Part shown: positions 1 through 64,000 of the stretch, in pieces | Layout: each line of letters begins with the position of its first letter | Numbering within the stretch: the first letter of the stretch is position 1 | Virus record (IMG/VR): IMGVR_UViG_3300003321_000927 | Length of the DNA stretch: 64,000 bases | From: a virus | Reading direction: 5' to 3' (one strand) | Program-made: the position numbers and the translations under genes | The notes under the pieces: model-generated | Seen by the model: the letters and a program-made list of their open reading frames with translations, nothing else | The model's database searches: none | Told to the model about the DNA's origin: nothing

Positions 1-45
1 GTTGGGCGATCGTCTGGGGGCTGCGCAAGTACAAGGAGCGGCGCG

Positions 46-468
46 GTGACTGAACGCGACCGTCTGCAGCGCATCCTGCGCACGACAAAGACCTGGATCC
101 GGAAGGGGCGGGCAGCAGCCTGTATAGAGGAGAGCGTCCTCGACTTCGAGTCGCTGGAGTTCCTCGTCGAGCTACTCGACGCCGCCGACGACCTCATCCA
201 ACTAAGGCCGCCACATGCGTTCTACGAGTCCGAGGGTGGGAGCTTCTTCGGACTTGACCTTGGCCCCGCTGGCACGCTGCCGGATCCGGACTTCGAGCAC
301 GCCGAGGAGCTAGCGGGTCGGATCCTCGATCGGCTGAAGAAGCAGCGCGAGCGCGGCGAGCGCGAGCAGTTGATCGCAAAGCTGGAGAACGTCAAAGGGC
401 GCACGCCCGAAGAGGCCGAGCTGTACCTCTCGCGGGCGCGCGCACTCAGGGCGGCGCATGGGGGCTAA
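46..468 (+). CDS. hypothetical protein (140 aa)
   Basis: Long ORF, protein-like composition, start of a co-directional + block. The window edge may truncate an upstream start. Confidence 0.45.
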   Translation: MTERDRLQRILRTTKTWIRKGRAAACIEESVLDFESLEFLVELLDAADDLIQLRPPHAFYESEGGSFFGLDLGPAGTLPDPDFEHAEELAGRILDRLKKQRERGEREQLIAKLENVKGRTPEEAELYLSRARALRAAHGG

Positions 469-766
469 CAACGGCACCGGTCAGCCGTACTGGTTCCGTT
501 GCTCGAAGTGTCGCCGCCACGGGGCGCGTGACGATGGCTGGGCTGGCAACGTCGTACTCACCGGCCGCCAGCGCCCGCACCGCGGCAAGCAGGGAGCACG
601 CAACACGTTCATCGATCGCGAGTACCGCTGCGAGTCGTGCGGACACGTCGGCTGGTCGTGCCACGTCGATCTCGCACGCAAGGCCGGGGAGCACCCCGAC
701 CTGCAGTTGAAGGACGGTGAGCACGTGCTCCCGTCATGGGCCCAAACAAAGGAGGCAACGAGATGA
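458..766 (+). CDS. zinc-ribbon protein (two CxxC pairs)
   Basis: ORF containing CSKCRR...CESCGH; the start overlaps the stop of the upstream gene. Confidence 0.4.
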   Translation: MGANNGTGQPYWFRCSKCRRHGARDDGWAGNVVLTGRQRPHRGKQGARNTFIDREYRCESCGHVGWSCHVDLARKAGEHPDLQLKDGEHVLPSWAQTKEATR

Positions 767-1029
767 AGAACGGACTGGGTGCTCTTGACCGAGCGCTCGA
801 CACACTGCAGCAGTTGGCCGTCGAAGACGACATCCCGATCTTCAACGCGGCCCACGTCGAACGGGTGCATGCCGACGGGAAAGAGGCCCTCGACAACGTG
901 CGCAACCTCTGCGCCGCAACAACCAAGTTCGTGCAAGAGGCGCTGATCTCGGCGTCGACACCTCTCGAAGAGGAGTTGGTCAAGGCGCTCGATCGCGTCA
1001 TGAAGGCGCGCGAAGGAGCACGCGCGTGA
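736..1029 (+). CDS. hypothetical protein (97 aa)
   Basis: ORF in the + block; helical, charged sequence. Confidence 0.4.
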   Translation: MGPNKGGNEMKNGLGALDRALDTLQQLAVEDDIPIFNAAHVERVHADGKEALDNVRNLCAATTKFVQEALISASTPLEEELVKALDRVMKAREGARA

Positions 1030-1322
1030 CCGAACGTGAGATGATCGAGCGGGCCTGCAAGGAGCATGGGCTCACGATCCAGGGCTGGGACGAGGAGCAC
1101 GAGAACGGCCTGACAGCGAAGCTCGGGCAGTACATGGTCACCACGCCCGACTACGAAGAGGACGGCCTCTACGAGGGCGACGAGGGTGAGTTGACCGCCT
1201 GCGTCGTCGGCGCCGCCAAGTACCACAACCAGCGCGTCTCCTTCTCGTTCATCGGGGAAGGAATGGATAGTGGCAACGAGGTCAGCGATCTCTTTGCCCT
1301 CGACCCGGTCGAGTTGGCCTAA
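1026..1322 (+). CDS. hypothetical protein (98 aa)
   Basis: ATGA-type overlap with the upstream stop; acidic protein. Confidence 0.45.
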   Translation: MTEREMIERACKEHGLTIQGWDEEHENGLTAKLGQYMVTTPDYEEDGLYEGDEGELTACVVGAAKYHNQRVSFSFIGEGMDSGNEVSDLFALDPVELA

Positions 1323-1534
1323 TGAACAGAGCCGCAGCCGCCCAGTGGTTCGCGGGAACGATCGCTGGGTGGCTCGGCTACTCCTACATCGACCTGCCGC
1401 ACATCAAGAAAGCAGGCCTACGCAAGCCGAAGGCGGCCGAGAGAGAGGTGTTCGACCGTTTCGGCGAGAACGTCGCCTTAGCCTACGAGCTGGCGGTCGA
1501 CGAGCTGAAGCGGCTGAAGGAAGTGTCGTCGTGA
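1322..1534 (+). CDS. hypothetical protein (70 aa)
   Basis: Start abuts the upstream stop; plausible small protein. Confidence 0.4.
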   Translation: MNRAAAAQWFAGTIAGWLGYSYIDLPHIKKAGLRKPKAAEREVFDRFGENVALAYELAVDELKRLKEVSS

Positions 1535-1586
1535 GCGACAGATGTCTGGTAGACTGCCTCCCGGCAACCAACCGTAGGAGGTGCTC

Positions 1587-4529
1587 ATGACCGACATCGA
1601 GCTGTACGAGGAGGTGGACGACCGCCTCCCGACCCCGGCCCAGAAGCAGCGCGAGGCCGAGGAGGAAGTGCGTGAGATCAGCGAGCGCGTCTCGCGCCTG
1701 AGCCAGGAGCTTGTCGAGCTAGCCTCGACCCCCGTCGAAGGGGACGACCCTTCGCAGGCCCTCGTGACCCGCGACGCATCACCGGGCGCGAAGAAGCGGG
1801 AGCTGGGCGTGATGCGCGCTCGCGCTGCTCGCCGAGCGCAGGAGATCGAGAGCAAACGCGAAGAGATCCGCGAGGCATCCCGCGAGATGGAGCGGGCGAT
1901 GTCGAAGCAGATGGAGCTTGCCAAGGAGGCGCTCGCACCGCTGGAGAAGTACATGGCGCGGCTGGAAGAGGGGATCTGGATGGTCAACCTCTACCTCGGC
2001 CGCGACGAAGAGATCCTGATGCTGCAGGACGGCGATCCTGCGCCCGCCAACGAGGTGGTGACGATCCGCCAGCTCGTTCTCTACATGGACGAGGAGTGCG
2101 CGATCAATCCGGACGGTGACGGCATCGACGCGACGCAGATCGAAGCGTTCGATGAGTGGCTGGTCGCCGACCCGCGGCACCTCGACCAGGTCTTGCCGGA
2201 GCGCAAGGGCGTCGTCGCGCTGAAGCCGCGGCGGCACGGCAAGCAGTACACGGATCCGTGGAAGCAGATGGTGATGGACAAGGAGAACGCCCGCACCTAC
2301 TTTCTGATCCGCAACGGCGAGAAGGCGTGGCGCACCTGGACCGAGTTCGACGTCGGCGCGCGCCTCGTCCCCCTGGCCGACGAGTTCGGCTCCTTCTTCT
2401 ACGAGAAGCAGCGCGCGTCGCATTCCCTGCGCGAGCGCGGCCTCAGCGATCACCGCATCCCGATCGAGCCGGGCACGAAGGCCTGGGAGGAAGCAGAGGA
2501 GGCGGCCGATGCGCGGCAGCGGCACTACATGCGGGTCGGGCTGATCCTGCAGGGCCTAGTCGATCGCACGACCGTCTTTCATCCGTTGCCCGAGGGCGGC
2601 ATCAACTTCATGGACTTCAACCACAGCAACAAGACCTGGCGCTTCGTGATCGACGCCGAGAACTTGATCGAGTCAGGACGCCAGCCTTACCGTGAATGGC
2701 TGCGCGAGCGTGCTGAGATGCTCCAAGTCGGCATGCGGATCGTGGGCACCTTCAACCGCTGGGACGACGGCGAGCGCTACCGGGGCAACGTCCGCCCGCC
2801 CGGCGCCTCGCTGCCCCCCTCGAACGAACTGCTCGTCCTGGACGAGAAGGGCCCCTACAGCGGATCGTTCCTCGTCCGCTACAACCGCACCGACAAGGTC
2901 TGGTCGAGCCGAAAGGTACCGGTCCCTGATCGGCCGGGCTGGGTCCATACGGAAGGCTACGTCGAGCCGAAGAGGCGGGCGTCGATGATCGTCGACGGGG
3001 GCGACCACAACATCATCCCCTTCGATCTTGTGACCGAGGAGGAGATGCTCGCCTACCTGAACGCGCGGCTCGACCGGCATAACTACGCCGAGATGTTCCC
3101 GCTGCTAAAGGCCGCCGTGCGGGCGAAGCGTGTCGAGCGCGAGGAGGAGCGCCCGTTCAGGACGATGATGGTCGGCGTGCTCGCGCGCGAGAACGGCGTC
3201 AGCGCGGAAGAAGCCGAGAGCTTGATCGACGACCTGATCTCCTGGTGGAAGACAGGCAACCGCTGGCATCGGCCTCTCATCGGCGGCGAGGAATCCCAGG
3301 CGAAGGCCGTGCGGGCGCTCGTCGCTGAGCACGCTCGGCGTCTACGCGTCCAGAGGCGCGGCAGTCTCGGTGCGTCGGTCATCGAGAGCATCAAGGGACA
3401 GAACCCGCAGCTCATTGCGATTCTCCAGCGCCGCTCCAACGGTCACCTGCTCGCGGTGACGCCTGAGCGGCACGAGCTGTACACGGACGTCGATTATACG
3501 TCGCCGTATGTGCGCATCGACGAGTACACCGCGACCGGACGCAGGCACACGAAGGGCGAGAAGCGCTGGTTCATGCTCGCGCCGAGCTGGCTCTCCCGCC
3601 TCGACGTAGTACTCGAAGGCGACCAGTGGGACGCGTGGCCGAAGAACGCGTCCGATCGCGAACATCTCAGCGGGCCCGAGCTGGAGCGGCTGTACGGCGC
3701 TGTCCGCGACCGCGCAGAAGGCATGGTGGAGGCGATCGCCTACGATCCGCACAAGAAGAACTTCTACCTCTGGACGTTCGAGAAGGATGCCCAGCTCGAC
3801 GCTAGTTCTCCGTTCACCGCCACGCTCCGGGAGCCGATTGTGCAGGAGACGGTCTATGGGTGGATGCGGCGTAATGGCGAGGCGCAGCTCAACGAGCACC
3901 GTTGGGGCAGCTCGCGGCCGAACTACATCTACCAGACACGCCCATGGGACACGCGTCCACGCGACAAGCGCGACCGCGACCTCTGGTGGGATGACGAGAA
4001 GGTCAGCGCAGAGGAGTTGGCGGTCAACAAGTACGTCGTGCTCTACGTCGACGAGGCACTCGTTCAGCGCTACGACGAGCAGAAGGCGGCCTATGCGCAG
4101 GTCAGCGAGGCGCTGGAGGGGCCGCGGCGGCGCGTGCGTTCCCTCCTCGCCTCGATCGAACGGCAGTGGGTCGAGCGCAAGGAGCGCGCCGAGTACGATC
4201 GCTTCCTGGAGGACTACCTCGATCCCGAACTGTGGGAGGGGCACAAGAAGGCGCTGCCGCAGGGCTTCTTCTCCTACCCGCACAGTCACTACAGATCATG
4301 GCGGAGGGAGCCGGACGCGCTCGCGCTGATGATCGAGTACCACATCGAGATGGACATGCCGATCGTCGGGCTCACGGTATGGGAGGCGACGGAGAATTTT
4401 CCTCCCGTCGCGTGGATCAAGGATCGGCTGCAGAAGGAGCAGGAGTGGTGGGGGAAGGCGCCCAAAGCGACCGACATCCCCGAAGACATCCGTGATCTGC
4501 GTTTCGAGGAGCCGTCGGATGACGACTAA
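1587..4529 (+). CDS. large hypothetical protein (about 980 aa), N-terminal coiled coil, no recognisable NTPase motif
   Basis: AGGAGG at 1575-1580 lies 6 nt before the ATG at 1587. The ORF is uninterrupted for 2.9 kb. No Walker A motif is visible. Confidence 0.6.
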   Translation: MTDIELYEEVDDRLPTPAQKQREAEEEVREISERVSRLSQELVELASTPVEGDDPSQALVTRDASPGAKKRELGVMRARAARRAQEIESKREEIREASREMERAMSKQMELAKEALAPLEKYMARLEEGIWMVNLYLGRDEEILMLQDGDPAPANEVVTIRQLVLYMDEECAINPDGDGIDATQIEAFDEWLVADPRHLDQVLPERKGVVALKPRRHGKQYTDPWKQMVMDKENARTYFLIRNGEKAWRTWTEFDVGARLVPLADEFGSFFYEKQRASHSLRERGLSDHRIPIEPGTKAWEEAEEAADARQRHYMRVGLILQGLVDRTTVFHPLPEGGINFMDFNHSNKTWRFVIDAENLIESGRQPYREWLRERAEMLQVGMRIVGTFNRWDDGERYRGNVRPPGASLPPSNELLVLDEKGPYSGSFLVRYNRTDKVWSSRKVPVPDRPGWVHTEGYVEPKRRASMIVDGGDHNIIPFDLVTEEEMLAYLNARLDRHNYAEMFPLLKAAVRAKRVEREEERPFRTMMVGVLARENGVSAEEAESLIDDLISWWKTGNRWHRPLIGGEESQAKAVRALVAEHARRLRVQRRGSLGASVIESIKGQNPQLIAILQRRSNGHLLAVTPERHELYTDVDYTSPYVRIDEYTATGRRHTKGEKRWFMLAPSWLSRLDVVLEGDQWDAWPKNASDREHLSGPELERLYGAVRDRAEGMVEAIAYDPHKKNFYLWTFEKDAQLDASSPFTATLREPIVQETVYGWMRRNGEAQLNEHRWGSSRPNYIYQTRPWDTRPRDKRDRDLWWDDEKVSAEELAVNKYVVLYVDEALVQRYDEQKAAYAQVSEALEGPRRRVRSLLASIERQWVERKERAEYDRFLEDYLDPELWEGHKKALPQGFFSYPHSHYRSWRREPDALALMIEYHIEMDMPIVGLTVWEATENFPPVAWIKDRLQKEQEWWGKAPKATDIPEDIRDLRFEEPSDDD

Positions 4530-4737
4530 GACGAAGCGGCGGCGGCGCACCAAGGCCGAGATCCGTGCGGCCCGCGAGACGGAATGGAGGAAGCTCGTCC
4601 ACGGGCACACCGGCAACTACACGTGCCGCTGGTGTGGGGACGCGAAGTACTGCCGAGGCACAACCAAGCGGCGCATGGCCTGCGAGGAGTGCTATCTCGA
4701 AAAAGGGCCGCCGAAGATCGCCAAGGGATCGAAGTGA
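4492..4737 (+). CDS. zinc-ribbon protein (CRWCG...CEEC)
   Basis: Small ORF overlapping the 3' end of the 980-aa gene; four Cys arranged as CxxC pairs. Confidence 0.4.
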   Translation: MICVSRSRRMTTKTKRRRRTKAEIRAARETEWRKLVHGHTGNYTCRWCGDAKYCRGTTKRRMACEECYLEKGPPKIAKGSK

Positions 4738-4976
4738 TGCACCGCCACATCATCACCGAGCACGGTGTCGCCTTCGCCGCAGAGCTGGTCGGCGACACGG
4801 TGACGAGCGCGATCGAAGTCGAGCAGGTCGAGCAGCATCTCCTCGATCAGCAGGTCGAGGAAGCAAAGCAGCTTGCCTATGACAACGATCAGCGGCTCAC
4901 CTGTGAAGCGCTTACCCTGATGCTGCTGCGAGGAGAAGCGACCACTATCGGCGCGTACTTCGAGGTGGGGCTGTGA
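4736..4976 (+). CDS. hypothetical protein (79 aa)
   Basis: ATG at 4736 overlaps the upstream stop; acidic helical protein. Confidence 0.4.
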
Positions 4977-5015
4977 TCGACAGCATCCGGACCTATTGCA
5001 TCAGGCACCGCGGTC

Positions 5016-5246
5016 GTGCGATTATCGACGAGGTCGATGGGGCAGACGGGGGGCACACAACAGGTGCATTGGCATCGGGCGGGCGCGCGCGAGACAACCT
5101 TGATCACGATGATCGTGGACGCCCCCTCGGCGGAGCTTCTCCTGGAGGGCCTGGAGCGCCTGGAGAAGAACATCTTCATCAGCCGGATGAAGCGCGAGCT
5201 GCAGGCAGCGATCGAGGCAGCCTGTGAGGGGCAGGAATCTGCGTGA
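5016..5246 (+). CDS. hypothetical protein (76 aa)
   Basis: More protein-like than the overlapping Gly/Arg-rich frame 4973..5227. Confidence 0.3.
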   Translation: MRLSTRSMGQTGGTQQVHWHRAGARETTLITMIVDAPSAELLLEGLERLEKNIFISRMKRELQAAIEAACEGQESA

Positions 5247-5429
5247 GCGTCTCGCTGCGGCACTGATTGACGTCGCGAAGGATGCCGCGACTGGCATCGT
5301 TCTTGTCGTCGCATTCCTGCTCTTGGTGCTCGCCCTCATCGAGGGCCTTGCGCTCATCTTTCGAATCGGTTGACCAGTCATTGCTGCCATGCTTCTATAC
5401 CATCACGCGAACGAAAGGAGGCACCACCT

Positions 5430-5939
5430 TTGACTCAGACAATGGTCGACGAGCTGGAGGCAGCTCTCACCGAACCAACTGCAGGGCCACTCCGGGAGAT
5501 CTTCAAGGAGATGATCCCGGTCATCCAGCAGAGGCTGGAACAGGGCGACGCTCACTGGGCGCGCATTCAGGCGCTCTACCAGGAGCGTCGTCGGATCCAC
5601 GAGAGCGAGAAGGCGCAGGCCCTGCGCCTTCTGAAGGAGCTGGGCCACGAGGCTCCTAAGTCCCCGGCGCGGCGCAAGGAAGACCCCAAGCCAGGGCCCG
5701 AGGCGATCGAAAAGACAGTCCGTTGGCTGGCAGGCCAGAAGGAGCCGAAGAGCTTCAAGGACATCGCCGAGAGTCTCGACATCGCACTCTCGTCGGCGAC
5801 GAAGCAGGTCGCCGTCGCGAAGAAGCTGGATCTGGTTCGGATCGCCAAGCGCGGCGGAACGACCGGACGCATGCAGTTCTTCGCCGTCCACGACGACGCA
5901 ATTCAGCGGCTGGATGAGGGGCGTGTCCAGTGGCAGTAG
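5430..5939 (+). CDS. putative DNA-binding protein (C-terminal winged-helix-like)
   Basis: AAGGAGG at 5415-5421 lies 8 nt before the TTG at 5430, with MVDELEA following. The C-terminal segment KSFKDIAESLDI...LVRIAKRGG resembles a wHTH. Confidence 0.45.
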   Translation: MTQTMVDELEAALTEPTAGPLREIFKEMIPVIQQRLEQGDAHWARIQALYQERRRIHESEKAQALRLLKELGHEAPKSPARRKEDPKPGPEAIEKTVRWLAGQKEPKSFKDIAESLDIALSSATKQVAVAKKLDLVRIAKRGGTTGRMQFFAVHDDAIQRLDEGRVQWQ

Positions 5940-6394
5940 CTGTTCGCGCCAAGGAGTTCCGGCTGACGCAGTACCACGTCAGCGACCGCGAGTTGCTGGG
6001 TGTCCTTCGTGACGCGCTCGACGCCGACGGCTACGCAGAGTCAGCGGTCGTCGCCGCGGCCTTCTGGCCACGTACCATGTCGAAGGCCGACAGCGCCGAT
6101 GCCCGCTCAGCAGTCGCGGCGGTCTCGCGTCGGCTCGGCTACATGGCCTCCCAGCTCGGTTTCGTCACGCGGGAGCCGAAGAAGTCAGGTCTGGCGCGCT
6201 GGACGTTGACCGAGGAGGGAGAGCATCTCCTCAGCGGCAGGCTGCGGGCGGCCGTCGAACGCGGGATCGACGAGATGGATGGCGCTCAAAGTGTCACCGC
6301 CATGGGGGTACTCGCTGGCCGAATCGGTTCGGCGAGAGGGCCCTTCAGCACAGCCATGGTGAGGGCCTTCCGCTCTGGATACGGACGGCGCTGA
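5930..6394 (+). CDS. hypothetical protein (154 aa)
   Basis: GTG start overlapping the upstream TAG; the protein reads as coding. Confidence 0.45.
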   Translation: MAVAVRAKEFRLTQYHVSDRELLGVLRDALDADGYAESAVVAAAFWPRTMSKADSADARSAVAAVSRRLGYMASQLGFVTREPKKSGLARWTLTEEGEHLLSGRLRAAVERGIDEMDGAQSVTAMGVLAGRIGSARGPFSTAMVRAFRSGYGRR

Positions 6395-6798
6395 TGACGA
6401 GCGAGGTCTGGCAGGAAACAGTCGAAGTGCTGGGCGAGCACGGCATCAAAGTCCGCGTGCAGCACCTGCGCCGCTGGCGGGTGAAGACAGGCGTGGAATC
6501 GCTGATGTCGGTCGGGCAGTTCCACTCGATCGACATTCCCGAGCACGCACTCACGCCGGGCAACGTGTTCGAGCTTGACCCGCGCGGCGGCATCACGCAT
6601 CTCTGGCTCTTTCGGGGCGAGGCGAACGCTCAGGAGATTCTGGCCGACGTCCACATACGCGTCCATCCGAACGACAACTACTGCAAGAGGATCGGACGAG
6701 AGAAGGCGCTGAGCGCGGCGCTCGACGTCGTGAAGAGCCGAGATCCAGAGCTGCGGCAACAGATCAGCTCAGGGCGTCAGCAGGCCGCGAAGGCGTGA
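6394..6798 (+). CDS. hypothetical protein (134 aa)
   Basis: TGATG overlap with the upstream stop. Confidence 0.45.
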   Translation: MTSEVWQETVEVLGEHGIKVRVQHLRRWRVKTGVESLMSVGQFHSIDIPEHALTPGNVFELDPRGGITHLWLFRGEANAQEILADVHIRVHPNDNYCKRIGREKALSAALDVVKSRDPELRQQISSGRQQAAKA

Positions 6799-6808
6799 AA
6801 AGGACCGT

Positions 6809-7054
6809 TCAGGCCGCCGCACGTTCATCGTCGGAACTCCGACGTGCGGCGGCCAGTTCGGCTTCGAGCGTATGCACTGCGGCACGAAGCATCTGGATCT
6901 CGGCATACAGCTCACGAAGGTAGGAGCGGTGGTCGGGCGGGTAGCTACGTTCCTCATAGCGGAGCCACCAATCACAGGGCCCGAACTCTTCAGCCGGAGA
7001 CGGGATACCGTCCTCGTCGCGCCACCGGTCGGTCGCTGCTTCTCCGCCAGCCAT
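6809..7054 (-). CDS. hypothetical protein (81 aa)
   Basis: ATG at 7054 overlaps the stop of the HNH gene (ATGA). Confidence 0.4.
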   Translation of the reverse strand: MAGGEAATDRWRDEDGIPSPAEEFGPCDWWLRYEERSYPPDHRSYLRELYAEIQMLRAAVHTLEAELAAARRSSDDERAAA

Positions 7055-7617
7055 CACTCCTCCTCTTCGTACGTCCGGCGCCTGACCGTCTTGCCGATCG
7101 GCCGCCCGCGCTTGCGGCTCCGACGCCGCTTCGAATCGCGTATGTTGCGGCGATGTTGCGAGGTCGCCTGGACGTCGGGCGTCAACTTCGCCTCGCGCGG
7201 GTCGTTGTTGTCGACGTGCTTGTGGTGGGCGTGGCACAGCGTGCGCAGATGCCGCGCGTCGCACGCTTCACGCACGAAGTGGTCCCAGCCGGGCGCTCCG
7301 CGTTGCGGGCTGCCACAGCGCTCCCAGATGTGCCGGAGCTTCTCTTCGTGATGCACTTCCAGGAGCGCCTGGGTGTTGCATCGGCGGGTGCCGACCGTCC
7401 ACGTGCAGCGGTAGCCGTCACGGGCGACGACCTCGGCCTTCACCTTCGACCAGCGCGGATCCTTGTACAGCCAGCGGAACGGGTTCTTCTCCAGACGCCG
7501 GTGATCGCGCTTGCGCCGATGGTCAGGGCAACGCCCCTCGGGCGAGAGAACGCCGCATGGGCCCCACGAGCCGTCGCGCCGCTGCACCCTCTCCATGCAC
7601 GGCTTCAGGGCAGCCAT
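7054..7617 (-). CDS. HNH endonuclease
   Basis: Motifs VHHEEKLRHIW...CHAHHKHVDNN with Cys pairs. GGAGG lies 7 nt upstream of the ATG at 7617. Confidence 0.65.
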   Translation of the reverse strand: MAALKPCMERVQRRDGSWGPCGVLSPEGRCPDHRRKRDHRRLEKNPFRWLYKDPRWSKVKAEVVARDGYRCTWTVGTRRCNTQALLEVHHEEKLRHIWERCGSPQRGAPGWDHFVREACDARHLRTLCHAHHKHVDNNDPREAKLTPDVQATSQHRRNIRDSKRRRSRKRGRPIGKTVRRRTYEEEE

Positions 7618-7674
7618 GTAGGCGCCTCCTGCTGCCATGCTGCACGCATTCAACGAGACTAGGAAGGTGGTCGG

Positions 7675-7962
7675 ATGACACCCCAGATCTGGACGCCGGA
7701 GGACGAGTTCCGCCGTTGGTACCCGGCGCTCGGCGCGCGCCTCGACCGTCTCCCGTTCGCGGAGATAGCACAGCACGCGCTCGACATCGAGAAGGAGCTG
7801 CAGAGCGGCGAACGCGTCTGTTTGGAGGTCGAGAATGGCGCGATGCGTAGTGAGGGCGAACTGACGATCGGCTTCAGGACCGGTGCCGAAATCTCCTACA
7901 TGCTCACGAAGCCGTTCGGTGGCCTCGGCGACTGGCGACCCACTGGCTGGAGGCCAGCGTGA
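7675..7962 (+). CDS. hypothetical protein (95 aa)
   Basis: ORF preceded by GGAAGG; coding-like. Confidence 0.45.
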   Translation: MTPQIWTPEDEFRRWYPALGARLDRLPFAEIAQHALDIEKELQSGERVCLEVENGAMRSEGELTIGFRTGAEISYMLTKPFGGLGDWRPTGWRPA

Positions 7963-8213
7963 GGCTCTGGTGGCGCAAGCGCCGTCGCAAGGCCCGGCCC
8001 GGAGACTGCATTCGGCTCGACGGCAAGCTCTACATGGTCGTGGAGGTCACGTGGCCGCAACAGGAGGCGACGCTCGAACCGCTTGGCTCCCTGCTCGCGA
8101 ACTGGATGGCAGCGAGCGATGACGCGGGCGTGCCGATTCTGATCTTCGATCTGCTCGTCGACGCGGGCTGGACGCCGCCCGACACGAGCCGCCGCGTGAT
8201 GGGGTACAGCTAG
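7959..8213 (+). CDS. hypothetical protein (84 aa)
   Basis: Overlapping start/stop with the upstream gene. Confidence 0.4.
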   Translation: MRLWWRKRRRKARPGDCIRLDGKLYMVVEVTWPQQEATLEPLGSLLANWMAASDDAGVPILIFDLLVDAGWTPPDTSRRVMGYS

Positions 8214-8393
8214 GTGAAGTTCGTCATCGAGATAGAGGTTGACGACCCACCCAGCTACGCGGAAGAGGTCATCTGCAAGTCGATCGCGCTAAAGGCTGCG
8301 CGGGGCGCCCTCCTCGACAGCAACTTCACGCTGTCCATCACCCGCGTCGGGCCTTTCAGGATCGAGTCCGGCTTCATTCGAAGGGTCAATTGA
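8214..8393 (+). CDS. small hypothetical protein (59 aa; VKFVIEIEVDDPPSY...)
   Basis: GTG directly after the upstream TAG. Absent from the supplied ORF track (under 60 aa) but has clean coding character. Confidence 0.35.
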   Translation: MKFVIEIEVDDPPSYAEEVICKSIALKAARGALLDSNFTLSITRVGPFRIESGFIRRVN

Positions 8394-8395
8394 CC

Positions 8396-8725
8396 ATGAG
8401 CGTCACCATCAGGGGCGTCACGTTCATCAAGCTCGGGCCTGTCGACCGGCGCCAGTCGACGCTCGTATCGAAGCGTGGCCGGTACCTCTGTCCCTGGTGC
8501 TCCGACCTGGAGCGGCATCGCATCGTCGGCTTCTTCGGCACGCACCTCCCCGAGCACTTGATCAAGCACATGAAGCAGGACCACTACCGCTGCACGCAGT
8601 GTTACTGGGTCGGCGTGCGACCGGGGCAGCATGTTCGCCGGGGCCGGGAGCACGAAGCCTTTTCGCCGAATGGCGAACGACGCTTGCGCTATCGCAAGGT
8701 CAGGCTTTTCGATCGCTCTTCGTGA
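8396..8725 (+). CDS. zinc-binding protein (CPWC...CTQC)
   Basis: ORF with two CxxC pairs and His residues. Confidence 0.45.
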   Translation: MSVTIRGVTFIKLGPVDRRQSTLVSKRGRYLCPWCSDLERHRIVGFFGTHLPEHLIKHMKQDHYRCTQCYWVGVRPGQHVRRGREHEAFSPNGERRLRYRKVRLFDRSS

Positions 8726-9197
8726 AGTACGGCCGCGAGTATAGGTAGCCGGGGTAGCCGTAGTCGATCTTGCCGTTGTTGTGCAATTCGATGAAGCGCT
8801 GGCGGTCTTCCTGTGAGAAGTGCTGGAAGTAGAACTTGTGCCGCGGCCCCGTCGGAATGTGCTTCGCGCCGAAACAGACGAAGCACTCGACGCCCTCGGG
8901 ATTGGCCGCGGTCTTGTGTGTCGCGCCCTCGCCATGACACTCCCAGCAGGGCTTCTCCTTGTCCCCCCACTCCTCGACGTAGAGCTTGTAGCCCTTGTCT
9001 GTTGGGCCAAGCTGGGCGGCCTCCGACTCGATCAGCTCGAACAGGCGTGCTGGCGGCAGCGAGCCGCAGTAGGAACAGTGGAGCGCACCTTCGCGCTCGC
9101 GCCAAGTGTCCTCGCCTTGACGTTCCGGCTCGAAGATCGGCGAGTAGCCGCCCCAGCTCAGGTAGTCGAGACGGCGCGGACAGAAGAATGTGTTCAC
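8700..9197 (-). CDS. Cys-rich protein (about 165 aa; CSYCG, CWECHG, CFVCFGAKH)
   Basis: GTG at 9197 forms a GTGA overlap with the upstream stop. GGGGG lies 7 nt upstream. The C-terminal 165 aa of the 378-aa ORF look coding; the N-terminal part looks antisense-like. Confidence 0.45.
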   Translation of the reverse strand: MNTFFCPRRLDYLSWGGYSPIFEPERQGEDTWREREGALHCSYCGSLPPARLFELIESEAAQLGPTDKGYKLYVEEWGDKEKPCWECHGEGATHKTAANPEGVECFVCFGAKHIPTGPRHKFYFQHFSQEDRQRFIELHNNGKIDYGYPGYLYSRPYFTKSDRKA

Positions 9198-9388
9198 AGA
9201 TTCGCCCCCGGACACTCGTGATAGCGGAACGTCATGTCGACGACGTCGTGGTCGGCCCTCGGATCGCGGGAGGGCTCGACCATCACCTCGACGGGGTCGC
9301 TCCAGGTGCGGTATGCACCCGCCAGCTCGTGCGATATAACGCATGCATACTGGCCGGGCTGCAGCTTGACGGTCACCTCGCGCTCCAT
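9194..9388 (-). CDS. hypothetical protein (64 aa)
   Basis: Internal ATG at 9388 shares a nucleotide with the upstream stop (TGATG). Confidence 0.35.
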   Translation of the reverse strand: MEREVTVKLQPGQYACVISHELAGAYRTWSDPVEVMVEPSRDPRADHDVVDMTFRYHECPGANL

Positions 9389-9846
9389 CACGCCGCCTCG
9401 GGGCGACGAACGATCCGCCACACTTGCATCGGGCGACGGTGATTTTGCGGCATCGCCGACTTCCGCATGACATCGTTCCCTGAAGCGTCCATAACCTTCT
9501 CGATGAATCCTTCCGCCGCCACACGTCGCGTGATAGGTCCCATCGCGCGTCGGTCGTGAGTTTCGTCAGCAACCCCCCAGGCCTCCATCGTCTCCCAGAC
9601 AGGGTCGGTGATGATCTGCGTGTAGACCGAGGTGCGCAGCACATGCATCCAGGCATCGTAAGCACACTTCTTCCAGGACTCATCCGCGTTGTCGTGGACC
9701 TGCTCGATCGCTTCTTCGCGAAGCCTGATCCCCTCACTTGCATCGAGCACGCGCTTCGCCTCTTCGTCACGGACCCACTGCGGTACAGGCGGGACCTTGA
9801 AATGAGTCTCTTCGGGCGGGAAGGAGCCTTCGACATCGGGGCTCAT
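9388..9846 (-). CDS. hypothetical protein (152 aa)
   Basis: GGAGGAGAGAGCA precedes the ATG at 9846. Confidence 0.45.
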   Translation of the reverse strand: MSPDVEGSFPPEETHFKVPPVPQWVRDEEAKRVLDASEGIRLREEAIEQVHDNADESWKKCAYDAWMHVLRTSVYTQIITDPVWETMEAWGVADETHDRRAMGPITRRVAAEGFIEKVMDASGNDVMRKSAMPQNHRRPMQVWRIVRRPEAA

Positions 9847-9986
9847 TGCTCTCTCCTCCAGGCGCGCCACTCGCGCTTAATCAGCGCCAGAGTCCAACGC
9901 CAGAGCTTGTAGTCGACCCAGCAGCCACCAACGAGGAACGTGATGGCGGCAAGCCAGACAGTCGTGTGGCCGAGGAACTCGATCAC
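9843..9986 (-). CDS. small membrane protein (47 aa)
   Basis: GTG at 9986 gives a GTGA overlap with the upstream stop, and its TGA overlaps the downstream ATG. Contains one hydrophobic helix. Not in the ORF track. Confidence 0.35.
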   Translation of the reverse strand: MIEFLGHTTVWLAAITFLVGGCWVDYKLWRWTLALIKREWRAWRREQ

Positions 9987-10234
9987 CGAGCGACCTTGAT
10001 GCCGGGCGTCGAGATGGAGATCGCCCTCGTCTTGAAGAAAGTCTCGATCGTCGTACTGAGCAGCTCGCTCAGCTCGCGCTCCCAGAAGCCGTTGTGGTCG
10101 AGGGTGTTGACCTTGTCGATCAGCTCATTGTCGACCGGGATGACCATGTAGCCCTTACCCTGCGGCGGCTCGTCGAGCGCCTCCAGGCCACGCCGTCCAT
10201 GACGAACGGTCTCCACGAAGATACGTCCAGCCAT
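9983..10234 (-). CDS. hypothetical protein (83 aa)
   Basis: ATG at 10234 overlaps the upstream stop (ATGA). Confidence 0.45.
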   Translation of the reverse strand: MAGRIFVETVRHGRRGLEALDEPPQGKGYMVIPVDNELIDKVNTLDHNGFWERELSELLSTTIETFFKTRAISISTPGIKVAR

Positions 10235-10431
10235 CACGCCCTCACTTTCTTCAGCTTCACACTGATCGGCTCCATCACGAACCACTCCGTCTCGCACTTG
10301 GGGCAGACGGACGGCAGGCGATCCTCACCGTCATCCCCTGGGTAGGGGATCCACTCGCCACAGACGCACTCCAGCTCGATCTCGCCCACACGCGTCTGAG
10401 CACGCGGCACCATGCGCGTGTAAGCGCTCAC
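10234..10431 (-). CDS. zinc-ribbon protein (CVCGEW...CPKCE)
   Basis: Two CxxC pairs in a 65-aa ORF. Confidence 0.4.
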   Translation of the reverse strand: MSAYTRMVPRAQTRVGEIELECVCGEWIPYPGDDGEDRLPSVCPKCETEWFVMEPISVKLKKVRA

Positions 10432-10495
10432 CGGAGAGCCGCCACGGCGAGGATGACCACGGCCACCACAGCAAGAACGAGTGCGACGTCGACCC

Positions 10496-10693
10496 TCACC
10501 ATGTCTGAATCACGACGTCGTCGCCGCAAGGGCAGCGGTAGACGGGGCACGCAGCTCCCCGGCGCTCGACTGTGAAAGGACCGCTGAAGACGAAGAGGAG
10601 CTGAGCGTCAACGAATCCGCACGAGCCGCAGCAGATGCGAACAGCGAATGGCGGACGCACCTCGGGCTCACCGCGTGCCTCATGCAGTGACAC
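10496..10693 (-). CDS. zinc-ribbon protein (CCGSCG...CPCGDD)
   Basis: 65-aa ORF with Cys pairs. Confidence 0.4.
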   Translation of the reverse strand: MSLHEARGEPEVRPPFAVRICCGSCGFVDAQLLFVFSGPFTVERRGAACPVYRCPCGDDVVIQTW

Positions 10694-10694
10694 G

Positions 10695-10901
10695 TCACCG
10701 CTCGTCCTCGGCCTCGTTCTGGTTGGCCGACAGCAGCATCGCGCTGATTGCTGTCTGGCTGAGGAGGAGAGCGCCCACCGCGACGATGGACGCGTTCGTC
10801 TGCAGGCAGGAGAAGAGGATCACGGCACCCCAGAAGGGCATCGAGGCCCACTTCATCAGCGCAAGGCAGATGCATATACGAACGAGCGTCCAAACGTTCA
10901 T
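10695..10901 (-). CDS. small membrane protein (68 aa, 2 TM)
   Basis: Hydrophobic ORF directly upstream of the phosphoesterase stop/start junction. Confidence 0.4.
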   Translation of the reverse strand: MNVWTLVRICICLALMKWASMPFWGAVILFSCLQTNASIVAVGALLLSQTAISAMLLSANQNEAEDER

Positions 10902-11630
10902 TCAAACCTCCAGGGAGATGATCTTTTCGATGCGGCCGTCATCGTCGAGCCAGACTCCGGAAGGGCGACCGCCACCCTTACAGCCGGTATCGATGTTCAA
11001 GGTGAAGGTGCCATCCTGACGCTCGTACAGGACGGGCCCCTCAGGCATGGGCGTATGGCCGACGACCTGGGAGAAGCGCTTGTTCTTCTTCTCGCTACGG
11101 AAGTCCGACCAGAGGATGCCGCCCACTTCCGCGCGGCCACCGCGCGCCCAGCCGATGGCGTCGAGCACATAGTTTCGCCAGTTCGGATACTCCTGCCACG
11201 CTTTCTCGATCGCGAGGTAGGCCTCCTCGGCAGTCCAATCGCCGGTAAAGGCCCAGCCAGCGTGAGAGAGAAGCGTCTCCCCGACCAGGAGCGCGGGCAC
11301 CACGAACCCAGAGCGGCGCCAGGCGTTGTACTGGGAGCGCAGCGGCGGGTGGCCGTAATAGCCAGAGAAGGTCGCGGTGTCGTGGAGGTAGGGCCACTCG
11401 TGGTTGCCGACGATCAGATGGTCGAACCACTTGGGCGCGACGTGCGCGCACATCTCGTCGCCGGTCACATCTTCGAGCACGGCGTTGAGCAGATCGCCGA
11501 TTGAGACGATCGTCGTCGTCTCGCCCAGCTCTGTTAGCTCCTCGGTGTCCCCGACAAGCCCTTCCTGGTTCAGAAGGGCCCACAGAGCAGCAACGTTGCC
11601 ATGGATGTCGGAAACGACGAACGTGCTCAT
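10902..11630 (-). CDS. calcineurin-like metallophosphoesterase (lambda-phosphatase-like)
   Basis: Motifs DIHGN, GDLLN and GNHEW in the canonical order of the phosphoprotein phosphatase family. Confidence 0.75.
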   Translation of the reverse strand: MSTFVVSDIHGNVAALWALLNQEGLVGDTEELTELGETTTIVSIGDLLNAVLEDVTGDEMCAHVAPKWFDHLIVGNHEWPYLHDTATFSGYYGHPPLRSQYNAWRRSGFVVPALLVGETLLSHAGWAFTGDWTAEEAYLAIEKAWQEYPNWRNYVLDAIGWARGGRAEVGGILWSDFRSEKKNKRFSQVVGHTPMPEGPVLYERQDGTFTLNIDTGCKGGGRPSGVWLDDDGRIEKIISLEV

Positions 11631-11801
11631 TCAGGTTCCCAGCTCGATCTCCAGCGTCTCTGGACGTCCCATGGCAACCCAAAGGCCGTGGGCCATGTAG
11701 AGCTGCGTGTCGCTCTCCTGATCGCTGAACCACGCCTGATCGGGTGGGTCGCTGCAGTGGACGTGGTCGTTCTCGAAGCGCAGCGTGATCTCGACCCGCA
11801 T
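11631..11801 (-). CDS. small hypothetical protein (56 aa)
   Basis: ATGA overlap with the upstream stop at 11801. Translates as MRVEITLRFENDHVHCSD...ELGT. Not in the ORF track. Confidence 0.3.
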   Translation of the reverse strand: MRVEITLRFENDHVHCSDPPDQAWFSDQESDTQLYMAHGLWVAMGRPETLEIELGT

Positions 11802-11995
11802 CAGACGCCGTCCCGATCGAGCTTCTCCTCGATCGCCTCTCGGGCGATCTCGGTCATCGCGACCTTGCGGCCCTCCTCCTCGGAGCGGATGTTCGAGGCG
11901 CGCAGCAGCCGGTCGTACAGGCCCGGTTGCTCTAGGCGCACGACGAACTGGCGCAAGCGTGTCGCGACCGCGATCGTCTGCTGCTTTACTGCCAT
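11801..11995 (-). CDS. small DNA-binding-like protein (64 aa; possible ribbon-helix-helix)
   Basis: ATG at 11995. The N-terminal beta-strand-like segment MAVKQQTIAVATRLRQ is followed by helices. It sits divergent to a + gene across a palindrome. Confidence 0.4.
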   Translation of the reverse strand: MAVKQQTIAVATRLRQFVVRLEQPGLYDRLLRASNIRSEEEGRKVAMTEIAREAIEEKLDRDGV

Positions 11996-12033
11996 GCTTC
12001 CATAACAGTACGAATGTCGTCGGACGACATTGC

Positions 12034-12048
12034 TAGCCTTGAAGGCTA
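12034..12048. promoter_or_regulatory. perfect 7-1-7 palindrome TAGCCTT-G-AAGGCTA between divergent genes (candidate operator)
   Basis: Read directly from the sequence. It overlaps the ATG and RBS of the + gene and lies 39 nt from the start of the - gene. Confidence 0.35.
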
Positions 12049-12389
12049 TGGAGAGGACAGTTGCAGATCGCCGCCGCTGGGTGTTGATCGACACGGCACG
12101 CGAGGGAGAGAACGCGCTCTACATCGCCTCGACCGTCTCCGACCTCGGCTTGGAGATGAATCGCCTCACAGCCCTCGTCGAACAGCACGGGATGATCGAG
12201 GAGATCGAGCTGCTCTCGCGCAAGGACAGGCGGATCATCTTCCGCTCCGGAGGCGTCGTCCAGTTCGTGCTCCGAGACGACGTGAGCAAGAGGACGCACG
12301 GTGCAAAGTTCGCCGTCGCAACGTCGACATCGGCGCTCAGCTACTGGGACCGCCGCGACGTGCGTACTACCGGCGCTCACTTCATCTGA
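12048..12389 (+). CDS. hypothetical protein (113 aa)
   Basis: ATG at 12048 preceded by GAAGG. The ORF runs up to the tRNA array. Confidence 0.45.
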   Translation: MERTVADRRRWVLIDTAREGENALYIASTVSDLGLEMNRLTALVEQHGMIEEIELLSRKDRRIIFRSGGVVQFVLRDDVSKRTHGAKFAVATSTSALSYWDRRDVRTTGAHFI

Positions 12390-12431
12390 GCTTGCCTTCG
12401 TCACGATCGCCGTCTAAACTGAGGCGCTCGC

Positions 12432-12505
12432 GGATCCCTAGCTCAGCCCGGTAGAGCGTCGGCTTGAAACACCGAAGGTCGCTGGTTCGACCCCAGCGGG
12501 ATCCA
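12432..12505 (+). tRNA. tRNA-Phe: tRNA-Phe (anticodon GAA)
   Basis: Hand-folded cloverleaf. Acceptor GGATCCC/GGGATCC, D-arm TAGCTCAGCCCGGTAGAGC, loop TTGAAAC, T-arm GCTGG-TTCGACC-CCAGC. Confidence 0.75.
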
Positions 12506-12508
12506 TCC

Positions 12509-12581
12509 GGACAGGTAGCTCAGTTGGGAGAGCGGCGGTCTGATAAGCCGCAGGTCGGAGGTTCAAATCCTTCTCTGTCCA
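12509..12581 (+). tRNA. tRNA-Ile: tRNA-Ile (anticodon GAT)
   Basis: Acceptor GGACAGG/TCTGTCC, anticodon loop CTGATAA, T-loop TTCAAAT. Confidence 0.75.
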
Positions 12582-12594
12582 CTGCAGTACGCGT

Positions 12595-12666
12595 GCCCGC
12601 GCAGCTCAACTGGTAGAGCACCGGCGTCGTAACCCGGAGGAAGGCGTTCGAGTCGTCTCGTGGGCT
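12595..12666 (+). tRNA. tRNA-Thr: tRNA-Thr (anticodon CGT), unusual G32
   Basis: Acceptor GCCCGCG/CGTGGGC, anticodon loop GTCGTAA, T-arm AGGCG-TTCGAGT-CGTCT. Confidence 0.6.
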
Positions 12667-12731
12667 CTTGGAGGGTGAGATGAGTCGCGACGGCATCGCG
12701 GCGGGTTCGACTCCCTGTAAGAGACACGCTC

Positions 12732-12804
12732 ATCCTCCTACGGGTCGCTAGCTTAATGGTCAGAGCGGTGGACTCTTAATCCATCAGGTCTCCGTTCGAG
12801 TCGG
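12732..12804 (+). tRNA. tRNA-Lys: tRNA-Lys (anticodon CTT)
   Basis: Acceptor GGGTCGC/GCGGCCC, anticodon loop CTCTTAA, T-arm CTCCG-TTCGAGT-CGGAG. Confidence 0.75.
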
Positions 12805-12808
12805 AGGC

Positions 12809-12881
12809 GGCCCTTTACGTCGACGTGGCCGAGGTGGTCAAGGCGCTCCGCTGCAAACGGAGAGATGTCGGCTCGACTCCG
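12809..12881 (+). tRNA. tRNA-Cys: tRNA-Cys (anticodon GCA), 1-72 mismatch
   Basis: Anticodon arm CTCCG-CTGCAAA-CGGAG is perfect. T-arm GTCGG-CTCGACT-CCGAC. The acceptor has a G1-A72 mismatch. Confidence 0.55.
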
Positions 12882-12903
12882 ACCGTCGGACTCTGGTACG
12901 TTC

Positions 12904-12976
12904 CGTCCGCCCTGCTCTCGTCAGCTAGTGGCCTAGGCTGCCTCCCTGTCGAGGAGGTCACGCGCGTTCAAATCGC
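12904..12976 (+). tRNA. tRNA-Asp: tRNA-Asp (anticodon GTC)
   Basis: Acceptor GCTCTCG/CGAGAGC perfect. Anticodon arm CCTCC-CTGTCGA-GGAGG. T-loop TTCAAAT. Confidence 0.8.
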
Positions 12977-12997
12977 GTCGAGAGCGTCGTCCGATAC

Positions 12998-13023
12998 GGG
13001 CACGAGACTCCTGTCTCGTGCCC
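12998..13023 (+). terminator. 11-bp perfect hairpin GGGCACGAGAC-TCCT-GTCTCGTGCCC after tRNA-Asp, overlapping the HNH start
   Basis: Inverted repeat read directly from the sequence. No T-tract follows, so this is a terminator-like or translational-occlusion structure. Confidence 0.35.
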
Positions 13024-13407
13024 TATGCGGATCCAGAGGCGCAGCGGCGATACCAGCGCGAGTGGGCGGCCAGCCGAAGGCGCGAGTACGTCGATGGGCA
13101 GGTCTGCGCGAAGTGTGGCAGTGACGAGCGACTCGAACTGCATCACCTCGACAAGACTACGAAGGTAAGCCACCGAATCTGGACGTGGTCGCGCGACCGT
13201 ATCGAGGCAGAGCTGGCGAAGTGCGAGTGGTGGTGTCGTAACTGCCACGAGAAGCACCATGCTGCAGAACAGCGCTACGACTGGGATGTGTGCGGGACGC
13301 GCGTCGGGTACAACAAACGTGGGTGTCGCTGTGAGAGATGTAAGCGGTGGCGCCGAGACGATGGCCGCGCATACCGCGCTCGGCAGCTTGACGCCGTCGC
13401 CGCCTAG
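13018..13407 (+). CDS. HNH endonuclease inserted in the tRNA array
   Basis: CAKCGS...LELHHLDKTTK...CRNCHEKHH, an HNH core with a zinc-binding Cys4. Confidence 0.7.
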   Translation: MPYADPEAQRRYQREWAASRRREYVDGQVCAKCGSDERLELHHLDKTTKVSHRIWTWSRDRIEAELAKCEWWCRNCHEKHHAAEQRYDWDVCGTRVGYNKRGCRCERCKRWRRDDGRAYRARQLDAVAA

Positions 13408-13427
13408 CACTACCCTGAGTCACTCGA

Positions 13428-13500
13428 TCGCGAGTAGCTCAATCGGTGGAGCGGCTCCCTGTTAAGGAGAAGGTTCCAGGTTCGACCCCTGGCTCGCGAG
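13428..13500 (+). tRNA. tRNA-Asn: tRNA-Asn (anticodon GTT)
   Basis: Acceptor TCGCGAG/CTCGCGA perfect. Anticodon loop CTGTTAA. T-arm CCAGG-TTCGACC-CCTGG. Confidence 0.75.
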
Positions 13501-13513
13501 CTTGAAGTAGCAC

Positions 13514-13586
13514 GGGCGTCTAGCTCATGTGGTAGAGCATCTGCCTTGCAAGCAGAGGGTGCGCGGTTCAAGTCCGCGGACGTCCA
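13514..13586 (+). tRNA. tRNA-Ala: tRNA-Ala (anticodon TGC)
   Basis: Acceptor GGGCGTC/GACGTCC. Anticodon arm TCTGC-CTTGCAA-GCAGA. T-arm CGCGG-TTCAAGT-CCGCG. Confidence 0.8.
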
Positions 13587-13659
13587 TGGCCGGTAGCTCA
13601 GTCGGTAGAGCGTCCGTATCACAAGCGGAAGGTCGCTGGTTCGAGCCCAGCGCGGCCAA
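13587..13659 (+). tRNA. tRNA-Val: tRNA-Val (anticodon CAC)
   Basis: Anticodon loop ATCACAA. T-arm GCTGG-TTCGAGC-CCAGC. Zero spacer to tRNA-Ala. One G-G mismatch at 7-66. Confidence 0.65.
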
Positions 13660-13665
13660 TTGCAC

Positions 13666-13737
13666 GAGCCTCTAGCTCAGCGGTAGAGCGCCTGCCCGAC
13701 ATGCAGGAGGCCCCTGGTTCGAGCCCAGGGAGGCTCA
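13666..13737 (+). tRNA. tRNA with anticodon loop CCGACAT (reads as GAC/Val, but with C33); identity uncertain
   Basis: Acceptor GAGCCTC/GAGGCTC, anticodon stem CCTGC/GCAGG and T-arm CCTGG-TTCGAGC-CCAGG are all perfect. The loop is noncanonical. Confidence 0.55.
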
Positions 13738-13738
13738 C

Positions 13739-13810
13739 TCCGAGGTAGCTCAGCGGAAGAGCGGACGCGTCCTAAGCGTACGGTCGCTGGTTCGAGTCCA
13801 GCTCTCGGAG
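13739..13810 (+). tRNA. tRNA-Arg: tRNA-Arg (anticodon CCT), G32
   Basis: Acceptor TCCGAGG/TCTCGGA. Loop GTCCTAA. T-arm GCTGG-TTCGAGT-CCAGC. Confidence 0.65.
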
Positions 13811-13882
13811 CTTCTGCAGGGCGAGAGAGGAGCCGCGGACGCAACGTAGGGTCGGGCCAGCCGCTTTAGCCCTGCAGATCAT

Positions 13883-13951
13883 GGGTCGGCCACTGGGTGG
13901 CGCTGGGTCTCCAAAGCCCGGTCGGGGTGCGTTCGAATCGTCCACGGCCCG
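13883..13951 (+). tRNA. possible degenerate tRNA-Trp-like element (loop CTCCAAA, T-loop TTCGAAT)
   Basis: T-loop and anticodon-loop signatures are present, but the D-arm and T-stem pair poorly. It lies just upstream of the CPR-like gene. Confidence 0.25.
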
Positions 13952-14248
13952 TTGAAGCTCTGGGTCGACGATGAGCGCCAGGCGCCCTGGGGATGGGTTC
14001 GCGCCGACACGTTCTGGGTCGCCTACGCGTGGATCTGGGCGGAGTGGCCGAGGCTCACCGAGATCTCGCTCGACCATGACCTCGGCGGCGAGAAGACCGG
14101 CTACGACCTGCTCGTGAAGATCGAGGAGGCAGTCGCCAGCGGCGCCGAGCGGGGCTTCGAGATCCATGTCCACACGGCGAACCCTGTCGGCCGGAAGAAC
14201 ATGCTCGCGGCCATCGCGTCGATCGAGCGTCTCGAAGCGAATCGTTGA
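13952..14248 (+). CDS. small protein with LWVDDER N-terminus (CPR / receiver-like domain family seen in phage RNA-repair neighbourhoods)
   Basis: MKLWVDDERQAPWGW...ISLDHDLGGEKTGYDL...EIHVHTANPVGR. The TTG start sits inside the tRNA array. Confidence 0.5.
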   Translation: MKLWVDDERQAPWGWVRADTFWVAYAWIWAEWPRLTEISLDHDLGGEKTGYDLLVKIEEAVASGAERGFEIHVHTANPVGRKNMLAAIASIERLEANR

Positions 14249-14285
14249 CTTCGTCCGACGGTCACGCTACAGTCCGGACTCGCAT

Positions 14286-14358
14286 TGCGGAGTGGAGCAG
14301 TTGGCAGCTCGCCAGGCTCATAACCTGGAGGTCGTGGGTTCAAGTCCCACCTCCGCGA
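14286..14358 (+). tRNA. tRNA-Met: tRNA-Met (anticodon CAT; elongator-type, or could be Ile-lysidine)
   Basis: Anticodon arm CCAGG-CTCATAA-CCTGG. T-arm GTGGG-TTCAAGT-CCCAC. Acceptor TGCGGAG/CTCCGCG. Confidence 0.75.
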
Positions 14359-14429
14359 CTGAAATGAAGTACGCACTGCAGCAGCCGCAGGAACATCACC
14401 AGCCCCGCTAGGGGCTTCGTGTGCTGCGC

Positions 14430-14501
14430 TGCAGGGTCGACTAATCGGTAGGTCATGCGACTCTGGATCGTAGGGTGAGGGTTCGAATCCTTCCCCTGCA
14501 G
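14430..14501 (+). tRNA. tRNA-Gln: tRNA-Gln (anticodon CTG)
   Basis: Acceptor TGCAGGG/CCCTGCA. Loop CTCTGGA. T-loop TTCGAAT. Confidence 0.7.
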
Positions 14502-14528
14502 CGGAGCACAAGAGGCTGGCTCCGACTC

Positions 14529-14599
14529 CTGAGCGTGGCATAACGGTAGCGCGCCTGGTTTGGGACCAGGAGGTGGAGGTTCAATTCCTCCCGCTCAGA
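14529..14599 (+). tRNA. tRNA-Pro: tRNA-Pro (anticodon TGG)
   Basis: Acceptor CTGAGCG/CGCTCAG. Anticodon arm CCTGG-TTTGGGA-CCAGG. T-arm GGAGG-TTCAATT-CCTCC. Confidence 0.65.
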
Positions 14600-14607
14600 T
14601 CCAACAT

Positions 14608-14679
14608 GGCACCGTAGTCTAGAGGTCTGGACGCCCGGCTCTCAACCGGGAGGCGAGGGATCGTTCCCCTCCGGTGCTA
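14608..14679 (+). tRNA. tRNA-Glu: tRNA-Glu (anticodon CTC), atypical T-loop ATCGTTC
   Basis: Acceptor GGCACCG/CGGTGCT. Anticodon arm CCCGG-CTCTCAA-CCGGG. T-stem GAGGG/CCCTC. Confidence 0.6.
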
Positions 14680-14681
14680 CT

Positions 14682-14755
14682 GCGAGAGGGTCGCCGTTGG
14701 TGGCGATGCTGGGATGTGACCCCAGTGGCCGCGGGTTCAATTCCCGTCTCTCGCC
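14682..14755 (+). tRNA. tRNA-His: tRNA-His (anticodon GTG)
   Basis: Acceptor GCGAGAG/CTCTCGC. Anticodon arm CTGGG-ATGTGAC-CCCAG. T-loop TTCAATT. Confidence 0.6.
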
Positions 14756-14811
14756 TGGTATAGTCAGCTCCGAGCCTAGCGGCGCCGGAGGCGCTGGCAG
14801 GCCTCCAGTGT

Positions 14812-14884
14812 GCGGGTGTAGCTCAATCGGTAGAGCACCGGCTTGCCAAGTCGGAGGTTGTGGGATCATGGCCCACCACTCGCT
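14812..14884 (+). tRNA. tRNA-Gly: tRNA-Gly (anticodon GCC), atypical T-loop ATCATGG
   Basis: Acceptor GCGGGTG/CACTCGC. Loop TTGCCAA. T-stem GTGGG/CCCAC. Confidence 0.65.
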
Positions 14885-14890
14885 TCTCAC

Positions 14891-14963
14891 GCGGACGTAG
14901 CTCAGTCGGTAGAGCAGGGCGCTTCCAACGCCAAGGTCGCGGGATCGTAGCCCGCCGTCCGCT
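14891..14963 (+). tRNA. tRNA-Gly: tRNA-Gly (anticodon TCC), atypical T-loop ATCGTAG
   Basis: Acceptor GCGGACG/CGTCCGC perfect. Loop CTTCCAA. T-stem GCGGG/CCCGC. Confidence 0.65.
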
Positions 14964-14975
14964 TCGCGATGGTGC

Positions 14976-15281
14976 ATGGCGACTGAGACTCATATCGCTG
15001 GGCTTCAGCTCAACATCGGCGAGCGCTACCTCGTACAGCGCTGCGCCTGGTGCGGCGCCGTGCTCCTGCACTACGACGCGACGCGTATCGCCGTCGCCGG
15101 AGAGTGGCAGCCCCCGAGCCTGTTTCCGGTCGGCCAGCTCGTCCGCTGCACGTACGACGGAGTCGCGCGCTGGGGCGAGATCGCTCTCAGTCGGACGATG
15201 ATGGTTGTGCTCGACGACGAGAAGATGCCGGACGATGCGTGCCCGCTGAATTTGACGTATGACGTCGTCTTCGATCGCTAG
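14976..15281 (+). CDS. hypothetical protein (101 aa) embedded in the tRNA array
   Basis: ATG at 14976. Coding-like, containing CAWCG...C. Confidence 0.4.
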   Translation: MATETHIAGLQLNIGERYLVQRCAWCGAVLLHYDATRIAVAGEWQPPSLFPVGQLVRCTYDGVARWGEIALSRTMMVVLDDEKMPDDACPLNLTYDVVFDR

Positions 15282-15326
15282 AGTGGGTGACGTGGCACAG
15301 TGCCGCTCATCGAGTACGTCCGAATA

Positions 15327-15344
15327 GCCCGCGTTCGCGCGGGC
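15327..15344 (+). terminator. hairpin GCCCGCG-TTCG-CGCGGGC downstream of the 101-aa ORF
   Basis: 7-bp GC stem with a TTCG tetraloop, read directly. No U-tract follows. Confidence 0.3.
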
Positions 15345-15357
15345 CTCGTCGACGTCT

Positions 15358-15445
15358 GGATGGGTAAGCCGAGTTGGTCTACCGGCCGCTGTCTCGAAAA
15401 CAGTTGGGTGTCGCAGCCGTGGGGGTTCGAGTCCCTCCCCATCCG
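15358..15445 (+). tRNA. tRNA-Ser: tRNA-Ser (anticodon CGA), long variable arm
   Basis: Acceptor GGATGGG/CCCATCC perfect. Loop CTCGAAA. T-arm GGGGG-TTCGAGT-CCCTC. 88 nt. Confidence 0.75.
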
Positions 15446-15452
15446 CTCACAA

Positions 15453-15536
15453 GGAAGCGATCCGGCTGGATGAGGGGCCTCGTTGCTAGCGAGGTAGGTG
15501 CTTTGCGCCGTGCGCGTTCGAGTCGCGCCGCTTCCG
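15453..15536 (+). tRNA. tRNA-Ser: tRNA-Ser (anticodon GCT), long variable arm
   Basis: Acceptor GGAAGCG/CGCTTCC perfect. Anticodon arm CCTCG-TTGCTAG-CGAGG. T-arm GCGCG-TTCGAGT-CGCGC. Confidence 0.7.
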
Positions 15537-15917
15537 TTACCATCTTCGGGATGCCGCTGATCGAACGGACACTCTCCGACGGCCGAGTGCTCACGGTGGA
15601 GCGACGGCTCTACAACACGCTGCTCACGGTCTCGACGCCGAACGAGTATCCCTACACCTGGTCTCTCGGCTACTGATACGAGCGACCGGAGGACGCCGTG
15701 CGCGTCTGCGAGGAATGGAATGGAGAAGGCGAGCCCGATGGCTGGCACCGCGCCTACGACGGCTCCCATCGTCGGCGGCCGGGTGGAGACGCAAGCCGCG
15801 AGTACATCGAGCCTTGACTCCGTCCGCGCCGTGTGGCACGATGCCGTTCGGCATGATGCGCCAGTTCTTGTATCTGTGCCTTAGCTAGCCCGGCCGGTCG
15901 GCTGGGCCTCATTCGCT

Positions 15918-16003
15918 GGGCGCGTGACGGAACTGGATAACGTAGCGGGCTGTAACCTCGCTGTCCTGGCTAACAGGTGGTCGTTCGAATCGACCCGCGC
16001 CCA
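15918..16003 (+). tRNA. tRNA-Tyr: tRNA-Tyr (anticodon GTA), long variable arm
   Basis: Acceptor GGGCGCG/CGCGCCC perfect. Loop CTGTAAC. T-arm GGTCG-TTCGAAT-CGACC perfect. Confidence 0.7.
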
Positions 16004-16009
16004 TCACCT

Positions 16010-16094
16010 CCCGAGGTGGTGAAATCTGGCGAGACACACCGGTCTCAGAAACCGGCGGCTTCGGGCCATGAGGGTTCGACTCCCTCCCTCGGGA
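16010..16094 (+). tRNA. tRNA-Leu: tRNA-Leu (anticodon CAG), long variable arm
   Basis: Acceptor CCCGAGG/CCTCGGG. Anticodon arm CCGGT-CTCAGAA-ACCGG. T-arm GAGGG-TTCGACT-CCCTC. Confidence 0.7.
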
Positions 16095-16238
16095 CTTCAG
16101 CTTGCTTGATCGCGTCTGCGGCATCGAGCCCGCCAGTAGCGCTGTCCGATCGCCGAGCCGACGCCGATCAAGACGCCCTTGCCGATCAGGATGAGCGCAC
16201 CGAAGAGCATGCTCGGACTGTAGAGGCCGGTCCGGTCG

Positions 16239-16748
16239 CTATTCTGCGGGATAGTACCGCTCGATCAGATCGGAGCAGCCATGGCGCTCGGCGAACGCAA
16301 GGGTCTCAGTCCGGAGGAACTTTCGCTCGATCGGTTGCCGCCGATTGTGGTGCCGCCTGTGCGCTCGCTCGCACACGCACAGGCCGTCGTCCACGTCCCA
16401 GGTGAAGGCGGCGAGCCCGCGTCGACGAAGCTGTTGCTGGGTGACGACGTGATGGGCTTGCAGCGCCCCTTCGCAGACCTCACCCCGGCGAGCGCATACT
16501 TCGCACCCGCGCGCGACGACGATCGTACGCCACACCTCGCTGGCCTGCTGTTCGACCGCCGAACGTTTCGGCTTCGGCCGCGCCTGGATCGCTTTCTTCT
16601 GCTGGAGCGGCTTTCTCTTCTTCGGAGACGACGCTGACTTCAGTCGCATCTTCCGCTTGAGTGGCCCGCCGCGCTTCAGGGGCTTACGACGCTCCACTAT
16701 CGCGCTTTGCCTCGCGCACCGCCCAGGCTCGCGCCGTGCTGATTGCAA
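16239..16748 (-). CDS. HNH endonuclease
   Basis: CEVCARRGEVCEGALQAHHVV...CVCERAHRRHH. The basic N-terminus could instead start at MRLKS (about 16649). Confidence 0.6.
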   Translation of the reverse strand: MQSARREPGRCARQSAIVERRKPLKRGGPLKRKMRLKSASSPKKRKPLQQKKAIQARPKPKRSAVEQQASEVWRTIVVARGCEVCARRGEVCEGALQAHHVVTQQQLRRRGLAAFTWDVDDGLCVCERAHRRHHNRRQPIERKFLRTETLAFAERHGCSDLIERYYPAE

Positions 16749-16917
16749 CGCGGAGCGGGCAGGATGGGCATTCGCAGAATCCAGCCACGTGCCAGGCGGG
16801 ATTCTCCGGGTCGGGATCGCCAGGCTGCTTGTTGTCGACGTGCCGGTCGCCGCACATCCGCTCCTGGTCGTAGAAGCAGCGGGGCCAGGGTTCCCGCGCC
16901 AGGATCTCGAAGATCAC
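16684..16917 (-). CDS. small Cys-containing protein (77 aa)
   Basis: Coding-like ORF. Whether it overlaps the HNH N-terminus depends on which HNH start is used. Confidence 0.3.
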   Translation of the reverse strand: MIFEILAREPWPRCFYDQERMCGDRHVDNKQPGDPDPENPAWHVAGFCECPSCPLRVAISTARAWAVREAKRDSGAS

Positions 16918-17286
16918 GACTCGGTGCCGCCGAACTCCTCCTCGACGGCCTCCTCGATCACTTCGATGATCGACCTCTCCGACTCGAACATCTTGCGTGA
17001 GACATGCACAGGCCTCAGCTCGGGGGCCGGGCCTTCTGCTTTCAAGATTCGCTCATGCCGCTTATGGGCCGCCTGCTCCTTCTGCTTGGCCTGCAAGCAC
17101 ATCCGCGCCAGCGCACACTGACGCGGGTACTTGCAGCCCGGCGGACGGCTGAGCATACCCTGAGGCGCCTCAAAATGCTCGGGTGGCAGCCAGGGGAGGC
17201 CGGAGCAGAGATCGCCGCCGAGACGAGACTGTGGTGCCGCAGGCACGCAGACATCATCCAGCTCTCGTCGGACGGACATGCTCATG
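16914..17286 (-). CDS. hypothetical protein (about 124 aa)
   Basis: ATG at 17286 overlaps the upstream stop (ATGA). The N-terminal MSMSVRRELDD is coding-like. Confidence 0.4.
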
Positions 17287-18793
17287 CCGCAGCCTCCGCC
17301 AGCCGGTCGACCTCGAAGATTTCGTCCTCGACGACGGCGTTCGCGACCGCCTGACGGACTTGCCCTTGCTCGACGATCAGCGCGTCCGTGCCGTTCCGGT
17401 AGCGCTCTCGCACCTCGCGTCGCAGGTCCTCGACCCATTGCCGTGGATCGGCGATGCCCTCGGCGCGGAGGATTGCCTCCGTCTCGCGATCGTGCTCTTC
17501 CAGGTAACGCTGAGCTTGCGCCGTGCCGAGCACCGGCCTGTAGCGCGGCGTTACGTTCGCGATCCGGTCGAACTCGTGCGGCTCATGCCAGAGCATGAAG
17601 AGCTGGGCGATCGTCGTGTCTTCGTCGACGAAGCTGATGTAGTCCTTCTCGCTCGGGTCGGCGAAGAGGTGGATGCAGTAGCTCGCGTCGACCTCGCCCT
17701 TCGCGTCGAGCAGTTCGGCGGTCTTGCCCTTGCGGAGGCGGAAGAGACGGCCGTCGGCGGCAGTGACGAGGAAGCTCTTGGTCGCGAGATAGTCCACCTT
17801 CTGGGCGTCGTCGAGGAGTGAGAGCAGCAAGCGGTGCCCGCGCGTCTCAGCCACCTTGCGCTGGCGCTTGCGACGCAACTCGCGCCACGCTGCGCGCTCG
17901 CGGGCGAGCCGTGTCTCGGTGCAGTGCTCACAGGTGCCCGCACCCTCGCAGGTGCAGGGAGACGGCATCGGCCACCAGTCGAGCGAAGTGAGCCGAGTCC
18001 CGCTCGTCATCCACTGCTGCCACTGATAGGCGCCTGTCCCAGCCGTCCCGTAGTCGAGGTAGTCACCGGCGAAGGTATAGGTCTGCGCGGTTGCGCCCGT
18101 CGTGTAGTCGACGTTGTTCCAGCCGTTCTGGAGATAGAGCGTGTTCGTGTTCGCACTGGTCGTCATGGGGATGCCGTACCAACCGGTGGGCAACCAGCGG
18201 CGCCTGACCTCCTGCTGGTACTCGTTCCACCCCCGCGCGGTGCGTGCCCAAGCCCGAAGGTCAAGATGCGCGGTCTGCTCGTAGCGCTCAATCTGCGAGT
18301 CCGAGTCGCCGAGCCAGCCGGTGCTGCGGCGCGACTGCTCGACGGTGCGGGCGAGCACCTGCGCGAACGCGTTCATCTCGGCGGCGGCTGTCATCGCGGC
18401 CTGAGCGAAGTGCGTCATCGAGCGCGTCAGCTCGGCCACCATGTGTCTGACTTGCCCTTCGAGATGACGACTGACCTCGCGCTCTAGCCGTCGCCTGGAG
18501 TCCTCGTTCTGAAGCTCCTGGGTGGTCGCCGCGATCGCGCTGCGAGCGGTCTGCTCGTCGAACCAGGCGCGCTCGTCGACGAGCACCGTCGTCGGCCCGT
18601 ACATATCTGTGTTGATCGTGACGGAGCAGTTGGGGACAGGAACCGGGGGAGCCCACTGGTTGTAGTAGAGACGCTGGAGACGCTCGGGCGGCCGTTGGGG
18701 CGGCAGCTCGTAGCTCACGCCCTCAGGGATCACAGGACCGACTCCGGCGACCGTCTCTTCTGCGGTCGCCGGAGTCGTTGCCACGCGTGGCAA
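17282..18793 (-). CDS. large hypothetical protein (503 aa), coiled coil plus CTCEGAGTCEHC knuckle
   Basis: Uninterrupted ORF with protein-like composition and no recognisable catalytic motif. Confidence 0.55.
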   Translation of the reverse strand: MPRVATTPATAEETVAGVGPVIPEGVSYELPPQRPPERLQRLYYNQWAPPVPVPNCSVTINTDMYGPTTVLVDERAWFDEQTARSAIAATTQELQNEDSRRRLEREVSRHLEGQVRHMVAELTRSMTHFAQAAMTAAAEMNAFAQVLARTVEQSRRSTGWLGDSDSQIERYEQTAHLDLRAWARTARGWNEYQQEVRRRWLPTGWYGIPMTTSANTNTLYLQNGWNNVDYTTGATAQTYTFAGDYLDYGTAGTGAYQWQQWMTSGTRLTSLDWWPMPSPCTCEGAGTCEHCTETRLARERAAWRELRRKRQRKVAETRGHRLLLSLLDDAQKVDYLATKSFLVTAADGRLFRLRKGKTAELLDAKGEVDASYCIHLFADPSEKDYISFVDEDTTIAQLFMLWHEPHEFDRIANVTPRYRPVLGTAQAQRYLEEHDRETEAILRAEGIADPRQWVEDLRREVRERYRNGTDALIVEQGQVRQAVANAVVEDEIFEVDRLAEAAA

Positions 18794-18796
18794 GGC

Positions 18797-19117
18797 TCAA
18801 CCGCCGCGAAGCTGGGGAGTCAGGAGCATAGACTCAACGTTCGGATCGAACTCCTTGATCTCGCGGCCCTTGTTTCCCTGACCATCAAGGGCGAACGCCT
18901 TGTAGCCCATCTTCTTGACGTACTGGTCGAAGGTCGCACGCGCGTCCTCGACGTCTTCCTTCTTGCCCTTGTCCCACTCGACCTTGCGGTCGCCGTGCCG
19001 TGCCGTCAGCACCTTGATCACCGACGTCGGCTTCGTGTCGCGAGCACGCACGCGCTCCCGGAGCCGCGACGTGATCTCCTCGATCACCGCCACCGGCTCG
19101 TCCATCGTCTGGGTCAT
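18797..19117 (-). CDS. hypothetical protein (106 aa)
   Basis: Charged small protein lying between the 503-aa and 163-aa genes. Confidence 0.5.
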   Translation of the reverse strand: MTQTMDEPVAVIEEITSRLRERVRARDTKPTSVIKVLTARHGDRKVEWDKGKKEDVEDARATFDQYVKKMGYKAFALDGQGNKGREIKEFDPNVESMLLTPQLRGG

Positions 19118-19132
19118 GCAGTCACCCCCTGT

Positions 19133-19624
19133 TTAGGCGGCCTTCAAGAGCCGCGGAATGAAGTCTCGCCCGATCATGCAGCCGTACGTGTCGGCGAGCC
19201 TGAGAGCGAGACCTGGGCCGTTCGCATGGATGACGAACGGATAACCGAACTCCGCGCGATAGCCGTTGACGTGTTCGGCGATCAGACCCCAGATTAGGAC
19301 CTGGCCGACCACGACCCTCTCCTGCTTGAAGTCAGTCTTGTTCGAGACCTGGTTCGCGCGGTTGAGGTCGTCGATCGACTTGTAGCAGTGGATGCCCACG
19401 ACATCGCCGTCCTTCTTGATCGCCTTGTGTGCGGTCATGGGCTTGCCCGGCGTCCACACCGACGACTGCGTCGCCGAGCGCAGCTCAGGGCTCAGATCGC
19501 CCGAGACGTTCCACGAGCGCCAGGCGAGCAGCGTGTTACGCGGCTGCCTGCCCTCGACGAGCTGCTTCAAGTCGACCTTCTTCGCGTACTGCTCAACGCT
19601 AAGCGCTGATCCCGACAGGCACAT
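19133..19624 (-). CDS. hypothetical protein (163 aa)
   Basis: Coding-like ORF. It lies upstream of RtcB in the same transcriptional direction. Confidence 0.5.
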   Translation of the reverse strand: MCLSGSALSVEQYAKKVDLKQLVEGRQPRNTLLAWRSWNVSGDLSPELRSATQSSVWTPGKPMTAHKAIKKDGDVVGIHCYKSIDDLNRANQVSNKTDFKQERVVVGQVLIWGLIAEHVNGYRAEFGYPFVIHANGPGLALRLADTYGCMIGRDFIPRLLKAA

Positions 19625-19814
19625 CGGCTTCCTCCGTTCGCTCGTCCGAAGCTACCACATCCGAGGCGGCGGTGATGAGCCTCGGCTGGAGACCCATCGC
19701 GCGCCGGTTCCGATTGAGCTTGCACTGCTCCGCCCGGCTCAGGTCGTCCCAGCGCCGAGTGCCCCCGCGGCGGTGCAAGAAGACAGCCGTTGTGTCCTCG
19801 ATCAACGCTCCTCC

Positions 19815-21236
19815 TCAGTCTTTGTATGGGTCGAAGGTGTCGGGTCCGGCCATGACGACGCCGATCGGTGACAGCCGGTGTGCGATCTCGATGTTCGGGT
19901 GGTGCGCGAGCACCTCGTCGAGGCGCTTGTAGGCCCCAGGCGCCTCATCCGCGCCCGCGCCGAGCACGACAATCCCCCTCTCGGTCAGAGAGGCTCTCGT
20001 GGCATCCCAATCGATCGCGGCCGTGCTCGCGTCCCGCATCCGCTCCCGGCGCAGCGGAATGCCGCACTGGGGGCAGTGGTTCGAGGGGAAGCCTGTCTTG
20101 TTTCCGGTGCTCGGGATTGGCTCGAAGTCACAGTTGCGGTTCGGGCAGACCCACATCTTCCGCATCTTCCCCGCCGCCTTCGTTCGGCTCATCTGTCGTC
20201 CGGCACCGTGCGGCGCCGAGCCGAGGTTGCCAAGGTCGACGACGCGCCCGTAGAGCGAGTCGAGCATCTGCTCGTGACCCTCCTGCGGATCCGGCATCTT
20301 GCCGCGAACGATGTAGCTGTCGTCGCCCATCGAGCCGCCGATGAAGGCGTAGTCCTCGGTAAGCGGGGTCGCGCCTTTGCGAACGACCCAAAGCTTGTCG
20401 GGGCCCTCCTGCCAGGCGAAGTTGTGGTGGTTGTGGACGTAGAAGGTGGGCTTCGCGCCGAGGATCTCCAGCACCTGGTTGAGCACGTAGTCGCGGCCCG
20501 CGTAGGCGTAGCGCCCAGCGAGCTTCATCGCCTCGATGTAGAACTGACCGAGGTCGCTGTTGGTGGAGAAGACGACCGGATCGTCGCTCTCCTTCACTCG
20601 CTCTGTGAAGGCTAGGCCTTCTGCCGCGGCCAGGAAGCCGGAGGCGATCGTGTGCCCGAGGCCACGTGAGCCGAAGTGGTTCGCGACCCAGACGTAGCCA
20701 TGCTCGTCGACGAGCAGGTCGACGTAGTGGTTGCCGGAGCCGACTGTCCCGAGCTGCTGCGCCGCTTTGTCGTAGAGGCCGACACCGAACTCGTTGATGA
20801 CGTCGAGCCAGATGTTCTGGCCGCGGTCGAGCACCTCGTGATCGAACGGCGTCTCGTTCTTCCGGCCCATGCCAAAGGAGACTTTGCGCTGGATCTCACG
20901 CATGAAAGGCTTGACTCCCGCGTGGATGATCTCGGGCTCTTCTGTCGATGTCTCTGCGTTTGCCTGGCCGACAACGCTGACCAGTAGGTCAGCGAGGCGG
21001 ATATTCGTTCTTGCGCAGGCGTTGCCGCACGCAATGTCGAAGCCAACTCCGTTCGGACTGATCGCCTCCTCGAACGCGACGACACCGCCGATCGGCATCG
21101 AGTAACCCTTGTGATGGTCGGCCATGAGCGCTCCCTTCACGGCTTGTGGTTGGTCGAGCACGTTCTGGATCTGCAGGAGCGAGGCTTCGTCGACGGGATC
21201 GCCGAAGACAGCGAGCGGCTTGGTAGCGACAGTCAT
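19815..21236 (-). CDS. rtcB: RtcB-family 3'-phosphate/5'-hydroxyl RNA ligase with a C-terminal zinc-ribbon insertion
   Basis: Motifs ADHHKGYSMPIGGV, GSGNHY, NHHNFAW, HGAGR and APGAYK in RtcB order. An inserted CPNRNC...CPQCG segment is present. Internal ATG at 21236. Confidence 0.85.
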   Translation of the reverse strand: MTVATKPLAVFGDPVDEASLLQIQNVLDQPQAVKGALMADHHKGYSMPIGGVVAFEEAISPNGVGFDIACGNACARTNIRLADLLVSVVGQANAETSTEEPEIIHAGVKPFMREIQRKVSFGMGRKNETPFDHEVLDRGQNIWLDVINEFGVGLYDKAAQQLGTVGSGNHYVDLLVDEHGYVWVANHFGSRGLGHTIASGFLAAAEGLAFTERVKESDDPVVFSTNSDLGQFYIEAMKLAGRYAYAGRDYVLNQVLEILGAKPTFYVHNHHNFAWQEGPDKLWVVRKGATPLTEDYAFIGGSMGDDSYIVRGKMPDPQEGHEQMLDSLYGRVVDLGNLGSAPHGAGRQMSRTKAAGKMRKMWVCPNRNCDFEPIPSTGNKTGFPSNHCPQCGIPLRRERMRDASTAAIDWDATRASLTERGIVVLGAGADEAPGAYKRLDEVLAHHPNIEIAHRLSPIGVVMAGPDTFDPYKD

Positions 21237-21372
21237 GTGCGAACCAGCCCGATCGAGACGCCGGTCGACTTCGGCTCCTTCGTGCGCCAGAGATGCATGC
21301 CGAGGAAGACCTTCTCCGCGAACAGAAAGCCGATGCGGAATACGCCATCGAGCGTGCCACAGACGAAGCTGA

Positions 21373-21597
21373 TCACGCTGCACGTCCTCTCCGAAGGCGC
21401 TTCGGGACGGCGGCGAGCGAGACGGCCTTTGCGTCCGGCACTAGCTGCGCGAGCCACTCCTTCTGCGTCTTCTGGTCGATGTAGTCGCCCTCCTCTCGCG
21501 CGCCCCAGCCTTCGGCGAGGCGGTAGTCGCCGGTGATCGGCACCCCATGCCGCCGCAAGTCCCTGAGGCGCCGGGCGTTCTTGCGTAGGAAACTCAT
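21373..21597 (-). CDS. hypothetical protein (74 aa)
   Basis: ORF directly upstream of RtcB. Confidence 0.4.
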   Translation of the reverse strand: MSFLRKNARRLRDLRRHGVPITGDYRLAEGWGAREEGDYIDQKTQKEWLAQLVPDAKAVSLAAVPKRLRRGRAA

Positions 21598-21706
21598 CTC
21601 TCGTTCGAGATCTCGGTTGCGGTCGTGGTCATCTTCTTGCCTTTCTGGTGGGAGGGGGAGGTGCCGGACCCCGGCGGGGGAGAGGACGCCGGGGTCCGAA
21701 CTTGGC

Positions 21707-22675
21707 CTACCTCGTCGTCGCGACTACACCGCCGAAACTGGATCCGCCCGGCCAGCAGGAGAAGCCCGCTGGTACGGCGACACCGGCCTTCTGCTCGGCG
21801 TCGAGCCAGTCGATGCAACGCGAGACGAGTACCAGCTCGGAGAGGCCGCCCTTCTGCCGCGCGAGCGCGGCATTCGCCTTCGACTCGGCTGCGTTCGTCT
21901 TCTCGCGCTGGACTGCAATCTGGGTCTGTGCGACCTGTTGCTGGAGCTGGTTGATCCGGTTCTGCGTCTTGTCGTCGAAGTGGACGATCGGGAGCTGTAC
22001 GTTCAGGACCTCGATCAGTGGCTTGCCGTTGATGTCGGTCACCTTCGACTTCATGCCGTTGTAGATCTTCGTCGCATAGCCGGGGAGCGGGTTGCGAGCC
22101 CCTTTGCCGGAGGCGATCGATGCCAGCGGGTTGTACGCGGCGAGCGCCTCGTTCGTCGCGTTGAACAGCTTGCGGTCGACGAGCTGCTTCTCGATGTGCG
22201 AGAACGAGCGGTAGTTCTTGTACAGATAGTCGACCTGCGAGGGATTGACCCTCCACTGGATCGAGACCTCGGCGCAGCCAGTCTGGTTGTTCGCGATGCG
22301 GACCTGCAGGCAGCGCTTGTCGAGGTGATCGAGCGTCTGGATGGCGCCGTCGATCTCGACGACCTTCGTCCAGGGCGAAACCGGCCAGTGCGGGCCCGCG
22401 CCGTAGTGGGTCGTGCCGACCTTCCCGAAGGTGACCGGCACGCCGATCTCCTTCGTGTTGACCCTGCGGAAGGTCGAGAAGAAGAGCGGGATCAAGGCCA
22501 GTACGGCCAAGACGGCGGCGCTAGCCGCGAACCACAGTCGCCACCTGCGGGCGGACTGCATCGCGTAGGTGTTCCGCGTCTCCTGCTCACCCCGGTGCGG
22601 CGGCCAGAAACGGCGTCCGAGCCAGAGCCCCAGCGCGATCAGAAGGAGGATGATGCCGAAGATGAACAAGCCCAT
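21707..22675 (-). CDS. membrane protein with band-7/SPFH (prohibitin/HflK-like) domain
   Basis: N-terminal TM helices, then VNTKEIGVPVTFGKV...IANNQTGCAEVSIQWRVNP...YKNYRS, which is typical of an SPFH beta/alpha core. Confidence 0.55.
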   Translation of the reverse strand: MGLFIFGIILLLIALGLWLGRRFWPPHRGEQETRNTYAMQSARRWRLWFAASAAVLAVLALIPLFFSTFRRVNTKEIGVPVTFGKVGTTHYGAGPHWPVSPWTKVVEIDGAIQTLDHLDKRCLQVRIANNQTGCAEVSIQWRVNPSQVDYLYKNYRSFSHIEKQLVDRKLFNATNEALAAYNPLASIASGKGARNPLPGYATKIYNGMKSKVTDINGKPLIEVLNVQLPIVHFDDKTQNRINQLQQQVAQTQIAVQREKTNAAESKANAALARQKGGLSELVLVSRCIDWLDAEQKAGVAVPAGFSCWPGGSSFGGVVATTR

Positions 22676-22693
22676 GACGGGGGTCCTCTCTGT

Positions 22694-22945
22694 CTACTTG
22701 TCGGGGTCCGTGCGCTGCCAGACCAGCTTCTGGTGGTAGCGGGCGCTGTTGTAACGCGTGTTCGCGTCTTCGAGATGGGTGATCGTGAGCGCGAGATCCC
22801 GCGCCGCCGCGTCGTGCTCTGCACGTGTCTCGGGCGAGAGCGTCAGCGCCTGTTCGCCGCGCGAGCAGGCGGTCGACTCGCTCTTCTTCTCCTGTGCGAT
22901 GGCAAGCGCCGCCGCGATGTGCTCGTTGAATGTGAGGTCGGTCAA
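22694..22945 (-). CDS. hypothetical protein (83 aa)
   Basis: ORF in the - block. Confidence 0.4.
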   Translation of the reverse strand: MTDLTFNEHIAAALAIAQEKKSESTACSRGEQALTLSPETRAEHDAAARDLALTITHLEDANTRYNSARYHQKLVWQRTDPDK

Positions 22946-23187
22946 GCTACTCCTTCTCGTTCGCGTTTGAGTGTCTCGGCGATCGGCTCAGGAAGGAGCC
23001 TCAGGCCGTGCTGGGTGTCACCGGCTACGAGCAGGTGGCGCTCGGGCCGTTCGGTCTCTCCCATCTGCGGCGCGTAGTAGCCGTCGATGAAGGAGACGAC
23101 GACGTCGTCGGCGTACTCCTGGAGCCACAGACGGCCGTTGGCATCGTCAAACCAGAAGCGGCCGATCGTCGTCTTGTCTGGGATCAC
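22942..23187 (-). CDS. hypothetical protein (81 aa)
   Basis: Start/stop overlaps with both neighbours. Confidence 0.4.
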   Translation of the reverse strand: MIPDKTTIGRFWFDDANGRLWLQEYADDVVVSFIDGYYAPQMGETERPERHLLVAGDTQHGLRLLPEPIAETLKREREGVA

Positions 23188-23579
23188 CTTCCGGCGGCCT
23201 CCTCGACTTCGCGATGGTCGACCAGGTCGTGGATCAGCTTCCCTGCGGGCCTTAGCTCCGGAGGCTCTTCGAGCGACTCAGCGATCGATGTGAAGTCCGG
23301 CTTGACCGGAAGCTCCGTCCAGTACCGCAAGAGGCCCGTCAGCGCGTAGCAGAGATTCTTGATCGCGTGCCGCGACCGCCGCTCCTCATGTTCGAGCTGC
23401 ACCGAGAGGTCGATCAGTGCCGTCGAGATCCGTCTGTTGTAGGCGAGGTCACGCCGCTGTCTCGCCATCATCGTGATGATGATTCCCCCCGTGCCCAGAA
23501 TCGCAGCCACGCCGATGGTCACGAGAATCAGAATCGCGATTTCGATGTCGAGCTGCCGGTCTATCCCTACCGCAATCAC
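23184..23579 (-). CDS. membrane protein (about 131 aa)
   Basis: GTG at 23579 forms a GTGA overlap with the VRR-NUC stop. Contains a TM segment ILILVTIGVAAILGTGGIIIT. Confidence 0.4.
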   Translation of the reverse strand: MIAVGIDRQLDIEIAILILVTIGVAAILGTGGIIITMMARQRRDLAYNRRISTALIDLSVQLEHEERRSRHAIKNLCYALTGLLRYWTELPVKPDFTSIAESLEEPPELRPAGKLIHDLVDHREVEEAAGR

Positions 23580-23893
23580 CGCAGAACCTCCTCTACCTGC
23601 TTCCATTGGCTGGGGCGCCAGACGTAAACTTCTACGCCTGGGCACTGCCCGAAGTACGCGAGCCACTTCTCCTGGGCGTCACTGAGACGCCCATGTTCGG
23701 TCTTCAATTCCGCCACCACGATCCGCGGTGGCCGCACGAGAACTAGGTCCGGGAACCCTGGCGTGCTCCTCCGCGAGTCATACGTGTGATACGCGAGCCA
23801 ACGCTGAAGACGCGCAGCGCGAAGGATCGTGTCCTGCCACTTGGCTTCGGACGTTGCAAGCTGGCTGCGAGGTGGTCGACGGGCCCGAGCCAC
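23576..23893 (-). CDS. VRR-NUC domain nuclease
   Basis: PDLVLV...VAELKTEHGRLSDAQEKWL...GVEVYVWRP matches the VRR-NUC core (D, ExK, Q). Confidence 0.65.
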   Translation of the reverse strand: MARARRPPRSQLATSEAKWQDTILRAARLQRWLAYHTYDSRRSTPGFPDLVLVRPPRIVVAELKTEHGRLSDAQEKWLAYFGQCPGVEVYVWRPSQWKQVEEVLR

Positions 23894-23924
23894 TCAGGCA
23901 TGTTCGTCTTCTTCCCGGACAACA

Positions 23925-24185
23925 TCAGCGGTCGCGCCGTCCCGTGAAGTGCTTCATGAAGGCGGCGGCGATGTCCTCCGGCGAGACCTTGCTGAAGATC
24001 TTGCCGAACACCTCGGTGTTCGTCTCCTCCGTCACGAACGCGTCGATCGCCTCGGCGAGGTCGACCACGACGGTCTTCGCCTTCTCGTCACTGGTGATGA
24101 GGCTGTTGTTGATCAGCACCATCGTGACCTCGGACGCGACGCGGACTGATTCCCTGCGCCGCTCCTGCGCCTCGTAGCTGTTCAC
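23925..24185 (-). CDS. hypothetical protein (86 aa)
   Basis: ORF in the - block. Confidence 0.4.
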   Translation of the reverse strand: MNSYEAQERRRESVRVASEVTMVLINNSLITSDEKAKTVVVDLAEAIDAFVTEETNTEVFGKIFSKVSPEDIAAAFMKHFTGRRDR

Positions 24186-24427
24186 GATCCCACCCCCAGT
24201 CCGCGCTTGCGCGCCTCGGCCATGAGCGCCTTCTGGAAGTCCTCCTCGCCGCGCCCGGCCGCGATCTCGGAGATGACCTCGCGGTCGCTCAGGTTCTTCA
24301 TCAGCCGCTCGTAGGCGGGCGGCTTCGCTTCGCCCTTGTACTCGTACGAGTACTGGCTGCTCTTCAGGACGCTGTCGCGGATGCCGACACGCCGCTCGGA
24401 CTCAGTCATGTGCTGTGACCTCGACAT
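24182..24427 (-). CDS. hypothetical protein (81 aa)
   Basis: ATGA-type overlap downstream. Confidence 0.4.
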   Translation of the reverse strand: MSRSQHMTESERRVGIRDSVLKSSQYSYEYKGEAKPPAYERLMKNLSDREVISEIAAGRGEEDFQKALMAEARKRGLGVGS

Positions 24428-24469
24428 CAGTTCACACGCTCCTCTGCGTGGTCTCGGACGACATATCCC

Positions 24470-24981
24470 TTAGAACGGGATGTCCTCGTCGGCGCCGCTG
24501 AAGTCGGCGTCGGATGCCTCGGAGCCGGTGTACGCGGGCAGGTCGTCGGAGCGCCGCTGCTGGCCGCCGTCCGGATGGCTCCAGTCGACGGTCGTACCCT
24601 CCGGCTTGCGCACGCGGACCTTGAAGTTGTGGTACTCGTTGCCGCCGCTCTCGGGCGCTTGCAGACCGAGGTACTTGATCGCGACGGCGTCGCCGATCGC
24701 GACGCCTTCCCGGCCGAACTGCGAGGAGAGGACGCGTGTCAGCCAGACGGTGTTCTTCTGGTGCGTCGTCGGGTTCTCCAGCACGGCGATCCGCTGCTGC
24801 TGCTGGACGCCGTCGCGCTGGAAGGTCGCGAGCCTCATTGCCTTGACGACGCCGACGATCATCGCCCCGTCGCCCGCCTCCTTGAAGTTCCAGCTCGGCG
24901 GGTAGTCCTCCTCCAGCTCGCCCATCATCTCCCGTTCGAGCTGGGCGAAGTACTGCTCGTCGCTCAGTCGCTGCTGTGCCA
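24470..24981 (-). CDS. SSB-like protein with acidic C-terminal DEDIPF tail
   Basis: Internal ATG at 24981 (MAQQRL). The C-terminus ...SGADEDIPF matches the hallmark SSB tail. Confidence 0.5.
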
Positions 24982-25344
24982 TGCTCGCTCTCCCTTGGTC
25001 GTTCGCGTTTTGACGGGGCGCAGCGTTACCCAACTCACAAGGGATCGTCAAACTCCCGCAACGTGCAGGGACGTTCCTCGTGGAGATCTTTTCCACAGCG
25101 GTGGAAAGAGATGGGGAGGGCGCCGCGAACGTCACGGCGCCGCCTTCCGCGCCGCGCCCTCCCCTCGGCTTCGCCAGGCGTAGCCTTGGCGCACGTTCGA
25201 GTGTAACCCCTGCCCAAGGACGGGGGCGCGGCGGCTCCCTTCGACAACAGCACCCACAGGGTTTACGTGTTAGAAGCCTTGTGGGCGATGCGACCGCCAC
25301 GCCCCCGAGGCGCCGGTCGTCCGGACGATGCGGCGCGAACCAGC

Positions 25345-25983
25345 CTAGCGACCGTCACGGATCGCACGCGCGATGTTCGTCATCTCCAGCTTCAGACCTT
25401 CTTGCCATGGCTGCCTGCAAAGGCGCGAATCATCATCGGCGTAGAGGCGGGTGTAGGGCAGGTCGATCTGCTTCCAGCGAGGACAGAGCACGCCGAAGAT
25501 GAAGTCCGCCTCGTAGAGGACACCGAGCGTGAAGCCCGCGATACCGCGGACGGGCATCTCGATTCCATCGTCCTGAAGACAGCTTGCCTTCTCGTAGAGG
25601 TTATACGGGAAACGCTCGAACCAGCGGGCCCAGGTGTAGTCGACCAGGTGCCTGGGGCAGAGCGCACCTGCGGCCTGTAGCGCGAGATCGTCGTAGCCTC
25701 CCGCGTTCGACCCGTGGGCGTTGTTAGAGACGAAGACGCCCGGCTCGTAGGCAGCCATCAACGCGTCGTGCTCGCTGAAAATGACGTCGTCGTCCTGCCA
25801 ATAGATGACGTCATTCGACGCCTGCTTGGCGACCTCGTAACGGCCGTAGACCTTCAGGTCGACGATCTCCTGCGAGTTGTCCCAGATGATCACCTGCCCG
25901 TACGGAAGCGAATCAATGATCGGGTTCATATCGACGTTGCCGCGCGTGACGAGGCACGCGGTGATCTTGTCGGGCGTGATCAT
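25345..25983 (-). CDS. putative glycosyltransferase-like protein (DDD motif)
   Basis: ATG at 25983 overlaps the upstream stop (ATGA). ITACLVTRGNV...YWQDDDVIF resembles a GT-A Rossmann fold with a DxD motif. Confidence 0.4.
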   Translation of the reverse strand: MITPDKITACLVTRGNVDMNPIIDSLPYGQVIIWDNSQEIVDLKVYGRYEVAKQASNDVIYWQDDDVIFSEHDALMAAYEPGVFVSNNAHGSNAGGYDDLALQAAGALCPRHLVDYTWARWFERFPYNLYEKASCLQDDGIEMPVRGIAGFTLGVLYEADFIFGVLCPRWKQIDLPYTRLYADDDSRLCRQPWQEGLKLEMTNIARAIRDGR

Positions 25984-26456
25984 CGAGCGATCCTCCGCAG
26001 ATACGCCCTGGTCGCGCGGTCGACGTTGAACAGGTAGGCGCCGTCGTAGACCGGCCGCCACTTGATGCGCTGACTCTTACCGCAGGTGCTCGCGTTGCGA
26101 CGGATCTTCCCGGTGATCAGCACGGTCTCGCCCGGACGCAGGTCATCGATGCTGATGCGCTCGACGGAGTTGTGCCCGTTGGCCTTGTAGACGCGGCCGA
26201 CGGTGTGCGGGCTCGACCAGTCGCACTCGTTGTAGTTGTTGTGGATCTGGTGCCTCTCGCCCTTGGCGAACCAACCGTCGGCTTCGCCCTTCGCCCAGTC
26301 GACGCTGTAGACGCGGACGGTGATGCTGCGCTTGCCGACGTGATCGATGTTCGCGATCAGCTCGAACTCGTTGCCCTTGCCGCTGTAGTTGTAGCCGCAG
26401 CCAATGACCAAGGCGACGAAGGCGAGCGCCGCGATGACCAGTAGCCCCTTTCTCAT
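25980..26456 (-). CDS. lipoprotein (signal peptide plus VIGC lipobox)
   Basis: MRKGLLVIAALAFVALVIGCGYN. Confidence 0.55.
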   Translation of the reverse strand: MRKGLLVIAALAFVALVIGCGYNYSGKGNEFELIANIDHVGKRSITVRVYSVDWAKGEADGWFAKGERHQIHNNYNECDWSSPHTVGRVYKANGHNSVERISIDDLRPGETVLITGKIRRNASTCGKSQRIKWRPVYDGAYLFNVDRATRAYLRRIAR

Positions 26457-26653
26457 TGCAGTGGCCTTTCTCCGTTGATGAGTGCGTGCTGGATCCGGCG
26501 CTCGAATTCGTCCATCAGCTCCCTGACGCCATCGAGCGGAGGCTCAGGCTGGTTGGTCAGGCAGATGTCGCGGGCCGTCCAGAAGCACTCACCCCAGGAT
26601 CGACGACTCGGGAGCGGCGCATAGGTCGGGATCGTCACCGCGGCGACATTCAT
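26453..26653 (-). CDS. hypothetical protein (66 aa)
   Basis: ORF overlapping both neighbours at start and stop. Confidence 0.35.
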   Translation of the reverse strand: MNVAAVTIPTYAPLPSRRSWGECFWTARDICLTNQPEPPLDGVRELMDEFERRIQHALINGERPLQ

Positions 26654-26838
26654 CGCCCGACCCGCCGCCGCATCGAGATCGCGATGTCGATCGCGCAGAC
26701 GACGAACGCGCCGAAGAGCCCGAGCGAGGCGAGCTTCCAGACGCCCCAGATGCCGTTGTACTCCGCGGCGCCGACGCCTTCGAAGAGGTTCGTCTCCTCG
26801 ACGCTAGAGGTAAACCACGCCGATTCCGTGGGCTGCAT
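26650..26838 (-). CDS. small membrane protein (about 62 aa)
   Basis: Internal ATG at 26838. The TM segment LASLGLFGAFVVCAIDIAI is present. It overlaps the methyltransferase 3' end by 35 nt. Confidence 0.35.
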   Translation of the reverse strand: MQPTESAWFTSSVEETNLFEGVGAAEYNGIWGVWKLASLGLFGAFVVCAIDIAISMRRRVGR

Positions 26839-27334
26839 CACAGGCCTCCTTGGTGACGTAGGCGTCCGTGTCGTACATCGTGGCGAGCTGCCCGAACACG
26901 CGCCCAGGGGGATAGAGGGTGTCCTCGGAGCCATCGGGCGCGGCGATGTCGTGCATCAGAAGCACGCCGCCGGGCGCGATCATCGGCTGGTAGTGGAAGA
27001 CGTCCTGCCGCACAGCGTCGAAGCCGTGGTCGCCGTCGATGAAGACCCAGTCGTAGGGCCCGTAGCTGCGCACGCAATCGACGACGGAGAGTGTCTGGCT
27101 CTTACCGTAGACCGTGACGAGGTCGGTGTCGGGATGCTTCCAGTGCTCGTAGGCGCGCACGTTCGGATGGTTGAGGTCGACCGCAACCACGACGGCTCCG
27201 GGGCGCGCGTGGACCAGCCACTCCTTCAGCGTGCCGCCGTACCAGACGCCGATCTCCAGGATCCGCTTCGGCTTTCGCTCGACGTAGAGAGCGATCATGC
27301 GCTCCAGCTCGTCCGCGACCTGCAGGACATCCAT
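26804..27334 (-). CDS. class I SAM-dependent methyltransferase (TylF/MycF-like O-methyltransferase fold)
   Basis: ILEIGVWYGGTL...VVAVDLN...DWVFIDGDH...GGVLLMHDI. ATG at 27334. Confidence 0.65.
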   Translation of the reverse strand: MDVLQVADELERMIALYVERKPKRILEIGVWYGGTLKEWLVHARPGAVVVAVDLNHPNVRAYEHWKHPDTDLVTVYGKSQTLSVVDCVRSYGPYDWVFIDGDHGFDAVRQDVFHYQPMIAPGGVLLMHDIAAPDGSEDTLYPPGRVFGQLATMYDTDAYVTKEACDAAHGIGVVYL

Positions 27335-27565
27335 CACCTCGACCCCTCCCTGGCGTAGAAGCCGTACGGGTGACCGCAGTGAACGCAGCCGAGGTAGAAC
27401 TTCGTCTTGTCCTCGATGTCGGCCGTGCGGTTCTCCTGCTTTTTGTGGCAGCGCTCGCAGACGACGATCATTCGCACTGGTCGCAGTCGCCCGGATCGCC
27501 GCAAGGGCAGTTCTTGCTCTCATCCATGTCGGCGAGCTTAGGGCGCCCGTCGGACGGACTTGCTG

Positions 27566-27781
27566 CTATGGCATCAAGTACCAGTAGACCCAGCCGTGGC
27601 CGCCCGGAGGCTGCTTCGCTAGGAGCCGTTCAGCTTCGCGCCAGTCGACCCTTTCGGCCACGAGGTCTTCGGCCATGGACGCGGAGAAGCCGAGAGCGAG
27701 GAAACGGCCGAGCAGATGCATCTCGACCCGCTCCTGCTCGCTCGGGCCCGTGGCTTCCTTGTCCTCGTCCTTGGAAGCCAT
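27566..27781 (-). CDS. hypothetical protein (71 aa)
   Basis: ORF at the distal end of the lysis region. Confidence 0.35.
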   Translation of the reverse strand: MASKDEDKEATGPSEQERVEMHLLGRFLALGFSASMAEDLVAERVDWREAERLLAKQPPGGHGWVYWYLMP

Positions 27782-27793
27782 GGAGCACTCCGG

Positions 27794-27973
27794 TTACTGA
27801 CCGCCGAGCCTGGAGCCGAGGTGGGCCGCGCCGCCGCCGAGAATGCCGCCAAGAACCGCCGAGACGAGCGTCTCCAGCACCTGGCCATCGACCTTCCCCT
27901 CGAACACGAGGAAGACGAGACCGGCGAAGAGCGCGAGCACGAGCACGATCAACTTCCAGGTCAGCGCGATCAC
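27794..27973 (-). CDS. small TM plus Gly-rich protein (59 aa; holin-like candidate)
   Basis: GTG at 27973 forms a GTGA overlap with the upstream stop. The TM segment LIVLVLALFAGLVFLVF is present. Confidence 0.35.
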   Translation of the reverse strand: MIALTWKLIVLVLALFAGLVFLVFEGKVDGQVLETLVSAVLGGILGGGAAHLGSRLGGQ

Positions 27974-28506
27974 GGCGTCTCCTTCAGGACATTCAAGATC
28001 ACGGTCGGGTTCGTGCCCCAGGTGCGGAATGTCGCCGAGCACTTGTTGACGATCTCTTCCGCGGTCAGCTTCCCCCCCTGCGCGGCCCCGACAATGCAGG
28101 CGTAGGTGCCCTGCACGAGGGTCAGCGCGGTCGCCGCAACCCCGCCTGTCGGCTTCCAGTAGTTCTGGACGGTCGAGGAATTGTACGACCAGCTCTCCCC
28201 GTAGGGGAGCGCGTAGGTCGTGTTGAGTGGGTTCCACTGGGCGGAGCCACCCTCAGCGACGCCCCAGGCGTAGAGCAGCCGGAGGTTCTGCTTATTCCTC
28301 GGCGCGCCGAGCACAGCCAGCAAGCGCTCGCGCCAGAACGGAGGGAGATGGTTCGAGGTCGCCGAACTCGTTGACGTCGAAACAAGGCTGGCCTGGGAAC
28401 CACCCGCAATCACCACTGTCGGGGCCTTGTGAGTGACCATCCAGATCAGGAGCGAAACGAGGATCGTCCCGATCAGGCCGCCGTAGGCGTGGATCCACTT
28501 GTTCAC
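27970..28506 (-). CDS. membrane-anchored secreted protein (about 178 aa)
   Basis: GTG at 28506 with AGAGG 6 nt upstream. An N-terminal TM anchor is followed by a Ser/Thr-rich linker and a globular domain. Confidence 0.45.
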   Translation of the reverse strand: MNKWIHAYGGLIGTILVSLLIWMVTHKAPTVVIAGGSQASLVSTSTSSATSNHLPPFWRERLLAVLGAPRNKQNLRLLYAWGVAEGGSAQWNPLNTTYALPYGESWSYNSSTVQNYWKPTGGVAATALTLVQGTYACIVGAAQGGKLTAEEIVNKCSATFRTWGTNPTVILNVLKETP

Positions 28507-28606
28507 CGAGGCCTCTTCACGATCGGGGAAGGAGGAGGGGCGGGCGCGAAGACGATCTGGCCGACCCGGAGCGGCTGCTGGAAGAGGGTCTTGGTCGTGA
28601 CCAGCA

Positions 28607-29563
28607 TTACTTCGGCACGATCCCCGGCAGGTTGATGAAGACGCGCAGCCGGTCGGTCCACGAGTGGTAGTGGTAGGCAACGCGCTGTGAGCTGTTGCCC
28701 TCGACCGTCCAGTAGCCCTGGCCCTGAGTGACCTTGGTGATGATCCCGAGATGCCCGTCGTAGTTCAGGTAGGCAACGAGACTGCCGACGTAGGGCTTGG
28801 CGCTGAGGAAGCCCGCTGAACGGGCCCAGTCGACGATGTAGAAGACGCCCGCGCTCTTGTGTGCGAAGGTGCCATACCCGGCGTAGTGGTAGACCCACTG
28901 GTCGAAGATCGCGCACCAGGCGACGCCGTACTGGCCGACGACGCCGTCGTAGCTGAGTGCGTAGGTGCCGTGGTAGTTGCTAACCGGGTAAGAAATGCGA
29001 GGACCGCGATTACTGCCATAGGGCTGTTCGATCACCCCAACCTGGCTGAGTGCGATCTCGCGGATGCGGCTGCCGAGCCGTGTCACGCCCGGCTCCAGCG
29101 CGTTCAGCGCGAGCCTCTTCGCCGCCAGCGCCACCATCTCCTTCGTTGGATGCAGGCGCCCTCGGAGCATGTCGAGGAACGCCTTGCCCGCGACGGGGTG
29201 GCTCTTCTTGTTGTACCGATCCGGATAGCCAAGCCTGAACTTGTAGGCGTAGATGACCGCTCCGAACCTCTTCCCAAGGTAGCCGAGGTCGTGACGCTTC
29301 TTTGAGCACATCGGGCCCCTGTAGAGGCCCTTGACGTGCCGGTAGAAGACGTTCTGCTTGGGCGCCGGATCACGGAGCAGATAGCGGATCTTGCAGACGT
29401 TTGGCCCAGAGCTGCCGACGTGCAGCGGGAAGAGATCATGGCGCTTCGGCGCCACGACAGCGGCCCTGGCCTTCGCGTGCGTCGTCCCGCCAGCCGCAGT
29501 CGCCAGTGGAAGCACCAGAAGCGCCAGCGCAATGATGGTCGGGATGCCGCGGCGCATGGACAT
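28607..29563 (-). CDS. endolysin: signal peptide plus peptidoglycan-binding repeat plus NlpC/P60-or-CHAP cysteine peptidase
   Basis: N-terminal signal MSMRRGIPTIIALALLVLPLATAAG. LHVGSSGPNVCKIRYLL resembles a PG-binding domain. The catalytic Cys is in VAWCAIF and the His in YDGHLGII. Confidence 0.7.
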   Translation of the reverse strand: MSMRRGIPTIIALALLVLPLATAAGGTTHAKARAAVVAPKRHDLFPLHVGSSGPNVCKIRYLLRDPAPKQNVFYRHVKGLYRGPMCSKKRHDLGYLGKRFGAVIYAYKFRLGYPDRYNKKSHPVAGKAFLDMLRGRLHPTKEMVALAAKRLALNALEPGVTRLGSRIREIALSQVGVIEQPYGSNRGPRISYPVSNYHGTYALSYDGVVGQYGVAWCAIFDQWVYHYAGYGTFAHKSAGVFYIVDWARSAGFLSAKPYVGSLVAYLNYDGHLGIITKVTQGQGYWTVEGNSSQRVAYHYHSWTDRLRVFINLPGIVPK

Positions 29564-29592
29564 TAGAAATAGGATGGTCGCCGCGCCGGACG

Positions 29593-29943
29593 TCAGAAGA
29601 TAAGGCCGCTACGAATCCCGAGCGCCACGGCATGCGTCCGCGAGGCCGCATCGAGCTTGTCCAGCACGTGGCGGATGTGGCTCTTAACGGTCTCCTCGGA
29701 AATGATGAGGCGCTCAGCGATCTGAACGTTAGTCAAGCCATCGGCGGCGAGCTGGAGCACCTCCGCCTCGCGAGCAGTAACCCTATTCGGCGCGAGCCTG
29801 GCACCGAGCCGAGGCCTTCCGCCGGTGCGAGGAGTCGGTATAGACGGTGCCTCCAACACTTCGACCGTCTCCCGCCGTAGCTCCTGCCCCCGCTCCGCCA
29901 GGACAGCATCCAGACGCTCCCGCTGCTCGGGAGAAAGCGGCAC
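29593..29943 (-). CDS. LuxR-family HTH transcriptional regulator
   Basis: REAEVLQLAADGLTNVQIAERLIISEETVKSHIRHVLDKL, a canonical LuxR-type HTH. Confidence 0.65.
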   Translation of the reverse strand: MPLSPEQRERLDAVLAERGQELRRETVEVLEAPSIPTPRTGGRPRLGARLAPNRVTAREAEVLQLAADGLTNVQIAERLIISEETVKSHIRHVLDKLDAASRTHAVALGIRSGLIF

Positions 29944-30359
29944 TAGCGCTCAGGAGGGACGGTAGCGATCCGAATCTCACGCAGGAGCGCCGTCTGCTCG
30001 TCCGTCTTCACGAGCTGGGAATCAGCCTTGTCGAGCAGCTTCTGCAGAAGTCGGGCATGCTGCTCCAGGTTCGGCAGTGCCTGCAGGCGCTTGACCTCCG
30101 CCTCCGCCGTGAGCTTGTCGTCCCGCTCCCGTTCGGCCCGGTCACGCTCGATCTCCGCCTCTTCCCGCGCCAGCTTCAAGAGGCGCTCCGACTCATCAGC
30201 CCGGTTCTTCAGCGTCCCGAACATGAAGACGCCAGCAAGCACGAAGGCGATCGCCACCAGCGCCGAGATCGTCCCCGCTCCGGGAAGTCCGGCCGAGGCG
30301 AGCATCTGCCAGGCGAACACGCTGGGCAGAGGCACGAACTTGATGACCCCGATCAGCAC
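29943..30359 (-). CDS. membrane plus coiled-coil protein (138 aa)
   Basis: Two TM helices followed by a charged coiled coil. Confidence 0.45.
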   Translation of the reverse strand: MLIGVIKFVPLPSVFAWQMLASAGLPGAGTISALVAIAFVLAGVFMFGTLKNRADESERLLKLAREEAEIERDRAERERDDKLTAEAEVKRLQALPNLEQHARLLQKLLDKADSQLVKTDEQTALLREIRIATVPPER

Positions 30360-30392
30360 GATCTGATTCTCTTCAGCGCACCGGACGGCGGT

Positions 30393-31658
30393 CTAGGGGT
30401 AGCTGGCGTAGAGGGCGCGCGGACTCAGGTCGAGCGTCATTTCCCAGTTGGGGATGCGGTCATTGAGCCTGCTGATGTTGTTCTGGATGCCCTCGACGAA
30501 GTAGTCCACCGAGGACAACCCTCCTCCCCCAGGGTTCGCCGTGGTGATGTTGATGATGTGGTTGATCTCAACGTTAAGGATGAAGTCCCAGAGGTTGCCG
30601 GAGGCGCCGCCGGGGGCGGTCGTTCCGTCGTCCATCTGGCCGTGGAAGGTGATCGAGTCAACCCGAATCGTCGGGTTCTTGTAGTTGTTGAGGTGGTAGA
30701 GCGCGAAGTCCTTGCACTCCAGGACGCCGGTCTTGCCGCTGGTGCTCCCGTCGAGGGTCAGCAGATCAGGGATGACCAGGGAGCGGCGGCCGTACTTGCC
30801 GATCGAGACACTGTCTGCGACGCCGCCGAGCCCTGGATAGGCAGCCGCAATGCCCTTGTCGTCGACGTTCCGCGGGTAGCAAGTTACGAAGTTGTAGAGG
30901 TTTGCCTTGCCGTAGCTCGTCTGGATGTCGACGATCGGCAGCAGCGTCGGATCGGCCTGGACGGCGGCGTCGTCTCCGACGCGCCAGGTAGTGATCCAAT
31001 CCGGGTAGCTGGTCGGGGCGAAGCGGATGCCGCGACCGGAGAAGGCTGCGTTCCCCGACTTGTCGATGAAGAACTGGGCGACATTGGGGAACTCCGCCTG
31101 CGCCGCCTCCTGGATGACGCTGAGCGCCGCCGTTCCGTGATCGTAGGAGAGGCCCTGCAGATTGACATTCCCGGTTGCGATACGGGCGAGCGTCAGCGGC
31201 CAGCCGACGTCAGTCAATGCGGCCTTGATGCGGTCGTCGACATGCTGGGGTGCGTAATACGCGGCGGCGTTGCCGGATGTCACAGCCGCGTTCGCCAGCA
31301 GCTCGAAGCCGTCGACGAGATGCATGATCGTCTGCGCGCCACGCGGACCGATGCGCGAGTAGTCGAGCTGCTCCACGTAACCTGTGAAGATGTCGTGGGT
31401 CGTCAGGGCGAACGGGTGCTGCATCTGAACCTTCGCCTGTCGCAATGGCAGAAGGTTCCCCGCATAGGCGCCGCCGAGATTGGTGGGGTCATAATCGCCA
31501 TTGCGGTCACGAAGAGTCGCCTGGGCTGTCCCGGCTTCGATCTGATCGAACTCGCTCTGCTTGCCGCGCGTCGTCGTCAGCGAGACCAGGTCAGCCTCCA
31601 GACTCTGGAGCGTCGGCGTCGTATCGAAGACGTTGTTGGTGGGCGCGAAGTAGAGCAT
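30393..31658 (-). CDS. tail/baseplate-associated structural protein (421 aa)
   Basis: Lies in the late structural operon downstream of the fiber gene. Beta-rich composition. Confidence 0.5.
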   Translation of the reverse strand: MLYFAPTNNVFDTTPTLQSLEADLVSLTTTRGKQSEFDQIEAGTAQATLRDRNGDYDPTNLGGAYAGNLLPLRQAKVQMQHPFALTTHDIFTGYVEQLDYSRIGPRGAQTIMHLVDGFELLANAAVTSGNAAAYYAPQHVDDRIKAALTDVGWPLTLARIATGNVNLQGLSYDHGTAALSVIQEAAQAEFPNVAQFFIDKSGNAAFSGRGIRFAPTSYPDWITTWRVGDDAAVQADPTLLPIVDIQTSYGKANLYNFVTCYPRNVDDKGIAAAYPGLGGVADSVSIGKYGRRSLVIPDLLTLDGSTSGKTGVLECKDFALYHLNNYKNPTIRVDSITFHGQMDDGTTAPGGASGNLWDFILNVEINHIINITTANPGGGGLSSVDYFVEGIQNNISRLNDRIPNWEMTLDLSPRALYASYP

Positions 31659-31661
31659 CGG

Positions 31662-34600
31662 CTAGACCCGAATGTTGAAGTGCGCGCCCGACGACACAGC
31701 GCCAAGGACAAAAGGCACGTAAGACGCGCGGCTGATCGGAGCTTCAAAGATGACCATCGTCGAGCTGCCGTCGGCATTGACGCCCGTATCAAGCAGCGCC
31801 AACACATACAGCTTGTTGTTCGAGTAGGCGAGCCGCGAAAACGTCCAGGCGTCGAGTTGCGGCAACGGGTTGCGGCCGTCGACCGGCATCCAGCCGATCC
31901 CTGAGCCGGGGTCCTGATCCACGAAGATGCCGGTGCCGTAGAAGGGCGTCGTGTTGTTGAACCAGTCGTAGATCAGCCAGATCCTGCCCAGTTCATCGCA
32001 TACGCAGTCAACGCCGGTCGGATCGGTCCAAGCGTGCGTTGCGTCATTGCCAAGCGTGTCACTGGCGGCTCCGTTATTGGTCTGCCTGTAGTCCTTGCGA
32101 TGCACGTAGTCGGGCTGCTTGTACTTGCCCAGATACGGCTCCCACGCCGTGCCATCTGCGGCGAGCTGCATCACGAGCACCCGGTCCGCCGCCGAGGCGA
32201 GGATCACCCTTGAACCGTTCCAGATCAGCCGCATCCCCTGCTGGGCGCTGCCCTTGGTCAGCGTGAAGTTGCTGCCGATTAGCGGCTGTTCGAGGAAGCC
32301 CATCAGGTCGCGATCGCCGCCGGTGTTCGCGAACACTTCGAGATGCGTCTTCACCTGGCTCGACCAGGACGTGCCGTTGTACTCCTGGTAGATGAACTCG
32401 TTCTGGATCCCGGACGGATTCGTCCCGTTGGTAGGGAAGTAGCTGGCGCAGTAGATCGCCGATGGGTTCGCGTTCGGGCCATCGTGGTGGTGGAATGTGA
32501 AGTCGACCTGGAGCTGCGTGTCGACGTGGATGTTGTTGACGTTGTAGTAGGCGCCGTAGATCTGCACGCGGTTCGCGTCTGGGCCGGGCAGGGCGGTGTC
32601 GACCCAGGTTGAGCCGTTCCATTTCCAGAGATAGGGCCGTACGTAGAACTCGTCGGCGCCGCCGTCGGGGGTGGCGGTGTAGCTGCCTCCGCTGAACGTC
32701 CACGCTGATGGCCAGTCGACGGCGTTGATCGCCGGTGTCTCACCGGCGGGATAGGTGGCGGAGGGGTCGCGGCGCAGCCCGAAGCCGAGGTAGCCGTCGC
32801 TGAACCACGAGCTGGTGTCGGTCGCGCTGTTCGGAAACGCCCTCGCGGGCGTCCCCTCCTGCGCGATCCACGCCTGGATCTGCGTCCCCGTCTGTGCGCC
32901 GATCGCCCCGACCGGCGTCGCCCGGATCGAAAGGATCGTCGGGTCGCGGTTGATGCTGGAGTTGTGGACGTTGCCGTTGTAGAGCAGCGTCTCCGTCCAG
33001 TTCGCCGCGCTGGTGCCGGTCTTCTTGACGATCGAGAGCGCGTTCGCGCCGCTCGGGCCCTGCGTCCAGCGGGCGTAGTAGCCGGGGTACTCGATCCGAC
33101 CGCCGCCGAGGTCGACAGGCGCCTGCAGCATCACCCCGACCTCCGCGTACAGGTTGGTGGCGGCGCCGTAGAGCACGTCGACGTGCATCGCGGCTTCCTG
33201 CGCGTTGCCCTTCGTGCCACCAGCGGTATAGCGGGCGACGTTCATGTACGTGGTGGCCGCCGATGGCACGACCCTGTTGCGTGTGGTCGTCGAGCTGTCT
33301 TGATAGAGGATCGTGGTGGAGCGGACCGTCAGCCCCGATTGGTCCCAGGAGGCGGAGAGGTTCGTCAGGTCGTCGATCAGCGGGGCGGTGAAGAACGGGG
33401 TTGCGCCAGCGTCGTCGGTTTCGCACCAGCCGACCCACGGGCTGCCTGACGGGTCGACGCGCAGCGTCACGGCGCAGTCGCCGCGCCCGGCGTCACAGTT
33501 GCTCTGCGTGCGCACCGCGGGCATCTTGTTCGCCTGCCCCGTCGAGGAACCGAGTTCTGTGAAGGTGCCACTGCCGGGCGAGTACTTCATGCAGCGCCAA
33601 GCGGTCTGGTACTCAGAATTTCTGTTTGCGCGGGACACAGGAGGCTGCGTTGTCGATACTTCGCCCCACGCGATAAAGACGTTCGTGCCATCGGTCCCGA
33701 TCGAGCAACTTGGCTTGCCGCGAGTATTGCCCGCGAAGGTCGAGCTGATCTCCGACCAGGCGGCGCCGTTCCAGCGCCAGAGCACCATCTTCCCGGTCGC
33801 GTTCCAGGCGGGCGAGGCAGAGACGAAACTGCCGGAGACGACGTAGACATCGCCGTTCGAGGTGACGCAGAGGTCTTTGCAGTTCGGGTAGGCGTCGTCG
33901 GCGATTCGGGCCGGTGTCAGCCCGGCATCGGTCCAGGCGGTAGCGCCGAGCGGCAAATTCGACACCGTCGCCAGGTCGATCGTCCCTTGCGGCCCGCCGT
34001 CAGCAAGCCAAACGAAGTCGACCGACCGCACTTCGAGCGTCGTGTCGGCGTCGTCGCGACCGTCGTTGACGACCGAGAAGCTCACCTCGTCGCCAGCCTT
34101 CAGCCCGTAGTACGGAGGCCCGCCAAGCCAGGCCGTGATGCCGGAGGCGGGCGGCCCGGTGAGCACGGCCGCAAAGCTGCCACTAACGCCGTACCCCGCG
34201 TTGCTGTCAACCTCCAGCACGAACGGCGCCATCCCGAAGAGGTGACCATTGACGTGCATGATGAGCGCGTAGCTCGCGGCGAAGCGCTCGGTGGTCGGGC
34301 TGACGTCCGTGGCGACGCCGTTCACCACCACCTTATAGGCACCTGGGCTGGGCAGGTTCGTGCCGCGCACGTAAAAGCTCGGACTGGGGTACAAGTTGAG
34401 ATCGTCGATGCCGTAGAAGTTCGGACTGGTGTCCGCCTGCCAGATCCGGGAGTCGATCACGCCGGTGCCGGTGATGGTGACCGTCGGCGAGCTGGTGTTC
34501 GGGTCGGCGGTCGCGAGCACCGTCTTGTTCTTGCTAACGGTGACGGTGAGGGTCGTCGTCTCCGACGCGCTGCCGTTGTTTCCGGTGACGGTGAGCGCGT

Positions 34601-35522
34601 AGGTTCCTGCGGCGACGGTGGATGTCGTCGTGATCGTCAGCGTCGAGGTGCCTGCGTTCTCGTTGATCGACGTCGGCACGAAGGCCGCTGTCATCCCTGC
34701 GGGCAGGCCGGAGACGCTGAGGAGGACGGTGCCGCTGGTATCCGTACCGAGGGCAGAGGTGACGGTCGTCGACTGCGATGACGCTGAGCCTGCCGCAAAG
34801 GTCATCGCGTTCGGCGAGCAGGAGACCGAGAACGGGCCGGGAGCTGGCCCCCAGGCGATGGCATCGACGTTGTTCTGGGCGACACCCCCGATCGTCAGCG
34901 ACGCCTGAACGCTCACCGCCCCCGAGGAGATGTCGACGGTAACGAGGTGGTTGTTGCCGGTCTGCGTCCCCCAGAAGACACCGGTGTCGGGGTTGAACTT
35001 TCCCGCTTGCAGCCTCGTGGTGTCGCTGCCGGTAGCAACGGTCGTGACGGCGCCCGTCGAGAGGTTAACGGTCTCCACGAACTGGTCGTTGCCGATCACG
35101 TGGTAGAGGGTTCCACCGCTGAAGTCGAGCCCACCGCTGTAGTCGCTCGCCACGGCCCCAATCGTCGTGACGACCCCGGTGCTCTTGTTGATCGCCCAGA
35201 GTCCACCGCCGGTGGAATCCCAGCCGTAGAGTTGACCGGAAGCGCTGAAGGCTATGTCCGCGGCGGCGCGAGTCAGGCTCAAATCGGCAACGAGCGTGCC
35301 TGCGCCGGTAGTGCGGTCGATCGTGATGATCGCCTTCGGATGCGAGGCGCTGTTGTTGCTGGTCGCGCCATAGAGGATCCCTGTTGTCGGATCGATTGCG
35401 AGCCCGGTTACGGCAAAGCCGATCGGTCCGATCGACGTCATGTTCCCCGTCGCGGGATCGACCGAGTAGAGGTTGGATGTCGTATTCGGGCCGCCGAGCG
35501 CGGCATAGAGCTGGGAGGCCAT
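31662..35522 (-). CDS. tail fiber / receptor-binding protein (1286 aa): N-terminal beta-propeller-like repeats, Ig-like domains, C-terminal beta-rich region
   Basis: Repeated G..LY.. blades. Ig-like segments TTLTVTVS. The size and position distal to the TMP fit a fiber. Confidence 0.6.
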   Translation of the reverse strand: MASQLYAALGGPNTTSNLYSVDPATGNMTSIGPIGFAVTGLAIDPTTGILYGATSNNSASHPKAIITIDRTTGAGTLVADLSLTRAAADIAFSASGQLYGWDSTGGGLWAINKSTGVVTTIGAVASDYSGGLDFSGGTLYHVIGNDQFVETVNLSTGAVTTVATGSDTTRLQAGKFNPDTGVFWGTQTGNNHLVTVDISSGAVSVQASLTIGGVAQNNVDAIAWGPAPGPFSVSCSPNAMTFAAGSASSQSTTVTSALGTDTSGTVLLSVSGLPAGMTAAFVPTSINENAGTSTLTITTTSTVAAGTYALTVTGNNGSASETTTLTVTVSKNKTVLATADPNTSSPTVTITGTGVIDSRIWQADTSPNFYGIDDLNLYPSPSFYVRGTNLPSPGAYKVVVNGVATDVSPTTERFAASYALIMHVNGHLFGMAPFVLEVDSNAGYGVSGSFAAVLTGPPASGITAWLGGPPYYGLKAGDEVSFSVVNDGRDDADTTLEVRSVDFVWLADGGPQGTIDLATVSNLPLGATAWTDAGLTPARIADDAYPNCKDLCVTSNGDVYVVSGSFVSASPAWNATGKMVLWRWNGAAWSEISSTFAGNTRGKPSCSIGTDGTNVFIAWGEVSTTQPPVSRANRNSEYQTAWRCMKYSPGSGTFTELGSSTGQANKMPAVRTQSNCDAGRGDCAVTLRVDPSGSPWVGWCETDDAGATPFFTAPLIDDLTNLSASWDQSGLTVRSTTILYQDSSTTTRNRVVPSAATTYMNVARYTAGGTKGNAQEAAMHVDVLYGAATNLYAEVGVMLQAPVDLGGGRIEYPGYYARWTQGPSGANALSIVKKTGTSAANWTETLLYNGNVHNSSINRDPTILSIRATPVGAIGAQTGTQIQAWIAQEGTPARAFPNSATDTSSWFSDGYLGFGLRRDPSATYPAGETPAINAVDWPSAWTFSGGSYTATPDGGADEFYVRPYLWKWNGSTWVDTALPGPDANRVQIYGAYYNVNNIHVDTQLQVDFTFHHHDGPNANPSAIYCASYFPTNGTNPSGIQNEFIYQEYNGTSWSSQVKTHLEVFANTGGDRDLMGFLEQPLIGSNFTLTKGSAQQGMRLIWNGSRVILASAADRVLVMQLAADGTAWEPYLGKYKQPDYVHRKDYRQTNNGAASDTLGNDATHAWTDPTGVDCVCDELGRIWLIYDWFNNTTPFYGTGIFVDQDPGSGIGWMPVDGRNPLPQLDAWTFSRLAYSNNKLYVLALLDTGVNADGSSTMVIFEAPISRASYVPFVLGAVSSGAHFNIRV

Positions 35523-35584
35523 CAGTCAGTCGCCGCCGCAGGCATAGAGGTGAAGTTTCTCTCGGGCACCGGACGTCCTGGGGC

Positions 35585-36391
35585 TTAGAAGAAGTTGTCG
35601 AAGTGCGTCGCAGGAGTAGCGACGACAGGCGCCGTCCCGAACTGGTAGTTGGCCGTCAGGATGCTCGCCGACCCAGACGACCACGACCCACCCGGCTCAA
35701 TCGAAATGAGCGAGGCCGCCGAGGCAACGTGCGCCGCGAGTGCGATCTTTCCGTCGGCCGACTGATGCTCAGCGAGGAGCGTTCCGACAGCAGGCGTCCA
35801 GCCAGAGGCGAGAGATCCAACGGAAGGCTTGAACGCCGCACACGCCGAGATCATCTCGCAATCGTCCTGCGGATACGGCATGAAGCTCGGCCCGAGGTCG
35901 GCACTCCAGGTCAGCGAGTTGACCGTTCCTGTCTTCGAATTGCCGTTGGCGTAGTAGTAGCCGACGAAGTCTCCGGGAGAGGTGCCGCCGTTGTACTGCT
36001 GCACGGCGGTCTGTTCGATCTCCGAGAGAGCAAGAAGAAGACCGACGAGCGTCAGATTCGCGGGCCCCGCCGACCAAGAGATCTGGACCGTGTCGCCCAC
36101 CTGCAGAAGGGCGCCTGCAGAGCGGACGGCAGATTCCCCCACCTGCATCCTGACTCCGCCACTTCCATCAGAGGAAGCTCCGATGATCGAATCGTGAAGG
36201 CCAGCATGGGCGTCGTCCACCCATGATCCAGCGCGCGAATCCGAGGGTAGAGCGGAAGGAGCAGGTACGCTCGTAGTTCCTCCGCCTGCAGTGATCAGGT
36301 GAACAAGAGTTCCCGATGGCTGAGCAGCAGTGAGCGTGAGAGTGAGCGTGCTCGATCCAGAGGAATCTCCTGTAGCAAGAACAGTCGCCAC
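35585..36391 (-). CDS. minor tail protein (268 aa)
   Basis: Structural-operon ORF rich in Ser, Gly and Thr. Confidence 0.5.
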   Translation of the reverse strand: MATVLATGDSSGSSTLTLTLTAAQPSGTLVHLITAGGGTTSVPAPSALPSDSRAGSWVDDAHAGLHDSIIGASSDGSGGVRMQVGESAVRSAGALLQVGDTVQISWSAGPANLTLVGLLLALSEIEQTAVQQYNGGTSPGDFVGYYYANGNSKTGTVNSLTWSADLGPSFMPYPQDDCEMISACAAFKPSVGSLASGWTPAVGTLLAEHQSADGKIALAAHVASAASLISIEPGGSWSSGSASILTANYQFGTAPVVATPATHFDNFF

Positions 36392-36811
36392 TTACGGCGT
36401 CCCCGGCTGAAACTGGCCATTGGCGAAGAGGCGGCAGGGCTTGTAGGCGCCCGTATCGTCGTGCATGTGGCCAGGGATGTCGAACTCCTGCCAGAAGTGC
36501 TTGGTGAGCGTGAATGCAGTCGTGCCGTCGACGCCGCCGGTGATGTCGCCCTGGATCTGCAACACCTTCTCGACGTACATTGCGATGTTGCCCGCCGTGT
36601 CGAGGATGTTCGGCGATCCACTGACGATGCGCACGCGCGCGGGCACGCCTGTCCCGGTGTTGGCCCAGCCGTTCTCGAAGCTGGGCACGGCGGTGCCGTC
36701 GGGGAAAGTTCCGCCGCCGCCGATGTTGTACCAGGCACCGACCTGAACAGGATCGGCGCCGTCGGGGCTGTGGCTGCTGCGGCCGTGCGCGCCGGGCTGG
36801 AAGCGAGCCAT
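36392..36811 (-). CDS. minor tail protein (139 aa)
   Basis: Immediately downstream of the TMP stop. Confidence 0.45.
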   Translation of the reverse strand: MARFQPGAHGRSSHSPDGADPVQVGAWYNIGGGGTFPDGTAVPSFENGWANTGTGVPARVRIVSGSPNILDTAGNIAMYVEKVLQIQGDITGGVDGTTAFTLTKHFWQEFDIPGHMHDDTGAYKPCRLFANGQFQPGTP

Positions 36812-39800
36812 CTAGCGAGTCGCCCCGGCGTAAGCGCCGCGGCGCGGCGCGACGTTACGGGAATCGTGCCGCTGCAGCTCGCGGCGGATGTCGCGACCGA
36901 TCCGCGTCCCATCCTTGGAGTCGCCCCCGCCAATCGTGATGTTGATCGGGCCGGTGAAGACCTGGCCGCCGTCGCTGAACGCGCGGGCGGGGATTGCGGC
37001 GACGCCACGGGCCCGGCGGGTGCCACCGAGTGTGTCGAGACCGTTCGCATGCGGCGTGACGAGTCCTGCATTGACCGGATGCGCCTGCGCCTGCGCCACG
37101 GCCCCCTGGAGCGCCAGCTTCTTGTCCCTCGGCAGCGAGTCGTAGTGAGGAATCGTCGAGCGGAGCTGGCTGACCGCCGAGACGGGGTCAAGCAGCTTCT
37201 GCAGACGCTTCTGCATTTCGACGACGTTGCCCGGACGATCGCGAGCGTCGAGGATCTTGCCCTTGGAAGCGGCAAGCCCCTGGAGGAGCGCCTGGTTCCG
37301 CGGATCGTTGGCGGCGTTCTCGATCGTCAGTGAGTTCTTGGCAACGACCGCGGTCAGCCGCTTCAGCCACTGCGACAGCTCACCGAGACCCGGAACGCGC
37401 AGGGTCGGTACCGGCGATGGCGTGGGGTTCTGCCCGACGCCGTTCTCGCTGACGACGCCGCCATCCGCGTAACGCTTGGCGATCATCGAGAACAAGCTCG
37501 TCGGCGACACGTTGCCGACACCGAGCATCGTCGAGAGGTTCGACTGCTGCTGCCGGTTGAGCACGATCTCACCCGGCGTGAGCATCGCTGGCACGGTGTC
37601 GCCCGAGCCCGAGCCTGGGACGAGCCCCCCGGTCCGGAAGCCCTTGACACCGTAGTGGATGCGGCTCTCGATCTTCTTCATGAGGTCCTGCAGCGCCTCG
37701 TCCCCGTACTGGTTGGCGTAGCCCTTGAAGTAGGCGTCTGCCGCCGACGTGATGAAGCGACGGAAGTCGCCTCCCCAACGTCCGGTCTTATTGAGGGCCT
37801 TCTGCGGCACCCAGGAGGCGGCCTGGACCTCCTTGGGCGCCCATCCGAGCTGCCGCGCGACCTCCTGGTACATGGCCACGAAGCTGTTGTAGGCGTGGCC
37901 TGGTGAGTCGTGCCCCGGCCAAACGAGGGCTGTCGAGTGACGATCGATGGTCGTCGACTGCTGCTGCGCGAGCCGCGCGTAGGCCCGCGGGTCGGCGTTC
38001 TCCAGGATGCCGAGGAAGTAGTTCGTGAGCTTCGGGATGCGTCCCTTGGCACGCCCAGGACCGACACCGAAGAGATCGGCGATCTTCTCCATCTGAGCCT
38101 CATGGAACTTGAACTTGCCCTGAGCGCCGTTGGCCGTCCGACCGACCTTCGGCTTGTAGTACTTGGCGAAGGTCTCAGCGGTGAGCTTGCCCTCGCCCTT
38201 GATCGCGCGAATGGCGGCGACGGCGAGGTTGAAGTTGGAGGTCGGATCCTCGCTTGGCGAGGTATATGCCAGCGCCTTGACGAACTTGCTGGTGCTCACA
38301 CCCTCGCGCTTGGCTGACTGCTTCGCGACGAACGCTGCAGCGTCATACCAGCGGCGGTATTGCGCGTACTCGACGGCCATCGTGTAGATGCGCCTCATCG
38401 CACCAGCGGGGCCGCCTGGGAGATCCTTCGGCACGATCCAGTCCGCCTTGCCCTTGTTCGCGGAGACGAGCTTCTGGAAGTTCTCGACAGCCGCCGTCTC
38501 GTCGAAGGCCGGAACGTAGTTCCTTCCGATCAGGGTGCCTGCGACCCGCGCTGCCGCTTCGACGTCAGTGTCAAGAAGGGGCTTATGCGGGAGCGCGCGG
38601 CGGATGTTCCTCTTGCCGAGCGCGGTCTGGAACGAGGCGGGCTTATGGCCGGGGATGCCGTAATCGGGGAGATGGCGGTCGAAGACGTAGCTCCCTTGCC
38701 AGGAGATGTCATGCCCGCTGATGCCGAGCTTGCCAATCGTCTTCTTGAATTGCTCCGCCTCAACACCGCCAAAGTTGACGACGTAGTAGCCACGCCGCAC
38801 AGGGCTATGCATGATCCCGACGTTGCCCTCGCCGTAGGCCTGGTCGAGCCTTGCCTGGACCTCGGCGATGTCCCGGCCGCCAGACTGCCAGAAGACGCCT
38901 GGGTGGATGTCGGGCCCGACAGCACCAGGCGCGAGCGGGCGCCCGAACGACAGCGAGGCCTGCTTGAAGCCCTTGCCGACGTAGGCTGTGAGCGCCTTGA
39001 CCTTGTTCTCGAACGCCTGGTCGTAGCCCTCCTTCGGAATGGCGACGTGAATGCCGTAGCCGATGTTCTTCTGGCCGCGCCAGGTACCGAGACCAGGCCG
39101 GATGTCCGTCACGTTGAGTCCGAGCGAGCGCGCGGCCTCGTGGATCCGCTTGTTCGCGGCCCCCATGAGCGCCCGCGCCTCGATCGCCTGCCCACGGAAC
39201 GTCTTCGAGCGGAAGCGCGCGTAATCCTCGGGGTACAGTTCCTCCTTCGGCTCGAACTCACCGAAGATCTGCACCTCCTTCTGGTTGAGCGCGGCAACGA
39301 CCTTCTGCGGGAGGTTCGCGTAGTTCCGGTTGCGAAAGATGACATCCTCGCCCGAGTGAGCAATCCCGTACTTGCTGGTCTTCAACTGCTTGCCGACGAG
39401 GCCCTTCGGGATGGCGACGATCCAGCGTCCGTAGTACGAGCCAGGCTTCGTTGTCGCAAAGGCACCAGGAGGAGCGCCGAAGCCACCGCTCCGTTCCGCC
39501 GAGGTCGCGAGCAACTTCCCGCTCTCGATGATCGCCTTGGCCGACTTTTCATTCATCGTGGAGTGATAGAAGAAGCCTGCATTCGGGAGCAGGTCGCGAT
39601 CCTTGTAGGGCACGTAGAAGGCCTGGCCGCTCGCGAGGAGCTGATGGATGCGACGCGACTCACGGCCGAGGAAGAGCGCACCCGTTTCGTCCGTGGCAAG
39701 GCGCTTCAGTGCCTGCTTGAACCGGGAGCCGCGGCTCTTCAGGTCGAGTTCGAAGCGGCCACTCCTACCCCCGCCGACACGCTGGAACCCGAGGTGCTCG

Positions 39801-42800
39801 TAGAAGGTCTCGCCGGAAAGCGTCGAGAGCAGCTCCAGCTTTGACGCGCCAGACTTCAGGGCATCACCCATCACCCGCTGAACGAGCTGACGGCCGACTC
39901 CCTGCGAGTTGGCCGTCGTCGCGAGCGAGATCAGCTCTGCGCCCGACGCCTTGCCCTTCACCTTCCCGAAGACGTCGGTGATGCCGACGCGGTTGGCATC
40001 ACGCAGCGCGAGGTTGGCAACGCCAACCAGACCACCGGACTGGTCGCGGGCGACGTAGGTGCGCCCGCTCACCAGGTTGAGCAAGGTCTCTTCGGCGAGT
40101 TGCCTTCCGCCTGGCTTCCACTGCGCTGCGCGGACTTCGTTGAGGACTTCGACGCGCTTCTTAGGATCGAGGAGGCTGATTCCGTGCGCGAGTGTGATCT
40201 GGCCACGATCCGACCGGAGTGCGTTGATCACCCGCGAGCGACGGTCGGCAGGTGACAGTGTGTGGTCGGTCGCCAGCGACCCGAGGCCGGTGTTCTTGCC
40301 CCTGCGTGCATTCCTAAGCGTGTCCGCGACACTGCCCTCGCCACCGGGGTAGAAGGCCTCCTGCCACATCTCCTTGTAGGTGGCGGGGATCGAACGGAGG
40401 AAGCCGCGACGGTCATCACGCCATGTCTTCGCTCCTGCCGCCAGGCGCTCCCACTGCGCACGGCTGGCAACGCCGCTCGCAGCAACAGTCTCCCGCAACG
40501 CGCCCCCGGTCACCGGGATAAACTGCGCGCCGAAGAGAGCGAGTGCGCCGAAGAGACTCTTCGCGTTGCTTCCCGAGGGATCATCCGCGAACGCCCTACC
40601 CGTCTTGGCAACCGGCACGACACCGAAGCCGGAGGCGATCAGAGACCGGGCGATTTCGATGGGGTTGGACGCCGCCGCGAGCAGGCGCACGAGCGGCGAG
40701 TGCTCGTAGGCCTTGCGCAGAACGCGAAGATCCTCGGTGGTGTTCGGGGCATGATCCCCGCTCGTCGCTCCATGCGTCGCACGAACGAAAGCGCCGAGGC
40801 CTGACCTCGGATCGTATGTCGTCTTGACTGCGTTCGCGTGGTCGATCGAGTTGAGGATCCGTCCCTCCGACCAGGTCGGGTGCCATTGCTTGATCTGGCC
40901 GCGGATTTCGGCGTCGCTGTAGCCCTCGCGCCGCATGCGGCGGATCGCCTGGTCGATCGACTCCATCGGGGTCGCCGTCGTACGCTTGTGATGCCGGTCA
41001 GCGACGCCGCCGGTAGCGAAGCGCGAGATGCGATGAAAGAGGGTATGCGGGTCGTCGCTCGTGATGCCGAGGCGCGATGCGAGGCCGGACTGCTGGCGCT
41101 TGTTGAGGACGATCTCGCCCGGCGTCAGGAGCGCTGGGACGGAGTCGGTGCTCCCGCGACCAGGAACGACGGCGCCGGTGTTGGCACCGAAGAATCCCTG
41201 GTCGCGCAGGTTACGGCGGAGAAGGATCTGAAGCGGCTTTGGATACCTGTTGAGCCAGGCCTCGTACTCGTCCTTCGAGGGCCGACCGTGCTGAGGCGGT
41301 TCTCCGCCAACGTGGGCGGCGCGCATCGCAGCGATGATCGCCGGACGCGTCGGGATGCCGCTCGCGATCTTCGCATTCGTGATCGGGTTCGGAGCGGCAG
41401 CCGCTGTCACAGCCGCGGCGGCTCCGCCCTTGCGCGTCGAATCGGTCCGCTCCTCGGCGTTGATCGCGGCGATGCCCTGGGAGAGGTTGCGAAGGCGGGT
41501 CGTCAGGTCGTGCGTGCGCTTGTCGATCTTGTCGAGGTTGCGCTGGATGTCCTTGGTCAGGTTGTCGAAGTACTTCGACATCTGATCGGCGTATGCCTTG
41601 CCGCCGTCCTTGCCCGCCTGCTCGATCGAGACGTTGAAGCGGCGCATGATGCCCTGGACGTCCTTCTTGTACGTCGCGAGCGAGATCTTCCCCTTCTGGA
41701 ACAGCGTCTGCTCGCCTGCAAGGGCGGCCTTCAGGTTGTCCTCTGCGACCTGACGCGTGGCCTCGATGCTGCGCCGCAGGTCCGAGCGCTGGTCCTCGAT
41801 CGCCTGCCGTTCGAGCTTGCGCCGCTTGTCGAGGTCCTTCTTCGCGTTGTCGAGCGCCTTGTCGGCGGCCGTCCGCTCGGTCTTCGCACGCGCCTCCAGG
41901 CCGAACTTCCGCTGCGCGAGCTGTGCGTCCTCGATGTTCCGCTGCGCCTCGCGGATCGCTACCGGGTCGCCGACAAGCTCGGCCGTCCCCAGTGCCTGCC
42001 GCGAGTCGAAGAGATCGCGCTGGAAGTTGCGCTTCTCCTGGATCCGGTCGAGCGCGTCCAGCTCGCGCTCGGCAGGCGTCTTCCCGTTGACCTTGACGGT
42101 GAAGGTCGCGTTCGGCAACTTGACCTTCGCCGTGAGGTTGTCCTCCAGCTTCTGCGTCTTGTCGTCGAAGGCCGAGAGGATGCCGTCCGTCTTCCGGTCG
42201 AAGCTGTCGAGCATCCGGTCGGTGCGCGCCTCGAAGGCGTGCGTGACCGAGTCGCCGATGTGGTTGAAGAGCGTGTCGAACTGGTGCTGCGCAGCCTTGA
42301 CCTGCTGGTTGACCGGGTCGAGGATATTCGCCAGCTCGTCGTGACCGTGCTGGCGCAGGAAGTTTGCCGCGGCGACCGCGTTGGCGGTGAGCTGCTGTTC
42401 CTGCGCCTGCTGTAGGAGCGTCTCGGCAACGGCCTCCCGGCCCGCCTTGCGCGCAGCTTCTGCCTGCTTGACAAGGATGCCAATCTTCGGCAGCGTCCGG
42501 TCGAGCCCGTTCTCCAACTGCTTGAACAGCTCGTCGTTGACGTTGTTTTCGAGGTTCTTCTTCGCCGAGGCGCCGATCTTGCCGAGCCGCGCCTGGGCGT
42601 CGTGCGCATCGCGCTCGGACAGCCAGTGCCCGATCAGCGGCACGTGCTTGTCGATATGGTCGGCGAAAAACTGATCGAGCTTACCGAGCGCGGTGCGGCC
42701 CTTGCTCGTGCCATCGATAAGCTGCTCGATCGCAAGCGAGAGCCCGATGATCCCGCCCTTGCCGACAAGCGCGTTGAGGCCGATGGCACGAAGCGCGCCG

Positions 42801-45481
42801 GAGAAGAGCCGCGAGTTGACTACGCCCTTCGTCAACATGAATGTCCCGACTGCGTTGATCGTGTTCTCCAGCCCCAACCCCGATGCCTGAGCCGCGAGCA
42901 GGCCGCCCGCGACGAGCTTCAGCTTGGTGCCCAGCGACGCCGACTGGAAGGAGAGATCCTTCATCTTCACACCCAACGCGGCCAGTCCGGTCGCCGCGAC
43001 CGCACCGTCTTCGCCGAAGGCCTTCAGGCCCCTAATCTTTCCGAGGGCCGCAGCGCCACCGAGACCGATCGCCGCGAAGGTCGCGATGCCGACCTTCTGG
43101 ATGTCGAGCAGGTCGTGCGTGACGGCATCGCGCGTCTTGTGCGAGTCGAAGATGACCTTGCCAACCAGATCGGTGGCGAAGGTGAGCGCGATGAAGTCAA
43201 GGCCGAGCTTCGCGGTCTGCCGCATCCCCTGGATCGCGGTGCCGAAGTTCGTCGTCATGATCCGCAGCGGCTGCTGCGTCGCGGCGGCTGCCTCTGCCGC
43301 CTCCTGCCTCAACCGCGTCTGGAGCAGCTTCGTGCGCTGATCGAAGGCAGCGAAGCCAGTGACGGGAACTGCTGCAAGCGAAACCTGCCGCGTACGAATC
43401 CTGCTTTGGAGATCGGCGACGCGCGCGGCTGCAATCGAGATCCCCACTCCCTGCTTCTGGGCGATCTGCAGCTCCTTCTCGGCGAGCGTCAGCTCGCGCG
43501 TCATCTGCAGCAGCTTCGCGTCGGACGGGAAGAGCAGCGTCTCATTGCTCTTCGCAAGTTGAAGCTCGGTCGTGGCCCGGTCCAGCTCCGCGCGGGCGAT
43601 CGCAATCTGATTCGGGATGGCGGTCTGAAGTGCGGCGTTGTACTTCGTCTGCGCGGCGGTGACCGTCTGAGTCGCTGCCGCGACATCGAGCGCCCGCCGC
43701 TTCTCGATCACCGCAAGGGCGGCGCCGCCGATTGCGGCCTCTTCGCCGACCGTGAGACCGGCACCACCAGCCGTCTGGCCACGACTGAGATTGCGGCCAG
43801 CCGAGACCTTCGAGAGCGCAACGGCGCCCCCCGTGGCGGCGAGGATACCGCCACGGACACCGGCGTTAGAGGCGGCGTTGACGCGACCGATCGAGGCGGC
43901 TGCCCGATCAGCAGCTCCGGCGACCCTGTTGTAACCGCTGACGAACTCCACGGTCGCCTTGCGCTCGGCGATCAACGCCTGGTTCTGCTCGACGTTGATG
44001 CCGCGCACAGCGTAGGCCGCCTTGGTCGCGGCGACCTGCCAACGACCCCAGACGGTGACGCCGAGGGAGGCCGCCTGGACGAGACGGCCGAAGAGCGAGG
44101 TGATCGGGCCGAAGAGCAGAAGTCCGAGCCCGAAGTCCTTCAGCAGCCCATGCAGAGGGCCGAGCTTCTGAAGGAAGTCGTCGACACCCTTACCCGCGCT
44201 TACCGCGCCGTTGACGAAGCTCAGGAAGTCAGCGCCGATGTGGATGAAGCTGTGGCCGACCTCGATACCGGTTGCGCGCAGCTTCGAAAGCTGGAGCTGG
44301 AGCTGACCGATGGGGGTCTTCAGCTTCGCTTCGTAGGCACGCTTGATGACTTCCTGCGAATGCTCGGCGTCGAACGAGAGCTGCGAGAAGACCGACGCCG
44401 TCTGCGCCCGGCGCGGGCCTGTCAGGACGAGAAACTCGGTGAGGGCGCGGATGTTCGGGAACAGCTTCGCCATCGCCTCGTTTGTGGTCCCGACCTGCGC
44501 CTTGATCTTCGCGAGAGCGAGGGCGTCGCCGCCGAGTCCGGCCGCCAGCGTCTTCGTGTTGATCTTGACCGGCGCATCCCCGAGCTTGTTCAGCTCGGTG
44601 CGCAGGGCAATCAGCGTCGGCAGAAGGCCGATCTGCGGATCGCGGATCGACTTGATGACCGCGGTCGGCGAAGTGCCGACCGAGGCGAGCGCCTTCTGGG
44701 TGATCGGCTGGGCCTTCTGGATCTGCGAGAGGAGGGCGCGGACGCCGGTGACGGCGAGGTTGGCGTTCAGGCCCTGGCGCGTCGTCGCGGCGATTGCAGC
44801 GCCGAGCTGGTCGTAGGAGAGGCCGAGCGCGTTGGCGATCGGGATGGCGCGACCCATCGCCCCGGCCAGCTCATCCGTCGGCAGCTTGCCTGCGTTGATC
44901 GTTCCGATCAGGATGGCGACGGACTGGTTCGCGCTGAGCGAGGTGCGGCTCGCGGTCTGCCCGGCAATGCCGTACGCGTCGAGTGATGAGGCGACGGCGT
45001 CCGCGACATCACGAATCGATCCGAGACCGGCTGCCGAGGCCTTTGCGATCGGCCCCATCGCGGCGATCGTCTGATTGGTGCGGAAGCCGACCGACTGCAG
45101 CTCGAAGACGGCGTCGGCGAGGTCGGAGAAGTTGTTGACGATCGTCGAGCTGCCGAGGTTCAACATCGCGCGCGAAAGGCGCTGGGTGTCAGCAGCCGTC
45201 GTGTTCGTGATACCGCCGATCTTCGCGACCGAGGTCTCGAAGTCCGCCGCCAGCTTCGCGCTTGCAACCCCGAGCAAACCGAGCGGGACCGTCAGATTGC
45301 GCGTGAAGAAGTTTCCGACCTGGACGGTGCGGCGGCCGACGGCGCGCAGGCTTTCGTCGACCTTGCGACCAACGACCGTCGACGCCTGCAGCTCGGCGTT
45401 GAATGCAGCGACCTGCTGAGTCGCCAGCCTCAACTGCGCGTCATTAACGGTGATCGCGTAGGCGAGATCCTGGCGAGCCAC
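36812..45481 (-). CDS. tail tape measure protein (2889 aa) with embedded GNAT acetyltransferase domain and duplicated internal module
   Basis: GTG at 45481 with GGAGG 8 nt upstream. The N-terminal 1400 aa are a helical Ala/Gly-rich TMP core. It lies downstream of the chaperone and major tail genes. An internal Q.VGRQL GNAT motif A is present. Confidence 0.8.
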   Translation of the reverse strand: MARQDLAYAITVNDAQLRLATQQVAAFNAELQASTVVGRKVDESLRAVGRRTVQVGNFFTRNLTVPLGLLGVASAKLAADFETSVAKIGGITNTTAADTQRLSRAMLNLGSSTIVNNFSDLADAVFELQSVGFRTNQTIAAMGPIAKASAAGLGSIRDVADAVASSLDAYGIAGQTASRTSLSANQSVAILIGTINAGKLPTDELAGAMGRAIPIANALGLSYDQLGAAIAATTRQGLNANLAVTGVRALLSQIQKAQPITQKALASVGTSPTAVIKSIRDPQIGLLPTLIALRTELNKLGDAPVKINTKTLAAGLGGDALALAKIKAQVGTTNEAMAKLFPNIRALTEFLVLTGPRRAQTASVFSQLSFDAEHSQEVIKRAYEAKLKTPIGQLQLQLSKLRATGIEVGHSFIHIGADFLSFVNGAVSAGKGVDDFLQKLGPLHGLLKDFGLGLLLFGPITSLFGRLVQAASLGVTVWGRWQVAATKAAYAVRGINVEQNQALIAERKATVEFVSGYNRVAGAADRAAASIGRVNAASNAGVRGGILAATGGAVALSKVSAGRNLSRGQTAGGAGLTVGEEAAIGGAALAVIEKRRALDVAAATQTVTAAQTKYNAALQTAIPNQIAIARAELDRATTELQLAKSNETLLFPSDAKLLQMTRELTLAEKELQIAQKQGVGISIAAARVADLQSRIRTRQVSLAAVPVTGFAAFDQRTKLLQTRLRQEAAEAAAATQQPLRIMTTNFGTAIQGMRQTAKLGLDFIALTFATDLVGKVIFDSHKTRDAVTHDLLDIQKVGIATFAAIGLGGAAALGKIRGLKAFGEDGAVAATGLAALGVKMKDLSFQSASLGTKLKLVAGGLLAAQASGLGLENTINAVGTFMLTKGVVNSRLFSGALRAIGLNALVGKGGIIGLSLAIEQLIDGTSKGRTALGKLDQFFADHIDKHVPLIGHWLSERDAHDAQARLGKIGASAKKNLENNVNDELFKQLENGLDRTLPKIGILVKQAEAARKAGREAVAETLLQQAQEQQLTANAVAAANFLRQHGHDELANILDPVNQQVKAAQHQFDTLFNHIGDSVTHAFEARTDRMLDSFDRKTDGILSAFDDKTQKLEDNLTAKVKLPNATFTVKVNGKTPAERELDALDRIQEKRNFQRDLFDSRQALGTAELVGDPVAIREAQRNIEDAQLAQRKFGLEARAKTERTAADKALDNAKKDLDKRRKLERQAIEDQRSDLRRSIEATRQVAEDNLKAALAGEQTLFQKGKISLATYKKDVQGIMRRFNVSIEQAGKDGGKAYADQMSKYFDNLTKDIQRNLDKIDKRTHDLTTRLRNLSQGIAAINAEERTDSTRKGGAAAAVTAAAAPNPITNAKIASGIPTRPAIIAAMRAAHVGGEPPQHGRPSKDEYEAWLNRYPKPLQILLRRNLRDQGFFGANTGAVVPGRGSTDSVPALLTPGEIVLNKRQQSGLASRLGITSDDPHTLFHRISRFATGGVADRHHKRTTATPMESIDQAIRRMRREGYSDAEIRGQIKQWHPTWSEGRILNSIDHANAVKTTYDPRSGLGAFVRATHGATSGDHAPNTTEDLRVLRKAYEHSPLVRLLAAASNPIEIARSLIASGFGVVPVAKTGRAFADDPSGSNAKSLFGALALFGAQFIPVTGGALRETVAASGVASRAQWERLAAGAKTWRDDRRGFLRSIPATYKEMWQEAFYPGGEGSVADTLRNARRGKNTGLGSLATDHTLSPADRRSRVINALRSDRGQITLAHGISLLDPKKRVEVLNEVRAAQWKPGGRQLAEETLLNLVSGRTYVARDQSGGLVGVANLALRDANRVGITDVFGKVKGKASGAELISLATTANSQGVGRQLVQRVMGDALKSGASKLELLSTLSGETFYEHLGFQRVGGGRSGRFELDLKSRGSRFKQALKRLATDETGALFLGRESRRIHQLLASGQAFYVPYKDRDLLPNAGFFYHSTMNEKSAKAIIESGKLLATSAERSGGFGAPPGAFATTKPGSYYGRWIVAIPKGLVGKQLKTSKYGIAHSGEDVIFRNRNYANLPQKVVAALNQKEVQIFGEFEPKEELYPEDYARFRSKTFRGQAIEARALMGAANKRIHEAARSLGLNVTDIRPGLGTWRGQKNIGYGIHVAIPKEGYDQAFENKVKALTAYVGKGFKQASLSFGRPLAPGAVGPDIHPGVFWQSGGRDIAEVQARLDQAYGEGNVGIMHSPVRRGYYVVNFGGVEAEQFKKTIGKLGISGHDISWQGSYVFDRHLPDYGIPGHKPASFQTALGKRNIRRALPHKPLLDTDVEAAARVAGTLIGRNYVPAFDETAAVENFQKLVSANKGKADWIVPKDLPGGPAGAMRRIYTMAVEYAQYRRWYDAAAFVAKQSAKREGVSTSKFVKALAYTSPSEDPTSNFNLAVAAIRAIKGEGKLTAETFAKYYKPKVGRTANGAQGKFKFHEAQMEKIADLFGVGPGRAKGRIPKLTNYFLGILENADPRAYARLAQQQSTTIDRHSTALVWPGHDSPGHAYNSFVAMYQEVARQLGWAPKEVQAASWVPQKALNKTGRWGGDFRRFITSAADAYFKGYANQYGDEALQDLMKKIESRIHYGVKGFRTGGLVPGSGSGDTVPAMLTPGEIVLNRQQQSNLSTMLGVGNVSPTSLFSMIAKRYADGGVVSENGVGQNPTPSPVPTLRVPGLGELSQWLKRLTAVVAKNSLTIENAANDPRNQALLQGLAASKGKILDARDRPGNVVEMQKRLQKLLDPVSAVSQLRSTIPHYDSLPRDKKLALQGAVAQAQAHPVNAGLVTPHANGLDTLGGTRRARGVAAIPARAFSDGGQVFTGPINITIGGGDSKDGTRIGRDIRRELQRHDSRNVAPRRGAYAGATR

Positions 45482-45565
45482 CTAAAACGCCTCCGAATGT
45501 GCAGCAGTAAGGGAGGCGCTCGCCACTGCATCCATCGTAGGCTGGCGCATCGGACGTTCCTATCC

Positions 45566-45862
45566 CTAGTTCTGGGGACGATTGACGATTTCGGATGCGA
45601 CCCGGACCTCCTCGGCGATGTGCGCCGGGAGGTCCCAGAGATCACAGGGCGGGTGGCCCGTGATCTTCAGATCAGCCAGCCATTGAATCGCCATTAGCGG
45701 CTGCGCGACGAGCGTGCCGCCATGCAGAAGATGCGCTTGTTCCTCTAGGAGGAGGAGTCGTCTTCGCTCGGCTCGGGTGAGACCGGCGTATCGTTCGTCT
45801 TCTGGGAACTCGAAGCCGCCCGTCTCTGCTTCCGGTTCGGCTTCGTCTCCTCCTCCAAAGGG
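45566..45862 (-). other. -1 frame extension of the tail assembly chaperone (candidate G/GT programmed frameshift; slippery heptamer C-CCT-TTG at 45856-45862)
   Basis: In the chaperone frame the heptamer reads CTC CCT TTG (X XXY YYZ). The -1 frame stays open about 97 codons beyond the chaperone stop, down to the TAG at 45566-45568. Confidence 0.4.
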
Positions 45863-46308
45863 AGGATCGGCTGCCCCGTCTCGGGGTCCTGAGCGAGGGG
45901 CTCGATCCCCCAGGAGATCCAGCCGTAGATCTGGTCTTCCAGTGCCGAGTCGAGCTGGTCGAGGATCGACTCGCTCCAGGGCACGTCGTAGTCCCAGGAG
46001 ACGACGGCGCGCTTGATCAGCAAGCGACGGCCCGATCCGGGAGCAACCCCACCGGTCGATTCGTTCGTGAGGTCCTGGATCGCATGCTTGTCGGCTGCGC
46101 GCAGCGGACGGAAGGTGATCCAGATCTTGCGAGCGCCCTCCTTGGGCATGATGAACATGCGCTCGATCTCGGTGTCCTTGTCGGCCTCGACGGCGGCAGC
46201 AAATTGCTCCGTGTCGAGGGTCTCGCCCTTCACGACGAAGCGCGCTTCGCCGTCCTCGGGATCGAACACGAAGCGCTTGTAGGTCTCGTTGCCAACGAGG
46301 ACTGCCAT
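45745..46308 (-). CDS. tail assembly chaperone (G-like)
   Basis: ATG at 46308 with GGAGG 5 nt upstream. Acidic protein immediately upstream of the TMP, followed by a frameshift-compatible ORF. Confidence 0.55.
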   Translation of the reverse strand: MAVLVGNETYKRFVFDPEDGEARFVVKGETLDTEQFAAAVEADKDTEIERMFIMPKEGARKIWITFRPLRAADKHAIQDLTNESTGGVAPGSGRRLLIKRAVVSWDYDVPWSESILDQLDSALEDQIYGWISWGIEPLAQDPETGQPILPLEEETKPNRKQRRAASSSQKTNDTPVSPEPSEDDSSS

Positions 46309-46559
46309 CGAACCTCCAGAGTCAGATGCCGCGGAAGATTGGTGCTGCCAAGACAGCACCACGATGACAGGAGGATCGGACGGCAGCTATCGCTAGTTCG
46401 GGGGAGAACGAAGAAACCGCCTCCCGGCGGCTTCTTCGTTCCGGCGATTCGGTGGACCGTCGCCGCCGGTATAGAGGCGCGCGCCCCGGCTGCGGCTCCA
46501 GGGCGCGCGCTACGCGGGTTGCAGAACGTTGCCGCCCCGTCCCGCGATCTTCAGCTCGA

Positions 46560-47552
46560 CTAGCTGGTCGGGCCCGCCGTGTAGGACGCGACCGAGTTCG
46601 TCACGGCGACCGTGAAGAACTTGCCCGAGACCGTATCGAGGTGGACACGTGCCGTGACGTCGACCGCCTTCAGCACGTCCGCGCCGGAGATCGGAGCCGG
46701 AGCCGAGACCTCCTGGCAGGCCGGGACGGTGATGACGATCTTGTCCGTGCCGGTGCCCGTCGCCGTCAGACGGAAGCCGATGTCCGTCGGATCGACGTCG
46801 AGCGCGTACCGGTAGAACGTCTCCATCGTCGACCGGGCCGAGAACCGCACCTCGGCGTCCGCGTTACCGTACGGCAGCGCGTACAGCTTCCGCGAGCCGA
46901 GCACGGCCTCGTCGGTGTCGAGGTTGTTCTGGTACGTGACGCCCGCCGAGGCCGCGACGATCGCCGTCTGGTCGCTGAACGTGCCGTCCAGTGTCCATTC
47001 GACCGCGACCTGGGAGAACTTGAAGCGATTCGACGAGTCATACGAGGCGACCGGGGCCGTCTGCGTGTCGTCGAGATCGAGCGCGATCCAGTTCGCGTCC
47101 ATCTTGACGTAGTCGTTCGCCGCGATGTTCACCTGCAGCTCGTTGCCGCGCGCGTCCCAGAAGAGGTCGACGATGGCCGCCTGGCCTGCCGCCTTCGGGT
47201 CGTTGCGGATCGCGAAGATCGAGTGCGGCTCCGGCACCTTGCCAGCGGCCGTCGGGTCGAACGTGTGGACGTACGGCCCCGCGCCCGACGTGGCCGGGTT
47301 GCCGAGGAAGCCCGAGAGCACGCGCGGGAACGACGACGCGCGCGGCGCACCCGACATCGGCACCTCGAAGAAGCGGGTGCCGTAGTCGAGCCCGGTCGCG
47401 AAGCGGTTGCCGATCGTCTCCTGGATCGTAAGCTGCGTGGCATTGTCGTTCACGTCGGACGACTCGACCGGCACCCAGTACTCCATGCTGGTCACCTTCG
47501 TCCCCATGCCCGCTGGCTGAACTGCGAGTCCTACTGCATCGACGCGAGACAT
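46560..47552 (-). CDS. major tail (tube) protein
   Basis: 330-aa beta-rich protein in the canonical position upstream of the chaperone and TMP. Confidence 0.55.
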   Translation of the reverse strand: MSRVDAVGLAVQPAGMGTKVTSMEYWVPVESSDVNDNATQLTIQETIGNRFATGLDYGTRFFEVPMSGAPRASSFPRVLSGFLGNPATSGAGPYVHTFDPTAAGKVPEPHSIFAIRNDPKAAGQAAIVDLFWDARGNELQVNIAANDYVKMDANWIALDLDDTQTAPVASYDSSNRFKFSQVAVEWTLDGTFSDQTAIVAASAGVTYQNNLDTDEAVLGSRKLYALPYGNADAEVRFSARSTMETFYRYALDVDPTDIGFRLTATGTGTDKIVITVPACQEVSAPAPISGADVLKAVDVTARVHLDTVSGKFFTVAVTNSVASYTAGPTS

Positions 47553-47807
47553 CTACTTGTTCTCCTGTTCGGAAGAGGTTGCGAGGACGGAGGACTCGGC
47601 CTCCTGCTTGAACTTGAACGTCGAGGCGGGCCGTGCCACCTGGAAATGCACGTTCGAAGCCAGAAGGCGCTTCGCGAACTCCGTCGGAAGCTCGTACACC
47701 GCGTCGGGGACGAGGACTGGCGAGTAGCCGAACTCCCCCATCTCGTAGATGGACTGCGAGGCAGGCCCGCGGTAGGTCAAACGCATGGTGTCAGGCTTGG
47801 TCGCCAT
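47553..47807 (-). CDS. tail terminator / neck-associated protein (84 aa)
   Basis: Internal ATG at 47807. Adjacent to the major tail gene. Confidence 0.4.
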   Translation of the reverse strand: MATKPDTMRLTYRGPASQSIYEMGEFGYSPVLVPDAVYELPTEFAKRLLASNVHFQVARPASTFKFKQEAESSVLATSSEQENK

Positions 47808-47838
47808 TCGTCTCGAAGAGTAGGAAGGTGTTCGGACG

Positions 47839-48051
47839 TCATTGACTCGGCAGCAGAAAGCAGACGTAGCCGAGGGCGTCCCATTGCATTGTTGGGCAAA
47901 CGATCCAGGGCCCGTAGAGACCGGGCCTGACCACATAACCGTCTGCTTCGAGCAGCTTCGCTGCCGTCTCGATCATCTGCCAGGCGGCTTCCGGAATCGC
48001 CAGCGTCACGCCGTGGGATCCAGGATGGAGCCGGTCACCTGCAGTTCCCAA
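47839..48051 (-). CDS. hypothetical protein (70 aa)
   Basis: ORF in the neck region. Confidence 0.35.
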   Translation of the reverse strand: MGTAGDRLHPGSHGVTLAIPEAAWQMIETAAKLLEADGYVVRPGLYGPWIVCPTMQWDALGYVCFLLPSQ

Positions 48052-48470
48052 GCGCTGATCAGCATTGAAGCGACTTCCACGTCGCCATCGGGTGTGGGCG
48101 GCGTCCGACGGCGGAGGGTCCTGGCATAGAGGTCGGCCGGTCCGCTCTGGCTGTCGTAGTCGAGCTTGTGCTCCATGAAGTTGGTCAGGACCTCTTGCGC
48201 CAGAGTCCGAGTCTGCCGCTGGGCTTCCTTCCAGTCAGTGAGCGCCACGTAGAGCTTGACCTCCCAGCGCCAGTCGAAGTCGCCACCTGGCCCGGCGCCG
48301 GTGCCAGTTTCGCTCTCGACAACCTCTGGAAGGAGGAAGTAGAGCGTGATTGCGGGCAGATCCATGCGATCGATCAGCCCTGGCTCGTACTGCATCACGC
48401 TCTTGATCCCGGCGATCTGGGATGCATGCGCAATGAAGGTCTTCTCGATCAGCTCGGCAACATCAGTCAC
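48006..48470 (-). CDS. neck / tail completion protein (154 aa)
   Basis: Position and size match head-tail joining proteins. Confidence 0.45.
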   Translation of the reverse strand: MTDVAELIEKTFIAHASQIAGIKSVMQYEPGLIDRMDLPAITLYFLLPEVVESETGTGAGPGGDFDWRWEVKLYVALTDWKEAQRQTRTLAQEVLTNFMEHKLDYDSQSGPADLYARTLRRRTPPTPDGDVEVASMLISAWELQVTGSILDPTA

Positions 48471-48909
48471 GGGTCACGTCCGAGAACAAGCGGTCGTACA
48501 CGCGGCCGACGATAGTCGGCACCTGAGACAGCACCCTTCCGTAGTAGGGGCGCGGGGCGTGGTGGATCGGCTTGCTGGTGAAGACGAACTCGCCATCGGC
48601 GCCGCGGAAGCGCATCACCTTCTTCTTGCGCGGGGCGACCGTGCCGCCGGTATCGAGCGAGCGCGCGTAGCGGCTGTGGAAGGTGCCGATCACGACTGTT
48701 TCGCCGCGGACGAAGCCCTTCGTCTGCTGCTGGATCGTCTTCCGGCGCCGCGACTTCGGCCAGTTGCCCCCCTCTGGCTCAGTGCGCCGGAAATCCTCGA
48801 CGAGGGGAGGGACAAGCTCCTGGCGAAAGAGCGCCAGGCGCCGCTCGATGTTGACCGGGATCTCGCGTGAGCGCTCCAGGCCCTTGATGCGGATATTGAA
48901 GCTCGGCAC
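48463..48909 (-). CDS. head closure / neck protein (148 aa)
   Basis: Position and size fit; basic protein. Confidence 0.45.
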   Translation of the reverse strand: MPSFNIRIKGLERSREIPVNIERRLALFRQELVPPLVEDFRRTEPEGGNWPKSRRRKTIQQQTKGFVRGETVVIGTFHSRYARSLDTGGTVAPRKKKVMRFRGADGEFVFTSKPIHHAPRPYYGRVLSQVPTIVGRVYDRLFSDVTRD

Positions 48910-49539
48910 CTAGCTGACCCGGTAGATCCGGTAGTTGTCGACAGTCTCCTGGTACTGGCTCGGGATCAGAGAGCTGAGCTTGACCGGGCGACCCTGGTTG
49001 CGCGCCAGCTCGGAGAGCTTCATCACGTCGTTCAGCACCCACTCGGCGGCGGTGCCGACCGCGACCTGGATGATGTCATCGGGGACAGCCGGAAAGCCCC
49101 AGTCGGTCGTGACCGAGAGCCACCAGCCCTGAGCGAGCGACTGGGTCGTCTTCACCTTCAGGTACTCGAAAGGCATGCCGGGTTCCGGATCGTCTGGGAG
49201 CGGCCAGACATCGCCGGTGTCCTCGGTGACGTCGAACGTGACGTACTCCTCGCGATCGGGAGACCAAAGGCGGACCTCGGTCGGCCAGGCGCTGAAGTCA
49301 CCCAGGCGGACGTACCCGCGCGTCACGTCCGCAGGCGTGACGAGCACGAAGCGGCGCTTGGCAAGCTCGGCCTCCGTCTGCTTGAACTCGCGCTGGGAGC
49401 GGCGCCGGATCGCCGTCGCCGAGGCATTGATCACGCGCACGAGCGTGCGCTGGCGGTTCGACATCTGCTGGTCGTCGTAGCCGAGTAGCTCCGCGACGTC
49501 CTCGACGTCACAGAGTGCATATGGGGAAAGCTGCGGCAT
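48910..49539 (-). CDS. head-tail adaptor (gp6-like connector)
   Basis: MPQLSPYALCDVEDVAELLGYDD...RQRTLVRVINAS is typical of an adaptor N-terminus. ATG at 49539. Confidence 0.5.
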   Translation of the reverse strand: MPQLSPYALCDVEDVAELLGYDDQQMSNRQRTLVRVINASATAIRRRSQREFKQTEAELAKRRFVLVTPADVTRGYVRLGDFSAWPTEVRLWSPDREEYVTFDVTEDTGDVWPLPDDPEPGMPFEYLKVKTTQSLAQGWWLSVTTDWGFPAVPDDIIQVAVGTAAEWVLNDVMKLSELARNQGRPVKLSSLIPSQYQETVDNYRIYRVS

Positions 49540-49550
49540 CGTCTCGGCCA

Positions 49551-49880
49551 CTAGATGTCTCCCTTCTCGACGACAAAGCGACCCTTGGCGGCGCACTTGC
49601 AGGCGCCTGTCCCTGCGAAATAGAGACGGCGCTCACCGTAGGTGTCGATGTCGAAGAAGAACTCGACGACCCCATCGGACGGGTTGTCCATCGAGGCGTT
49701 GACGCCCGCGGGCAGAGCCGGGCCGACGGAGCTGAAGGTGATCAGCGTGCCGTCACCCATGTTCCTAACCTTCAGCATCCAAGTCGTGGGCGTCGTCAAG
49801 ACCTGATCGGGCAGCGTCTTGCAGGTCGCCGTGACCTTGACCCGATTGCCTTCGACGTAAGAGTTGATCGATGCGGCCAT
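49551..49880 (-). CDS. hypothetical structural protein (109 aa, Ig-like?)
   Basis: Beta-rich small ORF. Confidence 0.45.
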   Translation of the reverse strand: MAASINSYVEGNRVKVTATCKTLPDQVLTTPTTWMLKVRNMGDGTLITFSSVGPALPAGVNASMDNPSDGVVEFFFDIDTYGERRLYFAGTGACKCAAKGRFVVEKGDI

Positions 49881-49885
49881 TGCCT

Positions 49886-52834
49886 CTAATCCTCACCGTC
49901 GGACAGGACGACACTGCCAGTCGCCTCATCGGTCAATCCGAGCCAGTTCGCGATCTCGTCGGTAAGGGCCGCCGCTGCGGTCATGTTCGAATCGAGGAGA
50001 GCGAGCGCCACGGCCTCGTCGGTAAGCAGCGCCTGCGCAGTCGCTGCATCGACGAGCAGGACGACCCCTTCGCGCTCGAAGACGAAGAACTCCCACGGCT
50101 CCCGTGTCGTCTGCGCGACCTTCTGCAGGGCATCGGCCTGCATCAGAGCCATGACTCGGAGGCTCGATGCCTGCGCCTCCGCCCGGAGAGCGGCCAGGAG
50201 CTGGAGGCTCGCGAGCGCCTCGACAGAACCGAGAATCCGTCCGCCCAATCCGGTGAGCGCCTCGACCGGAGCGGAGCCACCGGCCGACCGCAACGCCTGC
50301 TTCAGGTCCGCGATCATCGAGGCGTTTTGGGATACGGGCCTGACTGCCTCCGCCCGCGCAGTACCCGCGACGTTAAATGCGCGCAGCGCCTCGTAGAGCG
50401 CAGCCGTCGTCGCCCTGATGCCGCGTCCTACGTCGAGGGATCCCTCCATCGTCCGCTCGACGAGCTGGAGGCTCTCCAGGGCCATCTCTGCCGTCTGAGA
50501 GACTGTCCCCGTCGTACGACTTTCCTCGGGCGCGCCGATCGTAGCCCGGATCTCCTGTAGGGCGCCGATCGGGGCCACGATCGTCGCTCTGGTACCTGCG
50601 AGCGCCTGGACAACCTCGACAGCCGTCGCGCTGACCGAGGCGAGAGATTCACCGTCGAGCTGGCCTGAGGCGGCGAGCCGCTTTAGGCTGTCGAGCATGG
50701 CGGAGCCGACCGAGCTGAGGCTGAGTAGCGTCTCGTATGGCGGCGCGAAAAGTGCAGCCACACCGCGCAGGACATCGGCTGGGTACTGCTGGACTACCTG
50801 GATGGCCTGCTCGCTTTCGACGCCTACCGAACCCATCAGCGCGAGTCCGAGCAACGTCTCGACCGGGAAGGTGGCAATGTTCGAGACGGCGTTCTGATTC
50901 TGCGTGTCGAATGGATCACCGAAGAACTGCTGGACGAGCTGCAGCGCCTCAACGGCAAGCTGGGAGGAAGCGACGATCGAGCCGAGGCTCTCTGCCTGAG
51001 AGGTGACACTGGACGCAAGCTCTGCGCCACTCTCGGCGACGAGTTCTTCAAGGATGGCGAGAGTCCTGATGGAGTCGGAAGGTGCGACGAGTGCCGCCAC
51101 AAAGGCCTGCAGCGTTTCGACGGAGACACCGGTGCTGCTTGCGATGCCGCGGAGCGCTTCGGCAATCGCCACATAGGTCCGCTGGACGATCTGAAGCGTC
51201 TCCGCGCTCGACTCACCGGTTTGCGCAATGATGCCCAGCGCCTCGTTAGCGCTGGTGGCGCTGGTGGCGATTTGCGCCGGAAGGTCGAGCGACCCGGTGC
51301 CCGCTCTTGTGACGCCTTGCAGAGCCTCTTCGCACATTGCGATCAGGGCAGCAAGACCGCGCAGCGAATCGAGCTGCGAAACGCTGGATGCAGCGAGCGT
51401 AGACAGCGATTCCTGGGGCGTCTGAGAAGGGCGAGAAAGAGTCGAAAGGATCTCCACGGCCTCAGCGGTTGTTATCACCACCGTCTGCAACGCTTCCACA
51501 GCCTCCCCCGATCCAGCGACTGCCAGCTTCAGCAGCGTGCTGAGCGCGGCAGAGCTTGTCACCGCGAGCTTCTTCAGAGCTTCGTATGGTTCGGCGAGGC
51601 CGACGATCGCCAACATCCGCAGCGTCTCCAGCGCGTTCGCCGCGCCAGCCGCATCCACCGCCTGCAGCGCCTCGTAGGCGCTGGCGCTGCCCGCGACTGC
51701 GAGCGCGTGCAGCGACTCCAGGGGCAGATTCGACGTTTGTGAAACGCTCGTCACGGAGGTCGACTCCAGGGGGCCGACCTCGTTCGCCTTGATGAGCTGG
51801 GTCGCCTCGCCCGGATCCTGAGCCGAGGCGGAGCGTCCCGCGAGCGCCTCAATTGCATCGATCGCCCGAACACCCGCGTAGGTCAAGGAGACGTTACCGC
51901 CGCCGAAATTGTCGATGATCGCGACAGTATTACGGATGTCCACCTGGATCACATCGGCACCCGTGCTAAGCGTGCCGGTCGTCTTGGTGAAGCTAAGGAC
52001 AAGCACCCCGTTCTGGTAGGCCGTCAGCGTCTGGCCAACTACCCGAAACACGATCACGTCGCCCGCCGAGAGCGTGATCCCCGCACTTGCAATCGGCAAG
52101 ATGCTGTCGTTCGGTGAAACGAATGCGACAGATCCCGCACGCCACAAACAGCGGTAGGCAGGCGACCTGACGGTAAACATGATCTCGTCCGACCCGGTGG
52201 GCGGGGTGACAACAGTGCAGAAGATTTCGCAATCTGGACCGAACGTCGACGGCAGCCACTTGTTGCCCTTCAAGCCAAACGTGTCCGTCGTGTTCTTGAC
52301 CTGGTTCGAAACGATGAACAGGGTGTTGCCCGAGTTTTGCGAGATCCCCCAGTTGCCGGTCGCGTTCAACGCCGAGTCGGCCCGGTTGAAGTCGTCGAGC
52401 ACCGGGGCTTGGGGGATCGCTGTGTTGACGCTGTAGAGCGTCTGCAGAGCCTCGACCGCCTCCGCCTTTGCGGTGGCACTTCTCGCAAGTAGATCGAGTG
52501 GATCACCTGATGTGAGAGCCAGCAAGCGCAGAGATTCGAGCGGGTCGCCCGCGGAGGCCTGAAGAACCTGAAGCAGATCGGTCGACGAGGCCAGCGCGCG
52601 CGTCAATGCCTGCAGGTTTTCGTAGGGAAGGGAGAGAAGAGACGCAACCCCTCCCGGCGCATCAACCTGAGCCACGGTCGGCTTAGCCAGGCCCTGGACG
52701 ATGTCAATGAACCCGCTCTTGAGGAGGGCAACTAGCTCGTCGAGCGTGAAGTCGTCAAAGCCTTGCCCGAGGCCGTTCTCGAATTCGAGCGGATTGCCAA
52801 GGAAATCCTCGGAGATAGGAACGAAGCTCGACAT
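49886..52834 (-). CDS. giant repeat protein (982 aa): LamG/ConA-like domain plus degenerate E-A-L-Q helical repeats; head or tail fiber/decoration candidate
   Basis: A DDFNRADSALNATGNW...beta domain, followed by more than 30 copies of ..E(A/S)L..L(A/S).. repeats. Paralogous to the 1670-aa protein. Confidence 0.6.
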   Translation of the reverse strand: MSSFVPISEDFLGNPLEFENGLGQGFDDFTLDELVALLKSGFIDIVQGLAKPTVAQVDAPGGVASLLSLPYENLQALTRALASSTDLLQVLQASAGDPLESLRLLALTSGDPLDLLARSATAKAEAVEALQTLYSVNTAIPQAPVLDDFNRADSALNATGNWGISQNSGNTLFIVSNQVKNTTDTFGLKGNKWLPSTFGPDCEIFCTVVTPPTGSDEIMFTVRSPAYRCLWRAGSVAFVSPNDSILPIASAGITLSAGDVIVFRVVGQTLTAYQNGVLVLSFTKTTGTLSTGADVIQVDIRNTVAIIDNFGGGNVSLTYAGVRAIDAIEALAGRSASAQDPGEATQLIKANEVGPLESTSVTSVSQTSNLPLESLHALAVAGSASAYEALQAVDAAGAANALETLRMLAIVGLAEPYEALKKLAVTSSAALSTLLKLAVAGSGEAVEALQTVVITTAEAVEILSTLSRPSQTPQESLSTLAASSVSQLDSLRGLAALIAMCEEALQGVTRAGTGSLDLPAQIATSATSANEALGIIAQTGESSAETLQIVQRTYVAIAEALRGIASSTGVSVETLQAFVAALVAPSDSIRTLAILEELVAESGAELASSVTSQAESLGSIVASSQLAVEALQLVQQFFGDPFDTQNQNAVSNIATFPVETLLGLALMGSVGVESEQAIQVVQQYPADVLRGVAALFAPPYETLLSLSSVGSAMLDSLKRLAASGQLDGESLASVSATAVEVVQALAGTRATIVAPIGALQEIRATIGAPEESRTTGTVSQTAEMALESLQLVERTMEGSLDVGRGIRATTAALYEALRAFNVAGTARAEAVRPVSQNASMIADLKQALRSAGGSAPVEALTGLGGRILGSVEALASLQLLAALRAEAQASSLRVMALMQADALQKVAQTTREPWEFFVFEREGVVLLVDAATAQALLTDEAVALALLDSNMTAAAALTDEIANWLGLTDEATGSVVLSDGED

Positions 52835-52880
52835 CGAAACACCGATGCCTAGCTACTGATCTTCGCGGCTACCATGGCTC

Positions 52881-53435
52881 TTAGAAGAACCCCACCACTG
52901 TCATCCTGGTACCTGCCTTCAGGTTGGCGCCGTTCGCTGACAAGATGGAGAGCCTGTCCACGCCTGTCGTGCCGCTGTAGTAGCCATAGATGATCTCTCG
53001 TCCCCAGGTGCCCCCGTCGCCGTATCCCTCGTCGATGACAGCGGCGACGTTCTTCGTGCCGAGGGGATCGGGGATCCTGACGATGGTCGAGGCGAAAAGG
53101 TCGCCGCTATTGGCGGGGCACTCCGTGTACCAACCTCCGACGGTGGCTTGCAGTGATTGTCCTGAGCCGCCTGAGAAGAACGCGAACCGCGTCAAGTAGT
53201 TGCTCGTCGTGGCGTCGTTGTTGACCCGGATCAGTATCGCGTCAGTCGACGCGGCCCTGGCAGAGCATACGGAGATGTGCGCCTCGATGGCCTTAGTCCC
53301 AACTGGCACAAGGCCCGTTCCCGTGTCGAGCGAGGCTGCGGCGACTGCAAGCGTCGAGTCGAACAGGATCGTAGACCTTCCAACCACGTTCCCGTGGTAC
53401 GAGATCTGACCAGAGGTCTGCCTTTCACGGCGCAT
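52881..53435 (-). CDS. structural protein (184 aa)
   Basis: ATG at 53435 shares a nucleotide with the upstream TAA. Beta-rich. Confidence 0.45.
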   Translation of the reverse strand: MRRERQTSGQISYHGNVVGRSTILFDSTLAVAAASLDTGTGLVPVGTKAIEAHISVCSARAASTDAILIRVNNDATTSNYLTRFAFFSGGSGQSLQATVGGWYTECPANSGDLFASTIVRIPDPLGTKNVAAVIDEGYGDGGTWGREIIYGYYSGTTGVDRLSILSANGANLKAGTRMTVVGFF

Positions 53436-53755
53436 TAGGTGATTTCCGCGCCGCCGACGTACAGCGTGATCTTTGTATCGGCGTCCGCCTTGGCGTAAAT
53501 CGTGTCCGTCGCCGCGAGGGGAAGATAGACATCGTCCTCCCATGCCCCACCGGCGGGGATGGTGATGATCTCGGTGATCGCATTCGCAGCAGCCGATCCG
53601 TTTCGGAAAAGTTCGAGCGTATGCGAGGACGCGTCCTTGTTGACGCAACGGATGTGACGCACAACGGTCGTGGTCGATCCAGGCACCGTATAGACCGTGC
53701 CTCCTGCCGCAGTAGGCTGGCCGTGGTAGAGCGTCTTAGGGGTTGTCGCAGCCAT
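53435..53755 (-). CDS. structural protein (106 aa)
   Basis: Thr/Ala-rich beta protein. Confidence 0.45.
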   Translation of the reverse strand: MAATTPKTLYHGQPTAAGGTVYTVPGSTTTVVRHIRCVNKDASSHTLELFRNGSAAANAITEIITIPAGGAWEDDVYLPLAATDTIYAKADADTKITLYVGGAEIT

Positions 53756-53787
53756 CGCTCAGATGATGGCGCTGCCGGTGGACGACA

Positions 53788-56700
53788 TCAGTCACCCTCG
53801 AAGGTCTGAATGACCGACTTCAGGGTGTCGGCGAGGAGCGCCAGTGTCCGCGCGTAACCAGCGGCCTCGTCGATCTGCGCCGCAACGGGTGCGATCGTCC
53901 CAAGTCCGGCGTTGTAGTGCGCGAGGACCTGACTCTGCGTCAGCTCGTAGTTGTAGAAGGCGACCTCGTCGAGGAAGTGGTCGCCGTTCTGGTCGCCGTG
54001 GCCGATCGACATTGAGCCGGTGCCGGAGTTCGAGGCGAACGAGAAGCCCGTATCGTTGCGGTACTGGACGCCGTTGTAGTAGCTCTTCAGGGTGTGCGCG
54101 GTGGCGTTGTAGGCCATGACGATATGGAACTTCACGCCGACGTTGACCCCGTCCGGAGCGATCTGACTCTCGAATGGAGAGCGGCGGTAGGTGAGTCGCC
54201 CGGCGGGGGTGTAGCGGTAGAAGAGCCAGTTCCCCTGCGCCATCACCGAGCCGAACTGCGAGCCCGAGTTGGATGCCGGGTTGATCCAGAACTCATTCGT
54301 GAAGCTGCCGTTGCACTGGAGATCGGAGGAGAACGGGACGACCAACTGCCCGGCCGCCGTGAAGCGCGCGGAACGGCCTGTCAGGATCAGCGGCGACTGA
54401 TTGATCGTTGCGCTGCTATAGGTGCCGTCGAGACCCGCGACCGAGTCCGTTCCAGTCGTCCCGCTCGTCTCATCGAGCTTCCAGTAGTGAGTTGGGGAGT
54501 CGGCGAGCACGACGCTGCTGTACTGAACGAAGTTGTTCGGGTCCTGCAGTACCTGCGTAATGGTCCGAAGCAGATCCTGGATCAGCGTGCCACTCCCGGA
54601 GACGCGCTGAAGCGCGTCCAGCGCACCCGCCTCGGAAGCGGAGATGCCGCTGAGTGCCTCCAGGGCAACCAAGGCAGTCTGGGACACCAGTCCGCTCGTC
54701 GACTGGCTCTCGAACGGGGAGACAAGCAGCGCGGAAAGGCTCTGCAGGCTCTCGAAGGCAGTCATCACGTTGGACGTGACAGGCCTGAGGCTCTCGATCG
54801 TCTCGACGCCGGGGATGACGAGAGACGACGCCGACTCTGCACTCTCTTGCGACGAAGCAGCAAGCGCCTTGGGCGCGTCAAGGACCGTAAGCCCACGAGT
54901 AGCTGCCGTCGTCACCCGGAAGTTATCGAGCCGCGTAGCGCCACTTGCACCACTGAAGTCGAAGCCGATCCCGATGCCGACCTGACCGGCGCCTGTGATG
55001 CTGCTGTCGCTAAAGGTCGCGACCTCAACGCCATTCTTCGTCAACGCCATCGAGGTACCGGTGAGCTTGAAGCCGAGCCTGTCGCCCGCCGAGAAACTGA
55101 ACGAGGGGAAGCCTCCAAAAGCCGAGGATCCCGAACCGTTGACCACCTTGTCAACGTGAACGGTCTGCTCGACACAATAAAAGTTCGCCTGGTAGTAGGA
55201 GGTGTGGTCGGCGCTGACGCGCGCCATGATCAGAACCTTTTCTCCCGTGCCGCTGTTGCCGAGGACGGGCACGTCCACCTCGATCCACTGGTCTGCCTGC
55301 ACCACATCAACCCACGTGGCGAGATTGGCCGCGCCCGCGCTCGTGCTGGTCGGGGCTACGCGATTGCCCACGATCTGCAGGCGAGGAGCCGTCGTCCAGT
55401 TTGTCCACTTTCCATCGCTGGAAAGTGGGTTCTCGTCTGGTCGGTTAAAGTCGTCGAAGGGACTATCGGCAGACGAGACCAGCCGTAGCGCCTCAGCGCC
55501 TCCGGGTCCCAGGATGGCGAGCTGCTTCAGCACATCAACGATCTCGGGATTCGCGATCGCGAGAGCCCGCAGGGACTCATAGGCGTTGACGGCGCCCGTG
55601 ATAGCCAACTGTCGTGTCGCCTCCAGCACGTCAGCGGGACCGACGATCGCGAGCGCCTTCAGCGCTTCGAATGCGTCTGTGGAGCTGGAGATCGCAAGCA
55701 GCTTCAACGCCTCGACCGCCTCGGCCTCGGTGATCGCAAGTCCTTGCAGTGCCTCCAGGATGAGCTGCGCCGTCTGGGTTACGGGAGTAGTGGCGATGGA
55801 CTGGGTGGTGTCGATCTGCTCCGCGCCAACAAGAGATGTGGCGTTGATCAGATATGTCACGCCAACAAACGACCAGGACGACCCGCCGTTGAGCGTCCTG
55901 AGACCATTGTACGTCACGTTGAAAGTGTTATTCGCACGGACGCGCCAGCAATTCGAAGTGTCCGGGGATCCAGACGACCGGAACGAGACCCAATACGTCG
56001 TCCCCGCCGCGAGCGACACGAGCGAGCTGGTGAACTCGATCGAGTAGACCGTGCGCGTGTTGGAAGTCGGCACAAGATACTTCGTTGCGAGCACCGAACC
56101 AGGGTTGCCGCTCGAATCCGAGCGCACCTCGCAGATGATTGAGCTGGGCGGCGTTCCTACCCCCTCGATATCCACCGTCACGTTCTGCAACTTGCCAGCC
56201 ACGGACGGCGTGAAGTCCTTCGCGACGTAGGTGAGCGTGTCGTTCAACGGCTGGAAGGCTGTCCCAGGCGACTGCGACGAGGTGTCGAGTACGGTCGCTG
56301 TGTCCCCCGCAATGTTCTTCAACGCCCGCAGTGCGTCGAGCTGCTCCTGCAGTGTGGAGGCGATGGTCTGCTTAGCGTCGATTTCGCCAAGGGCCACAGG
56401 GCCCGCCGTGTAGGTGGCATAGATGAAGTGCTCACCAGTCGAGACCGTCGAGCCGCCAAACGGCGTATCCATCCCATCAGAGAAGGTGTCGAGCGTGTTG
56501 ATGTCGGCCTTCTGTCCTGTGCCCGAAACGAACGGGAGCGACCGGGCACCTCCAGACGCTGCAACGGCAAGCCAGTACGTCCCCGCAGGAAGAAGAACGG
56601 GATTGGCAAGCGCGAGCATCGACCAAGCGCTGGGGGCGGTATTGGCAAGCGTTACCGTTCCGGGCGTCTGGGCGATCAGCGCGTCTGGGGATCCCGAGCT

Positions 56701-58800
56701 GTCGGTGTAAATGCCCGCGCGGTACTGATGCGGCCCCCCCGTGTTGGCGGTCGTGTAGAAGCTAATCGACGTCACTAGCGCCGCCTCCGAGAGGGTGAAC
56801 TTCGAGGCGCGCTTGTCGCCCGCGCTGAACGGTGAGGCCGATTCGAGGCCCGTCGGGGTTGTCGCGCGACCGTAGGTCTTCGTCTGTGACGCGATCCCCT
56901 GCAGTGCCTCCACCCTCTCTGTCGGGCCGGTGATGGAGAGGGACTGCTGGGTGGCGATCTGCGCGCCAGGAATCGCGGTGACAAGGAGCGACAGGGTGTA
57001 ACCGCCAGCGATCCAGGTCGAACCCCCGTCGTTTGATTCCTTCGCGGTCGCTGTGATGTTCGATCCGGAAAGCGTGATGTAGTTCGAGTTGTCGATGGCG
57101 CCTGACCGGGAGATTGTCACCCAGTAAGTTCTGCCTGCCTGCACGCTACCGATGCCGACGACACGCGAAGAGAACGAGCTATCGAACGACGATGCCGCGA
57201 CCGACGTCGATGCCAGCACCGCACCGGGGCTGCCCGAGGAGTCCGCGCGCAGCTCGAAGACAATGTTGTCCGAGGGCGCCCCGGACTTGCGCGCCCTGAT
57301 CTGCACAAACGCGCCACCATCGAGGCTCGACGTAAACGAGTCGGCTGTCTTGTACCCGATGCCGCCCGACCCGGCGAGTTTCAGGTCAACCTGCTCGTTC
57401 TGCGCCTGCGCCGTCGTGTCCCGAAGCGATGTCGCTCCTGGCCCCTGAATTGTCTGCAGCGCCTCCGAGGGCTCCGAGAGGGTGACCGCAAGCCCCTGCG
57501 AGACGGCGACCTGCTCTTGCTGGGCAAGCGTCGCCGAGTAGTAGAGGTCGTCAGATTGCGCCTGCCAGACCGAAGCCCCGAACAACGCATCGAGATCTGC
57601 GCTTGCAAGCTGGGCGTTCACCTGCGTCGTCAGCCCGGCGAGGTAGTAGTTGCTCGTGCTGCGCGCGCCATCGCGGCGGAAGACGACCCAGTAGGTTCCC
57701 GGCTGGATCGGCGCGTTCGGCGTGAAATTGTACGTCGTGATGCTAGTCGTCAGCGACGACCCCGCGATCGTACCGAGATTCGCGTTCACGATTGAGCCCG
57801 CGCTTGTGTCGGGAAGGCCCGCGCTGTCCCGGCGCAGATCGAGCACGACGTTGTCACTCGGGGCTCCCACCTTGGCAAGGGCGACAGTAAGAGAGGTCAT
57901 GACCGACCCGACCGGCACGACGATCTGCTGCGCTTGCATCTGGGTGACCGCGCCCGCGGCAACTCCTTGGAAGGAGCGGCCGGTCGTTCCGACCACACCT
58001 GTCTGCTGGATGATTTTGCCAGCACTGACGAGCTGCAACGCCTCGACTTCTTCGACGATCGTTGGGGTGAGCTTCTGGCTCGCCTCAATTCGCTCGTCGG
58101 TCGTCACGGCGAGTCCCTGGCTAACGAGGACCGGCTCTGCAACCGTCGGCTTCAGAAGCTGCGCACTTGTATAGGGCAGCCCAGCCGTCGCCGATACCGC
58201 GATCGTAGGCGTGTAGGTGACGGTGACGACGACTCGGTCGACGCCGATCGAGACTGCGGCAGAGTTCGAGTTGCCGGTCTTCGGAACCGCCGTGATCCGC
58301 AGCTTGATCGTCGCCGAGGGCGCCTGCAGCGCCGAAGGAACGGCCTGCGTCGTTCCCGTCCGCGTCGACCAGGTTGTCTGGGCGGCGGCGGGCGTCGCCG
58401 CGGAGGCCTGGATCGTCGCCTGCAGCGTTCCGCCTGAGTCGTAGAACTCCGACGGTCCGACCACGCCCGCCGCGCCGCTCGTGAACTCCGGCTGCGCCCA
58501 GTCGTGCGAAAGGTTGACGTTGGTCACGATCGCCCCACTGGGAACGCCGAGATCAGTCCAGGCCCCTGTCCACTCCCAGTAGGGCGTGCCGTTCGTCTGG
58601 TTCTTACCGGTGCGACGCGCGCGCAGGCCGCCGTTACCGGCGTCGGTGTCGTTCGTCGACTCGTACGTCGCAGTCGTGTCGAGCGTGCCGGTTTCGTTTG
58701 TGGCGCCGTTCGTGTTGTGCGCCCACGATCCGCCCTGCGCCGTATACGGCAACGCCTGCGTTGCAGTATTGAAGCTGAAGGTCTTGGTGACTGTGGCCAC
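53788..58800 (-). CDS. giant structural protein (about 1670 aa): Ig-like N-terminal repeats, ALQ helical repeats, two LamG/ConA-like domains
   Basis: GTG at 58800 (TAGTG junction). The C-terminal lectin-like domain spans WKLDETSGTTGTD...NGDHFLDEVAFYNYELT. An internal DDFNRPDENP module is shared with the 982-aa protein. Confidence 0.6.
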   Translation of the reverse strand: MATVTKTFSFNTATQALPYTAQGGSWAHNTNGATNETGTLDTTATYESTNDTDAGNGGLRARRTGKNQTNGTPYWEWTGAWTDLGVPSGAIVTNVNLSHDWAQPEFTSGAAGVVGPSEFYDSGGTLQATIQASAATPAAAQTTWSTRTGTTQAVPSALQAPSATIKLRITAVPKTGNSNSAAVSIGVDRVVVTVTYTPTIAVSATAGLPYTSAQLLKPTVAEPVLVSQGLAVTTDERIEASQKLTPTIVEEVEALQLVSAGKIIQQTGVVGTTGRSFQGVAAGAVTQMQAQQIVVPVGSVMTSLTVALAKVGAPSDNVVLDLRRDSAGLPDTSAGSIVNANLGTIAGSSLTTSITTYNFTPNAPIQPGTYWVVFRRDGARSTSNYYLAGLTTQVNAQLASADLDALFGASVWQAQSDDLYYSATLAQQEQVAVSQGLAVTLSEPSEALQTIQGPGATSLRDTTAQAQNEQVDLKLAGSGGIGYKTADSFTSSLDGGAFVQIRARKSGAPSDNIVFELRADSSGSPGAVLASTSVAASSFDSSFSSRVVGIGSVQAGRTYWVTISRSGAIDNSNYITLSGSNITATAKESNDGGSTWIAGGYTLSLLVTAIPGAQIATQQSLSITGPTERVEALQGIASQTKTYGRATTPTGLESASPFSAGDKRASKFTLSEAALVTSISFYTTANTGGPHQYRAGIYTDSSGSPDALIAQTPGTVTLANTAPSAWSMLALANPVLLPAGTYWLAVAASGGARSLPFVSGTGQKADINTLDTFSDGMDTPFGGSTVSTGEHFIYATYTAGPVALGEIDAKQTIASTLQEQLDALRALKNIAGDTATVLDTSSQSPGTAFQPLNDTLTYVAKDFTPSVAGKLQNVTVDIEGVGTPPSSIICEVRSDSSGNPGSVLATKYLVPTSNTRTVYSIEFTSSLVSLAAGTTYWVSFRSSGSPDTSNCWRVRANNTFNVTYNGLRTLNGGSSWSFVGVTYLINATSLVGAEQIDTTQSIATTPVTQTAQLILEALQGLAITEAEAVEALKLLAISSSTDAFEALKALAIVGPADVLEATRQLAITGAVNAYESLRALAIANPEIVDVLKQLAILGPGGAEALRLVSSADSPFDDFNRPDENPLSSDGKWTNWTTAPRLQIVGNRVAPTSTSAGAANLATWVDVVQADQWIEVDVPVLGNSGTGEKVLIMARVSADHTSYYQANFYCVEQTVHVDKVVNGSGSSAFGGFPSFSFSAGDRLGFKLTGTSMALTKNGVEVATFSDSSITGAGQVGIGIGFDFSGASGATRLDNFRVTTAATRGLTVLDAPKALAASSQESAESASSLVIPGVETIESLRPVTSNVMTAFESLQSLSALLVSPFESQSTSGLVSQTALVALEALSGISASEAGALDALQRVSGSGTLIQDLLRTITQVLQDPNNFVQYSSVVLADSPTHYWKLDETSGTTGTDSVAGLDGTYSSATINQSPLILTGRSARFTAAGQLVVPFSSDLQCNGSFTNEFWINPASNSGSQFGSVMAQGNWLFYRYTPAGRLTYRRSPFESQIAPDGVNVGVKFHIVMAYNATAHTLKSYYNGVQYRNDTGFSFASNSGTGSMSIGHGDQNGDHFLDEVAFYNYELTQSQVLAHYNAGLGTIAPVAAQIDEAAGYARTLALLADTLKSVIQTFEGD

Positions 58801-59300
58801 TACTTGGCCGCCTGAATGCAGTGCAGCGCGCGAGGACGATTCGCCAGCTCGCCACCTGGGCTGTGCGAGCACTTCATGACGACGGGGTCATCGAGGTGCT
58901 GCTTGATGTGCCGGATCTCCGTCTCGCGCCAGACATTGAAGATCAGAAGCACGATCAAGAGCAGCTCGACGAAGCGCGTGAAGCTCCAGGAGATCTTCTC
59001 CACGATCATGTCCTCGTCCGTGACGACGGACTCGCCCCCGCGGGCGATGCCGCTCTCATTCATGAGTCCGCCGCTCAGGTAAGGGCGCCAGCCGAGCGAG
59101 AGAATCAGCACGCCGAGATGGAGGTCGAAATAGGGCCCGTAGCTCAGGCCTTGGAAGCGTCCCCCGGAGACCGAGCGACGCTTGAAGTCGAGGTGTATGC
59201 CGAGAGAGAGCCAGCCGTTGAGCTGCCACTGAAGCATCCACAGCTCGCCGTAGCGAATGTTCCAGCCAGTCAAGCGATGAATCCAGGATGGCAGCCGCAT
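58800..59300 (-). CDS. hypothetical membrane-like protein (about 167 aa)
   Basis: Internal ATG at 59300. Hydrophobic segments are present. Confidence 0.35.
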   Translation of the reverse strand: MRLPSWIHRLTGWNIRYGELWMLQWQLNGWLSLGIHLDFKRRSVSGGRFQGLSYGPYFDLHLGVLILSLGWRPYLSGGLMNESGIARGGESVVTDEDMIVEKISWSFTRFVELLLIVLLIFNVWRETEIRHIKQHLDDPVVMKCSHSPGGELANRPRALHCIQAAK

Positions 59301-59381
59301 CGGCCTCAGTCTCACGTCAGAGCCGGACGACAAGGGCGCCCGAAGGCGCCCCTGTCGATGTCAACCCCTCGGCGAGTTCGA

Positions 59382-60119
59382 CTAGGTCGTCTGCCCGTCG
59401 ATCTCTGACGTGTACGTCGTCTTCAGTGCGGCGTTGTTCGTCGCGAGCGAGAGCCGCAGCCAGACGCTCTGGTAGGCGCCGGAGCTGAGGTTCTGTGAGT
59501 TCGCGACGTTCGCGGCCGTCGAGGCGAACGTGATGCCCGCCGGGGCCGTCGTGCGGTCGGCGGCCGTGGTCGAGTCGGAGAGCGTCCCTTCCAGGCCATG
59601 ATCGATCAGGCCCGACGGGTCGGCGTTCTCCAGCACCTGCGCCGAGGTCAGCGCGAGCGAGCCGTTCGTGTTCTTCCACACGAACTTCGCGTAGCGCGTG
59701 ATCGTGCCCGAAGGCGACGATGCGATCTGCTGGAAGATGGCCCGGAAGCCCTTCTCCCCGACCGGGATCGTGCGGAAGGTGGTGGAGGACGTGTTGCCCG
59801 CAACGGTGATCGTGCCGATCGCGGCCGAGGCGAGCGTCACCGAGAGGATGCGCTCGTACGTGTTCGTCGAGAGCTTTGGCGTCGTGCCCGTGAGCGCGAA
59901 GGTCTCGCTGGAGAGCGTACCGTCCGACTTACGGCCGACGAGCGTGACGTTCTGCGTGTCCGACGCCGACGACGAGGTGAACTTCACGATCTCCGCCGAG
60001 GAGATCTGGGTGAAGTCGACGCGGATCGTCGCGTCGATGGCGCCACCATTCGTGCCCGAATCGGCTGTGGGCATGTTCGCCGTGGCGTAGGCGACGAGGT
60101 CTGTCGAGACGATCGACAT
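59382..60119 (-). CDS. beta-rich virion structural protein (245 aa)
   Basis: GGAGG lies 9 nt upstream of the ATG at 60119. Ser/Thr-rich with Ig-like character. Confidence 0.5.
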   Translation of the reverse strand: MSIVSTDLVAYATANMPTADSGTNGGAIDATIRVDFTQISSAEIVKFTSSSASDTQNVTLVGRKSDGTLSSETFALTGTTPKLSTNTYERILSVTLASAAIGTITVAGNTSSTTFRTIPVGEKGFRAIFQQIASSPSGTITRYAKFVWKNTNGSLALTSAQVLENADPSGLIDHGLEGTLSDSTTAADRTTAPAGITFASTAANVANSQNLSSGAYQSVWLRLSLATNNAALKTTYTSEIDGQTT

Positions 60120-60123
60120 CTAC

Positions 60124-60297
60124 CTATTCCTCCCCCGGAGCGCTCGGCTCCACGTCGATCACGGACTCGGAGACGCCCTGGCCGACGAGAGCGGACTCGC
60201 TCTGCGCCGCGAGGTGACCGTCGTACCACGGTCCATCCCAGTAGCCCGGCTTGAAGGTGCCGTCCTCCTGAAGCTCCGGCGGGTGCCATTCGCCCAT
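60124..60297 (-). CDS. small hypothetical protein (57 aa)
   Basis: Fills the gap between tightly packed genes. Translates as MGEWHPPELQEDGTF.... Not in the ORF track. Confidence 0.3.
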   Translation of the reverse strand: MGEWHPPELQEDGTFKPGYWDGPWYDGHLAAQSESALVGQGVSESVIDVEPSAPGEE

Positions 60298-60300
60298 GGC

Positions 60301-60504
60301 CTAGGCGAGCTTCCGCTCTGCCTCTTCTGGAGAGTCCAGCGTGCTGTCGTCGAGGCCTTCCGTAACCTCCAGAACGCCAGCAGCGTGAGCAGCCGCCGCG
60401 AGGTGGACGAGTTCCTCGCTCGGCGACTCGACGACGTGGTCGCCCTTGCCGTAGGCGTCGTGACCCTCGGGCTCCCACGGAGTGTGAACGGTGAACGCAA
60501 GCAT
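60301..60504 (-). CDS. small acidic protein (67 aa)
   Basis: Internal ATG at 60504 preceded by AAGGAAA. Confidence 0.35.
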   Translation of the reverse strand: MLAFTVHTPWEPEGHDAYGKGDHVVESPSEELVHLAAAAHAAGVLEVTEGLDDSTLDSPEEAERKLA

Positions 60505-60664
60505 GCAGTTTCCTTTGTCGCTCGATGGCGGTTGCACTCCGCAGTCTGGCTGCAGAGTCGGACGACAAGGGAATGCAGAGCAGGGCCCCCGGCCAGCCTT
60601 CTTTCGATATCCGGCTGCGTCCCCACTGCTGAGGACTCTGAACTTCGGGGGCCCTGCTTGCAGT

Positions 60665-61129
60665 CTACCGATTCGCAGCCGAGTCGCCGCCGCGCGCGGC
60701 GAGATCGTGCGTCGCGTCGTACTGCGCGCGCAGCGCAGCGTCGTGGTCGGCGTCCGGATCACCCAGGCCCAGTGCCTCGGCGACGTCCTCGGCGACTGCC
60801 TCGCCGAGATCGATCGCGTCGCCCGCCAGCTCCTTGGCGTCCTCGACGACCTCCTTGATGAGATCCGCGCCCGCCTGGGTGGCTGCCGTCAGTAGGTTCG
60901 TCGGCTTCTGGATGGCCTCGGTCGCGACGTCCTTCACCGCGGCAACGGCATCCTCGGCGAGCTGCACTGCGTCGCCGACGAGGTCACCTGCCAGCTTCGC
61001 GGCAGCAGGAGCGGCCTCGTCCGCCTCGTCACTGGATGGTTCCGGGGCGCTCTGGTCCTTCTGCTCCGCGCCTGCGGCGGCGTCCGCCTCGACGGCCTTG
61101 TTGCTGAGTTCCTTCGCGTCCATCGACAT
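60665..61129 (-). CDS. Ala/Asp/Glu-rich helical protein (154 aa)
   Basis: GGAGGAA lies 5 nt upstream of the ATG at 61129. Confidence 0.45.
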   Translation of the reverse strand: MSMDAKELSNKAVEADAAAGAEQKDQSAPEPSSDEADEAAPAAAKLAGDLVGDAVQLAEDAVAAVKDVATEAIQKPTNLLTAATQAGADLIKEVVEDAKELAGDAIDLGEAVAEDVAEALGLGDPDADHDAALRAQYDATHDLAARGGDSAANR

Positions 61130-61397
61130 TCGCTTCCTCCTTCTTCGCGCGCGTCCTGCGCGGCTTGGTCACCTTCGGCTCCTCCACGGGAGCCTGATTC
61201 GACTTCGCGAACCGTCCCTTGACCGTCCCTTCGTCGTAGCCAGGGATGGTCACCGGTTCGCTACCGATGCTGGCCTCGGGATTCCAGGACAGCACGACAC
61301 CATTCTTCGGACCCATGTGATCCTCCGGCTTGCAGGTGGAGTCCTCGCTCTTGCAGATGACGCAGAAGCGCGACTTCCGGCGAGGGAGGACGTACAT
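61029..61397 (-). CDS. hypothetical protein (about 122 aa), basic C-terminus
   Basis: ATG at 61397. It overlaps the next gene by about 100 nt in another frame. Confidence 0.35.
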   Translation of the reverse strand: MYVLPRRKSRFCVICKSEDSTCKPEDHMGPKNGVVLSWNPEASIGSEPVTIPGYDEGTVKGRFAKSNQAPVEEPKVTKPRRTRAKKEEANVDGREGTQQQGRRGGRRRRRGAEGPERPGTIQ

Positions 61398-61423
61398 CCA
61401 GGTGATCCTACGAGCCTGATCGG

Positions 61424-61690
61424 CTAGAAGAGAGCGACCATGTTCGTCGCCGTCGTGCCGGTCGCGTTCACCCGAGAGAAGCGAATCGGCAGCAGCGTGC
61501 CAGCCGCGACACCGGTAAAGACGACGGTGTTCCCGTCCATCATCACGACCGAGACATTCCCGGCACCGCCGACCCAAAGTGCGCGCGCGAGGAAGTCGAG
61601 GTCGGTGGCATCACTAGGGGCAACCACCTCTGCATGACCGTTCGGGCGGAAGAGTCCCTGGGGGTCGTGTGCGTACGGATCCTGAGCCAT
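61424..61690 (-). CDS. small head-associated protein (88 aa)
   Basis: GAGGAG RBS before the ATG at 61690. Directly downstream of the capsid gene. Confidence 0.4.
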   Translation of the reverse strand: MAQDPYAHDPQGLFRPNGHAEVVAPSDATDLDFLARALWVGGAGNVSVVMMDGNTVVFTGVAAGTLLPIRFSRVNATGTTATNMVALF

Positions 61691-62204
61691 GTCTCTCCTC
61701 GTCGGGTACCGACTTAGAGTAAGGGGCCCATCAGACAGCGAAGCCCCCGGTTGCGATCGGGAGCTTCGCTGTGGCCCGACCGAGGTCGAGGTACACCAGA
61801 GGACGCTTGATTCGGCTCTTCCGGGAGCTACCCCGGCGTCAGCGCACAGGCTCAATCGTCAACGCCAGACCACTAGGTTGAGGCCTAGCGCGGATCGTAC
61901 GCGCGTCGTCGGACGTCCCTCGCGGCGTTCTCCAGTTGCTCGATCCGACGCTCCAGACGCACGAAGCGATCGATCACCTCATTGCTACGGGGAATGCGCT
62001 TCGGGTGACGAAAGCAGCGAGAGCAGGAGCACCCGCGGCGCGGCCCGGTCAATCGATGTCGGATGCGCCAGAGAAGCAGACGCGGGTCACGGCGGTGACA
62101 TGGATTCGGCAAGCCGATGGCCCACCAGTCGCGTTCGGGCATCGCGACATCCTACAACGACAGAGGGCCCCGAAGGGCCCTCTGTCTCAACGAAGTGCTG
62201 TGTC

Positions 62205-63620
62205 CTACGACCAGCCGGTCGAGGCCTTCTCTGCGGTCGTGAAGTCGACCTCGCAGAAGGCGTCGGGGCGCGGCACTGCCAGCGCGTACCGACCCTCGGC
62301 CAGGACGGCGATCATGTTCCGGACGAACCAGTCCGAGTGGCTGTCCGTCGCGGTGATCGAGACGTCCTCCTGGACGTACAGGACGGCCTGCTTCCAGTCG
62401 CCGACGACCGGCGAGCCCTGGTCGACCGTGACATCCTCGATCATCGGCAGGCCCCAGATCTGGGCCTCACCGGCGACCGACGGCGGGCCGAAGTAGTACT
62501 GGCCCATCGCGTCCTTCGCCAGGCGGATCTCCTGGTAGTCGTTCGGGTGCAGGAGCACCGCCGTCGGCTCCAGGTAGGCCAGGCGGATCTTCGTGATCGC
62601 GGCCATGATCCGCTCGATCTTGCGGGCAGCCGTGATGCCGTTGACGACATCGTCCTGCGACTGGACGCCCCAGGAGAGGATGCCCTTCAGGTTCGGCGCG
62701 GAGCCGTCACCCTTCAGGATCTGCGTGTTCAGGCGCCGCGCCACACCATCGACGAGCTGGGTGTCGATCAGCGTCCGGAGCTGCGCCATGTCGGCGAGCG
62801 CCGCCCGCGTCGTCGGGATGTAGTGGGCGATGATCTCGGTGTTCGTGTGCTGCAGGCTGAAGCTCATCCCCGACTCGGGCTTCGTACCGGACGCACCGGT
62901 CGTTGCCGTCGCCTCGGCGACCTCGGCTGCCGCTGCGGCCACCGCCGTCTGCTGGATCCACTCGATCACCGAGGTGTCGGTCGCACCGACGGTGATGAGG
63001 TTGCGCAGCTTCAGCGGCGCCTGGAGCAGCTCGACGAAGCCCGGCAGGCGCGTCGGCTGGACGAGCAGCGTGCCCTGGTTGGTCGACGTCGCCGTCGGCG
63101 AACCGGACTGCAGCAGCGTCTTCATCGCGTAGCGGGACTGGATCTGCGCGATGTGCTCCTCGCGGGACATGCCCTTGACGCCCCAACGGAAGGCGCCCTT
63201 CTGCTGGACGGCCTTGCGGAACTCCGCGTAGCCCTCGTCGTCCGTGAAGCGCTCGCCCGGCGTCTTGTACTGCAGCGCCGCGGCGTACTCCCCGTCCTTC
63301 GAGTCCATGTCGAAGGGGCTCGTCTTCGACGGCGGCGTGAGGCCGTCCATCTCCAGAGCCTGACCGTACGCCTCCTCCAGACCCTTCATCTCCTCGACGA
63401 TCGTCTGGTAGGACGCCGATGCATCGTGAGCCTTCGCGACAAGTTCCTTGCCCTCGTCGCTGCTGGCCTTGAAGCCCTCGGCATTGATCTGATCGCGCAG
63501 CGGCTCGAAGACCGCCCACGCCGAGGCAGCGTCGGCCCGCTTGGCCTGCAGCTCCTCGCGAATCTTCGTGGAAGTCGACACTTCTGTTTGTCTCCTGTGA
63601 CTAGTGGGACGGCCAGACAA
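62205..63620 (-). CDS. major capsid protein, HK97 fold, with N-terminal helical (delta/scaffold-like) domain
   Basis: PF05065-like landmarks LLVQPTRLPGFVELL, SFSLQHTNTEIIAHYIPTTRAAL and FVRNMIAVLAEGRYALAV. The N-terminus is a coiled coil. Confidence 0.8.
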   Translation of the reverse strand: MSGRPTSHRRQTEVSTSTKIREELQAKRADAASAWAVFEPLRDQINAEGFKASSDEGKELVAKAHDASASYQTIVEEMKGLEEAYGQALEMDGLTPPSKTSPFDMDSKDGEYAAALQYKTPGERFTDDEGYAEFRKAVQQKGAFRWGVKGMSREEHIAQIQSRYAMKTLLQSGSPTATSTNQGTLLVQPTRLPGFVELLQAPLKLRNLITVGATDTSVIEWIQQTAVAAAAAEVAEATATTGASGTKPESGMSFSLQHTNTEIIAHYIPTTRAALADMAQLRTLIDTQLVDGVARRLNTQILKGDGSAPNLKGILSWGVQSQDDVVNGITAARKIERIMAAITKIRLAYLEPTAVLLHPNDYQEIRLAKDAMGQYYFGPPSVAGEAQIWGLPMIEDVTVDQGSPVVGDWKQAVLYVQEDVSITATDSHSDWFVRNMIAVLAEGRYALAVPRPDAFCEVDFTTAEKASTGWS

Positions 63621-63966
63621 ATGCCAGGCGCGCGATTTCGTCGTTGCTCACCGTAGAAGGGTCGTCGGACGACATGCTGTTGTCCGACTTGGAATCGCCT
63701 TCCTTCCCTTCCTCGGCTTCGCCGTTGGACTCGTCAGCAGCCTCTTCGGCCGCTGCCTCCTCCTCCGGCGCCTCGACCTCGGCCACCTGCTCCTCGGTCG
63801 TCTCCGACTCGCCAGCAGACTCGCCAGCGGGATCGGCCTCCGACGCGCCAGCATCCTCGGATGCCGCCTCGTCGTCCTTCTTGCCGAGCTTCGCCTTCAT
63901 CGCATCCTTGATCGCCTGACCGAGCACAGCCGGGTCAGCGGACGCCGTCTCGACGTCGACGGTCAC
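63601..63966 (-). CDS. acidic Glu/Ala-rich protein (scaffolding-like; N-terminus may lie beyond the window)
   Basis: It sits directly upstream of the capsid gene, with 20 nt of overlap, and is highly acidic. Confidence 0.4.
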   Translation of the reverse strand: MTVDVETASADPAVLGQAIKDAMKAKLGKKDDEAASEDAGASEADPAGESAGESETTEEQVAEVEAPEEEAAAEEAADESNGEAEEGKEGDSKSDNSMSSDDPSTVSNDEIARLAFVWPSH

Positions 63967-64000
63967 GGTGACGTTCGGGCCGTCGCCGTTCAGGATCGCG

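Follow-up and report, generated by a model that had tools for sequence, protein, structure and literature searches.

Two hypotheses, codon compensation and nuclease evasion, have been published for tRNA arrays of the kind described here, and in the published evasion model variants of the G32, C33 and enlarged Thr-loop type are predicted to make poor nuclease substrates (PMC10264068). Cluster C1 phages reportedly avoid tRNA-Ser(CGA), within whose anticodon VapC cuts. Long bacterial tRNA arrays have been linked to HNH and rtcB genes (PMC8421152), and HNH genes have been tied to the varying content of arrays (PMC5966550, PMC8421152). The definition given for the cyclic-phosphate processing receiver (cREC) domain is that of a phosphoesterase predicted to act on cyclic phosphates and linked to RNA ligases (PMC7824862).

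The array described here lies in a 64,000-nucleotide viral sequence (IMG/VR record IMGVR_UViG_3300003321_000927), the whole of which is termed the window. Its phage origin is evident from genes for a major head protein, a 2889-aa tape measure protein, a minor tail protein and an endolysin-like protein. The source is a high-GC tailed phage that had not been sampled before, and searches for a close relative found none.

Results

Composition of the tRNA array

The array spans approximately 12432–16094, with every gene on the plus strand. ARAGORN called 20 tRNAs at default settings, all on the plus strand, and 19 array genes reached the Rfam RF00005 gathering score (29 bits) in a default search, at 45–69 bits. 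The union of the two sets of calls gives 21 firm genes, Thr-CGT being the one contributed by Rfam. Two further sub-threshold candidates, a Ser-GCT and a Trp-CCA with a small D-arm, fold as cloverleaves, so that the array comprises 21 firm and two probable tRNA genes. This is in line with the original prediction of about 23 genes, and with 21 of them above threshold the array is not a mostly sub-threshold one. Each amino acid is covered once or twice, and all 20 are covered because the probable Trp-CCA is counted in.

The genes fall into five tight rightward blocks; unless stated otherwise each firm gene was called by ARAGORN at default settings, and Rfam bit scores are given in brackets. The first block holds tRNA-Phe(GAA) (12432–12505; 61.9), Ile(GAT) (12509–12581; 69.1), Thr(CGT) (12595–12666; 45 in sensitive mode, found by ARAGORN at relaxed threshold only), Lys(CTT) (12742–12814; 60.5), Cys(GCA) (12819–12891; 48.1, with only model positions 3–68 aligned) and Asp(GTC), which has G73 (12914–12987; 50). 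The second consists of Asn(GTT) (13428–13500; 61.8), Ala(TGC) with a G3:U70 pair (13514–13586; 60.4), Val(CAC) (13587–13659; 56.9), Val(GAC) (13666–13737; 64.3) and Arg(CCT) (13739–13810; 53.2), and then the probable Trp(CCA) (13883–13951, 69 nt). As predicted, no spacer separates Ala from Val(CAC), and a single nucleotide separates Val(GAC) from Arg. The third block runs from Met(CAT) (14286–14358; 64.4) through Gln(CTG) (14430–14501; 55.3), Pro(TGG) (14529–14599; 63), Glu(CTC) (14608–14679; 58.5), His(GTG) (14682–14755; 33.4 with the tRNA-Sec model, below threshold) and Gly(GCC) (14812–14884; 61.5) to Gly(TCC) (14891–14963; 60.6). The last two blocks are all class II, namely Ser(CGA) (15358–15445; 40 in sensitive mode) with the probable Ser(GCT) (15453–15536), and Tyr(GTA) (15918–16004; 49) with Leu(CAG) (16010–16094; 50.9).

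Borderline and tRNA-like elements

Ser-GCT is matched in Rfam by the tRNA-Sec model alone, at 26 bits, and its anticodon is misread by ARAGORN at relaxed threshold. Its minimum-free-energy fold (−41.4 kcal/mol) is a class II cloverleaf with a variable arm, in which the acceptor, anticodon, variable and T arms are perfect and the D-stem is weak (2 bp). The discriminator is G73, and the anticodon loop, TTGCTAG, is identical to that of the Ser-GCT of phage Magritte.

At least two degenerate tRNA remnants had been proposed. One of these, 13883–13951, is better read as Trp-CCA: ARAGORN calls it as such once the threshold is relaxed to 80%, Rfam scores it at 22.8 bits, and its minimum-free-energy fold is a cloverleaf. 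The D-arm is very small (CCAC-TGG-GTGG), the anticodon loop is CUCCAAA, the T-loop is TTCGAAT and the discriminator is G73. The stems are faulty at two points, with a G7xA66 mismatch and, in the T-stem, one UxC mismatch. Cluster C1 phages have the same architecture in their Trp #15, which is present in 79.5% of 161 phages, and it is seen again in one further locus (L172) and a Methylobacterium contig (L173). Among the four small-D-arm Trp examples the sequences of the four stems differ but every stem pairs, and the element is probably a non-canonical tRNA-Trp and not a remnant. The other proposed remnant proved weakly tRNA-like. The plus-strand stretch at 12667–12741 matches the Rfam tRNA-Sec model at 12 bits (E = 4.6) and folds (−30.7 kcal/mol, z-score −2.1) into a 10-bp terminal helix, a 7-bp hairpin and a degenerate T-arm (GGGTTCGACTCCC). 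ARAGORN found no anticodon in it at relaxed threshold, and it may be a decayed tRNA.

Loop and stem variants

The predicted G32 is present in both Thr-CGT (loop GTCGTAA) and Arg-CCT (loop GTCCTAA). Thr-CGT combines it with a C31xC39 mismatch, so that its anticodon loop is effectively enlarged; cluster C1 phages show this mismatch together with G32 in their own Thr-CGT, and their Arg-CCT loop is identical to the one seen here. The tRNA with the loop CCGACAT, to which an ambiguous anticodon had been ascribed, does carry that loop and is Val-GAC with C33. Cluster C1 Val-GAC has C33 too, and an identical anticodon stem (CCTGC/GCAGG).

The T-loops of Glu (ATCGTTC), Gly-GCC (ATCATGG) and Gly-TCC (ATCGTAG) begin with A54, as had been noted, and in each it is accompanied by U58, which had not. 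Since A54 always occurs with U58 here, the 54–58 pair is swapped, not lost. Among 381 background tRNAs U58 was found only alongside A54 (8/8 cases, Fisher p = 1e-13), and this restriction indicates that the array genes are under structural constraint and are not decaying. Cys, also not remarked on before, has C54 (T-loop CTCGACT), a G1xA72 mismatch and C73. His is atypical in having C73 and no encoded G-1. Met is initiator-like in the ARAGORN drawing, where A11 pairs with U24 and U1 weakly with G72; its identity to the fMet-type tRNA #30 of cluster C1 phages is 78%. Those phages also place Glu-CTC next to His with a 1–2 nt spacer. The flanks of Gln (14414–14436 and 14494–14516, inverted repeat I1) lengthen its acceptor helix by approximately 16 bp (fold z-score −3.2).

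Cluster C1 and M mycobacteriophages and Microbacterium phage Magritte also have G32, C33, A54 and the small-D-arm Trp, each in the isoacceptor in which it occurs here or in a neighbouring one. As judged from these sequences, the odd loops, though real, are a typical trait of actinophage arrays and not special to the present one; the original prediction had called the A54 T-loops and G32 unusual, and its caveat that A54 might be lineage-typical applies.

Protein-coding genes and signals in and around the array

The HNH endonuclease and CPR-like genes predicted within the array were both confirmed. The former (13018–13407, plus strand, 129 aa) matches phrog_4234 over its full length (E = 1.4e-33), and its best tblastn matches, at 45% identity, are HNH genes within cluster C1 mycobacteriophage tRNA arrays, e.g. 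LinStu gp169. Its GTG start (13018–13020) sits in the 3′ arm of a perfect 11-bp plus-strand hairpin just after tRNA-Asp (12998–13023; −27.4 kcal/mol, z-score −6.3; 0/200 shuffles as stable). A second, weakly HNH-like ORF (16239–16748, minus strand, 169 aa; PHROG HNH families E = 2e-4 to 6e-4, Pfam HNH_2 E = 0.07) converges on the right end of the array.

The CPR-like gene encodes a 98-aa cREC domain protein (13952–14248, plus strand; PF20274, E = 8.8e-23, full length; phrog_1479). Translation can begin in frame no earlier than its TTG start, which directly follows the discriminator of the Trp-like tRNA. An RtcB RNA ligase (522 aa; PF01139, E = 9.5e-60; phrog_1075, E = 2.7e-69) is encoded at 19815–21383 on the minus strand. 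Its metal-binding and guanylylation motifs (DIaCG, GSGNH, GSRGLGH, PHGAGR) align with those of P. horikoshii RtcB (4dwr), and its catalytic motifs are intact. A calcineurin-like metallophosphoesterase (10902–11630, minus strand, 242 aa; PF00149, E = 1.7e-10) lies 0.8 kb to the left of the array. It might heal RNA ends; against such a role, its best PHROG family is a NinI-like Ser/Thr phosphatase, a protein phosphatase.

The remaining elements are all on the plus strand. The first rightward gene (12030–12389, 119 aa, GC3 0.83) stops 43 nt before tRNA-Phe, and gave no Pfam match and a lone, weak PHROG match. It is followed by a promoter-like sequence read by eye, TTGCCT-17-TAAACT (12392–12420), which has 8/12 consensus positions, under the scanner cut-off, and ends 11 nt before tRNA-Phe. 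A sigma-70-like promoter predicted by the scan, TTGACT-17-TACAGT (14245–14273; 9/12 consensus positions), stops 12 nt upstream of tRNA-Met. The gap between Arg and Trp holds a long imperfect hairpin (13813–13878, inverted repeat I4; −36.1 kcal/mol, z-score −3.5; 0/200 shuffles as stable), a candidate processing site or terminator-like element. An ORF of 101 aa (14976–15281, GC3 0.83) starts 12 nt past Gly-TCC and has neither a Pfam nor a PHROG match. A small ORF at 15551–15817 has, in translation, an in-frame TGA (15674–15676), past which the coding-type GC3 signal runs on. In the alignment with homologues P0002 and P0003, which extends over the TGA, Ile or Cys stands at that position, and the half 3′ of the TGA is still conserved.

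Codon usage

When the anticodon set was compared with the phage's own codons, the array was found, with wobble applied strictly, to decode 74% of 14,767 codons; allowing U34 to read any of the four bases raises this to 81%. The commonest codon has an array reader for 18 of the 20 amino acids, the exceptions being Leu and Arg. The set fits the frequent codons of the phage and not the rare ones, with the exception of Arg-CCT, which reads AGG. A phage reader is absent for 91% of Arg, 66% of Leu and 51% of Thr codons, and so the set cannot stand alone. ACG and GCG are read by Thr-CGT and Ala-TGC, respectively.

Discussion

The reading that we favour, and hold to be moderately probable, is that the array is a phage-encoded kit for supplying and repairing tRNAs. 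Codon compensation or nuclease evasion had been suggested at the outset, and this is supported by the presence of RtcB and cREC, by the match to frequent codons and by anticodon-loop variants that are shared with cluster C1 phages, from which the evasion model was derived. The blocks would probably be transcribed as multi-gene precursors from the sigma-70-like promoters before tRNA-Phe and tRNA-Met, and host RNase P and 3′-end nucleases would excise the tRNAs. The CCA end is encoded by no array tRNA, so the host CCA-adding enzyme must finish them. Since these tRNAs read the most-used codons of the phage, they could sustain late protein synthesis, which would continue when host tRNAs are limiting or cut by anticodon-loop nucleases. 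G32, C33 and the enlarged Thr loop would make several phage tRNAs poor targets for such nucleases. Any that were cut would be rejoined by RtcB, which would seal 2′,3′-cyclic-phosphate or 3′-phosphate ends to 5′-OH, and cREC, possibly with the metallophosphoesterase, would process the cut ends. Several observations count against this reading: the set leaves most Arg, Leu and Thr codons without a phage reader, RtcB lies 3.7 kb from the array on the opposite strand, the metallophosphoesterase best matches a protein phosphatase family in PHROG, Trp-CCA and Ser-GCT are both below every detection threshold, and Ser-CGA, which cluster C1 phages reportedly avoid, is present.

A possible, though less likely, explanation is that the array serves codon supply or translation capacity purely, boosting the tRNA species that late genes demand and contributing a single rare reader, Arg-CCT, which decodes AGG; host nucleases would then be irrelevant and the odd loops neutral and lineage-inherited. 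That the set follows the commonest codons is as expected from this. Moreover, compared with M. smegmatis as a stand-in host, ACG and GCG make up 49% and 44.5% of their codon families in the phage vs 17% and 26%, and AGG makes up 8.9% of Arg codons vs 4.6%. However, the published cluster C1 analysis found no codon-usage signal, and supply by itself leaves unexplained cREC within the array, RtcB nearby and the recurrence of loop variants in the same isoacceptors.

That the array is mostly selfish cargo, an HNH-spread mobile module of little benefit to the phage and partly decaying (12667–12741, Trp, Ser-GCT, Cys, His and the TGA-interrupted ORF), is improbable: an HNH gene does lie within the array, with an HNH-like ORF at the right edge, arrays of unrelated phages contain the nearest HNH relatives, several members score below threshold or have defects and one ORF has an in-frame TGA, but 19 genes reach the gathering score in a default search, stems remain paired and A54/U58 covary, which points to purifying selection, the 20 amino acids are covered without the duplications expected from drift, and the set fits phage codon usage. 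Under supply and repair, the HNH gene would be a selfish passenger of the homing type that such arrays typically carry, and it may aid the swapping of tRNA gene blocks among phages; by analogy with those arrays, the HNH-driven mobility of tRNA blocks that had been proposed is plausible.

Layouts in other genomes also speak for supply and repair. Among 171 fetched loci, 16 contained at least five tRNAs, most of these having been fetched for an RtcB relative. Mycobacteriophage Rey has the same overall layout, with HNH, approximately 22 tRNAs, RtcB and a phosphoesterase, and Streptomyces phage Bmoc has cREC within its tRNA region and an RNA ligase and polynucleotide kinase nearby. The module is real, yet of a kind already described in phages of actinobacteria.

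tRNA genes of the array

At default settings ARAGORN called 20 tRNA genes in the window, all of them on the + strand within 12432-16095 and none elsewhere. The Rfam tRNA model returned 19 of these 20 in gathering mode, and in sensitive mode 20 genes with scores of 40-69 bits, among them Ser-CGA (40 bits) and Thr-CGT (12595-12666; 45 bits), the latter being called by ARAGORN at a relaxed threshold only. A gene was considered firm if it gave a cloverleaf of at least 29 bits (the curated threshold of Rfam RF00005) or a default ARAGORN call, and on this basis the union of the two methods comprises 21 tRNA genes. The original prediction of about 23 tRNA genes, which had named ARAGORN as a check, is thus borne out for 21 of them at the thresholds used. 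The tRNA whose anticodon loop (CCGACAT) had been regarded as ambiguous is tRNA-Val(GAC) with C33, scoring 64 bits.

Three further candidates score below this level in Rfam: Ser-GCT at 26 bits, Trp at 22.8 bits and 12667-12741 at 12 bits. Two of them, at 15453-15536 and 13883-13951, fold as cloverleafs. The first is a probable class II tRNA-Ser(GCT) on the + strand with perfect acceptor, anticodon, variable and T arms, G73 and a weak D-stem. At least two degenerate tRNA remnants had been proposed in this array; the stretch 12667-12741, which holds one of these, is indeed only weakly tRNA-like, whereas 13883-13951 is better read as a probable tRNA-Trp.

If a phage tRNA array is taken to be a run of many same-strand tRNA genes with short spacers in a genome that encodes virion proteins, then the window contains one, with 21-23 genes in 3.7 kb on the + strand and spacers of 0 to a few hundred nt. 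Two tight junctions noticed at the outset were confirmed, namely the zero spacer between Ala and Val-CAC (13586/13587) and the 1-nt gap from Val-GAC to Arg-CCT. None of the tRNA genes in the array encodes its CCA end, and neither ARAGORN nor Rfam detected a tmRNA in the window. The His gene has no encoded G-1, and in Rfam it matches the tRNA-Sec model best (33.4 bits, under the threshold of that model); the Cys gene has C54, a G1xA72 mismatch and C73.

The sole Met tRNA (14286-14358, +) is initiator-like, with A11:U24 and a weak U1-G72 pair, and is 78% identical to a tRNA typed as fMet by tRNAscan-SE in cluster C1, the Bixzunavirus mycobacteriophages that include LinStu and Bxz1. If it is an initiator, the array lacks an elongator Met tRNA. 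A predicted sigma-70-like promoter ends 12 nt 5' of tRNA-Met, and a similar promoter-like site, spotted by eye, ends 11 nt 5' of tRNA-Phe. Strong hairpins are predicted after the Asp and Arg genes, and the acceptor helix of the Gln gene is extended by flanking sequence.

Protein-coding genes in and near the array

The HNH endonuclease gene said to interrupt the array was located at 13018-13407 (+). Its product matches phrog_4234 (E = 1.4e-33; residues 1-123 aligned to positions 1-124 of the 130 in the profile) and carries the motifs CAKCG...LELHHLD...CRNCHEKHH, while the Pfam HNH models gave no match to it. The GTG start codon forms part of a perfect 11-bp hairpin, on its 3' side (-27.4 kcal/mol, z-score -6.3), which, as modelled, would limit translation. 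The closest homologues, at 45% identity, all reside within cluster C1 tRNA arrays, and LinStu gp169 sits between two Thr genes. HNH genes are also the commonest coding passengers of tRNA arrays (PMC5966550, PMC8421152). By analogy with these cases, a homing role for the embedded HNH protein is plausible.

The second embedded gene, originally described as 'CPR-like', encodes a full-length cREC domain protein (13952-14248, +), which matches PF20274 (cREC_REC) with E = 8.8e-23 and 81.2 bits against a cut-off of 27. The alignment pairs residues 1-88 with positions 1-86 of the 88 in the profile and includes the motifs VDDER and SLDHDLG. A phosphoesterase activity for cREC is a published prediction, according to which the domain would process 2',3'-cyclic phosphate ends, and cREC has been linked to RNA ligases (PMC7824862). 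An RtcB ligase gene is located 3.7 kb to the right of the array on the opposite strand (PF01139, E = 1e-59, 203 bits). Judged by alignment with the P. horikoshii protein (4dwr), its metal-binding and guanylylation motifs DI-CG, GSGNH, GSRGLGH and HGAGR are intact.

A calcineurin-like phosphoesterase is encoded 0.8 kb to the left of the array, an ORF without a family lies within it at 14976-15281, and a weakly HNH-like ORF (16239-16748) converges on its right edge. The ORF at 15551-15817 gave no Pfam or PHROG match, and no RNA-related family was found among the left-arm and near-RtcB ORFs. Between the RtcB and lysis genes are genes for an SPFH/Band 7 protein (21707-22675, -; PF01145, E = 6e-18) and a class I methyltransferase (26804-27523, -; PF13578, E = 2e-13).

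Variant T-loops and anticodon loops

Extraction of the individual arms substantiated the variant loops of the original prediction. The T-loops of Glu-CTC (ATCGTTC), Gly-GCC (ATCATGG) and Gly-TCC (ATCGTAG) begin with A, and both Thr-CGT and Arg-CCT have G32. Several features had been overlooked: Thr-CGT has a C31xC39 mismatch besides G32, the Cys oddities and the lack of G-1 in His had gone unremarked, and every A54 is accompanied by U58, so that the universal U54-A58 pair is retained in swapped form.

In order to gauge how unusual these features are, 381 distinct tRNAs called by ARAGORN were collected from retrieved loci, most of which had been retrieved through a relative of RtcB. In this background A54 occurs in 3.4%, C33 in 6.6% and G32 in 2.4% of tRNAs. 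U58 was found exclusively with A54 (8/8 cases, Fisher p = 1e-13), and this covariation argues that the tRNAs are under structural selection. Such T-loops are also seen in isolated phages. In Microbacterium phage Magritte, Glu-CTC, Gly-TCC and Gly-GCC all carry A54; Rey, of the cluster M phages (Rey, Bongo and PegLeg), has the A54:U58 T-loop ATCGTAA in its His and Glu-CTC tRNAs; and cluster C1 has ATCGTAA T-loops in Gly-GCC and Asp. A full-text literature search for A54/U58 gave no match. It had been cautioned that A54, if common in related phages, would be typical of a lineage, and this is the case, since the oddities recur in isolated actinophages, in identical or neighbouring isoacceptors. 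Thus, the loop oddities are not unusual for such arrays, and the recurrence of the 54-58 pair swap across actinophage arrays may be useful to tRNA specialists.

In a comparison among phage tRNAs, the G32, C33 and C31xC39 variants equal those of cluster C1. The cluster C1 variants were flagged as 'mutations' or 'loop + mutations' by van den Berg et al. 2023 (PMC10264068), whose criterion for nuclease evasion is a loop difference from the host cognate tRNA at nuclease recognition or cleavage sites. The presence of G32 in Thr-CGT and Arg-CCT and of C33 in Val-GAC in unrelated phages makes these tRNAs good substrates for testing nuclease evasion. Elsewhere, a 32-tRNA array adjoining an RtcB gene (IMGVR_UViG_3300049742_000195, 7095-9800) has an unusually high concentration of C33, in at least six tRNAs (Tyr, Cys, Ser, Thr, Ile and Ala).

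A probable tRNA-Trp with a very small D-arm

In bacterial tRNA-Trp the main identity elements are the anticodon CCA and G73. The element at 13883-13951 (+), taken in its originally proposed register, has six of seven acceptor positions paired, a minimal D-arm (CCAC-TGG-GTGG), the anticodon loop CUCCAAA, which is canonical for Trp, the T-loop TTCGAAT and G73. The commonest cluster C1 tRNA-Trp, present in 79.5% of 161 phages and labelled 'pseudo' by tRNAscan-SE, has the same architecture, as does a gene on a 60-kb contig of Methylobacterium aquaticum. When the window element was compared with cluster C1 Trp and two retrieved loci (L172 and L173), the four stems were paired in 4/4 examples despite differing acceptor sequences. 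It is therefore probable that 13883-13951 is the tRNA-Trp of the array, completing the 20 amino acids; the assignment is graded probable and not firm because this example has the most defects of the four.

L173 is the Methylobacterium locus (strain DSM 16371, NZ_LABX01000106.1; also retrieved as L259). Its small-D-arm tRNA-Trp(CCA), at 8221-8292, has an encoded CCA end, adjoins a tRNA-Tyr and scores 23 bits in Rfam with no ARAGORN call, which places the type outside actinophages as well. A scan of genome contigs for the small-D-arm pattern gave 89 matches, mostly chance; two were tRNA-like, one on the Methylobacterium aquaticum contig and the other in an Alcaligenaceae metagenome-assembled genome. 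A tRNA-Trp with a very small D-arm is thus found in at least three lineages, though predictors reject it or call it a pseudogene.

The Hirsh suppressor of E. coli, a D-arm mutant of tRNA-Trp, reads UGA with its anticodon still CCA. By analogy, the small-D-arm tRNA-Trp(CCA) could read UGA late in infection instead of acting as an ordinary Trp tRNA. If true, this would link an interrupted ORF, the use of stops in late genes and the abutment of the Trp and cREC genes. Within the array, the ORF at 15551-15817 (+) is interrupted in frame by TGA at 15674-15676, past which coding-type GC3 signal and homology persist (WNGEGEPDGW...RRRPGGDASREY). Where the TGA stands, Ile or Cys and no Trp is found in the homologues P0002 and P0003, and the codon may be either a recent nonsense mutation or a site of read-through. 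By an approximate gene list made in this analysis, the stops of the structural and lysis genes (28607-63620, -) are TAG in 13/19, TGA in 4/19 and TAA in 2/19, against TGA in 30/47, TAG in 11/47 and TAA in 6/47 of the remaining genes, so that TGA is the rarer as a late-gene stop (Fisher p = 0.002). Finally, the TTG start of cREC (13952) directly follows the Trp-like tRNA and its discriminator (13951), which leaves no space for a ribosome-binding site; a 3'-end cut of the tRNA would leave a leaderless cREC mRNA.

Nevertheless, the evidence leans against a UGA-reading role. The Ile or Cys of the homologues speaks against it, cluster C1 has the same type of tRNA, yet 73% of its stops are TGA, and no in-frame TGA was found in the long structural ORFs of the window. 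It is therefore very improbable that this tRNA-Trp serves to read UGA. Outright stop-codon reassignment was rejected, as the standard code leaves the long structural ORFs uninterrupted and 34/66 genes still end in TGA. The dominance of TAG in the late genes is itself unusual at 64% GC; in roughly half of the cases the late-gene TAG abuts or overlaps the start codon that follows (TAGATG, TAGTG).

Codon match and a proposed role in tRNA supply and repair

Under strict wobble rules the array can read 74% of the 14,767 phage codons, rising to 81% if U34 reads all four bases. A comparison of the anticodon set with phage codon usage, as had been proposed, showed that a reader of the commonest codon is included for 18/20 amino acids. 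The exceptions are Leu, for which CTC is used more than CTG, and Arg, the sole tRNA for which reads AGG (8.9% of Arg codons). This match indicates that the set copies the most-needed readers and is no rare-codon supplement. The tRNA set is not self-sufficient.

In the published supply-plus-repair picture, phage translation continues even if the tRNAs of the host run low or are cleaved (PMC10264068, PMC7824862, PMC8421152). The tRNA set, together with RtcB and cREC, fits this picture, in which the array would supply tRNAs, RtcB and cREC would repair them, and phage translation would be sustained despite the loss of host tRNAs. Codon supply is a live alternative and is compatible with a repair function.

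Identity and possible host of the phage

The window derives from a tailed phage of 64% GC. Between about 24 and 64 kb, the - strand carries genes for head, tape measure, minor tail and endolysin-like proteins, with the major head protein at 62205-63620 (-) and a tape measure protein of 2889 aa at 36812-45481 (-). This length is exceptional for a tape measure protein and points to a very long tail.

A megablast search against 50,697 phage records gave no DNA match, the array giving chance tRNA matches only. No phage in the collection has a major head protein more than 34% identical to that of the window, the top matches being Gordonia and Arthrobacter phages. With these values, and an RtcB only 31% identical to that of Rey, the phage belongs to neither cluster M nor cluster C1. 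The best RtcB matches reached 58% identity in IMG/VR, with no array beside them, and 57% in JGI metagenomes. The neighbouring 503-aa protein gave no match in IMG/VR, and cREC gave five there, all distant. Exact protein matches came from the same phage only, in run SRR1926128 and on a 71-kb JGI contig. None of these collections thus yielded a close relative.

Sequence similarity of the head and HNH proteins, together with the tRNA features, suggests an actinobacterial host. Against this, the best RtcB and cREC matches are to phages of Acidobacteria and Alphaproteobacteria.

Comparison with known systems

Cluster M shares the layout of the window. Rey (JF937105), examined directly, likewise has a single array, of about 22 tRNAs, in which all or nearly all amino acids are represented, with an HNH gene at the array, RtcB within about 1-4 kb and a metallophosphoesterase nearby. 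Both are siphovirus in build, and the tails of cluster M phages are reportedly very long, as the 2889-aa tape measure is here. However, Rey has a tmRNA and the window has none, and in contrast to cluster M the array of the window has an embedded cREC gene, is flanked by leftward gene blocks and has RtcB on the opposite strand. Relationship of the window HNH and phosphoesterase proteins to those of Rey was not detectable, and RtcB has diverged to the extent already noted. The resemblance is one of layout, not of whole-module shared descent.

Cluster C1 shares individual tRNA features with the window. Its Thr-CGT has G32 and the C31xC39 mismatch, its Arg-CCT has the identical loop GTCCTAA, its Val-GAC has C33 and an identical anticodon stem, its Gly-GCC has A54:U58 and its Trp-CCA has a very small D-arm; moreover, Glu-CTC and His are directly adjacent in both. 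Unlike the window phage, cluster C1 phages are myoviruses of 154 kb that carry about 33 tRNAs as well as a tmRNA and a peptidyl-tRNA hydrolase, and they avoid Ser-CGA (PMC10264068), which is present in the array. Identities between the two tRNA sets are 68-81%, not above those with different isoacceptors or unrelated tRNAs. Recent common descent of the tRNAs is unsupported at this isoacceptor-background level, and the shared features could, as far as sequence comparison goes, reflect either descent or convergence.

The Streptomyces BE-cluster phages (Bmoc, Samistivirus; genomes of 131-133 kb) resemble the window in having a cREC homologue (about 40% identity) inside a tRNA/tmRNA region with RNA-repair enzymes a few kb away. 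In place of RtcB, the repair set of these phages comprises an ATP-dependent RNA ligase together with a polynucleotide kinase (nearby in Bmoc), and the cREC gene of Bmoc abuts no tRNA gene, unlike that of the window. Other cREC-bearing phages have been described by Iyer et al. 2021 (PMC7824862).

Bacterial L-arrays (Santamaria-Gomez et al. 2021, PMC8421152) and Mycobacterium units (Morgado and Vicente 2018, PMC5966550) are similarly dense arrays on mobile DNA. They comprise 20-40 tRNA genes, HNH is their most widespread associated coding gene, and rtcB is linked to or co-regulated with the bacterial arrays (PMC8421152, PMC5966550). They differ in being cellular or plasmid-borne and induced by translational stress, whereas the array described here lies in a virion-forming phage genome.

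In T4, a textbook case cited in PMC10264068, tRNA genes together with Rnl1 and Pnk counter the host nuclease PrrC. The logic is the same in that tRNAs are combined with enzymes that heal and seal a cleaved anticodon loop. T4, however, has only 8 tRNAs and a cognate host nuclease, PrrC, and it ligates 5'-phosphate and 3'-OH ends once they have been healed; RtcB, by contrast, acts directly in sealing 3'-phosphate or cyclic-phosphate ends.

Overall, the phage itself is new, while its module is of a type already known from cluster M, C1 and BE phages. The value of the case is mostly confirmatory: an unsampled phage combines a near-complete tRNA set with HNH and RNA-repair enzymes, which strengthens the view that this module recurs among phages and is exchangeable between them.

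Follow-up and report, generated by a model that had tools for sequence, protein, structure and literature searches.

A tape measure protein carrying an internal cassette of predicted enzyme-like modules between two copies of a junction motif

The tape measure gene and its neighbours

We analyzed a 64,000-nt stretch of viral DNA (IMG/VR record IMGVR_UViG_3300003321_000927), hereafter the window. A long open reading frame (ORF) lies there in a tail gene block with the following members:

46560..47552, minus strand: tail tube gene, just upstream of the tape measure gene (PF18906 Phage_tube_2, E 3.9e-13; phrog_290, E 3e-24)
45745..46362, minus strand: 205-aa ORF between the tube and tape measure genes, a candidate tail assembly chaperone by position
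36812..45481, minus strand: complete ORF of the tape measure protein (TMP), 2889 aa (309 kDa), with a GTG start and a TAG stop

The 2889-aa ORF is a genuine siphovirus-type TMP read in one uninterrupted frame. More specifically, residues 105-306 match PF10145 (Pfam; E 1e-18, 68.4 bits, cut-off 33.2), TIGR01760 also passes its cut-off of 28.8 with 62.8 bits, and 10 tape-measure families in PHROG match the protein, all within residues 4-594. The adjoining tail tube gene further supports this identity. GC3 stays between 0.76 and 0.94 across all 150-codon blocks of the ORF and, given this uniformity, there is no break in the coding signal and no sign of a frameshift. An earlier note, made from the letters of the window and a list of its ORFs, had read the locus as a single 2889-aa TMP, and the uninterrupted frame, the two above-cut-off matches and the tail tube neighbour bear this out. 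The same note put the protein at roughly twice the usual length; it is long indeed, but is better described as 1.6 times the length of its own short relatives (1723-1835 aa). Across all relatives, lengths range from 1723 to 2889 aa.

A protein identical to the TMP is on record from a 71,428-nt JGI contig. When the whole protein was used as query, tblastn matches were confined to the N-terminal TMP core and a search of PDB sequences gave no match; megablast of GenBank phages gave no match to the TMP either. Going by family membership and published work (PMC12617516), the TMP would lie in the tail lumen, set tail length and be ejected before the DNA.

The order tube, 205-aa ORF, TMP is shared with the 83-kb contig of a long relative (P0006), which is arranged likewise as tube-chaperone-TMP. 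Family searches with the 205-aa ORF returned no match, and a search near 45745-46362 for the partner of a programmed-frameshift chaperone gave one plausible ORF and no overlapping out-of-frame partner. The tail tube protein had no tblastn match in GenBank phages. Elsewhere in the window, two 982-aa ORFs (1581-4529, plus strand; 49886-52834, minus strand) were suspected of being a repeat and proved unrelated on comparison.

A cassette between two copies of a junction motif

The four short relatives (P0003, P0004, P0005 and P0007) align only to TMP residues 1 to ~1497 and ~2561-2886. By BLAST, the backbone match to P0004, P0005 and P0007 covers residues 1 to ~1440/1497, and residues 2561-2886 correspond to residues 1398-1723 of P0004, a pattern repeated in P0003, P0005 and P0007. 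Since the short relatives match only the two flanks, residues ~1497-2610 constitute an internal insert. The protein is laid out as follows, from N- to C-terminus and all on the minus strand:

41192..45481, minus strand: TMP backbone, residues 1-1430, common to the short relatives (BLAST), with the PhageMin_Tail/TIGR01760 core at residues 65-306
40994..41191, minus strand: junction motif copy 1, residues 1431-1496, GANTGAVVPGRGSTDSVPALLTPGEIVLN...LFHRISRFATGGVA; short relatives have exactly one copy, here
40517..40975, minus strand: module A, residues 1503-1655, a small helical unit (~50-aa core) followed by a Gly/Ala-rich hydrophobic linker
39740..40180, minus strand: GNAT acetyltransferase-like module, residues 1768-1914, with acetyl-CoA loop NSQGVG and C-terminal motif FYEHLGF
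39257..39634, minus strand: module C1, residues 1950-2075, an alpha/beta domain in which H1973, R1997, S2043 and D2046 are invariant
38672..39256, minus strand: module C2, residues 2076-2270, a predicted ferredoxin-like alpha/beta domain whose best structural matches are a phage SAM lyase and a SAM-AMP lyase
37694..38425, minus strand: module D (DUF7178), residues 2353-2596, all-helical and predicted to be HhH-GPD glycosylase-like, with invariant K2484 and D2513
37442..37648, minus strand: junction motif copy 2, residues 2612-2680, GFRTGGLVPGSGSGDTVPAMLTPGEIVLN...LFSMIAKRYADGGVV
36812..37441, minus strand: TMP C-terminal region, residues 2681-2889 and stop, homologous to the C-termini of the short relatives (BLAST, alignment)

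The insert is bracketed by two copies of a glycine-rich motif of ~65 aa, VPAxLTPGEIVLN...LF...GGVV (or, more loosely, VPAxLTPGExVLN), and in the DNA the cores of the two copies are identical at 39 of 46 positions. One copy is present in the short relatives, two in the window protein (P0001), P0002, P0006 and P0018, and three in P0017; in the multi-copy relatives, the motifs always flank extra domains. Thus the C-proximal junction motif is duplicated, with a multi-domain cassette of ~1,100 residues between the copies. The cassette (~122 kDa) comprises at least four globular modules and reads, in order, small helical unit, GNAT, His/Asp alpha/beta domain C1, SAM-lyase-like C2 and HhH-GPD-like DUF7178. 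It does not consist of ordinary TMP repeats, an outcome for which the region was also checked.

The closest relative, P0002 (2683 aa, 56% identical to the window TMP), was assembled independently in three SRA runs, and P0006 (2749 aa) is a second long form with two motifs. Identity between P0001 and P0002 amounts to 81% in C2 and 79% in DUF7178, against 59% in the backbone and 35% in the C-terminus, so that these two cargo modules are more strongly conserved than the TMP that carries them. The content of the cassette varies among relatives. P0018, a related giant protein, has an R-S-E ADP-ribosyltransferase (PF03496, above cut-off) immediately after its first junction motif; P0017 has DUF7178 and module C in a different order. 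Insert modules are also found in phage giant proteins other than TMPs that have NlpC/P60 ends, and in P0019 and P0020 DUF7178 and C2 are joined to NlpC/P60 wall peptidases. A survey for TMP cargo with a junction-motif profile returned gene fragments of at most 118 aa only, and no relative came up when GTDB species genomes and IMG/VR were scanned with patterns.

The modules of the cassette

Module A, which has no Pfam family, matches P0024, P0030 (three tandem copies) and several small proteins (HMMER); P0030 itself shows just weak RepB_primase_C/antitoxin-like matches.

The earlier note had placed a GNAT fold at 39766-40054 (residues 1810-1906), and both Pfam and profile searches agree. Pfam Acetyltransf_7 matches residues 1806-1900 with E 7.7e-6 and 26.6 bits, close under its cut-off of 27.0; on the same stretch, Acetyltransf_10 (21.6 bits, cut-off 23.6) and Acetyltransf_1 (18.8 bits, cut-off 20.7) also stay below cut-off, and NCBIfam ArsN2 matches weakly. 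A profile was built from the window segment and its three nearest relatives (four sequences) and run against PDB sequences: 83 matched, with a best E of 1.8e-5, and all of the best 60 of these 83 are GNAT acetyltransferases or GNAT-family proteins. An exhaustive HMMER search of 1.84e9 representatives recovered P0054, P0071 and P0073 as the only relatives of the segment. Of these, P0073 is a bona fide GNAT by Pfam (E 8e-12), and its RGQGVG and FYEKLGF align with NSQGVG and FYEHLGF of the TMP. As judged from these sequence comparisons, the GNAT homology is real. The motif A loop, N-S-Q-G-V-G, keeps G-x-G, with FYxxxGF downstream; the Q-x-x-G-x-G/A acetyl-CoA motif proposed previously therefore holds for its G-x-G part, while its first position is N and not Q/R. 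GNAT is the least conserved module of the cassette, and P0002 lacks it.

For C1, conserved H, YY and E residues had been proposed at 39332-39619 (residues ~1955-2050). Among five homologues, H1973 is indeed invariant, together with R1997, S2043 and D2046; YY 2016-2017 and E2045 vary. The F/W position of a GA[FW] motif is conserved. HST takes the place of the relatives' HGT in the window protein, which also has K at a position occupied by E in two relatives. In hhalign, the His motif falls on H862 of PARP1 over 25 columns only (E 0.04), and neither a family HMM nor a structural match revealed an ADP-ribosyltransferase fold. At the sequence level, there are thus weak hints of a PARP-like, ADP-ribosyltransferase H-Y-E/D arrangement.

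C2 is predicted to be SAM-lyase-like at the level of fold only. With two different aligners, its best structural matches are SAM and SAM-AMP lyases, a correspondence that holds at fold level; the top Foldseek match is a tandem ACT-type ferredoxin-like protein, and C2 may be a generic double ferredoxin-like domain. The modelled fold resembles that of the phage SAM lyases (T3 SAMase, Svi3-3; PMC7877911) and SAM-AMP lyases (PMC12255297). These are free-standing, trimeric, early-expressed proteins of ~130-150 aa, whereas C2 has ~195 aa, is embedded in a larger protein and lacks sequence similarity to T3 SAMase, to which hhalign yielded no meaningful alignment. By eye, C2 contains G-x-W...H...Q-x-S. 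The substrate-binding residues of Svi3-3 are G56, Y58, E69 and Q104 (PMC7877911); the two sets may correspond, in which case Glu would be replaced by His. T3 SAM lyase is described as countering type I restriction-modification and BREX, and SAM-AMP lyases as degrading the type III CRISPR signal. Such early anti-restriction, anti-BREX or anti-CRISPR-signal functions (PMC7877911, PMC12255297) would fit delivery together with the DNA. As a side observation, the C-terminal parts of TMPs are trimeric in several phages (PMC12617516), which is compatible with a lyase trimer for C2 but does not count as evidence of one.

DUF7178 was modelled as a two-lobed helical HhH-GPD fold, and we predict an HhH-GPD-type glycosylase, the first fold-based prediction for this domain. 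In 27 sequences, neither K2484 nor D2513 varies. The only local alignment that hhalign gave to E. coli EndoIII (sequence confirmed against 2abk_A) places them on K120 and D138, with a single pairwise E of 0.09, and their spacing resembles that of Lys120/Asp138 in the helix-hairpin-helix of EndoIII. HhH-GPD families of Pfam gave no match on DUF7178 at E<=1, and a DUF7178 profile run against PDB sequences matched AGOG only (E 1.3-2.3). The predicted helical fold is that of EndoIII, AGOG, AlkA, MutY and OGG1, and of queuine-salvage Qng1/DUF2419. HhH-GPD base-excision enzymes act in repair, whereas DUF7178 sits inside giant phage virion proteins: it occurs in roughly 45 representative clusters, mostly giant proteins of 1,300-2,800 aa. 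Host DNA, modified bases or a nucleotide signal are possible substrates.

Proposed delivery and role of the cassette

Wall-degrading domains in TMPs and multi-enzyme polyvalent proteins injected from the head are each already known, and the window TMP appears to join both. Muralytic TMPs (TM4 with its Rpf-like motif, PMC1796659; TP901-1, PMC5099701; T5 pb2; enterococcal transglycosylases, PMC10194240) likewise combine a C-proximal enzyme module with a helical, length-setting backbone, and their module goes out with the TMP when infection begins, as we propose here. Theirs is a single peptidoglycan hydrolase working in the wall; the present TMP has at least four modules, with predicted substrates in the cytoplasm, and Pfam detected no muralytic family in the TMP. 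In the polyvalent proteins of phages and conjugative elements, GNAT and ADP-ribosyltransferase domains occur alongside nucleic-acid enzymes, and these proteins are predicted to enter the cell together with the DNA (Iyer, Burroughs, Anand, de Souza, Aravind 2017, PMC5512222). They too are giant polypeptides encoded by late or virion genes that string together unrelated biochemistries, with GNATs among the listed domains; their domain order varies, several domains were independently acquired more than once, and early counter-defence is their predicted function (PMC5512222). By the definition of at least two disparate activities in one polypeptide, the predicted GNAT, glycosylase-like and SAM-lyase-like domains would place the TMP among them, and it is itself encoded in the tail gene block, with the virion and late genes.

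There are also differences. The phage examples of polyvalent proteins have head, portal or MuF-type modules or N4-like vRNAP as their anchor, whereas the carrier here is a TMP; the paper that defines them (PMC5512222) does not mention tape measure proteins, glycosylases or lyases. None of the hallmark seed domains (MuF, portal, Alt-type ART, DarB, ArdC, N4 vRNAP, relaxase, MPTase) was found in the TMP, although the relative P0018 has an Alt/VIP2-type ART (PF03496) in a TMP-like context. The cassette is internal and has a repeated junction motif at its bounds, and no releasing peptidase domain was found in the TMP, in contrast to many polyvalent proteins. T4 Alt and MuF-VIP2 fusions (PMC7302621, PMC9206674) are similarly virion-borne enzymes associated with a structural protein and injected before phage gene expression, where they modify targets in the host, a step that is proposed for the TMP; they are single effectors packaged in the capsid, and the TMP would hold several domains in the tail lumen. 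Sle1 and Sle2, modular effectors from contractile injection systems in actinobacteria (Nagakubo et al. 2026, PMC13277306), share a TMP-derived scaffold that is loaded into a tail-like tube and serves as a reconfigurable platform for swappable domains; Sle1 belongs to a cellular phage-tail-like particle and has one C-terminal functional domain, as opposed to an internal multi-domain cassette in a phage TMP.

We favour, with modest confidence, a cassette that is the tail-lumen counterpart of head-packaged polyvalent proteins, ejected ahead of the DNA and directed against the host. The TMP would fill the tail lumen and enter the cell envelope before the DNA follows; lambda gpH*, likewise ejected before the DNA, forms a trans-envelope channel (PMC12617516). 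Because TMPs fill the lumen and leave before the DNA, the cassette would arrive at the very start of infection. There it could act on cytoplasmic targets, namely proteins or small amines (with acetyl-CoA), SAM or a SAM-derived nucleotide, and the N-glycosidic bond of DNA or nucleotides, and so blunt host defences or take over the host. Delivery to the cytoplasm, catalysis, substrates and an anti-defence role are all inferred. The earlier note had also considered cell-wall modification by the GNAT cargo; this is less likely, since acetyl-CoA, SAM and DNA, the substrates that the folds imply, are all cytoplasmic.

Other readings of the cassette were weighed against this one. The inserted domains might be catalytically dead structural passengers that serve as length spacers, as plug or channel mass or as surfaces on which tip proteins dock. 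Tail length normally follows from the length of the TMP, which varies among the relatives between 1723 and 2889 aa; the GNAT scores below the Pfam cut-offs and has N for Q/R in motif A; and C1 shows HST for HGT, and K for E of two relatives. We nevertheless think this unlikely, given that the candidate catalytic Lys/Asp pair of DUF7178 is invariant in 27 sequences, that the GNAT retains both its G-x-G loop and FYxxxGF, that conservation in C2 and DUF7178 is far above that of the backbone, and that a role in tail length leaves the presence of the modules in non-TMP NlpC/P60 giant proteins unexplained. Action in the envelope or periplasm, for example with the GNAT O- or N-acetylating the wall and the helical domain being of lytic transglycosylase type, would agree with muralytic domains being the only enzymatic ones documented in TMPs (PMC1796659, PMC5099701, PMC12617516), with the proposed release of the C-proximal part of T5 pb2 to the periplasm (PMC12617516) and with the pairing of DUF7178 and C2 with wall peptidases in P0019 and P0020; we give it a low probability.

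A still smaller chance is left to modules that work in the producer cell or during assembly, modifying components of phage or host late in infection or excluding competing phages, with carriage in the virion incidental or the modules trimmed away. Lambda gpH and T5 pb2 are processed near a glycine-rich C-proximal region at maturation (PMC12617516), and the glycine-rich junction motifs could be processing sites. On the other hand, a 309-kDa late structural protein at 3-6 copies per virion is a poor supply of enzyme, and the cassette sits between the backbone and the C-terminal part, both of which are needed for TMP function. Finally, it is hardly credible that an error of assembly or sequencing produced the long ORF by fusing a TMP gene to a separate polyvalent-protein gene. 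The contig is metagenomic and the GNAT segment is unique to it, yet GC3 is continuous, the insert is internal with TMP-homologous sequence on either side, and the arrangement with two motifs turns up again in P0002 (three independent assemblies), P0006, P0017 and P0018. We regard a fusion artefact as excluded because P0002 was assembled independently in three runs, and a check for a hidden frameshift or gene fusion, which considered the internal position of the insert and the recurrence of the long architecture in independent assemblies, found neither.

The favoured tail-lumen counterpart of polyvalent proteins can be extended, more tentatively and with somewhat less than even confidence, to a modular injection platform. 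The junction motif would mark the boundaries of interchangeable cytoplasmic effectors (GNAT, SAM-lyase-like and DUF7178 here, the ADP-ribosyltransferase in a relative) that disarm SAM-dependent restriction or BREX, nucleotide signalling or DNA-based defences; it may also be a processing site. If this is true, the C-proximal half of the TMP would get as far as the cytoplasm, which to our knowledge is established for no siphophage. The TMP would then offer a new delivery route, with anti-defence enzymes inside the cell before any phage DNA is exposed, and cargo that functions only in the cytoplasm would be a built-in reporter of whether an ejected TMP crosses the inner membrane. The junction motif would also be of use in engineering, as a natural splice point for loading phage tails with foreign proteins.

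We also estimated whether the tail has room for such cargo. With a tail of ~266 nm set by a 1775-aa core, three full TMP copies would fill ~34-41% of the lumen. The folded modules measure 3.2-4.1 nm across, about the width of a tail lumen, and would have to travel unfolded or staggered.

An insert between two copies of a junction motif

The tape measure protein (TMP) of the window, P0001, is encoded by the window's longest ORF (36812-45481, minus strand, 2889 codons, GTG start, TAG stop), exactly as an earlier note had read it. The 2889-aa protein belongs to the TP901-type TMP family, with matches to Pfam PhageMin_Tail (PF10145) at residues 105-306 (E 1e-18, 68.4 bits vs a cut-off of 33.2), to NCBIfam TIGR01760, the TP901-type tape measure core (62.8 bits vs a cut-off of 28.8), and to ten PHROG tape-measure families, all inside residues 4-594. 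Upstream of its gene are found:

46560-47552: tail tube gene (PF18906, E 3.9e-13; phrog_290, E 3e-24)
Between the tube and TMP genes: 205-aa ORF in the tail chaperone position
Farther upstream than the tube gene: head-tail adaptor-like genes

The phage lineage is very divergent. Megablast against 50,697 GenBank phages gave no match; in tblastn against GenBank phages, TMP matches were confined to the N-terminal TMP core and the tail tube protein had none. In GTDB genomes and IMG/VR, pattern scans found no relatives.

Protein search identified eight clear relatives, comprising short (P0003, P0004, P0005 and P0007; 1723-1835 aa) and longer ones (P0002, P0006, P0008 and P0009; 2138-2749 aa). The short relatives cover query residues 1-~1497 and then ~2561-2886 (BLAST and MAFFT). 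Because they match the two flanks only, residues ~1497-2610 (1,114 aa, 122 kDa) define an insert in an otherwise ordinary TMP of ~1,775 aa. Two copies of a ~65-aa junction motif (VPAxLTPGExVLN...LF...GGVV) bracket this insert, and the motif-core DNA is 39/46 identical between them:

Residues 1431-1496: junction motif copy 1, GANTGAVVPGRGSTDSVPALLTPGEIVLNKRQQSGLASRLG...LFHRISRFATGGVA
Residues 2612-2680: junction motif copy 2, GFRTGGLVPGSGSGDTVPAMLTPGEIVLNRQQQSNLSTMLG...LFSMIAKRYADGGVV

Counted by regular expression, the motif is present once in each short relative, twice in P0001, P0002, P0006 and P0018, and three times in P0017 (P0017 and P0018 being proteins that share insert modules), with extra domains between the copies in every case. 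The motif has a sub-repeat of its own, [RK][FY]AxGG(V)V, at both ends (window 37442-37648 and 40994-41191, minus strand), and in P0005 and P0007 a ~140-aa extra segment lies inside it, between VVPG and GDxVPAML. These two features suggest that the junction motif itself may be an insertion hot spot.

Third-position GC is 0.76-0.94 in each 150-codon block of the TMP ORF (window GC 65%). The coding signal thus stays in one frame throughout and gives no hint of the hidden frameshifts that the earlier note had wished to see checked. A database entry from a 71,428-nt JGI metagenome contig has the identical 2889-aa sequence. Furthermore, three SRA runs each gave the long architecture of P0002 in an independent assembly, and that of P0006 is carried on an 83-kb contig with the gene order tube-chaperone-TMP, as in the window. 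This recurrence, together with the TMP homology that flanks the insert on either side, excludes a fusion of two genes, the alternative raised in the earlier note. An assembly artefact as the source of the long ORF is accordingly highly improbable.

Modules of the insert

The insert was searched exhaustively with HMMER against 1.84 billion cluster representatives. Only 60 proteins matched, and their matches divide the insert into modules:

Residues 1503-1655: module A, a ~50-aa helical unit
Residues 1768-1914: GNAT module (Pfam, NCBIfam and profile vs PDB)
Residues 1950-2075: module C1, in which conserved H, YY and E residues had been noted earlier
Residues 2076-2270: module C2 (AF2 model and Foldseek)
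Residues 2353-2596: module D, DUF7178 (Pfam 27.0 bits, equal to the cut-off)

We are highly confident of this anatomy of the TMP and its insert. The unit of module A is present in several small proteins and as three tandem copies in P0030, another protein sharing insert modules; no family assignment was found for it.

Three Pfam GNAT models match the same stretch, each slightly below its gathering score (26.6 vs 27.0, 21.6 vs 23.6 and 18.8 vs 20.7), and the NCBIfam ArsN2 GNAT model matches it weakly. The only relatives of the GNAT module among the 1.84 billion representatives are P0054 (1096 aa) and P0071 (1538 aa), both of unknown kind, and P0073, a 173-aa bona fide GNAT (Pfam Acetyltransf_1, E 8e-12). 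A four-sequence profile built from the module and these three relatives matched 83 PDB sequences (best E 1.8e-5); the 60 matches listed are without exception acetyltransferases of the GNAT type or other GNAT-family proteins. The module has NSQGVG as its acetyl-CoA loop and retains a FYEHLGF motif downstream. Given these motifs and the uniformly GNAT matches listed, we conclude from sequence that the homology is real and that the segment belongs to the GNAT superfamily, bearing out the GNAT domain of the earlier note. This module is absent from P0002, the closest relative; the GNAT is thus an addition specific to this lineage, made to a cassette that already existed. P0054 and P0071 carry the GNAT at ~300-440 and have in common a long conserved C-terminal half; outside the GNAT, no Pfam or PHROG assignment was found. 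No other large proteins carry this GNAT subtype, and the two form an uncharacterised protein family that could be virion-borne too.

Among five C1 homologues, H1973, R1997, S2043 and D2046 are invariant; of the residues singled out earlier, the H is thus retained while YY and E2045 are variable. The pattern FFYHGTS..A..I..S.KL.AT ... GA[FW].T ... S..D[VI].F recalls H-Y-E/D ADP-ribosyltransferases (ARTs). Pfam PARP matched 1/5 C1 members (E 0.31), and hhalign aligned the C1 His motif with PARP1 (sequence verified) over 25 columns (E 0.04). The C1 profile had no match in PDB, and ARTs are absent from the structural match lists, which the neighbouring domain C2 dominates. We assign C1 to no family; an ART of the H-Y-E/D type is a thinly supported lead.

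For C2, residues 1915-2300 were modelled with AF2 on nine aligned sequences, and the mean pLDDT was 81 (85-95 in the C2 part). Foldseek independently matched C2 to 6zm9 (probability 1.00) and 6znb (0.98); its list has a tandem ACT-type protein first and T3 SAMase lower. No sequence-level link between C2 and T3 SAMase (sequence verified) was found by hhalign; among SAM lyases, too, similarity can hardly be detected (PMC7877911). C2 therefore resembles SAM lyases as a fold-level lead, not as a member.

The AF2 model of DUF7178 (27 sequences) is all-helical, with pLDDT 85 and pTM 0.83. Residues invariant in the family include K2484 (G.KTN.FY) and D2513 (VTVDRH), and in the only hhalign local alignment these are paired with Lys120 of the helix-hairpin-helix and the catalytic Asp138 of E. 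coli EndoIII (sequence verified as 2abk_A). From the model and this alignment, we conclude that DUF7178 is a putative glycosylase-like domain of a divergent HhH-GPD type that has the bifunctional Lys/Asp pair. It falls outside the HhH-GPD sequence families; as a predicted function, it probably works like, and descends from, HhH-GPD glycosylases.

Proposed delivery of the cassette and alternative roles

TMPs sit in the tail lumen; lambda gpH* leaves before the DNA and builds a trans-envelope conduit, and both lambda gpH and T5 pb2 undergo cleavage within a C-proximal stretch rich in glycine (PMC12617516). Speculatively, the junction motifs, which are glycine-rich, may serve for processing or docking. 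Phages also inject head-packaged polyvalent proteins combining GNAT, ART and nucleic-acid-acting domains (PMC5512222, PMC7824862). Reported fusions are MuF-based, and PMC5512222 mentions neither tape measure proteins nor glycosylases or lyases.

We propose that the TMP would act as the tail-lumen carrier of a polyvalent cassette and be the first to reach the cell. The substrates implied by the three assignable modules would be acetyl-CoA, SAM or one of its conjugates, and either DNA or a nucleotide. These are cytoplasmic, so that action would be expected in the cytoplasm and not at the wall. T3 SAMase is reported to counter type I R-M and BREX, and SAM-AMP lyases to counter CorA-type CRISPR signalling; a SAM-degrading activity, if present, would be consistent with such known counter-defence. 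With a tail of ~266 nm, the length that the 1,775-aa core sets, three full-length copies would fill ~34-41% of the lumen and six 67-83%. Since the folded modules are 3.2-4.1 nm across, they would be unfolded or staggered in the lumen. We hold this delivery and counter-defence mechanism with moderate confidence.

The insert might instead be a structural spacer without catalysis. Identity between P0001 and P0002 is 81% in C2 and 79% in DUF7178, vs 59% in the TMP backbone and 35% in the C-terminal region, and other giant phage proteins carry these modules in shuffled arrangements. In P0017 (2816 aa, TMP_2 match under the Pfam cut-off) DUF7178 precedes module C; in P0018 (2701 aa) the first junction motif leads straight into an Alt/VIP2-type ADP-ribosyltransferase (PF03496, above cut-off) and then module C; in P0019 and P0020, DUF7178 and C2 occur together with an NlpC/P60 peptidase at the C-terminus; and P0015 (DUF7178 and NlpC/P60) is encoded about 0.8 kb upstream of an Amidase_2 endolysin-type gene. 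Such conservation and shuffling are signs of functional cargo, and we consider a spacer unlikely. Cargo acting in the envelope or periplasm would agree with the TMP enzymatic domains documented so far, which are peptidoglycan hydrolases (PMC12617516, PMC1796659, PMC5099701); with the cytoplasmic substrates implied here, this is slightly less likely again. That the modules serve the producer cell or assembly is a little more doubtful still. The preferred reading, a cassette delivered by the tail, likens the window TMP in behaviour to polyvalent proteins, although it lacks the hallmark anchor and peptidase domains of that class. An actinobacterial contractile injection system with modular effectors derived from a TMP has been described (PMC13277306); no phage TMP with cytoplasm-acting enzymes was found in the searchable literature.

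Other features of the window

12432-16095, plus strand: array of 20 tRNA genes
19815-21383, minus strand: RtcB-type tRNA-splicing ligase (phrog_1075, E 2.7e-69)
28607-29563, minus strand: candidate endolysin (phrog_9589 endolysin, E 1e-8) whose CHAP-like domain is weakly matched (Pfam E 0.004)
30393-31658, minus strand: 421-aa ORF downstream of the TMP (phrog_5313)
31662-35522, minus strand: 1286-aa ORF with DUF6923 repeats, downstream of the TMP
53788-58872, minus strand: second giant ORF (1694 aa), upstream of the head-tail genes

The tRNA array and RtcB make up a phage-borne tRNA supply with a repair enzyme, plausibly countering anticodon-nuclease defences, and fit a counter-defence-rich genome. 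The 1694-aa ORF has no PHROG match, its sole match being a C-terminal Laminin_G_3/concanavalin-like domain (PF13385, E 1.3e-11). Two ORFs of exactly 982 aa (1581-4529, plus strand; 49886-52834, minus strand) were considered as a large inverted repeat or assembly problem, which was rejected as they proved unrelated on comparison. The 1286-aa and 421-aa ORFs are probably distal tail or receptor-binding proteins, and the candidate endolysin could hint at the host cell-wall type.

What the first reader, a model, noticed from the sequence alone, without database searches (positions are those of the whole stretch)
37523..41146. Duplicated approximately 60-aa module (…VPGxGSxDxVPA(L/M)LTPGEIVLN(K/R)QQQSxL…) bracketing the cargo region of the TMP
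Two near-identical stretches, at 41066-41146 and 37523-37600, encode the motif DSVPALLTPGEIVLNKRQQSGLASRLG and DTVPAMLTPGEIVLNRQQQSNLSTMLG. The similarity extends over about 60 aa and about 45 nt.

They flank the approximately 1150-aa segment that contains the GNAT and other globular domains. This is consistent with insertion or duplication of a cassette by recombination between the repeats, or with a repeated functional motif such as a cleavage, anchoring or peptidoglycan-interaction site.
Basis: seen in the sequence. Interest (0 to 1): 0.55.

Follow-up and report, generated by a model that had tools for sequence, protein, structure and literature searches.

The report
Junction motif brackets tape-measure cargo cassette
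A phage tail tape measure protein carries two copies of a short conserved motif on either side of a 1,100-residue inserted segment. The same motif marks the borders of swappable segments in thousands of tape measure proteins, including lambda's, where it lies next to a cleavage site that has never been mapped.

Summary
The 2,889-aa tape measure protein (TMP, window 36812-45481, minus strand) has two copies of a ~68-aa module, at aa 1428-1495 and 2611-2678. They are 58% identical (BLASTP E=1e-18) and flank about 1,115 aa of cargo. The copies are not near-identical. At DNA level only 60 nt match, at 82%, with no exact run longer than about 10 nt, so the duplication is old and maintained at protein level.

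The closest syntenic relative (tail tube 83% identical) has a 1,728-aa TMP with one module and no cargo. That single module resembles copy 1 in its N-terminal part and copy 2 in its C-terminal part.

The module core (GGxVPGxGxxDTVPAMLTPGE[FI]V) is no Pfam or NCBIfam family. It is found in 7,783 representative proteins. Every solved-structure chain matched at E up to 10 is a TMP (four chains, two of them at E 0.005 or better): mycobacteriophage Douge (two copies), lambda gpH 731-778, JBD30 and T1. Giant TMPs of 2,000-7,900 aa carry 4-10 copies, and cassette replacements break at the motif.

Best reading: it is a junction module that delimits cargo cassettes, probably a processing site and/or a hub-docking hook. 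The architecture is shown. The mechanism is inferred.

The parts
36812..45481 (-). Tail tape measure protein gene, 2,889 aa (identical to P0001, from a 71-kb JGI contig)
   Evidence: ORF. PF10145 PhageMin_Tail at aa 105-306, E=1e-18. TIGR01760. PHROG TMP families. Synteny with the tube and chaperone genes of relatives.
41201..45481 (-). TMP core (aa 1-1427), the ruler part shared with cargo-less relatives
   Evidence: Aligns to P0004, P0005 and P0007 from aa 1 to about 1431-1497 at 41-44% identity.
40997..41200 (-). Junction module copy 1 (aa 1428-1495): ...FFGANTGAVVPGRGSTDSVPALLTPGEIVLNKRQQSGLASRLGITSDDPHTLFHRISRFATGGVADR
   Evidence: HMM envelope 1428-1495. Alignments. Its upstream flank is homologous to the upstream flank of the single module in P0003/P0004.
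37652..40996 (-). Cargo cassette (aa 1496-2610), absent from single-module relatives
   Evidence: Missing in P0004. Conserved in P0002 (63%) and P0006 (34%). No relatives found in the viral, metagenome or genome contig scans.
39773..40084 (-). GNAT-like acetyltransferase sub-insert (aa ~1800-1903), present only in this TMP
   Evidence: Acetyltransf_7/_10/_1 just below their cut-offs. Weak ArsN2 hit. The region is absent in P0002 and P0006.
38591..39703 (-). Conserved cargo block of unknown fold (aa 1927-2297; FFYHGTS...IQIFGEFEP...YYVVNF)
   Evidence: 44% identical to P0006 aa 1703-2070. Invariant columns. No Pfam or PDB sequence match. The AF2 model is unusable, pLDDT 41.
37808..38368 (-). 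DUF7178 domain (aa 2372-2558), the last cargo domain
   Evidence: PF23802 E=5e-6, at its cut-off. phrog_3842.
37448..37651 (-). Junction module copy 2 (aa 2611-2678): ...GVKGFRTGGLVPGSGSGDTVPAMLTPGEIVLNRQQQSNLSTMLGVGNVSPTSLFSMIAKRYADGGVVSE
   Evidence: HMM envelope 2611-2678. Its downstream flank is homologous to the downstream flank of the single module in P0003/P0004.
36815..37447 (-). C-terminal tail (aa 2679-2889). It includes a further aromatic-x-x-GG box (AFSDGGQV, aa 2835) and a terminal strand-plus-helix (INITIGGGD...RDIRRELQRH) that resembles the hub-binding ends of lambda, T5 and JBD30 TMPs.
   Evidence: Aligns to P0004 aa 1398-1723. Box scan. The comparison with lambda gpH and with the IMG/VR TMP ends is by eye. 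Hub binding is known only for other phages.

Best explanation
The two stretches are two copies of a conserved TMP junction module: an aromatic-x-x-GG box, an extended GxVPGxGxxDTVPAMLTPGE[FI]V core, two short helices and a second aromatic-x-x-GG box.

Ordinary TMPs have one copy. It sits between the ruler part and the C-terminal piece that plugs into the tail-tip hub. Here a ~1,115-aa cargo cassette (small helical domain, GNAT-like domain, conserved unknown block, DUF7178) lies between two copies, giving the architecture ruler-module-cargo-module-C-tail. This is one instance of a widespread scheme, ruler-module-[cargo-module]n-C-tail.

Shown: the architecture, the polymorphism for cargo, and cassette replacement breaking at the motif in the giant-TMP pair examined residue by residue.

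Inferred mechanism: each module marks a junction where the TMP is cleaved after tail assembly, as lambda gpH is split into gpH* and gpHC and T5 pb2 into pb2* and pb2C. Alternatively or additionally, the chain forms a hook there that docks in the opened hub. Either way, the cargo stored at the tip end of the tail lumen would be released as a separate polypeptide and enter the host ahead of the ruler part and the DNA.

The conserved core also serves as the breakpoint for gain, loss and exchange of cassettes.
For: Duplication is real.

Single-copy, cargo-less relatives versus two-copy relatives.

Lineage evidence: the cargo-less phage L087 is the closest syntenic relative (tail tube 83% identical, versus 75% for the cargo-bearing L088). 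Its module is a copy-1/copy-2 chimera with the switch inside the invariant core. Copy-2 sequences of three phages cluster at 65-70% identity, copy-1 sequences at 52-61%, and copy 1 versus copy 2 at 52-62%, so both copies are old and conserved.

Motif breadth:
- 7,783 representative proteins at E<=1e-3, with the top hits being 2,000-7,900-aa proteins carrying 4-10 copies.
- All giants scanned have an N-terminal PhageMin_Tail domain.
Of the 80 loci fetched, 28 have two or more copies.
- 316 cultured-phage records, including two-copy Gordonia phages.

Cassette behaviour: inter-motif segments form families. In the P0145/P0146 pair, homology ends at motif 4 and resumes at motif 5 around non-homologous 500-aa and 859-aa inserts.

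Links to known biology:
- Profile A4 hits only TMPs in the PDB sequence set: Douge with two copies (E=6.6e-9), lambda gpH 732-776 (E=0.005), JBD30 1014-1066 and T1.
- hhalign against gpH gives 90% probability, E=1.5e-6.
- gpH is cleaved in this neighbourhood, and both the site and the protease are unknown (PMC12617516).
- The JBD30 authors predicted residues 1022-1066 to be a hook (PMC11445458).
- The T5 cleavage R1127|AEGG falls at an x-A-x-GG box, and the 43 residues before it dock in the opened hub.
- In this TMP, aromatic-x-x-GG boxes occur almost only at the module edges and near the C-end (aa 1488, 2615, 2671, 2835); one further instance (FYPGG, about aa 1711) lies in the cargo.
- The AF2 monomer model of the module is extended plus two helices at low confidence, as expected for a segment that folds on a partner.
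Against: - No direct evidence of cleavage at the motif exists in any phage.
- The motif profile does not detect T5 pb2, so the T5 link rests on resemblance by eye.
- The lambda site is known only from gel sizes.
- In Douge, which has two copies, the authors describe a trimer through the tube and report no processing.
- It is unclear how about 1,100 aa per chain of mostly globular-looking cargo fits in a ~4-nm lumen.
- The cargo function is essentially unknown. The GNAT hit is below its cut-off, and there are no PDB or Pfam hits for the rest.
- The ranking favours multi-copy proteins, so their frequency is not known.
Confidence: 0.55

Rival explanations
1. The module is a structural hook or anchor only, with no cleavage. 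It docks the TMP to the hub or distal tail ring. A cargo insertion must regenerate a module next to the C-tail so that tail initiation still works. The upstream copy is kept because it still anchors the ruler part after ejection, and the cargo stays covalently attached to the TMP.
For: - Hook prediction for JBD30 residues 1022-1066.
- The T5 pb2* end docks in the hub crevice.
- The last copy always lies about 58-120 aa (sometimes 200-360 aa) from the C-end.
- Douge reports no processing.
Against: - A trimeric hub offers one set of docking sites, yet giants carry up to 10 copies.
- A hook on the C-terminal side of uncleaved cargo would block exit of everything upstream of it.
- Cleavage next to this region is documented for lambda and T5.
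Confidence: 0.25
2. The duplication is a recombination by-product. The motif is needed once for an unrelated reason, and TMP genes recombine illegitimately at this conserved stretch. The second copy is a passenger scar with no function of its own.
For: - Cassette breakpoints coincide with the motif.
- The family is polymorphic for cargo.
Against: - Both copies keep every invariant residue in three phages that are only 34-63% identical in the cargo.
- The DNA copies have diverged as far as the protein constraint allows.
- Internal copies are equally conserved across hundreds of giant TMPs: D 98%, P 100%, G 100%, E 99%. These figures come from instances selected with a pattern that requires the P, and the G position was restricted to six residues.
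- A scar would decay.
Confidence: 0.1
3. The module is a repeated binding site for an assembly factor, such as the tail assembly chaperone or the first tube ring. The factor keeps each added segment soluble and threaded in the lumen during tail polymerisation.
For: - One motif per added segment.
- The monomer is predicted to be extended and not self-folding.
- A chaperone gene is conserved just upstream of the TMP gene.
Against: No data link chaperones to this segment. The location next to cleavage and hub-docking regions in lambda, T5 and JBD30 points to the tip, not to the chaperone.
Confidence: 0.1

Closest known systems
Lambda gpH C-proximal region (residues ~731-785, at the start of the gpHC fragment)
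   Same: Significant profile match to the module core and first helix: PDB-wide E=0.005, hhalign 90%. It sits in the same position, after the hydrophobic/Gly-rich stretch and before the hub-binding C-end. It is flanked by FATGG and YATGG boxes.
   Different: Lambda has one copy and no cargo. Its core is divergent (YEPAGIVHRGEFV). TIGR01541 and PF09718 do not match the window TMP. Cleavage there is known only approximately.
T5 pb2 processing into pb2* and pb2C, and the proposed JBD30 gp46 'hook'
   Same: A TMP split near its C-end, with the released piece stored in the tail and expelled first, and the new C-end docking in the opened hub. The T5 site R|AEGG resembles the FSPRAEGG start of the module in relatives P0005 and P0007.
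   Different: The T5 segment is not detected by the motif profile. Each has a single junction. The T5 C-fragment is 92 aa, not a multi-domain cargo.
Mycobacteriophage and Gordonia phage TMPs with embedded domains (TM4 peptidoglycan-hydrolase motif; Zirinka SLT domain; Douge gp16)
   Same: Extra domains are carried inside a TMP. Douge and Zirinka have two copies of the same motif.
   Different: The embedded domains described so far are small cell-wall enzymes. The repeated junction motif was not mentioned in the papers read, and no paper in the library contains the motif string.
Polyvalent proteins of phages and conjugative elements (Iyer et al. 2017, PMC5512222)
   Same: Many effector-like domains are made as one polypeptide, are proposed to be delivered with the DNA, and are separated by processing.
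   Different: Those are head-packaged or conjugation-delivered and use embedded metallopeptidase domains. 'Tape' does not occur in that paper. No peptidase domain was found here.
Demarcation motifs of polymorphic toxins (CdiA VENN, Rhs PxxxxDPxGL). This comparison is from my own knowledge and was not tested.
   Same: A short conserved motif marks the border of swappable cassettes and, in Rhs proteins, is an autoproteolysis site.
   Different: Unrelated sequence and unrelated machinery. Those mark one C-terminal toxin, not serial internal cassettes.
TMP-related effectors of contractile injection systems (Sle1, Tme; PMC13277306)
   Same: A TMP-like scaffold carries exchangeable functional domains that are loaded in a tube lumen.
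   Different: No repeated junction motif is reported for them. They are non-phage nanomachines with variable C-terminal domains, not internal cassettes.

Membership tests
Phage tail tape measure protein (TP901 / PhageMin_Tail type) | N-terminal PF10145 / TIGR01760 domain | tested here: met
   PF10145 68.4 bits against a cut-off of 33.2. TIGR01760 62.8 bits against 28.8. Eight or more PHROG TMP families.
Phage tail tape measure protein (TP901 / PhageMin_Tail type) | Gene lies between the tail tube/chaperone genes and the distal tail genes | tested here: met
   The upstream 330-aa ORF is 75-83% identical to Phage_tube_2 proteins of L087 and L088, and the 205-aa ORF matches their chaperone-position genes. 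PHROG tail hit.
Phage tail tape measure protein (TP901 / PhageMin_Tail type) | Protein length sets tail length; the protein lies in the tube lumen | not testable with these tools
   Needs virions and electron microscopy.
Lambda gpH-type C-proximal motif | Sequence-profile similarity between the module and gpH 731-778 | tested here: met
   A4 profile against PDB sequences: gpH E=0.005, and every chain listed at E up to 10 is a TMP. hhalign 90%, E=1.5e-6. The narrow profile A1 alone was not significant, E=0.2.
Lambda gpH-type C-proximal motif | Match to the curated lambda C-terminal models (TIGR01541, PF09718) | tested here: not met
   No hit in the window TMP. PF09718 maps to gpH 627-701, upstream of the motif.
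Lambda gpH-type C-proximal motif | Proteolytic cleavage beside the motif | not testable with these tools
   Known approximately for lambda and exactly for T5. Unknown here.
TMPs with embedded cell-wall hydrolase domains | Recognisable peptidoglycan hydrolase domain inside the TMP | tested here: not met
   No lysin, peptidase or SLT hit in Pfam, PHROGs or NCBIfam. By contrast, Zirinka has SLT at aa 1543-1633.
Polyvalent proteins (Iyer et al. 2017) | Several distinct effector domains in one phage polypeptide | tested here: inconclusive
   Only a sub-threshold GNAT and DUF7178 are recognisable. The rest is unannotated.
Polyvalent proteins (Iyer et al. 2017) | Embedded metallopeptidase (MPTase) for self-processing | tested here: not met
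   No peptidase family at E<=0.1.
GNAT acetyltransferase (cargo sub-domain) | Pfam GNAT model above its gathering score | tested here: inconclusive
   26.6 against 27.0 bits (Acetyltransf_7), 21.6 against 23.6, and 18.8 against 20.7. Three related models agree on aa 1800-1903.

The most novel reading that the evidence does not exclude
The DTVPAMLTPGE[FI]V module is a general, possibly self-acting, processing and release signal of long-tailed phages. Under this reading, TMPs with several copies are polyproteins whose motif-bounded cassettes are cut apart inside the tail and injected as first-strike effectors ahead of the DNA. The same signal would then explain the unmapped gpH->gpH* cleavage of lambda.
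Probability: 0.3. Interest if true: 0.9.

Novelty: new variant of a known kind. Interest (0 to 1): 0.7.

Why it matters
TMP cleavage has been known for lambda since the 1970s-80s and is now suspected to be general in siphophages and myophages. For lambda, recent structural papers state that both the site and the protease are unknown. A conserved motif that sits at that junction in lambda and delimits every added segment in multi-cassette TMPs gives a concrete target for mutation. Two-copy phages that can be grown (Douge, Zirinka) make a test straightforward.

If the cassettes are delivered into the host, TMPs are a large unexplored reservoir of injected phage proteins. The cargo of the giants examined has no Pfam annotation. 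The junction module would then also be a natural design rule for loading foreign cargo into phage tails.

Tried and rejected
- Megablast of the TMP gene against phages found no match.
- phmmer of the whole TMP against PDB sequences found nothing.
- My recollection that the module equals Pfam PF09718 was wrong. That model maps to gpH 627-701, upstream of the motif.
- The narrow module profile A1 gave only spurious XPF helix-hairpin-helix hits in the PDB set and a non-significant gpH match. The broader profile A4 was needed.
- Small ORFs that start at the motif looked like natural gene splits but were uninformative. P0058 is an orphan in a bacterial genome with no phage neighbours. P0135 is a piece of a frameshift-fragmented TMP.
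- The cargo search in the large protein database returned nothing, even though the parent protein is in it. Cargo scans of viral, metagenome and genome contigs found no relatives.
- The AF2 model of the cargo (3-sequence alignment) had pLDDT 41 and was not used for fold search. The AF2 model of the module had pLDDT 59 and gives secondary structure only.
- The giant TMP P0165 has no close relative among cultured phages or IMG/VR contigs.
- L036 and L037 are not a homologous single/double pair; they share only the motif.
- The idea that the giants are TMPs fused to downstream tail-tip genes was rejected for L024, which still has separate 196-, 1,436- and 277-aa genes downstream.
- An ADP-ribosyltransferase reading of 'FFYHGTS' has no database support.

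Full report
**Observation**

Window 36812-45481 (minus strand) is one 2,889-aa ORF, identical to a JGI protein from a 71-kb contig. It is a tape measure protein (TMP):
- PF10145 at aa 105-306 and TIGR01760.
- Many PHROG TMP families.
- Upstream genes that match the tail tube (Phage_tube_2) and chaperone-position genes of relatives.

The two quoted peptides translate exactly as written. BLASTP of the N-terminal 2,000 aa against the rest gives one significant alignment, E=1e-18. An HMM places the copies at aa 1428-1495 and 2611-2678, and they are 58% identical. At DNA level only 60 nt align, at 82%, and exact runs reach only about 8-10 nt. This is therefore an old duplication kept similar by selection on the protein, not a recent repeat.

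**Relatives**

Nine relatives from metagenomes fall into two classes.
- One module: P0003, P0004, P0005, P0007 and P0010, at 1,632-1,835 aa.
- Two modules: P0002, P0006, P0008 and P0009, at 2,138-2,749 aa.

P0004 aligns to query aa 1-1497 and 2561-2886, so it lacks exactly the inter-module part. The sequence upstream of copy 1 matches the sequence upstream of the single module. The sequence downstream of copy 2 matches the sequence downstream of the single module.

The P0004 module resembles copy 1 up to the invariant core and copy 2 after it. The phage carrying P0004 (L087) is the closest syntenic relative, with tail tube 83% identical and head-tail proteins 57-76% identical. The cargo-bearing L088 (P0006) is more distant, with tube 75% identical, yet its cargo is homologous at 34-44% identity.

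The simplest history is an ancestral two-module TMP that lost its cargo in the P0004 line by recombination inside the module core. Horizontal gain of the cargo is not excluded. Copy-2 sequences cluster across phages at 65-70% identity, so the duplication predates their divergence.

**Cargo**

Three sequences align over the cargo (A2). Its parts are:
- A conserved small helical start (IRRMRxEGYSDAxIRGQIxxWHPDW).
- A variable part that holds a GNAT-like region only in this TMP. The GNAT models are just under their Pfam cut-offs.
- A strongly conserved block of unknown fold (aa 1927-2297).
- DUF7178.

No PDB sequence relative was found. No relative turned up in three contig collections. The AF2 model was unusable.

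**The module is a general TMP motif**

Neither Pfam nor NCBIfam covers the module. Only phrog_35029, of unknown function, matches it.

A profile of 12 copies found 7,783 representative proteins at E<=1e-3 and 1,686 at E<=1e-10. The top hits are proteins of 2,000-7,900 aa with 4-10 copies of the core. The first copy is at about aa 450-690 and the last is usually 100-275 aa from the end. This ranking favours multi-copy proteins. Every giant scanned has an N-terminal TMP domain and no other Pfam hit passing its cut-off.

Across 641 instances the core is ...[FY]AxGGx[VI]xPGxGxxD-T-V-P-A-M-L-T-P-G-E-F-V-[VI]-N-K-x-A...L...N, followed by Gly-rich sequence.

Among the 80 loci fetched, 28 ORFs have two or more copies. 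Short TMPs of 550-770 aa have one copy 58-74 aa from the end. ORFs of 2,000-4,000 aa have a first copy at the equivalent place and a last copy about 80-120 aa from the end.

In cultured phages, 316 records carry the motif in TMPs: 106 Gordonia, 95 Mycobacterium, and also Pseudomonas phages and cyanophages. The Gordonia phage Zirinka TMP has an SLT domain followed by two copies.

**Cassettes**

I cut 155 proteins at their motifs and clustered the 854 segments, requiring at least 60% reciprocal coverage. The resulting families include:
- F0, the N-terminal ruler: 129 members.
- F1, the C-tail: 65 members.
- F2, about 1,200 aa: 51 members.
- F4, F5, F6, F9 and F12, which recur in varying combinations.

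Example: P0145 is F0-F6-F2-F4-F39-u-F25-F9-F1, and P0146 is F0-F6-F2-F4-F24-F46-F25-F9-F1. In that pair, collinear homology stops about 20 aa after motif 4 and resumes at motif 5. The segments in between are non-homologous, 500 aa in one and 859 aa in the other. The motif-bounded segment is the unit that is gained, lost and replaced, as in the window's own family. In the one giant locus I checked (L024), ordinary tail-tip genes are still present downstream, so its cargo is not fused tip genes.

**Link to known TMP biology**

A broader profile (A4, 56 diverse instances) searched against all PDB chain sequences returned only TMPs:
- Mycobacteriophage Douge gp16, E=6.6e-9, with two copies at 963-1011 and 1411-1459.
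- Lambda gpH 732-776, E=0.005.
- JBD30 gp46 1014-1066, E=0.045.
- T1 TMP, E=0.13.

hhalign against gpH gives 90% probability.

What the literature says about this region:
- In lambda, gpH is cleaved in the Gly-rich region near the C-end into gpH* and a ~14-kDa gpHC. Residues 818-849 of gpHC bind gpI, and residues ~690-817 are unresolved. The authors state that the site and the catalyst are unknown (PMC12617516).
- For JBD30, the authors predicted residues 1022-1066 to be a hook that holds the TMP in the baseplate after the C-terminal domain leaves, with cleavage proposed at R1066 (PMC11445458).
- In T5, cleavage is after R1127, and the 43 preceding residues dock in the crevice of the opened hub (PMC10038345).

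The T5 sequence ...SFVPR|AEGGMMYPG... puts the cut at an x-A-x-GG box like those at both ends of the module. Relatives P0005 and P0007 begin their module with FSPR[AG]EGG. However, the motif profile does not score T5, so the T5 link is a resemblance by eye.

In the window TMP, aromatic-x-x-GG boxes occur almost only at the module edges (aa 1488, 2615, 2671) and once near the C-end (aa 2835); one further instance, FYPGG at about aa 1711, lies in the cargo. The AF2 monomer model of the module is an extended stretch plus two helices at low confidence, which agrees with a segment that folds on a partner.

**Mechanism (inferred)**

The module sits at the junction between the part of a TMP that becomes the ejected channel and the part that plugs the hub. 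I think it is the junction signal: a processing site and/or a docking hook. With two copies, the cargo would be freed, or at least structurally separated, from both the ruler and the plug. Because the C-end exits first, the cargo would enter the host before the ruler part and the DNA.

Which side of the module is cut cannot be decided. The lambda gel sizes fit the upstream box. The JBD30 proposal fits the downstream box, and the T5 site could be read as either box.

Rivals are a hook without cleavage, a recombination scar, and a chaperone-binding site. The scar is unlikely because internal copies keep all invariant residues across very divergent proteins.

**Novelty**

TMPs with embedded domains, TMP cleavage, polyvalent phage proteins and TMP-like effectors of contractile injection systems are all known.

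I found no description of this motif, of its repetition, or of motif-bounded cassettes. No paper in the library holds the motif string. The Douge paper does not mention the two copies. The polyvalent-protein paper never mentions tape measure proteins. The literature tools cover open-access text only, so prior description elsewhere cannot be excluded.

**Verdict**

- The functional role is a reasoned hypothesis that can be tested in phages already in culture.

Noticed in passing
window 53788-58872 (-), 49886-52834 (-), 31662-35522 (-): Three other very large structural-region ORFs (1,694, 982 and 1,286 aa). PHROGs finds nothing for the 1,694- and 1,286-aa proteins and only a weak 'virion structural protein' hit for the 982-aa one. 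The phage is poorly annotated overall.
   Followed up: partly
L002 12122-12871 (T5 pb2 C-end): The published 'zinc carboxypeptidase motif' of T5 pb2 (PGVSYQMGEHGTEVV), which lies right after the R1127|AEGG cleavage site, looks like a degenerate copy of the TMP junction core. DTTQYLTLGERQKN, 40 residues upstream, looks like another. This is by eye only; the motif HMM does not score T5.
   Followed up: partly
PDB 8zdo_S (mycobacteriophage Douge gp16), residues 963-1011 and 1411-1459: A structurally studied phage has two nearly identical motif copies about 400 aa apart (SYAGGGFLSGPGTGRSDSMLARVSNGEFITRA...). The structure paper does not mention them, and only residues 1658-1699 are resolved.
   Followed up: partly
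L089 1120-7560 (Gordonia phage Zirinka gp17): An SLT transglycosylase domain (aa 1543-1633) ends where motif copy 1 begins (aa 1625-1676). A second copy is at 1970-2016 and a weak third at 950-997. About a hundred Gordonia phage records show two places with the motif.
   Followed up: partly
L003 6001-6315 (P0058): A free-standing 104-aa ORF that starts at the motif (MGFASGGKIPGIGSADTVPAMLTPGEFV...) and ends like a TMP C-tail. It lies in a bacterial genome between an LRR protein gene and a TonB-dependent receptor gene, with no phage genes nearby. It could be a remnant or a domesticated piece.
   Followed up: partly
window ~38591-39703 (-), TMP aa ~1945-2075: The conserved cargo block has an FFYHGTS...ATSAER...IQIFGEFEP pattern that reminded me of H-Y-E ADP-ribosyltransferases. 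It also gives a marginal profile hit to Tob1/BTG domains (E=0.08). Neither is supported at any accepted threshold.
   Followed up: partly
phage records H25 and H43 (Synechococcus phage S-SM2, Prochlorococcus phage P-TIM68): The motif also occurs in T4-like cyanomyophages, in genes annotated as 'transmembrane protein' or 'hypothetical'. It is therefore not restricted to siphophages.
   Followed up: no
P0008 / P0009 (relatives): Their two modules are only 398 aa apart, and the inter-module segment resembles the C-tail of the window TMP (query 2642-2810 against P0008 1736-1885). In that branch the duplicated unit seems to be module plus C-tail, not foreign cargo.
   Followed up: partly
(tool behaviour): Searching the cargo alone (window 37646-40999) in the large protein database returned no hit at all, although the parent protein P0001 is in that database. 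The word-based candidate step probably lost it, so 'no homologue' from that call is not evidence of absence.
   Followed up: no
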